Of a stretch of DNA of 31,355 nucleotides, positions 1-31,355 are shown piece after piece. The stretch's first letter is position 1. Each line of letters starts with the position of its first letter. A program made the translations under genes and the position numbers. The notes under the pieces are model-generated. The model saw nothing but the letters and a program-made list of their open reading frames with translations, had not been told where the DNA came from and made no database searches. Origin of the DNA: a virus (Duplodnaviria; Caudoviricetes). The stretch lies in the IMG/VR virus record IMGVR_UViG_3300034093_000692, positions 1 to 31,355 of that record; one strand, 5' to 3'.

Positions 1-112
1 TTACAACAACATGATGCGTGTGCTTCATGTTCACTTCGTTTTCCAGCTCAATGATTCGCTTTTGAGCTTCGACCAATTGATCGAAAAGGCTTTTGCTGTT
101 TTGATTTGTCAC
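1..112 (-). CDS. Small coiled-coil hypothetical protein, 5' part only (runs off window)
   Basis: GTG at 112-110 overlaps the upstream TGA (GTGA) and is preceded by AAGGAGG; reads MTNQNSKSLFDQLVEAQKRIIELENEVNMKHTHHVVV with no stop before the edge; not in the ORF track. Confidence 0.7.
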   Translation of the reverse strand, partial: MTNQNSKSLFDQLVEAQKRIIELENEVNMKHTHHVVV

Positions 113-408
113 GGCTTGGCCTCCTTGGCTTTGTTCCAATGCAACTCTCGGTCGAACAGGTTCGTTTTGTAAATCGCTTCATCACCTCCATCGACTAATT
201 GCTTTATGTGTTTAGCTGCCAGTTTGATTGTCTCATTAGCCGCTTCCTCCAACCGCTTGATGCGGTCGTTTGCTGCGTTGAGTTCGCGTTCGATGCGTTT
301 CATCTCACCAGCTAGGTCGTACATCGTAGCGTCAGGCTTGAAGTACGCAGCGTCTGTCCTCGGTGTATCGCTGATCATTTTCGTGGGGTCAGGAATATGA
401 TCGCTCAT
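109..408 (-). CDS. Phage hypothetical protein with SDTPRTDA motif and coiled coil (99 aa)
   Basis: Start moved to ATG at 408 (ATGA overlap, GGAGG upstream); ERELNAANDRIKRLEEA coiled coil. Confidence 0.8.
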   Translation of the reverse strand: MSDHIPDPTKMISDTPRTDAAYFKPDATMYDLAGEMKRIERELNAANDRIKRLEEAANETIKLAAKHIKQLVDGGDEAIYKTNLFDRELHWNKAKEAKP

Positions 409-755
409 TTCGATTCCTCCATCACTCCACAGTGGAGCCATGTTTTGCCACCATCGATTGAGTGTTCGTATTTTTCACACCAATCCTTTCTGTTCTCTTC
501 GCTAGATGTGCGGTCGATCAACCAACGTGTTTTGGGGTATTCACGATTCCTCGCCTGCATTCCCAGCGGCACCTCATCCGCAGTCCACGGGCGGAGCGTT
601 GCGGTGGGTTTGATTCTGTATTGGGTGTCGTCCCAGCCCCACCGAGGGAAATGTACTGGTTCCCATTTTCCAACAGGACCCAAGACCTCTAGGTCCTTAC
701 CATCCACAAATGCCTGCATCACGCGGATGGCTTCTTTAGTTTCTTCGATGTTCAT
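405..755 (-). CDS. Phage hypothetical protein (QAFVDGK...YRIKP type)
   Basis: AAGGAGG RBS, ATGA coupling at both ends; motif pattern recalled from other phage hypotheticals. Confidence 0.85.
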   Translation of the reverse strand: MNIEETKEAIRVMQAFVDGKDLEVLGPVGKWEPVHFPRWGWDDTQYRIKPTATLRPWTADEVPLGMQARNREYPKTRWLIDRTSSEENRKDWCEKYEHSIDGGKTWLHCGVMEESK

Positions 756-1000
756 TTTGCCTCCTTCGCTTTCGATTTCCCCTCTTCAATAATTGCCATC
801 ACGCACCGCTTCTTTACGCCGACAGCCTTCGCCACGTAGGCCAAGCTCTGGCCTTCGTTCCACAGTTTCCAGGCGCGTTGGGCATTGTAGTTCGGCGAGT
901 TGATTCGTGCCTTGACCACGTCTGGATGTGCCGTCACCGCAGCTGGGTGGGGAAAACTAATCCAACCTCGTGCCACAGCGTTCGAGATGAGCGAGTTCAT
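752..1000 (-). CDS. Small helix-turn-helix protein
   Basis: AWKLWNEGQSLAYVAKAVGVKKRCVMAII fits an HTH pattern; ATGA overlaps at both ends. Confidence 0.7.
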   Translation of the reverse strand: MNSLISNAVARGWISFPHPAAVTAHPDVVKARINSPNYNAQRAWKLWNEGQSLAYVAKAVGVKKRCVMAIIEEGKSKAKEAK

Positions 1001-1251
1001 GGGCGTTTCTTTTGAATCTTCAATCCAGCTTTTTTACACAAACCACAGATCACGCTCGGAGCGCGTCCAAACTTCTTGGACAGTTCTTTGTATGAAAACG
1101 TGGGGTTGTCTTTTACGAACCGCTCGATGGCCGCCTTCTCTTTCTCGGTCATCGGGCTCCAACCTTCTTTGGGTTTCTCGACTACAACGGTTTTCGTGAT
1201 CGTGGGCTGTGGACCCATCAGGCGTTCAATGGCTTCACGGGAGAGTTTCAT
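997..1251 (-). CDS. Small helix-turn-helix protein (84 aa)
   Basis: Start moved to ATG at 1251 (MKLSREAIERL) to avoid a long overlap with the exonuclease; MTEKEKAAIERF...SYKELSKKFGRAPSVICGL is HTH-like. Confidence 0.7.
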   Translation of the reverse strand: MKLSREAIERLMGPQPTITKTVVVEKPKEGWSPMTEKEKAAIERFVKDNPTFSYKELSKKFGRAPSVICGLCKKAGLKIQKKRP

Positions 1252-2029
1252 CTTTGAGAATCCAGGTGGGCGATTGAATGATTTGAATGGAGTCGCCGTT
1301 GTAACCCGGCCAGCTGTCGGTGTCCTCGCAGACCATCCACTGGCGAATCCACGACTGCCATGTGGCTGATCCCTTGTCCAAGGATTCGGTGTCCATCTGG
1401 TAAACAGCGACCGCGTAGGGCGCTTGATCTTCGACGCAAATCCACTGCCAGGCGCGGGTCTCGCCAGTGATATCCCGATAGAGGTCGCGGTAGTACGCGG
1501 CCTGAACGTCGTAGCGCAGCTGGCCAATCTGCCGGCGGAACCCAGCCTTGCTAGCATCCCTCGTTTTCTTGAGATCCACGATTACCGGGGTCGTGTTGGG
1601 CAACCAGTCGATCAGGCCCTTGCGATCGCAGCCATCGAACTCGCCAAACATCCCGACCTGGGCCTTGCCCGGCTCAGCGAGCAATCGGCCGGCGACTGTG
1701 TGCTTACGCACGGACTCAACCATGCGCTCGACGGTTTCGATTGCGTCCTGCTTGAACACGGTGACCCGGCGGTACTCCTGGTCCTCTCTCCAGGCGCGTG
1801 CTTCCTTGGTTCGGAAGTCGTCGTAGGGAGATGTGGTCCAAAGGTACGGCGTCCCGAGGACCTTATGGTCCAAGAGACTGCCGATGTTCATGGCCTCCGA
1901 GGTTTCTCGTTCTTCCTCGAAGCCGACCAGAGCGTGGGCCGGCGACCGGCTGAACGCCTTGAGGCTGGAGATGTTGATCGCCGGGTGACTGCGGTAGGTG
2001 TTTACGTCGATGGGGTGGACTAAATTCAC
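1235..2029 (-). CDS. RecE/exonuclease VIII-like PD-(D/E)XK nuclease (DUF3799-like)
   Basis: YRSHPAINISSLK, KGLIDWL, IVDLKKT, YDVQAAYY motifs; GTG start with GGAGGT RBS; coupled to RecT-like gene. Confidence 0.9.
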   Translation of the reverse strand: MNLVHPIDVNTYRSHPAINISSLKAFSRSPAHALVGFEEERETSEAMNIGSLLDHKVLGTPYLWTTSPYDDFRTKEARAWREDQEYRRVTVFKQDAIETVERMVESVRKHTVAGRLLAEPGKAQVGMFGEFDGCDRKGLIDWLPNTTPVIVDLKKTRDASKAGFRRQIGQLRYDVQAAYYRDLYRDITGETRAWQWICVEDQAPYAVAVYQMDTESLDKGSATWQSWIRQWMVCEDTDSWPGYNGDSIQIIQSPTWILKDETLP

Positions 2030-3012
2030 AGCGCACCTCCCGCCTTCACCACTGCACGGCCGATACCGCGCTTATTCCGGATGATCCAGTTGCAGATATC
2101 AGGAGGAAGGTCTGCCACCGTGGGATAGGCTTCAGGGTTTTCCCACCACTTCAGGTCTATGACCAGCTTCACCAGCTGCTCGTAGGTGATCCCGGCGGAT
2201 GCTAGCGTCCCTTCGACGGTTTCAAGCTCAGGCTCCGGCGCGGGAACGGGTGCGACCGGGGCGGGTGCGGTCTCAACGATCTCCGGTGCGGGTTCAGGAG
2301 CGGCGGGAGCGGGCGGCTCCACGATTGCAATAGCCTCGGCCTCCTTCTTCTTGCGCGGCTTGGGCTCAACAGGTGCAGGAGGCGTCGGTGTCACGTCCAT
2401 GATGGATGAACTCACGGTGACCGACTGGACCACCTGCTGGGCCGCAGGCGTGTCCTGGACCTCTTCCGAGGTGTGCATACCAAGTGCGATCTCGGGCGCG
2501 TAGGTGCGGCACCAGAAAGCGCCAGCGCGGTACTGAAGCATCTGCTCCGGCATGGTCTTCCACTTAGAGCCAGACTTACCGTACCAACCCTCGACCTTGG
2601 CCATATTGATGTTCACGAGGGCGCCAACGAGTTCCAGGTTGGAGTCGCGCTCGACTGCGAAGGCGCGGCAGCCCCACTCATCTGTCCCCTCTTTTCCAAC
2701 CCAGCGGAAACGCATCGGACTAAACCGACCGCAGCTGTTGACGGTAGCAATCAGGAAGCTAGCAGACCAGGTGGGCTTGCCGTGGATAGGAACCATGGAC
2801 TGCATAACAGCCATGACCGAGGCGCCAATGCGCTGGCTGAGTTCCAGAGCGATGATGCAGTTCCCGAGGTTAGCCTCGCCCCGGTAGGCGTCGGGAACGA
2901 GGGTGCTGGACGCAAGGGCCTTGGCCATGCGTTGGACAGAGACGAACGCGTTCTCTGAAGAGAAGGCGCTGAGAGGTTGTGCTTGCTGCGTTGCGACTGA
3001 TAGGTTGCTCAT
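2026..3012 (-). CDS. recT: RecT/Redbeta-family single-strand annealing recombinase
   Basis: LASSTLVPDAY, NCIIALE, IHGKPTWS, SKWKTMPEQMLQYRAGAFWCRTYAPEIALGMHTSEE; adjacent to RecE-like nuclease; Pro/Ala/Glu linker and C-terminal domain. Confidence 0.85.
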   Translation of the reverse strand: MSNLSVATQQAQPLSAFSSENAFVSVQRMAKALASSTLVPDAYRGEANLGNCIIALELSQRIGASVMAVMQSMVPIHGKPTWSASFLIATVNSCGRFSPMRFRWVGKEGTDEWGCRAFAVERDSNLELVGALVNINMAKVEGWYGKSGSKWKTMPEQMLQYRAGAFWCRTYAPEIALGMHTSEEVQDTPAAQQVVQSVTVSSSIMDVTPTPPAPVEPKPRKKKEAEAIAIVEPPAPAAPEPAPEIVETAPAPVAPVPAPEPELETVEGTLASAGITYEQLVKLVIDLKWWENPEAYPTVADLPPDICNWIIRNKRGIGRAVVKAGGAL

Positions 3013-3029
3013 ACGTCAGTCAACGTATG
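3010..3029. repeat. Perfect 7-bp inverted repeat CATACGT-N6-ACGTATG covering the -10 box and recT start codon
   Basis: Read directly: 3010-3016 CATACGT, 3023-3029 ACGTATG. Confidence 0.85.
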
Positions 3030-3050
3030 GCAAGTGGCGCGCAGCGTCAA
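3013..3050 (-). promoter_or_regulatory. Sigma70-like promoter for the recT operon (probably leaderless)
   Basis: TTGACG (3050-3045), 17 nt, TACGTT (3027-3022), 9 nt, ATG; lies in one of only two gaps over 40 bp in the window. Confidence 0.7.
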
Positions 3051-3057
3051 TACAGGA

Positions 3058-6000
3058 TTATCGGATTCCCACAGCTTTTTTCGATTTTGCGTTCGCGATA
3101 TCTTCGATGCGATCCAGCTGGCGCTTAGTCGCTGTCGCTGGGTCCAGCTGAGAGATACGAGTCTTAAGCTCGACCGCTCGCACCTCTTGCATCTTAGTCA
3201 ACTCCTCTGGTGTGGCCTGCCTTTGCACGCGCCCGAACTGAAAGAACTTGTTGCTCTGAGGGGTGGCCGGCGTCCATCCAGTCTTGGCTAGTACCTGGTA
3301 AGCGCGATCAGGATCTTCGCCGCCCACGATTGCAGTGCCGCCGGTCAGGATAGACATGATGCGCTCCTGGGCGCGCGGTGTACCCACTGGGTCTCCTAGG
3401 AAGTTTCGGTCAACCTTTCCGCTCCAGGGTGTCGGGACCAGGAGGTTGATGAACGTCTGGTCCTTGGGGTTGAACTGCGCGCCGGACATAGCGGTCGCCT
3501 CGCGCATGAGGGGCCCGAACGGAATCAAGGGGCTCACGGCAGCGGCCGCGATCTTGCCTACATCTGCTGTTCCGCGATAGGTGCCGGCTCCGATAAGACC
3601 GGAAGTAGTGCGCCCTTGGGCTATGGCAGACCAGGCGCCGTAACCCAGTGCGCTGACAATATCCATGGCGGTGAGTTCTCGGGGCTCAAACTTCAGACCT
3701 TTCTTTTTGGCAGCGGCTCCAGCTTTTTGATTGAGACGGTCGCGTCTCGCCTGTTGGTACTGAAGCTCACCGACAGCGGCCAGCGCTGGTCGAACGAACT
3801 GGAACGGTCCAGTGCTAAGCGACACGCGGAGTATTTTCCCACCTGGTAAATCAAGCTCCATAGTGTTCGGCTTATGACCCTCACGCTCCCAAAGATCAGC
3901 CTCTTCCTTGTCGTCAGGCCAGTGAGTGAAGACTCGCAGTGCGCCCGAGAGCACTAATCCAACAAACAAACCAGAAAGCCCCAATCCTGCCGCAGCCTCG
4001 ATCTTCCGTTGCACCTTGTCGGTCTCAGTCTTGTACCAGGCTGACCCCTCAAACGCGCTGGGAACAAAGCCGCCGCCAGCAAACGTGAACCCTCGGTTGA
4101 CTCCGATTGCAACGGCGTTCGAGAACATTCCCAGAAGATCCGGAATCCCGACGCGCGACAGGATTTTCCCGGTGGATTTCATCGCTTGCCCAATGACGCC
4201 ACCAGGGCCGCCCTCCTCTTCGACGTTCCATCCAATGGTAGACCGTAGATTTTGCGTGATACCTTTGATATCTCCCGCGTCCAAACCAGCTGTCGCAATG
4301 CGTTGATACTGCCGTGCTCGCACCACGTTCCATGCAGCGGCGCTACGATCCTTGGGCGCGATATTGGGATTATCCCCGACCAGTGTCTGAGCCAGCGCGT
4401 ACTCAGCCAAAGCGTCGCCCATAATTGTCTTCGCAGCCTTACGTGCCTCGGCCGGCGCCATGCCTTGAAGGCGCAGCTGTGATTCTGTCCAAGCCCCAAT
4501 CTCCTGTTGTTCAGCCAGGACGCCTTGGAATGCGTCGAGGGATGAGGCGAAGCGATAGGACAACTGCGCGAGCCCAAGAATGCGAAGCACCGTGGCCTGC
4601 GCGTATTTGCCGGTCTTGTAGTACTCAGCAGCCTCCGCGTTAGCGCGATCCAGTGCCCGCATCCCGCTCTGCAGACCCATGATGGTATCCTTTTCAGCGC
4701 GGCCTTTGGCGGCCTGGAGCGCGGATTTGTACGCCATGTTAAGCGCGTTGAAGCGCGCCTTGTAGGCATCTTCGAGGGTGGTCGCCGTATCCTTCCAGAG
4801 GCGGAGTGTGCGATTCGGGTCGCGACTGGATATGAATCTTTGGATCGCTGTCGCACCTGCACGCGACGGCGTGTAAACGAACATCTGGGTAGCCACGTCG
4901 ATCAGCTGCTTGGTGATGAAACCAAATTTGAAAATCGTGTTTGCCGACCCGTATTCCTTGGCCGCCCTTGCTTGGTTCTGCTTGTTACCACGGATCGGCA
5001 GGGTCATCCGCGCCCAACGCATCTGGAGTTCACGCATAACGTCCATGCGCTTGCCCTCGTTCATCGCGGCCTTGATGTCGTCCGTGATGCCGGCGTTGAT
5101 CTCCTCTTCGGTGGCTGTGCTGAGTTCCTGCTCCAGGCGCGCCAGGTCTCGGAAGCGGGAAACCTCCTCATCAGTAGGCACCTTCCAGCCTGATTTCTTC
5201 GCAATGCTTTGCAGGAGCGCCGCTGAGTTCATGCCGCCCGCGTTCACGAACTGCTCGATCTTCTGCCAGAGCGGAGTGCCTGGGCCAGCCTCCTCGCGTT
5301 GTTTGCCGGTGAGCTTCTGGGTCGCCTTGTCTAGCGCTTGAATGCGAGCCCGCTCAAACTTCACCTGGAATGCCTTAGCCAGCGCGAGGCCCGTCTTGTC
5401 GGCCAACGCCTGGTCGATTGCCAGTTCTGACAGCAACGCTTCTGAGAATGCTTTAGCTAGATTAGCCTGGCCAGCTTGCGGGGTGTTGAGAACCCGCTTC
5501 ACTAGGTCACTCATCTTTGGAACCAGCCGCTGCAACGCGGGGTTCTTGGCCACGCTCTCGGCGATGCGCTGGTCCAGCAGGCCGGCACGGATACCGCCTT
5601 CTAAGCGATCGACGGCCTTAGCCCGGTCGGCCGCCAGCTGAGCATCAGTCTTCGGCTGTGCTGGATCGAAGCTCACGTCCTTGGCTCCCACGATCTGGGA
5701 GACTATTGCGTTCTCGGCCTCCATCATCCGCTCGGTGAGGTAAGTCCAGACAGCGCCCTGCATCCACTCATCGGCCAGATTCTCGGCTGCGACGATCTGG
5801 TTCAGCTTGCCGGTGAGGAACGCGAGCTTCTCGGCCCGAGTCTTGGTCGCCATGCCTGAAAGCTCGTCGGCCGTCAGGTAGGTCTTAGCGACGCGCTTTA
5901 GGAGTTTACGGGTGGGCTCAGATTGGTAGCGCTTATCCTCGGTGATGCCGGCGTTGATTAGCCGCTGGAGACTATCGCTCGCGGTTGTGGGGCCAGTCTT

Positions 6001-9000
6001 GGCCTTCACGTCCAGGAAGTTATTCAGCACGCGCTGGCGGGCCAGCTGGATCTGAGAACCCACATTGGCTGTAACCATCTGCATCACACGGGCTTTAGCC
6101 TCGGGGGACGCGCCGGCCAGGTCCATCACTCCTTCGATGGCGGCCAGCTGCTCTCCGATCACGCGGCTCATCTCGGCATTGGGAGACTGCACCAGGCGAA
6201 CGAGGTTGATCTTGGCAGGCGCCGCAGGGGCAACCTTCTTTGGCCCGAACTGTGTCCCCTTGAACCGGCCACGGATTACGTCCTGGGCAAGTTTCAGGGT
6301 GGTCGGCGAGTAGTTCAGGAACCCGTCGCGGATCGTGCGCCAGTGGGCGTACTTCGGGAGGTCGAGACCCTCCTCGATCGCCTCTGGATCGGGCTCTTCT
6401 TTGGCGTCCATGGCTTCCTGGTACTGAGCGCGAAGCTCTTCGTTGCCGGCTGCGCTAGCCATCATAACCGCCCATCCGGCGTTGAACTCAGCCTGCTTGA
6501 CGGCGTCCTCGGTAGCCTTCTGGACCTTGGCCTGGGTCGCAGGCTTGGTCATCAGCGCTAGGCGCTCGTCGGCCGTGAGCTTTCGATTCGGAGGCTGGGG
6601 AGGCTCGGTAACCCCAAGCATCCGCGCGTTCTGGATGATCTGCTCGATAGCTTCATTCTCAATCTCGCGTTCCTGTTTCTCCTTCTGAGTTTTCGGCTTC
6701 TTGGTAGTCAGGCGCGCCTGGACAGTGCGGTAAACGCGGCCACCGGTATCGGCCAGTGCCAGGACTCCAAACCGATTCAGCATCTCCCGGAGGTCAGGCT
6801 TCTCGCCAACGATCTTCTGGATATCGGCCTCGGTAAACTGACCACGGAACTCGGTCATGATCTTGTCCATCACACCCTTGACGCTCTCACCGTTGAAGCT
6901 GTCGTAGATGGCTGATGTAAGGAATCCGCGCACATTGCGAGCCATGGCCACGAAGTCCTTCACGGACGCCCTCAGGCTCGCCAGGTTAATACCAAACTGG
7001 GACGCCTCAGACTGACCGATCAGGTAGAGTTCATCTCGGGTATCAGGGCTGAATGCCTCGGATGCGCCGAAGTGGTTGCGGAGCGACTGGATTAGTTCTG
7101 CGATGGTATCGCTGCGGCCATCGGCCTTGGCCTTGGCGATCTTCTTTTTGGCGACCTCGATCAGCTTTCTTCCAGCCGCCTCCTGGTCAACCCCATCGAC
7201 AGGCGCGAAGAGGGTGTCTCCCACTTGGCGGAACTTTACACCCGCCTCGTTGAACGCATCAACCGCCAGCTGGATACCAGCGTTTACAACCTCAGGAGTC
7301 CTAGACCGTCGGCCGGCGACAGTGTCCTCGTATGCGCCACGCTTGGTGGTTACAGGCTTGCCGGGCGTACTGTAGATCACACCGAAGTCGCTGCTATTCG
7401 CACGCTCCGGCAAGGTGGCTACATCAGCGATAACCTCTGGTGTGGGCTCGACCGTAGATCCTTGAGCGCGGTCCCAAGCGTACTGCAACGCCGGACTGAG
7501 CTTCATTTGCAGGCTGGTCGCCCATCGTGAGGCGCTCTGGATGCCGGAGAGGATTGCTTTGGACGCCAGATTGGTAAGGGTTTCAAGAACCCGGCGCGCA
7601 GAATCCTCGGGCGTCGGGCCTTCAGTGATGCCAGCCTTGGGAGTGATAGACTCGACGAACTGGGCGATAGCGTCGGAGACTTCGGCGACGGCGTCGCTGA
7701 GGTCATCGAAAGAGGGGGTGAGGCGTACTGTAGGCCCACTTGGATCTGACGACAGCTGCCAAAACGAAACCCTTCCAGAAGCCTTTGGATTGCTTGCAAC
7801 GATAATGTTTCCAGAGGTCCGCACGTCTCCAAAGTGCTTACGAACCTCAGCAACGTAGTCGGATGTCTTCTTGTTGTTCTGGAATCCTTTGGATGTTCTG
7901 CGGCCATTGCCAGATCGGTCACCCTCGTAAATTTGGAAGTAGGCAACTCCGTTGGGCTCAAGCGCCTGAGCAGCCTGAAGAATGACATTGTCTCTAGCGG
8001 GAGCCTCAGCAACGACATTCAATACGTTAGGGACGGTCGTGGTTCCAAATCGCTCGCCTGACTGCAACCGATTGACAGCTGCACGATTGGATTCAACGCT
8101 TCGATTGAACGGATCAAACGGAACACTCTCCGTGACACCCCGCTCGCTCTCAAGGTACTGCTTCCCGAGGTCGAACTTACCGGCACCAATGTCCAGGTTT
8201 TTGCCGCGAGGAACGAAGATCTTACTCTTAAAGACTGCGGGGATCTGGGCCAGTGAAGTGTCGGCTGAGGAGACGTCTTGAGACGGTTGATCTGGCATGA
8301 GGCTAATCAGCCGGTTAGACAACTCGGCATCATTGACAGGGTCATTTGGGTAACTTTGCCGTGCCTGTGCAACCGCCTGGCGAATTGCGCGATCCACAGC
8401 CATGCCGGTGTGAATCAACCCCTTGGCGATCTGAAGGGCCAGCTTCGCCAGCGGCGTTAAAAGCAACGGATCCGAGTATTGATTTTCGTCGATGTTCCTA
8501 GTGATCTGATCAATGGCATCAATCGCTGATTTGCCGGCCCGTTGAATCGGACTTTCGTCAAAGAGATTCATCTGCGCCTTATCCTGGGCAGCCTTAGCTT
8601 CAGCAGCGGCGCGGGCTTCAGCTTGAGCCTTTTCTCTGCGAGCCTCCAGGTCGATGCCTTCCTCTCCAAGCAGGGTAACCTGTTCGGATTGCGTGCTGGT
8701 AATCAGATCACCCTGGTTTTCTTTAGCTGTAAGGCGGGGTTTGCGTTCGGCGGGCGCAGCCGGCCCTTCGGTAGGAAATTCAAACGCATCTCCGCCTCCG
8801 CGATCAGGAGGTTCATCCACGAAGATCGTGTCGTATTCCGTCAGTTGCTGAGCTCCAAATTTATCGCCATCGCGAATCGTGTAACCTCCATCTGGAGTAA
8901 CAACTGTAACCTCGAATTGCTCGCCTTGAACCGAGAACTTGTCTCCAAGCGCAAGGCTTCCAACTGATATTTGAATAGGTCCATCTGGTTCTCCAGCATT

Positions 9001-12000
9001 CTGCATCCCCTCAGTTTGAGCATCAACGAACGCATCATCCTGCGCCTGTAAGAACGCATCGAGACCCATCGCTTCTTTGGCGCCGGCTTCCGCTGCCTTA
9101 GTTTCCTCTTTAGCAGCAGCGACGTCTCCTTTGCGACCGCGTGCTGCCTTCTTAACTTCATCCCAGAACTCAGACACGCTCATGTCCCCATACTTACCGG
9201 GGTTTTGCATGGCAAGCTCCTGGAGGAGTACGTCTGGCAGATTCCGGCTTGTTGTTCCGCGCGACCTTCCTGCGAAGATTTTATTGAAGTACGCATCCAG
9301 TTTTGGAGCGTCGTCGTAGAGGTCTCTGATCCTATTTAGGCGTCCTTCATTGTTGGCCTGCGTTTTAGACATGACGCCACCGAGAGCAATAATGTCATCA
9401 AGGATGTCTCCTTTGAACGCCCACGCGCGGGCTTTGTAGCGCTTCTTAGGAGCGGCAGGTGTAGCTGGAGGTGTGGGGACAACAGGAGGTGTGGGTGCCA
9501 CCGGAGGCGTCGGCTCCTTCTTCGTCAGGTCCTTCTTGGCCGCCTCGGCAGCATTAGCCCCTGAGAACGACTCATCCTCGAAATTGAAGTTCTTAATGTT
9601 GGTAGCGGTAGCTCCCACCTCTCCTTGAACCAGCGCGCCCATGTCCCTCATGCGGCCACCAACTCGGGTCGCCAGTTCGCGCTCAAACGGAATGTTGTCC
9701 GCGAAGAGCCACATCATCTGGGCTTTACCTCTGAGTCCGTAGCGCGCAGACCGCAGCGACACCTGCTCCACCTGAGATGCGGTCCACGGCAAGTTGACGT
9801 TGATCTGGGTTGTCGGGTGCGTTCCAGTCTTGTCGTGTAACGATAGCCCTGTGCCGCCCTTAGCCATCGTGGCGACCAGGACCATAGGCTTGTCGCCGCG
9901 CCAGAGTTCGAGATTCTTCTGGGCCCGCGCATCTGTCACCGAACCCGTGAAGATTGCGACATCGTTGGCGCCAATCTCGTTTTTGATCACGTCTTCAGCG
10001 GACGGTATCGAAATTACAGTGGTGTCAATTCGCTCCATCGTCGCTTCCAGCACGTTAATTATGCCGTCTGACAGCAACCCTTGGTAATCCGAACGCTTCG
10101 GCTTTTCGCCTCCCGTCCTCTCTGCTATGGCTTTGGCTCGCTTGAATTGCTCCTGGAGCCTCAGCTGCTCTTGAATGTCGATGCTTCTCTCTGCCTTGGT
10201 CTCAACGAATATGATCGGCCATCTTCCGGCACTGAGGGCCCGGCGTGCTTCGCTGATTGCGTTCTTGATCTTAGACGCTTCCAGCAGGCGCTTCTTGTAG
10301 TTGATGATCCACATCTTTTCAGTGCCATCGAGGGAGCCCTTTTGAGCCTCGGCTTCAGCCGCAAACGCATTGTAGGTGTTGGTCCATTCTTCATCCCCTT
10401 TGATGGGCACCAGGCGCGAATCAACTTGGCTTGCTGGCAGTCGGGTCTTTCGAGCCGTGAAGATACCTTCCTTGCGGAAGAAATTTCTCGCCGCAATTTG
10501 ATCCTGCTCGTTGGTTTTAGTTGGGAACCAAATGGTTCGGACGATGTTTCCTCCGCTGTCCCTACTCGGTGTCGCACCGTACGCAAGAGCGAACTGTTTG
10601 TAATCACCGTTGAACGAATCAAAGATTCCAGTGTTCAGTAGGTAGGCCGTCTGAGTCGGGTTCTCGAACGGCGTCGCGGTTGAGAAGATCGGGAACTTGG
10701 TCTTAAGAATCCACTCTTGAGCCTTCTTGGCCTGCTCTGATCCGCTTCCAGCCAGGTTCTTGATCGCGTGCGCTTCGTCGAAGATTATCACGTCTGAGTC
10801 TTCCGCTTGGAGATCCTTCATCTCCGAGTAGGTGATAAACTTCACGGGGCCGATATTGTAAGCCTTGAGATCCTGTTTGATCTGCTTAATCAACCCTTGA
10901 TTGAGGGTCACGTAGATGATCTTGCGGGCGAAATAATTATCCTTTATCTCGCGAATAGCAGCCCCCAACACGAAGGTCTTTCCGGTTCCAGGTGCGCTGG
11001 AAAGCATGAAGAACGGCCGGGTGTCTCGTTCCGCAAACGCTCGCACTATCATGGCCGCGTCTTCAATCTGCTCATCTCCAACTTCTCTCGGGATGCCAAA
11101 CTCTTCGCCTTGGCGGATAAGCTCCTGAGTTCCTACGTCAAGATACTTGTCAACGCCTCCGTCCAATCCGCTTCGGTCGGGCCGGTTGTCCGCATTCTCT
11201 CGGAGTTTTCGGAGTTCAACATCACGGGAATAAGCCGGGCCACTACTTCTTTGTCCGCCAGCAGCTCCCGAATCAGCTCTTGATCGCTCGATAAACTGCC
11301 CAAGACCGGCGGCAGAGATCGTGTAGAACTTGTCATTCCCGATTTGGGAATATCGTCCGCCGGCATTGGTAAGTTCTTCTTTGCGGTCGTAAGTCTTACC
11401 CCGGAGGGTGATGCTACCATCTGGGTTCTGCCGGGCGTTAATCTTGAGGCCAGTGAGGAAGGATTGGTTTTCATCGGTAAGGATTGCTTCGGCTTTCGCT
11501 CTCTCTTCTGTGACCGCGTTCTGGTATTCCGGCAGTGAGTTAATGTAGTCGCCAACTTGGCGCGAGCGCGACCCAAGGGCGGCGCTCCTGGTGCTTCGGA
11601 CCAACCACATAGCGTAGTCCGGCTGTTGCGCGAAGAGGTCTTTGACTAAGAGGGCGGCGTACTTCCCGTGGCTAACGTTTTGGTTGGCGATTGCGGGGGT
11701 AGCAGCAGGGGCGGGGCGGGGTGCGGGGGCGGGGGGCTTAGGCGCGGGCGCGGCGGGCGCAGGTTTAGGTGCAGCGGGAGTCGCCGCCGGCGCAGGAACC
11801 AGCGCGGCCCTCAAGGCTTTAATGGTCCCGACGGGATCTAACTTTAGACCGCTGTTAACACCGCTCATCTGGCCGCTATCCATCCGCATTCCGATTTCGG
11901 ATTGGGCAAATCCTTCCGCAGTTAGACGACCTCGTTCCGCTTGTGTTTGAAGTCTCTCCAGCTCGAAGTCCGCGTCTTTGTATAAAAGCGGGCTAAACCC

Positions 12001-13611
12001 GTAATTCGGAGCCTCCGTGATCGTGTACCGGAAATCAGGCGCCACCTGGAACGGGGTTGGCTCCTGTGGCGCAGTAGGCGTTTCTGCCACGGCTGGCGTT
12101 TCTGCCACGGCGGGGGTCGCCGCAGCTTCAGGCTTAGTCCACCCCGTGGTCTCATCGAACTGAAACCCAGCATCTTGCAGCTGGCGAATACGGCCAACAA
12201 AACCCTCGAAACGAATCAACTCTTCATCAGTAAGGAGAACATCAGTGACTGAGCCTTCTCCGATGGCGTCAACGATTGAGAGAAATTCCTGAGTCTCCTC
12301 AACCGTCAGCGGCTGGACTTCGGTGGGAGTAGCAGAGACCGATGTCTCGGAGGCAGCGACCGTCTCAGGAGCAACAGCGGTAACTTCGACTGGGGTCTCC
12401 TCATCAGCTACGTCGGTCTCCAGAGCCATGTCTGGAATCTTGGCTTCTTCATCTGCCGGCACAACAGCCCTACCTGGAGGTACGAGCTTAATCGGTCCAG
12501 AAGGCGCGCCGCCGGAGTTGATGCCAGCAAGGGTGGCGGTGGCGTTGGGGAGTGGGAGGTTGGGATCGCCGCCGATAGCAGCGACGCCGGCTGCTTGGCG
12601 GTCGATGATTTCCTGAAGGCGCTGCCCTCCAGGTGCAGGCCCTTCGACAAGGCGTTGCTCCTGGATCTGGCCCATCCTACGAACTCGTCCATAACGGCCT
12701 GCTCCGCCAGTCACTAATCCAACCAGGCCACCTACCGTTCCGCCGACTGAAGTCGAATCATAAACGCCTTCGCTTAGTTTCTGATCGGGGTTGTAAGTCT
12801 TCCTGGCGACTGCGTTGCCAAGCCATTGCTCTGACCCCTCCTGACCAGCTTCTCCGACCAACGGTTTTAAGATATCTTCTAGGAGGTTTTTTCCTGCCTT
12901 GCCCGCTATCGCCTGATTGATTGCCGGCACCGCTCCGATAGCTCGCTCCGTAAGCCCACCAATCGGCGCAGTGTAAAAAGCCGCTTGGTACTGTTTGGTA
13001 GGCTTTTCAGCTTGTAGGCGATTGACCTCTGTTATGTTCCCTTCAGCCAATGCCTGCGCGATCTTGGCGTCGTAAAACTGGCCAGCGCGTTGAGCCGCAT
13101 CTTCTGCGGTGCTGAATGCGTAAGCCGCTTGCCCGACACCAGGCACTATCGACACAGGAAGTGACCCTAGTCCGCTGGCGACCTGGGTGAGAAAATCATC
13201 TTCTCGAAGGGGATTGACTGGGAATGCTTCTCTTGCGCCCTCTTGAAGCGCCTTGCCCATCTGGAATGTCGGGCTGGCCTCAAGCATCGCTGCACGAGCC
13301 ATGGTTTCCTCCGGCGACACCTCCTTGACGCGCTTTTCCCAGGCTGCCTGCCTACGTTCGTAGGCCGCCATCGCAGCTGGGCTTTCAGCCTGTGCTGCTG
13401 AGATTAATGGCGCTGGCTCTTCGAGGCCTACACGCGTCAGGCCCATCATACCTCCACCGACCATGCGGCCACCTTCGCGCATGAGGGCGTTGCCAGCAGC
13501 GGGCAGCGCGCCTTGATCAATAGAATCAACAAGCTCTTGAAGCTCTTGGTCAGTGGCATCATCGGGAACCTCGATCAGGCCGATGTCCTGGATATCAATG
13601 AGCTTAGGCAT
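3058..13611 (-). CDS. Giant (3517 aa) ejection-type polyvalent protein with Strawberry-notch-like SF2 helicase and methyltransferase-like domain (DarB-like)
   Basis: APGTGKT (aa 873), IIFDEAH (945), STATP, GGTGLSLHD, LPWTASQVEQVSLRSAR; LDIGAG/FDPF/NVLNVV at aa ~1806-1867; long helical C-terminal half with hydrophobic segment; last gene of the tail/ejection operon. Confidence 0.85.
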   Translation of the reverse strand: MPKLIDIQDIGLIEVPDDATDQELQELVDSIDQGALPAAGNALMREGGRMVGGGMMGLTRVGLEEPAPLISAAQAESPAAMAAYERRQAAWEKRVKEVSPEETMARAAMLEASPTFQMGKALQEGAREAFPVNPLREDDFLTQVASGLGSLPVSIVPGVGQAAYAFSTAEDAAQRAGQFYDAKIAQALAEGNITEVNRLQAEKPTKQYQAAFYTAPIGGLTERAIGAVPAINQAIAGKAGKNLLEDILKPLVGEAGQEGSEQWLGNAVARKTYNPDQKLSEGVYDSTSVGGTVGGLVGLVTGGAGRYGRVRRMGQIQEQRLVEGPAPGGQRLQEIIDRQAAGVAAIGGDPNLPLPNATATLAGINSGGAPSGPIKLVPPGRAVVPADEEAKIPDMALETDVADEETPVEVTAVAPETVAASETSVSATPTEVQPLTVEETQEFLSIVDAIGEGSVTDVLLTDEELIRFEGFVGRIRQLQDAGFQFDETTGWTKPEAAATPAVAETPAVAETPTAPQEPTPFQVAPDFRYTITEAPNYGFSPLLYKDADFELERLQTQAERGRLTAEGFAQSEIGMRMDSGQMSGVNSGLKLDPVGTIKALRAALVPAPAATPAAPKPAPAAPAPKPPAPAPRPAPAATPAIANQNVSHGKYAALLVKDLFAQQPDYAMWLVRSTRSAALGSRSRQVGDYINSLPEYQNAVTEERAKAEAILTDENQSFLTGLKINARQNPDGSITLRGKTYDRKEELTNAGGRYSQIGNDKFYTISAAGLGQFIERSRADSGAAGGQRSSGPAYSRDVELRKLRENADNRPDRSGLDGGVDKYLDVGTQELIRQGEEFGIPREVGDEQIEDAAMIVRAFAERDTRPFFMLSSAPGTGKTFVLGAAIREIKDNYFARKIIYVTLNQGLIKQIKQDLKAYNIGPVKFITYSEMKDLQAEDSDVIIFDEAHAIKNLAGSGSEQAKKAQEWILKTKFPIFSTATPFENPTQTAYLLNTGIFDSFNGDYKQFALAYGATPSRDSGGNIVRTIWFPTKTNEQDQIAARNFFRKEGIFTARKTRLPASQVDSRLVPIKGDEEWTNTYNAFAAEAEAQKGSLDGTEKMWIINYKKRLLEASKIKNAISEARRALSAGRWPIIFVETKAERSIDIQEQLRLQEQFKRAKAIAERTGGEKPKRSDYQGLLSDGIINVLEATMERIDTTVISIPSAEDVIKNEIGANDVAIFTGSVTDARAQKNLELWRGDKPMVLVATMAKGGTGLSLHDKTGTHPTTQINVNLPWTASQVEQVSLRSARYGLRGKAQMMWLFADNIPFERELATRVGGRMRDMGALVQGEVGATATNIKNFNFEDESFSGANAAEAAKKDLTKKEPTPPVAPTPPVVPTPPATPAAPKKRYKARAWAFKGDILDDIIALGGVMSKTQANNEGRLNRIRDLYDDAPKLDAYFNKIFAGRSRGTTSRNLPDVLLQELAMQNPGKYGDMSVSEFWDEVKKAARGRKGDVAAAKEETKAAEAGAKEAMGLDAFLQAQDDAFVDAQTEGMQNAGEPDGPIQISVGSLALGDKFSVQGEQFEVTVVTPDGGYTIRDGDKFGAQQLTEYDTIFVDEPPDRGGGDAFEFPTEGPAAPAERKPRLTAKENQGDLITSTQSEQVTLLGEEGIDLEARREKAQAEARAAAEAKAAQDKAQMNLFDESPIQRAGKSAIDAIDQITRNIDENQYSDPLLLTPLAKLALQIAKGLIHTGMAVDRAIRQAVAQARQSYPNDPVNDAELSNRLISLMPDQPSQDVSSADTSLAQIPAVFKSKIFVPRGKNLDIGAGKFDLGKQYLESERGVTESVPFDPFNRSVESNRAAVNRLQSGERFGTTTVPNVLNVVAEAPARDNVILQAAQALEPNGVAYFQIYEGDRSGNGRRTSKGFQNNKKTSDYVAEVRKHFGDVRTSGNIIVASNPKASGRVSFWQLSSDPSGPTVRLTPSFDDLSDAVAEVSDAIAQFVESITPKAGITEGPTPEDSARRVLETLTNLASKAILSGIQSASRWATSLQMKLSPALQYAWDRAQGSTVEPTPEVIADVATLPERANSSDFGVIYSTPGKPVTTKRGAYEDTVAGRRSRTPEVVNAGIQLAVDAFNEAGVKFRQVGDTLFAPVDGVDQEAAGRKLIEVAKKKIAKAKADGRSDTIAELIQSLRNHFGASEAFSPDTRDELYLIGQSEASQFGINLASLRASVKDFVAMARNVRGFLTSAIYDSFNGESVKGVMDKIMTEFRGQFTEADIQKIVGEKPDLREMLNRFGVLALADTGGRVYRTVQARLTTKKPKTQKEKQEREIENEAIEQIIQNARMLGVTEPPQPPNRKLTADERLALMTKPATQAKVQKATEDAVKQAEFNAGWAVMMASAAGNEELRAQYQEAMDAKEEPDPEAIEEGLDLPKYAHWRTIRDGFLNYSPTTLKLAQDVIRGRFKGTQFGPKKVAPAAPAKINLVRLVQSPNAEMSRVIGEQLAAIEGVMDLAGASPEAKARVMQMVTANVGSQIQLARQRVLNNFLDVKAKTGPTTASDSLQRLINAGITEDKRYQSEPTRKLLKRVAKTYLTADELSGMATKTRAEKLAFLTGKLNQIVAAENLADEWMQGAVWTYLTERMMEAENAIVSQIVGAKDVSFDPAQPKTDAQLAADRAKAVDRLEGGIRAGLLDQRIAESVAKNPALQRLVPKMSDLVKRVLNTPQAGQANLAKAFSEALLSELAIDQALADKTGLALAKAFQVKFERARIQALDKATQKLTGKQREEAGPGTPLWQKIEQFVNAGGMNSAALLQSIAKKSGWKVPTDEEVSRFRDLARLEQELSTATEEEINAGITDDIKAAMNEGKRMDVMRELQMRWARMTLPIRGNKQNQARAAKEYGSANTIFKFGFITKQLIDVATQMFVYTPSRAGATAIQRFISSRDPNRTLRLWKDTATTLEDAYKARFNALNMAYKSALQAAKGRAEKDTIMGLQSGMRALDRANAEAAEYYKTGKYAQATVLRILGLAQLSYRFASSLDAFQGVLAEQQEIGAWTESQLRLQGMAPAEARKAAKTIMGDALAEYALAQTLVGDNPNIAPKDRSAAAWNVVRARQYQRIATAGLDAGDIKGITQNLRSTIGWNVEEEGGPGGVIGQAMKSTGKILSRVGIPDLLGMFSNAVAIGVNRGFTFAGGGFVPSAFEGSAWYKTETDKVQRKIEAAAGLGLSGLFVGLVLSGALRVFTHWPDDKEEADLWEREGHKPNTMELDLPGGKILRVSLSTGPFQFVRPALAAVGELQYQQARRDRLNQKAGAAAKKKGLKFEPRELTAMDIVSALGYGAWSAIAQGRTTSGLIGAGTYRGTADVGKIAAAAVSPLIPFGPLMREATAMSGAQFNPKDQTFINLLVPTPWSGKVDRNFLGDPVGTPRAQERIMSILTGGTAIVGGEDPDRAYQVLAKTGWTPATPQSNKFFQFGRVQRQATPEELTKMQEVRAVELKTRISQLDPATATKRQLDRIEDIANAKSKKAVGIR
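11708..11736 (+). other. G-tract cluster (G4,G4,G4,G5,G6), potential G-quadruplex, in a Pro/Ala linker
   Basis: GGGGCGGGGCGGGGTGCGGGGGCGGGGGG read directly. Confidence 0.55.
12077..12111. repeat. 18-bp-period tandem duplication encoding (AVAETP)x2
   Basis: GGCGTTTCTGCCACGGC at 12077-12093 and 12095-12111. Confidence 0.85.
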
Positions 13612-13614
13612 GAC

Positions 13615-14583
13615 TTATTTAGTGAGGACAAGTTTGCCGTTGATCGGATCTCGTTTCCAGACTCCTTTTACCTCAAGCGCGGGGGCCGCATTTGTTGCGG
13701 AAGGTAAACCGGGAGGCGCAACAAGCCTATCAAGTCCAGCATCTACCTCCTCCTTTGTGTACTTCATTTCAGTTTCGTTTCCTTCAGCATCTTTCACCTT
13801 GACGGTTTTAACGAAAACCGGCCGATCTGACTTCGTTGCTTTAGGTATCTTTATAAGGGCTGTTTTGCCTCCTCCAATGTCAATATATTGATATCCTTCT
13901 GGAGGTTTTTTAAGAGAAGTCCTTGCAGGCGGTTGAACTAAAGTTTCAGGGACACCTTGTGTTTGCCTAATCTCATTCAACACGTTTAACTCAGTGTCTT
14001 GTGACGGCCCACTGATTGCTGGCTCAAGATCTGCCGGTATCGCTTTCGGTTGCAGTAACATCCCCCCTTGCGACGCCAGAACCTTTTGAAGCGCGATATC
14101 GTTCTTCAGATTTTCCACCATCCCTAGCGCCACGCCCCTCTGATATGATTTGGATTTAAGGATATTAGGGTCAATTCCCTCTAGTGGTTTTCCAAGGGCT
14201 GCGGCTAATCCAGCGGTCTCGTTAAATATGTTTTGACTTTCAGATTCTTCTAATTTGGCGGCAGATGCAATCAGGTCAATGTTTCCTTTTGCATCACGGA
14301 CAAGGCTTTTTCCAAATTTAAGTCCCAGCGTGTCGTCACGCTGCTTTGCTGCTAACACGTCTGCGTCAGTTCGCCGTTTTAACTCATCCGCGCGCCCTGT
14401 TGCCGCCAACGCCGCCGCCTCTCGCCGCTGGTCAACCAGATCCTGATAATACTGCCCTCGCATCCGCGTCTCTTCAGCACGCTGCGCTGTTGCTTCCTCC
14501 CTGGCCTGGCGTTGATTCGCCAGCTGCACGCCTTGGAGGTACGACTGCCCGATGTTTTCGAGTCCTGAGAAGGGGTTTGCCAT
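13615..14583 (-). CDS. Putative ejection/internal virion protein 2 (322 aa)
   Basis: N-terminal PFSGL..IGQSYLQG followed by Q/R/E/A coiled coil; no Cys or His; middle position of three genes after the tail genes. Confidence 0.6.
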   Translation of the reverse strand: MANPFSGLENIGQSYLQGVQLANQRQAREEATAQRAEETRMRGQYYQDLVDQRREAAALAATGRADELKRRTDADVLAAKQRDDTLGLKFGKSLVRDAKGNIDLIASAAKLEESESQNIFNETAGLAAALGKPLEGIDPNILKSKSYQRGVALGMVENLKNDIALQKVLASQGGMLLQPKAIPADLEPAISGPSQDTELNVLNEIRQTQGVPETLVQPPARTSLKKPPEGYQYIDIGGGKTALIKIPKATKSDRPVFVKTVKVKDAEGNETEMKYTKEEVDAGLDRLVAPPGLPSATNAAPALEVKGVWKRDPINGKLVLTK

Positions 14584-14589
14584 AAAATT

Positions 14590-15360
14590 TTAGCTTAGTC
14601 CTTGGCGACCGTAACCTGTCGGCATTCCAGTTGAATAATTCCAATCACCACCTGTGCCAGCATTAGCGCGAGTTTGCGCCCCCAGCTGCGCGAATCCAAG
14701 GTTGGTTAACCCTGATCCAAGCGATCCGAATGCCTGACCAGCAACTCCAGTTGCGCTCGGCATACCGGCAACACCAAGCAGCGCCTGTTGCTGGGCGCCA
14801 CGCTCACCGCCTCGCAGGGCTGCTATCTGTTGCGGAGTGAACTCGTAGTTGGCTAGCGGTGCCATTGGTGTGGTTCCGATTATGTTGGCGAATTGTTGTT
14901 CACCGAGTCTTGCGGCTTCATAAGAACCCCGACCAAGGTCTCGAAGAACCAAATTCTTCCCGGCTCCACTTCCGGCAAACCCTTTCTCAAGAGCTTGACT
15001 GGCCGCTCTACGTTGAATCTGCGCCGCGACATCAGGTGGTAGTTCTCCTCGAAGCAGCGCTAGCGCGTTCTGCGTGCGCTGAGCTTGGCCTTCCTGATAA
15101 CCAGGAATCTGAATGCCGAGTGACTCCAGCAGCTGGGCGCGACTAATCGCATTTCGCTCAGCCTCCATTTCACGGGCACGAGGCGCGTTTAGGGAGGATT
15201 CTCCCATCACTGAGCCAATGTTGATTCCCGGGAGGTTAGCGGCGTCACGGCCTTGCCGGCGTGCTGCGCTGGCAGACGATGCCGACATACCGGCACCAAT
15301 CCCTGCCGACACAATTCCGCCTGCGATTACTGGCCCAACTGCTGATGCGAATATTGACAT
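14590..15360 (-). CDS. Putative ejection/DNA-transfer protein 1 (256 aa; role analogous to P22 gp7/T7 gp14)
   Basis: Gly/Ala-rich hydrophobic N-terminus (GPVIAGGIVSAGIGAGMSASSASAA), Q/A-rich body, Gly-rich C-terminus; no Cys or His. Confidence 0.7.
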   Translation of the reverse strand: MSIFASAVGPVIAGGIVSAGIGAGMSASSASAARRQGRDAANLPGINIGSVMGESSLNAPRAREMEAERNAISRAQLLESLGIQIPGYQEGQAQRTQNALALLRGELPPDVAAQIQRRAASQALEKGFAGSGAGKNLVLRDLGRGSYEAARLGEQQFANIIGTTPMAPLANYEFTPQQIAALRGGERGAQQQALLGVAGMPSATGVAGQAFGSLGSGLTNLGFAQLGAQTRANAGTGGDWNYSTGMPTGYGRQGLS

Positions 15361-15824
15361 AGTAAGTATTGATTTTCCCTCACGGACGCAATGTCGTTCA
15401 GGATGTCTTCGTGATCCGTCTTATTGCTGGGGTTTAAGTGGACCGTCGTCCAAGTGGTATCTTCATGGATAAACAGCACACGGCGGGTTCCTGGCTTCGT
15501 GATGCCAGAATACGGCGCTACGTAGGTGACTAGACCTTCGTTCTCGCTAATGACCGTGACCCTGCCTTTGGTGATGAAGAACGGGTTGTCGAACTTATGG
15601 ATGCGACTGGTTACGATTGACCCAGCCGGCATGAAGATTTCACGCACGTACATCCCCTCTGGGAACGTGTGTTTTAGCGGACACTCCTGTTGAGGAAGAT
15701 TCGCCACAAACGCTTCCCATCTGTCCAGACGATCGTCGAACGTGATAGTTTCATCCGTCAGGATGTCGAGCCACGTCACCGGCTGCGTCGCTACTGGAAG
15801 CTCTTCGGTAATCAGGGTCATCAT
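15327..15824 (-). CDS. Cupin-fold phage protein
   Basis: HTFPEGMYVREIFMPAGSIVTSRIHK...FITKGRVTV...APY...KPGTRR...HEDTTWTTVH matches the double-stranded beta-helix pattern of a phage cupin family. Confidence 0.75.
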   Translation of the reverse strand: MMTLITEELPVATQPVTWLDILTDETITFDDRLDRWEAFVANLPQQECPLKHTFPEGMYVREIFMPAGSIVTSRIHKFDNPFFITKGRVTVISENEGLVTYVAPYSGITKPGTRRVLFIHEDTTWTTVHLNPSNKTDHEDILNDIASVRENQYLLCQYSHQQLGQ

Positions 15825-16909
15825 ATGAATCCACCAAACCGAAATTGAATCTTCGCGGACCCGAACGGCTGCACGTTGATTACGCTGCGCTCGTTGGGGC
15901 TGTACGCCTCAAGCTCATTCCGAAGCGACCGCAGTGCTAGCTGGATCTCGCGCTCAGCCTCGGTGTACTGATTCCGGTCTTCCTTCTGGATCGCCTTCAT
16001 CATGTGCTTGATCGCCTGGAGGTTCCCGATAAACAGCCAGTCTGAATCAACGATCGCTGGAATGAAGTCCAGACGAACGATCGCTTCCACGACCGTGTTG
16101 GTGCAAGCCTCGTCTGCTGGCACGCAGCCGTCTCCGTTGTCGATGCAGCAGTTGTCTTGGGTGGTGCTGCACGAGTTGGCGCCACCGCACACCTCGGGCA
16201 TACCGACAAGGTAGGTGCGACGATACTCAGGGTTCTGCTCGCTTGGGCCCCAGACTGCAACCTCTGTTTGTAGAAGGGTTGTCGGGTTGTACGCCAGAAT
16301 CGTCAGGCTCCCTTGAGTCAACGGCTTTTGGGCGCCAGTCAGACCTGGCTGCTTGAATAGCTTGCTTGTCTGGACGTAGGCCGAGATGGAAGGGTTTGGA
16401 AGCGTGACGTACTCGCCCCAGACGTATTCTCCAGTGACCGAGTCCAGTGTGCGGATTGGGATTCCATTGAAATCAAGCCCCTGCAAAAGAACGCGCTTAC
16501 CGGCATCGGCTGCTAGCTGTGGTGTCACCCTGAGGTAGCAGTTGCCAACCGAGTCGCGAAACTGCGTCACCATGCCGCGATCTAGCAGCTGGTCTTGCTC
16601 GCATCCTTCCCGGCCGCATCCGGTGCGCGGTGCCCGGGTGTCCGTCTGGAACTCGTACCACTGGTTCTGGATGGGGATGTTGTAGCCGCAGAGGTTCATC
16701 GCCTCAATCGTCTTGACCTCGCGAGGCCAGGTGATGCAGCCGGCGGTGACGCAGACACGCAGCTTCTTGTACGTACCCCACCACTTACCCATGTCCGCCA
16801 AACGAGCCTGAGCCTCGTTGAGCAGCTGGACGAAACGCTCGTCGCAGGTGGCCAGACCGACTGCCTGCGGGATCGTGGAGTTCTTGGCTTGGGCGAGGGT
16901 TTTTCTCAT
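15821..16909 (-). CDS. Putative head-tail adaptor protein
   Basis: N-terminal helices with LLNEAQARL, central beta region, C-terminal helical pair (AIKHMMKA...EREIQLAL); tail operon context. Confidence 0.55.
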   Translation of the reverse strand: MRKTLAQAKNSTIPQAVGLATCDERFVQLLNEAQARLADMGKWWGTYKKLRVCVTAGCITWPREVKTIEAMNLCGYNIPIQNQWYEFQTDTRAPRTGCGREGCEQDQLLDRGMVTQFRDSVGNCYLRVTPQLAADAGKRVLLQGLDFNGIPIRTLDSVTGEYVWGEYVTLPNPSISAYVQTSKLFKQPGLTGAQKPLTQGSLTILAYNPTTLLQTEVAVWGPSEQNPEYRRTYLVGMPEVCGGANSCSTTQDNCCIDNGDGCVPADEACTNTVVEAIVRLDFIPAIVDSDWLFIGNLQAIKHMMKAIQKEDRNQYTEAEREIQLALRSLRNELEAYSPNERSVINVQPFGSAKIQFRFGGFI

Positions 16910-17889
16910 GGGACGTAAGCCGGGTTTAGTGCTGTGGCGTAGACTTTGATCCTGTAATCTGACGCGTTACTTGAGGTTCCAAGCGGAGAAGTCATGTAAG
17001 GAAAAATAATGCCACCAAGTGATGTATTGAACGCCACCGCTTGAACATTAATTTGACCTGGATCGCAAAGATATTTAAACGCGGGAAGATTCGTTGATCT
17101 ATTACATACGAAATGTAAACAATCCACTTCTTGTCCTTCGTACCAATCAAAAAAAACCGTAGGGGTTGGTAGACTATCAGTGAATCTAGTGTATGTTCCC
17201 GGCAATCCAGTTGCGCGAATTAAAACCGCTCTAACCATGAACGGCATCGCGCCAAAACCGTGGTTGAACGGCATTAAATCGCCATTCTGAACGATTGGTA
17301 TTGGTGCTGACGCATAGGTCAAAAACTGCTTTAAACTCAGCCGTGTAAAATCCCGCTTCTGCGTAAGCAACTGGAAATTCACCCCGTCGTACAGCACTGA
17401 AACCACCTGCCCAATCAAGATGTCATTCGCTATCAGTGCCACCGTGCCGTCCTTCGTAATCGTCTTAGCACCCTGGCCATCGACGTTCAACGTACATCCG
17501 GCAGTGTTGGTATGGTTCGCGAGGAAGGTGTAAATCTGTCCGGTCCGATAAGCGGACCCTGGGCTTGGATATGGCGGCGAGTTTATGACTGCGTAAACTC
17601 CAGCGGCGCCGGTAGAGGTGCCAGCAAACACAACTTCGCTCGACAGTCGAATGAACGCGGAATCTCCGGCAACAGCCGAAAACTTCATCACCTCAACTGG
17701 GCGATTGCTGATGTCGGTGCGAAGCCAGTACAGCCCAGTGTTGCCTGGCACAACCTGAGACGTGGACCACTCTGCCCCGGTGTTGATGTTGGCAATCAAC
17801 GCGGCGGCGTAAGCGTCGAGGCGATCCTGTTCGGAGGCGTAGCAGGTTGGTGGCGGCAGTGTGCCGGCTGAAATATCAACGGTTGGCAT
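16906..17889 (-). CDS. Tail fibre / receptor-binding protein (327 aa)
   Basis: YRTGQIYTFLANHTNTAGCTLNVDGQGAKTITK...DILIGQVVSVLYDGVNFQLL is a common tail-fibre module; AT-rich C-terminal tip beginning near FNHGFGAMP. Confidence 0.7.
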   Translation of the reverse strand: MPTVDISAGTLPPPTCYASEQDRLDAYAAALIANINTGAEWSTSQVVPGNTGLYWLRTDISNRPVEVMKFSAVAGDSAFIRLSSEVVFAGTSTGAAGVYAVINSPPYPSPGSAYRTGQIYTFLANHTNTAGCTLNVDGQGAKTITKDGTVALIANDILIGQVVSVLYDGVNFQLLTQKRDFTRLSLKQFLTYASAPIPIVQNGDLMPFNHGFGAMPFMVRAVLIRATGLPGTYTRFTDSLPTPTVFFDWYEGQEVDCLHFVCNRSTNLPAFKYLCDPGQINVQAVAFNTSLGGIIFPYMTSPLGTSSNASDYRIKVYATALNPAYVP

Positions 17890-17891
17890 GG

Positions 17892-20800
17892 CTAGATGCG
17901 GTAAAGGTAGTCGTTTGGCTTACACGGGCCTGGGTCGCATTCAAGCGCCAAACAAGCCTCCGGACAATCGAAATAGAAGAATTGGTTCAGCGGCGCAACG
18001 CATCCCGATGATCTTCCGCTAATGAAAAAGGTCGCGAACCTGCCACCGTTGTTGATCACCAGCGGGTCTCCACTCAAGCGGCGCACCGTGTTGCATCCAA
18101 TCTGGATGTTCTCGACGTACCTTAGGAAGTTCCCGGTTGATGATGTGAACGCGACATTGGGGCCAGGACTCGCGCAGGTAAACGTCGTCAGCGTAGGAAT
18201 CCCAGTCACGATCACCTCGTCGTTGAACGAAACATCGCTGAGCCCCTCAACGGTTGCGTGGTATCCAACGACCATCTGGTGCGCCTTGTTCGTCGTGTAC
18301 GTGGCCACCCCTGCGGTGCGCTGAAATCCGATGGGTTGGATTTCCCAAGGAAAGTCTACCGGGCTATCAATTCCCAGAAGCCCTCCAGTGGTGCTTTCGT
18401 TTACGCCTGGATTTAAGACGGTGAAAGTCGTGGTAGTCGGAGTGGCTATAACCGTGAATTTTCCAATGAAGCTTCCGATGACGGTTTTCAGAATCGTCAC
18501 CTTAAAACCAGGTTGAAGCTCGTGCGCTGAAGCCGTTGTAAACGTCGTTACGCCAGTAAGGCGCGTCGCTGATGTAACAGGAATTTGATAATCCGTTGGA
18601 TAGTAAAAAGCAGACTTATCTACATCGTGGTTGTTAATAAGAAACGGAGCGTTGATCGGAGGATAGGCTGGCTGGTAATACCATGAATCAGGCCCAGACA
18701 ACAAAACGTCGTTGTTTTCAATTACCATGTTCTTATGCGCCGCTGTAAACGGGGAATAAAACTGGGCGTTATTTAGTGCGTAATAATCTACAGTTTGCAG
18801 CGCAATAAAAGAACTAACATTCAACGCTTCATTGTGGTGTAGGTGGGTTCCTTTATGAAAAAACGAATCAACGTAGAAACAAGTTCCAATATAACCATTG
18901 AAATTGTTGTACCTTACCTCTGCATCAACCGTTTCCCTCACCGTCACTGCGTGTAGCGGGCTTTGAGCATCCGGTCTATTCGGTCCAGATATAAATTTGT
19001 TTTCTTCTACGACACAATCCGATGCAAAGATGCGCCGGCTGCGAAGCATCATTACTGTGCCATCTCGGTACAGGCCAGGGAGGACGTTTGGGTTAGCGTT
19101 TGCAGCTGTAAATTTATACTGATCTGGTATGGTAAGAACGGTGTATGTGCCGTTGAATGTCGCGTCTGAAAAACCGCTTACCACCACTACATCACCCACC
19201 CTCAACGTGTGCTTCATCACGCAGGTGTATGTAGCAATTCCGGCCGATCTTGATATGATATTAATCGGATCTACTATTGATGAATATCCGCCAACCACAA
19301 CCTCCGTAACAGCCTCTGCGTTTCCAACGTAAAGTGTTCCTTGAACCGAGTTGCTGCCTTCGTATCCGAACTTATTTCTTAGAACTTTGGCTCCTGGCGT
19401 TCCATCCTCCACCGTCATTGGGAGGAATGTTTTAACCACAAATGATTCTTGGTTCAACGTCCCGTTCCCAAAATCGTAGAACTCGCAATCTTGAATCAGT
19501 GCGTTCTCTCCTGTGTGGTTAATGCCAGCAATAGTGTAGACCGAGTTTGCGCCAGCGTTTACTTGCGGTGTTAGGAGGACATCTGGAGCGGACCATGCGC
19601 GGCCGTTTTGGAGCAGGTCAACGGTGCCTAAGTCTGGAATTGGTCCAATGTTGGTTCCAGGGTTAGCGCAAGTAAACTGAACCGGGCTTGGATATCCATT
19701 TACGACAAACGTCCCGTTAAACGACGCATCGGAAAGACCTTGAATCAGGACGTTTTCTCCGCCCACGAAACCGTGCGGAGTTGCAGTATCGTAAATTGCA
19801 TTTCCAGCTAACCTTTCAAATCCATTAATCTGAACAGTCGTCGTAGGCCCAACATTAACACACAACACCTCGTTGATTGAAGGAAACGATACAACTACAA
19901 ATGTTCCATTTAGCGTTGCGTTTGAAAATCCAGTTACAGTAAACGAATTTCCAATAGTAAAAGGGAAATACCAATTAGGATGGCGAGTGTAAATAGCTTG
20001 ATTTACAGAATTTCTTTTTGCTTGAATTAATACAACGCCAACGTCTCGTTGAAACGAAAATTGAGTGATGTTCTGAACTTGACCATAACCCACAAATGTA
20101 ACATCAGCTCCAGTTCCGGCGGTTATAACATTACTGATATATTGCTGATATATTCCTACGTTTGTATACAACGGAGGAATTGGAGGGACGTATACAGGAG
20201 GTGCCTGTGATGAAAACTGAGTTGTTAAACCATACGGATGAACAAATGCAATAGGTATTGCAGAGTTGTAGGTATTTATTCCGTTAGTTCTCTGAACTGA
20301 TACTATTTTAACATCAGCAACGGAATTGTTTCTGTAATTTCCATCAATAGTAAGACCTTGTATTAAAGTATTTTTGCAATTTGTAGCATCTGCTGGGTTT
20401 CCTTTTACGCTTAAAGGAACTCCAACAACTCCTGATCCAGTGGCGGTCCCGATAGTCTTAATCATCTGGGCGCTTAACCCATACAAATCAAATATCTTTG
20501 TCGATGTATGATCTGCAAACTTAAGGATAGTTTTTCCTGCGCCTTGACCAGTGATCTCAATATTGTTGATCGCCGCATCGTATCCAAGTAGAATTGAGGA
20601 TGTAAATCCTCCGCCAACAAGGTTTATCCATCCATCTTCGGTGACCAATCCAGAGTTTGGTCCAGGAACCGTTGCTGTAAACGTAGTTGAGCTTGGGGTT
20701 GCATCGACGCGGAAGCCATAATAAGTTGCGGGATTTCCGTCAGGTCCGTTGAACGTAGGGTCCGTAAAACCGTACAGCGTAATTTTCTCTCCAACAACCA

Positions 20801-21008
20801 GTCCGTGGGCAGTAGAGGTGTTGAACGTCGCAACGCCTCCGGTGCGGACACGGTTGATAATCTTCGCTCCCGGGCTCGATCCAAGCAGAAACGTGCCAAC
20901 CGGAAAATGGCATTTGCCAGTGAGATTCAAGCATTCACTGATCGCCCACGCGCTGTTTCTTAGTCCGCAGGGATCGGCGCCGTAATCGACTGGATTGTAT
21001 GATGGCAT
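17892..21008 (-). CDS. Tailspike-like parallel beta-helix protein with ~7 inserted FCCH-like beta-barrel repeats (1038 aa)
   Basis: Start moved to ATG 21008, 1 nt after the nozzle stop; NPVDYGADPCG...FPVGTF...ITGQGAGKTILK...IQGLTIDGN pectate-lyase-3-like pattern; repeats R..G.ATYTT..AHG...G..V...G.....FNG.F.V...P....FT. Confidence 0.75.
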   Translation of the reverse strand: MPSYNPVDYGADPCGLRNSAWAISECLNLTGKCHFPVGTFLLGSSPGAKIINRVRTGGVATFNTSTAHGLVVGEKITLYGFTDPTFNGPDGNPATYYGFRVDATPSSTTFTATVPGPNSGLVTEDGWINLVGGGFTSSILLGYDAAINNIEITGQGAGKTILKFADHTSTKIFDLYGLSAQMIKTIGTATGSGVVGVPLSVKGNPADATNCKNTLIQGLTIDGNYRNNSVADVKIVSVQRTNGINTYNSAIPIAFVHPYGLTTQFSSQAPPVYVPPIPPLYTNVGIYQQYISNVITAGTGADVTFVGYGQVQNITQFSFQRDVGVVLIQAKRNSVNQAIYTRHPNWYFPFTIGNSFTVTGFSNATLNGTFVVVSFPSINEVLCVNVGPTTTVQINGFERLAGNAIYDTATPHGFVGGENVLIQGLSDASFNGTFVVNGYPSPVQFTCANPGTNIGPIPDLGTVDLLQNGRAWSAPDVLLTPQVNAGANSVYTIAGINHTGENALIQDCEFYDFGNGTLNQESFVVKTFLPMTVEDGTPGAKVLRNKFGYEGSNSVQGTLYVGNAEAVTEVVVGGYSSIVDPINIISRSAGIATYTCVMKHTLRVGDVVVVSGFSDATFNGTYTVLTIPDQYKFTAANANPNVLPGLYRDGTVMMLRSRRIFASDCVVEENKFISGPNRPDAQSPLHAVTVRETVDAEVRYNNFNGYIGTCFYVDSFFHKGTHLHHNEALNVSSFIALQTVDYYALNNAQFYSPFTAAHKNMVIENNDVLLSGPDSWYYQPAYPPINAPFLINNHDVDKSAFYYPTDYQIPVTSATRLTGVTTFTTASAHELQPGFKVTILKTVIGSFIGKFTVIATPTTTTFTVLNPGVNESTTGGLLGIDSPVDFPWEIQPIGFQRTAGVATYTTNKAHQMVVGYHATVEGLSDVSFNDEVIVTGIPTLTTFTCASPGPNVAFTSSTGNFLRYVENIQIGCNTVRRLSGDPLVINNGGRFATFFISGRSSGCVAPLNQFFYFDCPEACLALECDPGPCKPNDYLYRI

Positions 21009-21009
21009 A

Positions 21010-23049
21010 CTATTCGGAGAGTAGCGGACACGCGACGCGGCTGAGATCGCCGTAAATATCCTCTTGAAGGCGTTGAGCAACCATCGCCACACGTTTGAGG
21101 CGGAAGCGGCCGGTGTTGACGTATCGAAGCTGGAACTCATAGCCATCGCGGGTAAATCCCCCGGTCTGCACGTCGCACTTGTCCGGAGGCTGCGGTAGGG
21201 CAATGCGCGATCTTGCAGGGGGCTGGTAGTATTTGACCTCCTGGCAGTTGATCACCGCAGGAGGGCAGGAAATCTCGCCTGGTTCGCAGTTGCGGTACTT
21301 CGCGCAGTCCTTGATCTCGGCCCACGGATGCCAGCACTCACCCTCGTTAGCCTTGAAGTAGACCTTTGATTCAATGTCGCCCATCACCTGGTCGTACCAC
21401 TGCTCGGCGCTGACAAGGCGCTTCTTGTTTGTAGGTTCACCAAACGTGATCGACCGGGTCTCAATGGTCCATTCGATCGGAGCATCATCGTATCCATCGA
21501 AGTCAAACTGGCCGTTCTTGGTGACCTCAAAGAGACCGATGTCCCCTTGATTCAGTCCAAACATGAAGCAGTGTTCTTGTTTCTGGATTCGGATCGTCAG
21601 CATCTGGAACACATCGACTCCAGTCCATACACCCTCCCATGCCGGCGGCAGCTTCCGGCCCATTCCGGAGACGAGATCGAAGTCTAGGGCTACGACTCCT
21701 CGGTGTACCGTGCCTCTACCGTTGACCTTCTGAGGCTGAATGGTCATCAGCATCCGGTTGTCGAAATTTACCGCGCTGGCTGCGGTCAGGTAAAACTCCG
21801 TGTCGTAAGCTATCGCACGAGTAACCTGCCGGCTAATCGGTGTATTTCCAAACTCAGTGAAGTCGCGTCTGGCGTAGATCAACGATCGGATGCCGTCCTG
21901 AGCACGGAAAAACAGGTCGCCGTTTACCGGCACGATGGATTCGTGGTTGAACGATCCGAAGTTCAGGAGCGCGAATCGCTGGATTGGATAGCTGAGATCC
22001 TTCCAAACATCCCGGTCCACAGGCGCGTTAAACGCGTAAGTGGCGGTCGGGGTAAACACCAGTAGGTCTCCGTCGCCAAGGGACGTGTCCAGGTTGGCCG
22101 CGAATGCCAGCCCCGTGATCGGGCCGTTTGAGACCGCAAAGGCACCGCCTTCATTGATAAATGTGTTCTCGGTGAATCGAATCACGCTGTCCCGGCCGTA
22201 AGCAGGATCTCCGTAGACTAAGTCTCCACCGTAGTATTCCGATCCACTGGCTACCCAAAGGCGTCCTTTTCCGTAAGCCATCGGACCCCCAACTGGAACC
22301 TCATCACTTAATGCTCGTCTCAACGAAGTTCCATCGTAGAGATACGGAGCATTCTGTTGATCTTGAATAATCAGCCAGTTTTCCGCCTGCTGAAAGTAAA
22401 CGTGAGCTGCGCTGGGATTGTTGGTTGAAAGCAGGTAGCCAAAAAAGGCTGGCCCTAGAAATGGCCCAACATCAGCTCCTGGAGAGTATGTCGTGAAGCT
22501 GTCAAAAGTCGGGATGTTTTGGACAATAAAGTCCCCAAAGAACCCAGCTGGCGAGGTAGCCCCAGGAACCTCCGGCAACCTTACTACCATGCCAGGGAAA
22601 AGCCCGTGCGCTCCACCAGTCACGTAAGTCGCAACATTGGCAACGCGACCACGGGTAAAAACGACAAACTGCGAAGCGATTGCGGAGAGATCGGTGACCT
22701 TAAATTTATTTTCGATGTCGATCTTGAAGACCTTGCCGCTAATCGACGCAAAAATGTAAGGGTCTCCGTTATCAGAAACGTATGTTCCGCACCCCTGGAA
22801 CTGGCCTTCTTTAAATCCCGATTGCACCGCAGCGTTGTAGTAACCTCCGTTGTAGAGAACGCTTGGATCGTCAAAAGTCAGCAGTTGGGTCCAAATCCCA
22901 GGTCGCGCTTTCGGGAATCCTCCGCGCACCGTCGTGTTTACCGCCCATGCTAGCTGGTTCGGTTGAATGAGTGAGGGCGAAAAACCGCTATCCACCCCAC
23001 CTTCAGCGGTGAGGAGGCCATCTACTATGCGATTTTTTTCTGCGACCAT
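21010..23049 (-). CDS. Tail nozzle / tail tubular B / P22 gp10-like beta-propeller protein (679 aa)
   Basis: Start moved to ATG 23049; GGVDS..P..IQPNQ...AVN N-terminus, MAYGKGRLWVA, IVPVNGDLFFRAQDGIRSL, IETRSITFGEPTNKKRL, GYEFQLR patterns. Confidence 0.7.
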   Translation of the reverse strand: MVAEKNRIVDGLLTAEGGVDSGFSPSLIQPNQLAWAVNTTVRGGFPKARPGIWTQLLTFDDPSVLYNGGYYNAAVQSGFKEGQFQGCGTYVSDNGDPYIFASISGKVFKIDIENKFKVTDLSAIASQFVVFTRGRVANVATYVTGGAHGLFPGMVVRLPEVPGATSPAGFFGDFIVQNIPTFDSFTTYSPGADVGPFLGPAFFGYLLSTNNPSAAHVYFQQAENWLIIQDQQNAPYLYDGTSLRRALSDEVPVGGPMAYGKGRLWVASGSEYYGGDLVYGDPAYGRDSVIRFTENTFINEGGAFAVSNGPITGLAFAANLDTSLGDGDLLVFTPTATYAFNAPVDRDVWKDLSYPIQRFALLNFGSFNHESIVPVNGDLFFRAQDGIRSLIYARRDFTEFGNTPISRQVTRAIAYDTEFYLTAASAVNFDNRMLMTIQPQKVNGRGTVHRGVVALDFDLVSGMGRKLPPAWEGVWTGVDVFQMLTIRIQKQEHCFMFGLNQGDIGLFEVTKNGQFDFDGYDDAPIEWTIETRSITFGEPTNKKRLVSAEQWYDQVMGDIESKVYFKANEGECWHPWAEIKDCAKYRNCEPGEISCPPAVINCQEVKYYQPPARSRIALPQPPDKCDVQTGGFTRDGYEFQLRYVNTGRFRLKRVAMVAQRLQEDIYGDLSRVACPLLSE

Positions 23050-23092
23050 GACGCTTGAACGTATTGAAAGGCCGCAGCAGCATTCCCGCAAG
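23050..23092. promoter_or_regulatory. 43-bp divergent promoter region between tail and packaging operons
   Basis: Plus: TTGAAC (23055-60), 17 nt, CAGCAT (23078-83), 9 nt, ATG. Minus: TACGTT (23063-58), 8 nt, ATG. Confidence 0.55.
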
Positions 23093-24865
23093 ATGAATGA
23101 AAGCCCAGATTACCTGTCTATACCGTGGCGTACAAAAGACCGTTTTCTCATCGAAGCCGAAATGGTTCGTCGCGGCGGTTACATAATGTCCGGTGGCGTC
23201 AAGTACGGATGCGGGAAATATCATCACTTCAAAGCGGCCATGACGGCGCTTTGGCCTCACTTCGATTGGCACATCTGGTCTGACCTGCTGATTAAGACTT
23301 TCGCGGAAAATCAAGAGGTTGGAATCATGGGCCCAGGATCATCTGGCAAGACCTACACCTCCGCAGCTTTTGGGCTCTGCACGTTCTACATCTACCCCAC
23401 CGGCACCTCGATCATCATGTCGTCAACTACGCGTGAGGGTCTTCAGCTGCGAATCTGGGGCTCGATCAAGGAGTTGCACAACAAGGCAAAGGCTCGCCGG
23501 GAATGGCTTCCTGGGCGCGTTATCGAGAGCCGGTTTATCCTGACCAGTTCTGACCAAGACGCCGAGGCGCAGGACTTCCGAGACGGAATCATCGGTGTAG
23601 CGTGCAAGGTCGGCGGCACGTTCGTTGGTCTCTCGAACTACGTCGGGCTCAAGAACGATCGAGTGATGCTGATTGCAGACGAGGCGTCTCTTATGAGCCG
23701 AGGGTTCCTCGATTCAGTCGCCAACCTTCGCAAGAATCCTGAGTTCAAGCTGATCGCGATGGGGAATCCCAAGGATCGCAACGACGCGCTCGGGGTTGTC
23801 TGTGAGCCGCACTCTACGATGGGCGGTTGGGAAGGCATTGAATACCTTGAGCAAACACGCACCTGGAGAACGCGGGCGCCAGGAGGGGTTGCTGTCCAGC
23901 TATGCGGATACGACACGCCGAACGCAAAGTTCCCGAAAGGCACCAATCCGTACCGAGGCATCATCACGCCAGAGCAGATTCAGGCGGACTTGGATTACTA
24001 CGGCCGAGACTCGTTGCAGTTCTCGATGATGAACCTCGGGCTGCTGCCCCGAGACGGCGGTACACGGCGCGTGGTCACCATGTCGCTATGCGAGCAGAAC
24101 CAGGCGTTCGATGAAATTGTTTGGCAGGGCGCCGACAAGATCACACGAATCATCGGGATCGACGCGGCGTACTCAGGCATCGGTGGTGACCGATGCGTTA
24201 TGATCGACCTTCAGTACGGCCCGGACAGCACTGGACGCATCGTGCTAGCATTCGCTGAGGCCCCGATCGTAATCCCTGTGACGGCCGTCAAAGCGCAGCA
24301 GGCAGAGGAGCAGATTGCCGAGTACGTGCTTCTCTACTGCAAGCAGCGCAACATCCCACCTAATCAAGTGGGATTCGATTCCACCGGACGCGGCACGCTG
24401 ATGTCTGCGTTTGCCCGCCTGTGGTCGCCCGAGGTGGTGCCGATCGAGTTTGGTGGTCGGCCAACGGATCGCCCTGTTCGGAAAGGTGATCCGAAGACTG
24501 AGCGGGAAGCCTACGGCAAGATGGTCACAGCCCTTTGGTACTCGTCGCGCCTGCTGATTGAATCCAAGCAGCTGAGGAAACTCCCTCGGGAAGTCGCCGA
24601 GGAAGGATCGATGCGCGAATGGGGAATCTCCCGCACTGGTTTGATCGACGTGGAGCCCAAGCACAAAACCAAGGAACGCATGGGCCGATCCCCTGATTTA
24701 TGGGACTCCTTTGTGGTCGCACTCGAAATGGCTCGCAGAACGGGATTTGAGATTGCAGGCGGGCAGGGGGTTGGTATTGTCAAGCGACAGACACCAAAGT
24801 GGCTGACACGTCTGTCAGATAAGCGTCGCACGATGGATACTGAGCATTCGCTAACCTATTCCTAA
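23093..24865 (+). CDS. terL: Terminase large subunit (590 aa)
   Basis: Walker A GPGSSGKT, Walker B LIADEA, coupling motif MGNP, nuclease IGIDAA...GDRC, VGFDSTG and C-terminal RSPDLWDS; start moved to ATG 23093 to avoid overlap with the divergent gene. Confidence 0.92.
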   Translation: MNESPDYLSIPWRTKDRFLIEAEMVRRGGYIMSGGVKYGCGKYHHFKAAMTALWPHFDWHIWSDLLIKTFAENQEVGIMGPGSSGKTYTSAAFGLCTFYIYPTGTSIIMSSTTREGLQLRIWGSIKELHNKAKARREWLPGRVIESRFILTSSDQDAEAQDFRDGIIGVACKVGGTFVGLSNYVGLKNDRVMLIADEASLMSRGFLDSVANLRKNPEFKLIAMGNPKDRNDALGVVCEPHSTMGGWEGIEYLEQTRTWRTRAPGGVAVQLCGYDTPNAKFPKGTNPYRGIITPEQIQADLDYYGRDSLQFSMMNLGLLPRDGGTRRVVTMSLCEQNQAFDEIVWQGADKITRIIGIDAAYSGIGGDRCVMIDLQYGPDSTGRIVLAFAEAPIVIPVTAVKAQQAEEQIAEYVLLYCKQRNIPPNQVGFDSTGRGTLMSAFARLWSPEVVPIEFGGRPTDRPVRKGDPKTEREAYGKMVTALWYSSRLLIESKQLRKLPREVAEEGSMREWGISRTGLIDVEPKHKTKERMGRSPDLWDSFVVALEMARRTGFEIAGGQGVGIVKRQTPKWLTRLSDKRRTMDTEHSLTYS

Positions 24866-24869
24866 CCTT

Positions 24870-25289
24870 ATGGCATCATTCAACAAAGTCATCCTGATCG
24901 GCAACCTCACCCGAGACGTAGAACTCAAACACCTTCCAAAAGGGACTGCTGTTTGCAACCTGAGCTTGGCCGTCAATCGCCGCTGGAAGAACGAGGCCGG
25001 TGAGGAAAAGGAAGACGTGTACTTTGCTGAGTGCAAGGCGTTCGGGAAGCAGGCTGAAACGCTCGCTCAATACGTCAGGAAAGGTAATCCGTTGATGATT
25101 GAAGGGCGCCTAACCCGGGAAGAGTGGGACGACAAGAAGACCGGAGACAAGCGATCCACCACGCGGATTATGATCGAAACCTTCCAGTTTCTTAAGGAAC
25201 GTAGCGAAGGTGCCACGTCCGCGCCGCGCCAGGAGTCCGCGCCGACTGCGCCGAAGCCTGATCTCGACGCCGATGATCTGCCGTTTTAA
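24870..25289 (+). CDS. ssb: Single-stranded DNA-binding protein
   Basis: NKVILIGNLTRD, LAVNR, IEGRL OB-fold motifs; acidic tail DDLPF. Confidence 0.97.
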   Translation: MASFNKVILIGNLTRDVELKHLPKGTAVCNLSLAVNRRWKNEAGEEKEDVYFAECKAFGKQAETLAQYVRKGNPLMIEGRLTREEWDDKKTGDKRSTTRIMIETFQFLKERSEGATSAPRQESAPTAPKPDLDADDLPF

Positions 25290-25301
25290 AAATCAGGCAG
25301 C

Positions 25302-25580
25302 ATGAATTACAACACGTTTCCAAACGGTGGATGGCAGTTCTACGAACCCGCAACCAAGTGGACCGCGCCAAACCCGATGAATTACGATTTTCATTCGATG
25401 GCGCGATTGATCCAGCAGCACAGGATTGCCAACCACCTTCCATCGTCATTTGAACAAGCGGTGAGTGATCTGGAAGCCTACACAAAAGCTCGTTTTCCCC
25501 AGCAAACAACAACTCAATCCACTCAAACCAATGCTCAACCAAGGGTATCAGGCTGTCGCTCGTGCGGTGGAAAGGGTTAA
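25302..25580 (+). CDS. Hypothetical protein with C-terminal CxxC (GCRSCGG)
   Basis: 92-aa ORF filling the gap after ssb. Confidence 0.7.
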   Translation: MNYNTFPNGGWQFYEPATKWTAPNPMNYDFHSMARLIQQHRIANHLPSSFEQAVSDLEAYTKARFPQQTTTQSTQTNAQPRVSGCRSCGGKG

Positions 25581-25923
25581 AAATACGGCGCAAGGGGTAA
25601 GGATTCTTGCGGAATGGCTGGGCGATGGCGGTATTCCCGTTGATCGCTCAGTAGCGCAGCATCGTCTTGATACGTGTCTGCACTGCCTGCACAACAAACC
25701 CACCAAGCCAGACGCAATCGAGAAGACTGTCGCTGAGGTTATCATTGAGCAGGAGCAACTGCGCCACGACATGGCTATGATCCTTCAAGGTGAGTCTAAT
25801 GCTGGCACCTGCGAAGTCTGCGGCTGCTACCTGAAGCTCAAGGTCTGGGTGCCATTGAGTTACCTAGGCGATCGTGAAATGCCTGATAAATGCTGGATTT
25901 CGCAGGAACGGAAAGCAATCTGA
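25531..25923 (+). CDS. Putative zinc-binding protein (130 aa)
   Basis: RLDTCLHC...CEVCGCYLKLK...KCW; start moved to ATG 25531. Confidence 0.7.
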   Translation: MLNQGYQAVARAVERVKNTAQGVRILAEWLGDGGIPVDRSVAQHRLDTCLHCLHNKPTKPDAIEKTVAEVIIEQEQLRHDMAMILQGESNAGTCEVCGCYLKLKVWVPLSYLGDREMPDKCWISQERKAI

Positions 25924-25930
25924 GATCAAT

Positions 25931-28204
25931 ATGAGTTTCAAAGAACCAAGTAGAGTCTGGAATGTTGTTAGTGCGATGCTAGAGGCTGAACAGCCTCGTT
26001 CTCGCAATCGCGCTCGCATTAACGCTACCTTTAACGGTAATCCTCCATACAGCGAAGAGGAGGCTCGCGACAACAAGATCCAGACAAACGTCAACTTCCT
26101 GGAAGGTACGCGCATCATTCATGCGGCACGCCAGCAGTTTACGAACGCGTTCCTGAAGCCTCAGAATTACTTTTCTGTGGGCCTTGATACCGGCCCCCGG
26201 GATAAGCGCACCGAGTGGGGCAACATCATCACCAAGCAGTTGAACCGCGTGATGAAGCGGTCTCCGAAGTATTCCACGGTCTTGGAATCTCAGTTTGCCG
26301 CGACGGTTCTTCACGGCATTGGGCCGGTGACTTGGTTGCGTGACCGTGAATGGTGCCCGTCGGCCCGTGGAACTGAAGACATTCTGGTTCCTACGAACAC
26401 GCTGACCACGATGGAGAATATGTCGCACTTCGCGATCTACACCTCCTTCACAGCTGCGGACCTAATCCGCATGACTCGCGGTGAGAACGTCGATCCCGGC
26501 TGGAACCTAAAGCTGGTGAACGAGCTGCTGGCCGCGATGATCCAGCGCGAGGCATCGAGTCTCCAGGTGAACGATTGGTCCGGCCAATACTTCCCTGAAA
26601 AGGTTGAGGAAGACTTCAAGGAGAACTCTGGTTACTGGGGTTCCGATGCGACTCCGGTGCTGCGGTGCTACGATTTTTACTTCCTAGACACGACCAGCGA
26701 CGATCCTTCTTGGCGCCGCCGCATCATCGTTGACCAGTACAACAGCGGGATCGGTAATATGCAGACCGCTGGCCAATGGCTCTTCGATGCCGGCGATCGC
26801 TGTTACGGCCGGGATATCTTTGAGCTGATGCACATCCAGTTCGCTGACGGCGCTGTGGTTCCGCCGTTCCGCTGGCACTCGGTGCGTTCCCTTGGCTACC
26901 TGCTTTATGCGGTGTGCCACCTCCAAAATCGCCTGCGTTGTAAATTCACCGACTCAGTCTTCGAGCAGATGCTCTGGCTCTTCCGCAATGTCGCTGATGG
27001 TGACATGGAACGGATGGAGAAGATCGACCTGGTGAACATGGGCGTGATTCCCGAGGGCCTCTCCTGGGTTCCGCAATCTGAGCGTCACGTTGTCGATTAC
27101 CCGATGCTGTCCGGCGCTATGGCGATGCACCGCCAGATCATGTCTGAGTCGAGTGCTGCCTACACGCAGGACGTGAATGACGGATCATCGAAAGAGCTGA
27201 CCGCTACCGAGGTTATGGCTCGCGTGAACAACGCCAACGCGCTGATGGGCTCCATGCTAACACGCGCCTACACTCAGCAGAATTTCCAGTACCGTGAGAT
27301 CGCTCGCCGGTTCTGCACGATCGACCATCCCGACTGCAAACAGTTCCGTCGCAAGTGCGAGGCGGACGGAGTCGATCCCTCCGTCTGGAACAACCTCGAC
27401 GCATGGGACATCATGCCCGAGCGCGTCATGGGTTCCGGCAACAAGATGCTGGAGATCGCTCAGGCTGACCGCCTGATGGCTATCCGACCGCTGCTAGCTC
27501 CGGATTCTCAGGCCGAGGTTGTGCACATGTATGTCGAGGCCAACACTGATGATCCCCTTCTGGCAAATCGCTTGGCTCCGATCGACAACAAGCCGGTCTC
27601 CCCGGCTGTCGAACGCGCTACCCTGGCGTGGGGCACGCTTATCGACGGTCAACCTGTCGTTATCGCAAGCGCACTCAATCGCCCCGAGTACATCCAGACG
27701 CTGCTTCAGATGCTTGGTGGCGCCATTGGTCGTATTGAAAAGGAAGGTGGCGGCATGACCACGATGGATCGCGTGCTGGGATTGGCCAACGTAATCCAGC
27801 ATATCCAGGAGCAGATTCAGTTAATCTCTCAGGACCCGGGCCAGGAGCAGAACATCAAGCTCTACAACGACGGCATCGGCCAGGCTTCAAACTACATCAA
27901 GGGCTACGTGCAGCGCCTTCAAGAGCAGGCTCAGGCTCAGGCCGAAGCCGGCGCAGCTGGCAACGGAATGGACCCCGAGACGGCTGCAAAGATCCAGGCG
28001 ATGCTTATCACCGCGCAGTCCAAGTCACAAATTGCTGCGGCAAACTCCGAACAGAAGCGGACTCAGAAGCAGGTCGCCTTCGATCAAGATCAGCAGCGCA
28101 AGAATGCTAGCACGATCGCTGAAGCTCAGCGTAAAGGCGCTCTTACCCGCGCAGACATTGCCGCCATGGATCTCAAGACTCAGGCCAATATTCTCAACCA
28201 ATGA
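25931..28204 (+). CDS. Portal protein (757 aa)
   Basis: ELTATEVMAR motif typical of podoviral portals, LHGIG segment, long Q/A-rich C-terminal barrel-type coil; downstream of terminase; start moved to ATG 25931. Confidence 0.8.
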   Translation: MSFKEPSRVWNVVSAMLEAEQPRSRNRARINATFNGNPPYSEEEARDNKIQTNVNFLEGTRIIHAARQQFTNAFLKPQNYFSVGLDTGPRDKRTEWGNIITKQLNRVMKRSPKYSTVLESQFAATVLHGIGPVTWLRDREWCPSARGTEDILVPTNTLTTMENMSHFAIYTSFTAADLIRMTRGENVDPGWNLKLVNELLAAMIQREASSLQVNDWSGQYFPEKVEEDFKENSGYWGSDATPVLRCYDFYFLDTTSDDPSWRRRIIVDQYNSGIGNMQTAGQWLFDAGDRCYGRDIFELMHIQFADGAVVPPFRWHSVRSLGYLLYAVCHLQNRLRCKFTDSVFEQMLWLFRNVADGDMERMEKIDLVNMGVIPEGLSWVPQSERHVVDYPMLSGAMAMHRQIMSESSAAYTQDVNDGSSKELTATEVMARVNNANALMGSMLTRAYTQQNFQYREIARRFCTIDHPDCKQFRRKCEADGVDPSVWNNLDAWDIMPERVMGSGNKMLEIAQADRLMAIRPLLAPDSQAEVVHMYVEANTDDPLLANRLAPIDNKPVSPAVERATLAWGTLIDGQPVVIASALNRPEYIQTLLQMLGGAIGRIEKEGGGMTTMDRVLGLANVIQHIQEQIQLISQDPGQEQNIKLYNDGIGQASNYIKGYVQRLQEQAQAQAEAGAAGNGMDPETAAKIQAMLITAQSKSQIAAANSEQKRTQKQVAFDQDQQRKNASTIAEAQRKGALTRADIAAMDLKTQANILNQ

Positions 28205-28458
28205 CCCCAAAACAAGAGTTTCAAAAAAACCAACAGCGCCTCAACGAGCTTAAGCGCCTCCTGGATAATCAGGACTTACAAGCTGCCCTACTCGTTGCGT
28301 TCAATAATTTCTGCTGGAACCTGCCAGCCTCAGAGAATCCTCAACATGGATGGAATGCCAACTGTCGCAGACAGGGGGCTAAAGCCTTGATTGATGAACT
28401 CAACGGGCTGGCAGAGATGCGGAAAGAAAAACCGACCACCACTCAAAACCTCGAATGA
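28201..28458 (+). CDS. Small helical protein following portal
   Basis: ATGA-coupled at both ends; RQGAKALIDEL resembles small post-portal proteins of podoviruses. Confidence 0.7.
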   Translation: MTPKQEFQKNQQRLNELKRLLDNQDLQAALLVAFNNFCWNLPASENPQHGWNANCRRQGAKALIDELNGLAEMRKEKPTTTQNLE

Positions 28459-29702
28459 GAATCCTATTATCACCTGATGCCCCAACTGATCGCGGGGCGG
28501 ATTACGCTGACGCGTTTGCTGGCATTGACGCCATTGAAGGCAGTGGGCTGGACAACCCGATGGGGTCACCGTCCCAGCAGGCTCCTCAAGAAATAGCTCC
28601 TGCGCCTGCGGTATCCGCGCCAGAAGTTACGGCCCCTGCACCTGCTGACCTTGCCAAGCCCAAGAACGAGGATTTTTTCAACCTCGATAAGTTCACCCCC
28701 AAGAAGGATGAAGCAGCGCCGACCGCTAAGGCTGAGCCCGCCAAGCCTGAGCCCACGTCCATCAAGCAGTTCCGCGAGCAGTACGACTTGACCAAGAAAG
28801 AGCGCGATGATTTCGCGGCTAAGGTCTCTGAGCTTGAGCGTGCTAGGTCCGAAGGCACTCGGAAGGAAGTCGAAGAGGCTACTAAGTCGCTGAAGGCCGA
28901 GATGGATTCCATCCGGAAGAACGCCGAGGAGCTGGACACCGAGGTGCGGTATCTAAACTACACGCGTTCTGGTGAGTACAAGCAGAAGTACGAGACCCCT
29001 CTGCGCGAAGCGTGGCAGACCGCCCTAGGCGATATTGACGGAATCCGCGTCACTGATGCCGATGGCACTGAGCGCGACGCCAGTCACCATGATATCATGG
29101 CGATTTTGAACGTGCCGGTCGCCAAGGCCGCGATCATCGCTCAGGAGACGTTCGGGCCAGCTGCGCCCGAGATCATGGCCCACCGCCGTCGGTTACTCGA
29201 ACTTACTCAGTCTCGCGATAAGTCCATCGCTGAATGGAAGGAAAAGGGAGCGCAGCGTGAGGTTGAGCGATCGAAGCAGGTGGAAGGACGTCAATCTCGT
29301 TCGCGTGAGCTGTTTGAATCGCAGTTCTCGGATTACGAAAAGAGCCACCCGCAGCTGTTCGGTAGGGAAGATGGTGACGATGATGGCAACAAGCTCCTGG
29401 ACGAGAGCGATCGGCTGATCCGAATCGCGCTGAAAGGCGAGGGCGTCGATGCTGACATGGGCTACGAGGACAAGGTTGACCTCATTACGAAGGCTCAGGC
29501 ACAGGTTGCCCTACGTGCTCGGGCCTACGGCCGTGAGCGCCTGCGAGTGATCCGTCTTCAGCAAAAGGTAGCGGAGTTGGAGAAGAAGGTTGGAAAGGTC
29601 CGATCCTCGGAACCCGGTCAGGGTGAGGGGACTTCGACTGCGACGCGCATAGCTCCTAAGAGTGCTGAAGACGCGATCGACGAGCTGCCGTCGGCGTACT
29701 GA
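28455..29702 (+). CDS. Putative capsid scaffolding protein (415 aa)
   Basis: Acidic Pro/Ala-rich N-terminus, long charged coiled coils, short C-terminal helix SAEDAIDEL; position after portal. Confidence 0.65.
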   Translation: MRILLSPDAPTDRGADYADAFAGIDAIEGSGLDNPMGSPSQQAPQEIAPAPAVSAPEVTAPAPADLAKPKNEDFFNLDKFTPKKDEAAPTAKAEPAKPEPTSIKQFREQYDLTKKERDDFAAKVSELERARSEGTRKEVEEATKSLKAEMDSIRKNAEELDTEVRYLNYTRSGEYKQKYETPLREAWQTALGDIDGIRVTDADGTERDASHHDIMAILNVPVAKAAIIAQETFGPAAPEIMAHRRRLLELTQSRDKSIAEWKEKGAQREVERSKQVEGRQSRSRELFESQFSDYEKSHPQLFGREDGDDDGNKLLDESDRLIRIALKGEGVDADMGYEDKVDLITKAQAQVALRARAYGRERLRVIRLQQKVAELEKKVGKVRSSEPGQGEGTSTATRIAPKSAEDAIDELPSAY

Positions 29703-29703
29703 G

Positions 29704-29949
29704 CTACCAGGCGGCGCAACTCCAGTGCTTCGCAGAGAGCTTCGTGCCCGGTGTGTCACAACCATGCCGGGCACGAAAGCTTTTACGGTTCTTCGGGATG
29801 TGCTTCTTGATGGTCATGTTCGGATCACCAAAGCGCACGAGCTTTACTTGCCCGCCCTCCTTAGCCAAGACAGCGGACTTCTTGGAGGCGCCTGGCGTAG
29901 ACTTCGGCTTGTTGTACCCGGCAAATTTCTGGCCTCGGTAGGTAATCAT
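29704..29949 (-). CDS. Small basic conserved phage protein (RFGDPNM...RKSFRARH.C...WSC..W), 81 aa
   Basis: Start moved to ATG 29949 (ATGA overlap); motif recalled from aquatic phage hypotheticals. Confidence 0.8.
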   Translation of the reverse strand: MITYRGQKFAGYNKPKSTPGASKKSAVLAKEGGQVKLVRFGDPNMTIKKHIPKNRKSFRARHGCDTPGTKLSAKHWSCAAW

Positions 29950-30170
29950 TTGGCTTTCGGTAGTACGTACCACCCAGCTGGAAGGGTAACCCGACTCGGC
30001 CCAGAGAGTTTACCGTCCTTGTCAAACGCGTAGACGCGAGCGCGGACGGGCTCTGCTAGCATCACGGGATCACCGCTAGGAACGAGGATTACCTTCGTCT
30101 GCTGGCAACCCAGGCAGATCGGCAACACGAGCAGCCAAATCGTTCTTGAGAGGCTTTGGTGCATTTCCAT
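29946..30170 (-). CDS. Lipoprotein, putative o-spanin-like
   Basis: Signal peptide RTIWLLVLPICLG-C with lipobox-like Cys; Pro-containing mature part; downstream of holin-like genes. Confidence 0.6.
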   Translation of the reverse strand: MEMHQSLSRTIWLLVLPICLGCQQTKVILVPSGDPVMLAEPVRARVYAFDKDGKLSGPSRVTLPAGWYVLPKAK

Positions 30171-30243
30171 CTTCCACTTTTGGTGCAGGCGTCTCTCGGA
30201 GAAAATCCAAGAGAGCCTTCACGAGTTGGTAGATCCAGTTCAA
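30076..30243 (-). CDS. 55-aa protein overlapping the lipoprotein in another frame (i-spanin-like position)
   Basis: TTG at 30243 overlaps upstream TGA (TTGA); MNWIYQLVKALLDFLRETPAPKVEDGNAPKPLKNDLAARVADLPGLPADEGNPRS; below ORF-track cutoff. Confidence 0.55.
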   Translation of the reverse strand: MNWIYQLVKALLDFLRETPAPKVEDGNAPKPLKNDLAARVADLPGLPADEGNPRS

Positions 30244-30434
30244 ACCGGAGGAACGACAGGAGTCTTCTCGGCGTCCTTGGCCATTATAAGACCGATGCCG
30301 GCGGTCACCGCTGCAATGGTCGAAGCGATGTCGATGTTGGTGCTGGGATCGGCGTCGAAGGTGGCCCGTAGGGCGCCTCCAACAGCGATAAGGATTGCAC
30401 CAATGCCAGCGAGAGTTGTTTTTGTGTTTTTCAT
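30240..30434 (-). CDS. Holin-like two-TM membrane protein (64 aa)
   Basis: MKNTKTTLAGIGAILIAVGGAL...IAAVTAGIGLIMAKD; start moved to ATG 30434 (ATGA overlap). Confidence 0.65.
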   Translation of the reverse strand: MKNTKTTLAGIGAILIAVGGALRATFDADPSTNIDIASTIAAVTAGIGLIMAKDAEKTPVVPPV

Positions 30435-30604
30435 TTGGATCGAAATAAGCGATATGCGGCGTAACAGGCGCAAACTAAGCCAACCACTGCGGTTATAAGT
30501 CTAACCCAGTCGGTGAGGATTGGCAGGAATGATGCAGCGGTAGCACCTGCTGCTGCTGCTAGGCTTAACCCTGGGCTGGCACTACCGTTGTTCGTTGGTT
30601 CCAT
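30431..30604 (-). CDS. Small membrane protein, holin-like (57 aa)
   Basis: MEPTNNGSASPGLSLAAAAGATAASFLPILTDWVRLITAVVGLVCACYAAYRLFRSK; TAATG and ATGA overlaps; not in ORF track. Confidence 0.65.
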   Translation of the reverse strand: MEPTNNGSASPGLSLAAAAGATAASFLPILTDWVRLITAVVGLVCACYAAYRLFRSK

Positions 30605-30777
30605 TACTCAGGTTTGGCTTGAGAGGCTTTGAACTCCGCTTCTTGTCGCAGGAGTTCGTCGATGATCGGCGCCGCAGTACGAGCAACGTCCCAGCCATTG
30701 ACTCTGATCGCGACTTGAAGGTTCGCAATCAGAGCCTTGGCGGATACGGGGTCGAGGTTCAGCGTCAGTATTTGCAT
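30604..30777 (-). CDS. Small hypothetical protein (57 aa), paralog of 30777..30929
   Basis: MQILTLNLDPVSAKALIANLQVAIRVNGWDVARTAAPIIDELLRQEAEFKASQAKPE; TAATG overlaps at both ends; not in ORF track. Confidence 0.7.
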   Translation of the reverse strand: MQILTLNLDPVSAKALIANLQVAIRVNGWDVARTAAPIIDELLRQEAEFKASQAKPE

Positions 30778-30929
30778 TACTCGGATTTAGGTTGTGCGGC
30801 GTTGACGATTAGATCAACAAGCGGCAAAGCAACTTTGGCGTTTTGAATGCCTCCAGCTTTGACTGCAATGTCGATGAGTTGCAGCAAACCGTTGGCTTGT
30901 TCTTGAGTGAGTTTTACGGTGATTTCCAT
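30777..30929 (-). CDS. Small hypothetical protein (50 aa), possible tail-fibre chaperone
   Basis: MEITVKLTQEQANGLLQLIDIAVKAGG...; start moved to ATG 30929, 1 nt after upstream stop. Confidence 0.7.
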   Translation of the reverse strand: MEITVKLTQEQANGLLQLIDIAVKAGGIQNAKVALPLVDLIVNAAQPKSE

Positions 30930-30930
30930 A

Positions 30931-31287
30931 TTAGGTGACGGGAACTTCAGCGACAGGAACGATCTCCGCAACTGGATTCCACGGCAACGGCAGCGTCACC
31001 ACGGGCGGATTGATCTGATTCTCGATCTGCAACGAGACGTTGGCTTCGATAGCCGCTTGATCGACTCCATTGCTATAGCACCAACCAAGCACCTGTTCCT
31101 GCGTCAGATCCTCGTATGGCGTGAACTCACCAGACGGCGGAGCGAACGAGCAGGAGCCGTAGCAGGTGCCGCTGTATTGATCCTGAGTGCCGTTGCAACG
31201 CCAATCGGCGGTGATTACGACATCGGTAAGGGAGCCTTCGGTGGGTTTGACGAGAAGGCGTTCGATGATCCAGAGGATGGTGGGCAT
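30931..31287 (-). CDS. Conserved tail-fibre-associated phage protein (118 aa)
   Basis: W.I..L...DVV.TADW...FTPYEDLTQEQVLGW...QINPP...LPW pattern recalled from genes following tail fibres. Confidence 0.8.
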   Translation of the reverse strand: MPTILWIIERLLVKPTEGSLTDVVITADWRCNGTQDQYSGTCYGSCSFAPPSGEFTPYEDLTQEQVLGWCYSNGVDQAAIEANVSLQIENQINPPVVTLPLPWNPVAEIVPVAEVPVT

Positions 31288-31298
31288 AGTCGTTTAAA

Positions 31299-31355
31299 TT
31301 AGGCTGCTGCGATTGTGGTGATTGTGCCAGAGCTTCCACGGAACTTCAGCGCACC
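31299..31355 (-). CDS. C-terminal end of a probable tail fibre (partial)
   Basis: ...GALKFRGSSGTITTIAAA-stop, a terminus recalled from phage tail fibres; only 19 codons visible. Confidence 0.5.
   Translation of the reverse strand, partial: GALKFRGSSGTITTIAAA

What the first reader, a model, noticed from the sequence alone, without database searches (positions are those of the whole stretch)
3058..13611. Giant ejection-type protein carrying an SF2 helicase and a methyltransferase: candidate virion-delivered DNA protection/establishment machine
Seen: a 3517-aa ORF closing the tail operon, with a Strawberry-notch-like helicase (~9620-11080), a Rossmann MTase-like domain (~7780-8290), small accessory domains, Pro/Ala linkers, and a helical C-terminal half with a hydrophobic segment (~3930-3995). 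Established: the largest podoviral ejection protein (T7 gp16, P22 gp20/gp16) occupies this slot, P1 DarB is an injected MTase+helicase antirestriction protein, and large polyvalent phage proteins are a known class. Inference: this protein forms the membrane conduit and also delivers enzymes that translocate and/or modify incoming DNA before transcription. This is the best candidate for an undescribed system here; the class is known, this combination may not be.
Basis: partly seen in the sequence, partly recalled or inferred. Interest (0 to 1): 0.85.

Follow-up and report, generated by a model that had tools for sequence, protein, structure and literature searches.

The report
Phage ejection protein with swappable enzymes
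This lake phage encodes one real 3,517-residue protein that is likely shot into the host cell ahead of the DNA and carries a predicted DNA-tracking motor and a predicted methyltransferase, but relatives gain and lose the two enzymes independently, so it is a variant of a known kind of injected multi-enzyme protein rather than a coupled DNA-protection machine.

Summary
Ejection-protein identity is well supported but not shown in virions. The gene is last of a small-medium-giant trio, all three cysteine-free. Its N-terminus weakly matches the N4-like virion RNA polymerase N-domain, and its modelled C-terminus resembles internal virion proteins of T7-like marine podophages. The "helicase" is an intact SWI2/SNF2-type ATPase, so likely a dsDNA translocase. 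The methyltransferase is class I but not a recognisable DNA methylase and not DarB-like. The proposed coupled machine is not supported. Of 57 full-length relatives, 49 have the ATPase, 8 the methyltransferase and only 5 both. The methyltransferase sits in a sharply bounded slot that is empty in most relatives or holds an ADP-ribosyltransferase or another domain. Loaded and empty forms occur in the same lake sample. Near-identical copies of this methyltransferase sit in unrelated giant proteins. Verdict: a polyvalent ejection protein (class described in 2017; JC1/Bcep22 giants are virion-proven precedents) with independent swappable cargo. The new element is an uncharacterised, widespread, virion-associated methyltransferase family of unknown substrate. 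Interest 0.38.

The parts
3058..13611 (-). Giant third ejection-type polyvalent protein, 3517 aa, no cysteine, basic C-terminal tail
12622..13314 (-). Constant N-terminal module (res ~100-330), likely inner-membrane anchor; res 176-313 match the N-terminal domain region of N4-like virion RNA polymerase
   Evidence: phrog_2206 E 4.6e-5; relative P0104 E 3.6e-6; family HMM vs N4 gp50 res 254-441 only E 0.04
11452..11664 (-). Optional small domain (res 650-720), ExoX-like_C-like; 32 of 57 relatives
   Evidence: the L014 copy hits PF20600 at E 0.002, below cut-off
11212..11454 (-). Small domain (res 720-800) that travels with the ATPase (49 of 57, the same 49)
9562..11214 (-). SWI2/SNF2-type SF2 ATPase cassette, catalytic motifs intact, dN/dS 0.07-0.20; 49 of 57 relatives
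9052..9429 (-). Optional module (res 1395-1520; 35 of 57); an unrelated module is found in 20 of 57, mostly where this one is absent
8752..8979 (-). Small accessory domain (res 1545-1620; 36 of 57), unassigned
7702..8570 (-). Swappable cargo slot (leader module + MTase); these 869 nt are replaced by about 11-15 nt in the empty form
   Evidence: joint 7701-8571 in run X16
8296..8544 (-). Leader module in front of whichever cargo fills the slot (MTase, ART-PolyVal, or an unnamed domain)
7777..8292 (-). Class I SAM-dependent methyltransferase of an uncharacterised phage family (DxGxG, DPxNR, NVLNV); 8 of 57 relatives; dN/dS 0.04 against L069 (synonymous sites near saturation)
3061..7404 (-). Constant C-terminal core; res 2850-3517 modelled (mostly helical) and similar to podoviral internal virion proteins
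3937..3993 (-). Hydrophobic segment res 3207-3225, candidate membrane helix
13615..14583 (-). 322-aa cysteine-free protein, likely second ejection protein (tunnel); by position only
   Evidence: no family hit
14590..15360 (-). 256-aa cysteine-free protein with hydrophobic N-terminus, likely first ejection protein; by position only
1235..3012 (-). RecT-like annealing protein and exonuclease VIII-like gene directly downstream; possible agent of cassette exchange (inferred)

Best explanation
This is likely the third (largest) ejection protein of a short-tailed lake phage: its constant ends would anchor it in the host inner membrane, while its variable middle carries independently gained and lost cargo, here a SWI2/SNF2-type ATPase predicted to track along the entering double-stranded DNA and a class I methyltransferase that likely acts on something other than DNA adenine. 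Mechanism committed to: (1) packaged in the head and ejected with the 256- and 322-aa proteins (inferred from position, zero cysteine, and similarity of both ends to ejection proteins); (2) N- and C-terminal hydrophobic segments sit in the inner membrane and leave the middle in the cytoplasm, as modelled for T7 gp16 and N4 gp50 (inferred); (3) the ATPase uses ATP to translocate on the incoming DNA and displace host proteins such as restriction complexes or silencers, an accessory counter-defence job (fold and intact motifs shown, activity and target inferred); (4) the methyltransferase is a separate, host-specific effector, most likely for an RNA, protein or small-molecule target (family-level class shown, substrate inferred); (5) cassettes are exchanged by homologous recombination in the conserved flanks, plausibly through the adjacent RecT/ExoVIII genes (mosaicism shown, agent inferred).
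For: Ejection identity: small-medium-giant trio here and in both distant relatives examined, G001 and G002, matching the operon described in PMC8954989 (passages). 0 Cys in 3517 aa, 0 in both upstream proteins, 0 in 75 of 76 relatives, against 76 Cys in 5312 aa of the 12 other window genes counted; N4 gp50 also has 0 in 3500, and PMC3715699 (passage) suggests this matters for passing the tail/periplasm. The N-terminus hits phrog_2206 at E 4.6e-5. The C-terminal model gives 22 BFVD hits at E<=0.001, led by 'internal virion protein' of Synechococcus phage S-CBP2 (8.8e-8), with Pelagibacter phage Eyrgjafa, S-CBP3 and polyvalent proteins among them. No tape-measure Pfam match in 5 of 5 near-complete relatives. 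ATPase: all 50 listed Foldseek rows are SNF2-family complexes by entry title; VIA best is Ino80, Z 24.0, rmsd 2.8 over 376 residues; FANCM, the first clearly non-SNF2 row, has Z 17.5. Independence: 5/44/3/5 table, Fisher p 0.074 with a negative trend. The MTase label needs 8 changes for 9 carriers on a 57-row core tree (shuffled mean 8.6; at least 6 forced by strong branches). L001 (95% nt identity in the core) lacks the cassette. The same slot holds ART-PolyVal in P0057 and P0084. The MTase is 75-81% identical in giants that share no other region with P0001. 0 of the 150 best ATPase-family representatives carry it. MTase carriers hold polyvalent or virion domains in 12 of 27 scanned (10 above cut-off), and the domain is Cys-poor when fused (5 of 32 vs 10 of 20 standalone, p 0.012).
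Against: No virion proteomics, no cultured host, no assay. The C-terminal model is weak (pLDDT 58.7), and the BFVD matches have low TM-scores (0.17-0.40) and high rmsd. The family HMM reaches N4 gp50 only at E 0.04. The 322-aa middle protein is smaller than any gp15-like protein in PMC8954989 (431-982 aa), and neither small protein has a family hit. The 57 relatives are 90%-identity cluster representatives, not independent lineages, and only 2319 candidates were scored. A separate lineage (L082, L086, L093; also L118) also joins a Sno-like ATPase with this MTase family, 4 of the 78 other MTase loci, and a distant backbone relative (P0118) pairs the ATPase with a DNA-MTase family, so some tendency to pair cannot be excluded. 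The MTase fold was not modelled and its substrate is untested. A distant, below-cut-off hit to the phosphorothioation-associated putative MTase TIGR04096 (1 of 11, E 0.085) keeps DNA open as a substrate.
Confidence: 0.62

Rival explanations
1. DarB-like coupled machine: the ATPase translocates on injected DNA and the MTase methylates it to protect it from restriction.
For: Both domains are in one injected-type chain. The methylase-helicase dyad is a major polyvalent theme (PMC5512222, passages of section 14). A second lineage pairs a Sno-like ATPase with this MTase. Strand 4 begins with Asn, as in DarB's motif.
Against: 44 of 49 ATPase carriers lack the MTase, and 3 of 8 MTase carriers lack the ATPase. 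No profile match to the DarB MTase. 0 of 64 members hit a DNA-MTase Pfam family at E<=0.05; hits are Methyltransf_23/12/11, rRNA_methylase (10) and Bmt2 (3). Order is reversed, with ~420 residues between the domains. No LPD36 hit.
Confidence: 0.12
2. Genome-pulling motor: the membrane-anchored SNF2 ATPase actively draws the genome into the cell, taking the place that the RNA polymerase holds in N4 gp50.
For: The N-terminus resembles the vRNAP N-domain region. N4/DEV are proposed to pull DNA with an enzyme fused to the third ejection protein (PMC13434306 and PMC10925440, passages). SNF2 ATPases translocate on dsDNA (PMC5512222). The ATPase is common (49 of 57) and under purifying selection.
Against: 8 of 57 relatives lack it, among them close ones with a core 92-98% identical over residues 2900-3517 (P0037), so it is not essential for entry. 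The same ATPase family sits in many unrelated giant backbones at varying positions.
Confidence: 0.13
3. Cargo is released: the giant is a head-packaged precursor cut into free enzymes, not a membrane-tethered scaffold, or it is not part of the conduit at all.
For: Long Pro/Ala linkers separate the modules. Polyvalent proteins are proposed to be processed by zincin peptidases (PMC5512222 section 33).
Against: No HExxH motif in P0001. Both ends are constant, and there is a strong hydrophobic segment.
Confidence: 0.1

Closest known systems
Phage-type polyvalent proteins (Iyer et al. 2017, PMC5512222; abstract, sections 6, 29, 33 and passages read; supplements not available)
   Same: Giant multidomain late-gene protein joining unrelated activities. 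Relatives and carriers of both cassettes hold ART-PolyVal, InPase, ddrB-ParB, LPD23/38/39, PBECR5 or RadC. SWI2/SNF2 ATPases, including a few Strawberry-notch-like ones, are named cargo.
   Different: The paper's MTase is an EcoKI/TaqI-like adenine MTase nearly always fused N-terminal to the ATPase, with LPD36. Here the MTase is of another group, lies downstream and is optional. No zincin. The window's own protein hits no LPD Pfam family.
Phage P1 DarB (NC_005856)
   Same: SF2 ATPase plus MTase in a virion-type protein; remote ATPase similarity at motifs V-VI (hhalign E 1.9e-5).
   Different: No meaningful whole-protein BLAST match (best E 0.026); MTase not detectably related; reversed order; DarB has 9 Cys; no obligate pairing here.
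JC1 gp69 / Bcep22 gp75 'DarB-like' giants of Burkholderia podoviruses (PMC9144972, passages and table rows)
   Same: ~4,500-aa protein at the end of the virion module after two smaller virion proteins (196 and 510 aa), found in virions by mass spectrometry (51 unique peptides).
   Different: Annotated as DarB-like. No cultured phage record matched the ATPase or the N-terminus of the window's protein by tblastn.
N4 gp50 / DEV gp71 virion RNA polymerase (PMC13434306, PMC10925440, passages)
   Same: ~3,500-aa, cysteine-free third ejection protein with a membrane-binding N-domain and an enzyme as cargo; weak N-terminal similarity.
   Different: The cargo there is a fixed RNA polymerase plus zincin; here it is a changing set of cassettes.
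T7 gp16-like internal virion proteins, closest by model those of cyano- and pelagi-podophages (S-CBP2, S-CBP3, Eyrgjafa)
   Same: Last of the trio, helical C-terminal region with similar predicted fold, hydrophobic segments on both sides of the middle, basic C-terminal tail.
   Different: About three times longer; no transglycosylase detected; no match to a solved ejection-protein structure.

Membership tests
Polyvalent proteins (Iyer 2017) | Two or more domains of unrelated biochemistry in one chain | tested here: met
   SNF2 ATPase and class I MTase
Polyvalent proteins (Iyer 2017) | Encoded among late/virion genes of a portal-terminase phage | tested here: met
   terminase and tail-fibre/virion PHROG hits in the window
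Polyvalent proteins (Iyer 2017) | Domain network shared with named polyvalent domains | tested here: met
   ART-PolyVal in the same slot of P0057 and P0084; InPase and RadC on the same backbone; 4 of 13 scanned ATPase carriers and 12 of 27 scanned MTase carriers hold such or virion domains
Polyvalent proteins (Iyer 2017) | Packaged and injected with the DNA | not testable with these tools
   needs virion mass spectrometry; indirect support
Podoviral third ejection protein (gp16/gp50 slot) | Small-medium-large three-gene cluster | tested here: met
   256/322/3517 aa here; 467/343/3677 and 723/369/2137 aa in G002 and G001
Podoviral third ejection protein (gp16/gp50 slot) | Membrane-spanning segments | tested here: inconclusive
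   KD 1.88 at res 3207-3225, 1.24 at 141-159, 1.06 at 287-305; hydropathy only
Podoviral third ejection protein (gp16/gp50 slot) | Homology to known ejection proteins | tested here: inconclusive
   BFVD internal virion proteins at E down to 8.8e-8 but TM <=0.40 on a pLDDT-59 model; phrog_2206 E 4.6e-5; no PDB match
DarB-type methylase-helicase dyad | EcoKI/TaqI-like N6-adenine MTase with NPPY-type motif | tested here: not met
   strand-4 motif NVLNV conserved; 0 of 64 hit a DNA-MTase Pfam family; no match to the DarB MTase
DarB-type methylase-helicase dyad | Order LPD36-MTase-SF2, nearly always fused | tested here: not met
   ATPase precedes MTase by ~420 aa; both present in 5 of 57 relatives; no LPD36 hit
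SWI2/SNF2 ATPases | Two RecA lobes with SNF2-like helical inserts; intact motifs I-VI | tested here: met
   motif VI has Leu for the usual Gly (Gly in 55% of 138 rows), both Arg and Gln kept
Strawberry notch subfamily | AAA_34 plus Helicase_C_4 above cut-off | tested here: inconclusive
   AAA_34 31.6 > 27 as a slice; Helicase_C_4 15.5 < 30.5
Strawberry notch subfamily | C-terminal winged helix domain (per PMC5512222) | tested here: inconclusive
   no Pfam hit downstream; the next module is exchangeable and also occurs without the ATPase; not modelled
Class I (seven-strand) SAM methyltransferases | DxGxG motif I, acidic strand 2, Rossmann fold | tested here: met
   motifs 95-99% conserved over 80 rows; 56 of 64 Methyltransf_23; fold inferred from family, not modelled

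The most novel reading that the evidence does not exclude
A membrane-tethered SNF2 translocase on the third ejection protein acts as an ATP-driven, transcription-independent motor that speeds genome entry, standing where N4 carries its RNA polymerase, and the swappable methyltransferase founds a new family of injected enzymes that methylate host RNA or protein in the first minutes of infection.
Probability: 0.12. Interest if true: 0.8.

Novelty: new variant of a known kind. Interest (0 to 1): 0.38.

Why it matters
Natural alleles differ by exactly one cassette in an otherwise near-identical ejection protein. This shows where a podoviral ejection protein tolerates foreign domains, and gives built-in controls for what injected SNF2 ATPases do without a methylase partner, a question the DarB model leaves open. 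The methyltransferase family is widespread (79 viral loci kept from one scan, 35 in reading frames of 1000 aa or more), uncharacterised and not of a DNA-adenine type, so finding its substrate could reveal a new early host-takeover or counter-defence chemistry. The overall design, however, is known.

Tried and rejected
Coupled ATPase-MTase machine: rejected on co-occurrence, tree scatter and family assignment. DarB homology: rejected. Idea that the two modules flanking the slot are paralogous repeats: not shown; hhalign probability 0.5%, no better than ten control segments. No solved structure matches the C-terminal model: Foldseek best E 0.16, VIA best Z 7.9; this excludes nothing. Sequence searches of the PDB gave nothing significant for the MTase (best E 0.064, arsenite MTase, then a tRNA MTase and UbiG), the C-terminal alignment, the 693-aa tail gene or the unnamed L002 cassette. 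No cultured phage matches the ATPase, the N-terminus or P0104. The MTase matches only KVP40-like Vibrio phage hypothetical proteins and one uncultured phage (12 records). P22 gp10-like Pfam PF11134 was not found in 5 of 5 relatives, so the tail hub is unassigned. Host not identified: three MAG contigs from unrelated phyla, likely mis-binned phage contigs, and cluster names gave no host. Literature: no paper held 'ejection protein'+'SNF2'+'phage'; 'Strawberry notch'+phage+methyltransferase gave only Iyer 2017 as relevant, of 3 listed; the motif search gave nothing relevant among 17; the Bmt2/SAMTOR search gave nothing on phage MTases. Supplements of PMC5512222 could not be read and may already list this MTase family. 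No complex prediction was run. Both folding jobs went to the ATPase and the C-terminus, so the MTase fold is unmodelled.
Full report
Observation. The window is a whole 31,355-base virus record. The ORF 3058..13611 (-) encodes 3517 aa. It follows tail-fibre-type genes and two unassigned genes of 256 and 322 aa, and precedes recT and an exonuclease VIII-like gene; terminase and SSB lie on the other strand. Eighteen lake-water metagenome runs hold 97-100% of the sampled words, 17 of them flagged as possible sources. Complete relatives are 48.6 and 49.7 kb with terminal repeats, and no tape-measure Pfam match was found in 5 of 5 near-complete relatives.

Is it an ejection protein? Four indirect lines agree. 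Position: the small-medium-giant trio recurs in both distant 76-78-kb relatives examined and matches the operon in PMC8954989 (passages). Composition: the giant and both upstream proteins have no cysteine, as do 75 of 76 relatives (the exception, P0103, diverges at its C-terminus) and N4 gp50. The 12 other window genes counted have 76 in 5312 residues, though one of them, the 415-aa ORF at 28455, also has none. PMC3715699 (one passage) links this trait to passage through tail and periplasm. N-terminus: residues 176-313 match the N4-like vRNAP family near its membrane-binding N-domain (E 4.6e-5; relative P0104 E 3.6e-6; direct family HMM to N4 gp50 only E 0.04; membrane helices at N4 res 224-278 per PMC13434306, passages). 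C-terminus: an AF2 model of residues 2850-3517 (pLDDT 58.7) finds 22 BFVD entries at E<=0.001, topped by an internal virion protein of cyanophage S-CBP2 and including other internal virion and polyvalent proteins, but with TM-scores of 0.40 or less. The PDB gave nothing. The basic C-terminal tail is conserved, as described for T7 gp16. None of this replaces virion proteomics.

The ATPase. AF2 gives pLDDT 89.6. All 50 listed Foldseek rows are SNF2-family complexes by title, and VIA ranks Ino80 (Z 24.0, rmsd 2.8, 376 residues), CSB and SWR1 first. Catalytic motifs are intact and dN/dS is 0.07-0.20 in six pairwise comparisons. By established knowledge of SWI2/SNF2 enzymes (also stated in PMC5512222), it should translocate on duplex DNA without unwinding. 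The family has 966 representatives at E<=0.001. Of the best 150, 121 are proteins of 2000 aa or more, and only 3 (8 after profile iteration) share this C-terminal backbone. Four of 13 scanned carry named polyvalent domains. It is thus a mobile cargo of many giant backbones. Strict Strawberry-notch membership is inconclusive.

The methyltransferase. The family is class I: 56 of 64 members hit Methyltransf_23, 10 rRNA_methylase, 3 Bmt2, and none a DNA-MTase family. Strand 4 reads NVLNV, not an NPPY-type motif, and the profile does not match the P1 DarB MTase. Of 79 viral loci kept (from 95 confirmed matches), 35 lie in frames of 1000 aa or more, 19 stand alone and 25 are intermediate or cut. Twelve of 27 scanned carriers have polyvalent or virion domains. 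The domain avoids cysteine when fused (5 of 32 vs 10 of 20, p 0.012, not corrected for kinship). Copies 75-81% identical sit in giants sharing nothing else with P0001. The substrate is unknown; one weak hit to TIGR04096 keeps DNA open.

Are they coupled? Of 76 relatives found by the C-terminus, 57 also have the N-terminus; the other 19 are truncated or too distant and were dropped. Among the 57, 5 have both enzymes, 44 the ATPase only, 3 the MTase only and 5 neither (Fisher p 0.074, negative trend; rows not independent). Among 17 non-redundant IMG/VR loci, the MTase is only in the identical copy L017 and missing from the 15 others that span the site. On a tree of the core (57 rows including P0001, P0103 left out, quick method), 9 carriers need 8 changes, like shuffled labels. 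Junctions are sharp: after residue ~1681 comes either a short bridge into the constant core, or a leader module plus MTase, ART-PolyVal (P0057, P0084) or an unnamed domain (L002, P0100). In run X16 one contig joins 7701 to 8571 while another carries the loaded form without differences, so both forms share a sample; the empty one may be a related strain, as 85% likeness was allowed. Against: 4 of the 78 other MTase loci also hold a related ATPase, and P0118 pairs the ATPase with a true DNA-MTase family.

Mechanism. Shown: modular anatomy, intact SNF2-type fold, class I MTase family, independent cassette turnover. Inferred: packaging and ejection; membrane anchoring by the ends with the middle in the cytoplasm; ATP-driven tracking that clears host proteins from the entering DNA; a separate non-DNA-adenine target for the MTase; exchange by recombination in conserved flanks, with RecT/ExoVIII next door. 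An essential entry motor is unlikely because 8 of 57 relatives lack the ATPase; an accessory motor is not excluded.

Comparison and verdict. It works like N4 gp50 or JC1 gp69 (ejection scaffold plus enzyme cargo; JC1 gp69 is in virions, PMC9144972, passages), and it meets the testable criteria for phage polyvalent proteins (PMC5512222). It is not a DarB-type dyad. PMC7824862 (passages) describes small phage adenine methylases that may act on RNA; I did not test whether they are this family. Eight earlier scan notes describe similar giants in other genomes; they are unchecked leads, not support. New here are the uncoupled arrangement, the precisely bounded swap slot and the uncharacterised MTase family. 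I found no paper on them in the searches named, but could not read the 2017 supplements. New variant of a known kind; interest 0.38.

Noticed in passing
L002:6000-6590 (+); also P0100: An unnamed ~180-aa domain with an RPGWH motif fills the same slot as the MTase; no Pfam or PDB hit. From recall it resembles DUF7666-like phage domains; not tested.
   Followed up: partly
window 8560-8715 (-), res 1633-1684: Short Q-x-D/N-L-(L/I/F) peptides just before the slot, one conserved in about 65 copies across the relatives; they resemble sliding-clamp-binding motifs (recalled, no control run).
   Followed up: partly
P0104 res ~963-1195: A distant backbone relative without ATPase or MTase carries a domain hitting PHROGs for DNA polymerase / processivity factor.
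   Followed up: no
L082, L086, L093: A separate lineage of >3750-aa giants; L082 joins SLT transglycosylase, ddrB-ParB, a Strawberry-notch-like ATPase (Helicase_C_4 above cut-off) and the same MTase family.
   Followed up: partly
window 1235-3012 (-): RecT and exonuclease VIII-like genes start 45 nt after the giant gene on the same strand; an ExoVIII-like gene also follows the unrelated MTase-bearing giant in L069.
   Followed up: partly
window 22967-23091: The tail-side operon (-) and the terminase gene (+) diverge from overlapping longest ORF calls; SSB sits between terminase and the 776-aa likely portal gene. True starts not resolved.
   Followed up: no
window 24870-25289 (+): The SSB looks Verrucomicrobia/Planctomycetes-like from recall; cluster names gave no host.
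   Followed up: partly
window 17892-21203 (-): Low-GC (44-49%) 1103-aa fibre-like gene with repeated small beta domains; only 51% identical to its counterpart in G004, against 87-90% for the 362-aa gene and terminase.
   Followed up: no
L059:2968-3615: A distant standalone relative of the MTase lies near gene 55 in KVP40-like Vibrio phages, annotated hypothetical.
   Followed up: partly
window 7132 and 9090: All four laid runs show a contig linking these two places with long loose ends (tables 5c and 7); probably another organism's sequence.
   Followed up: no
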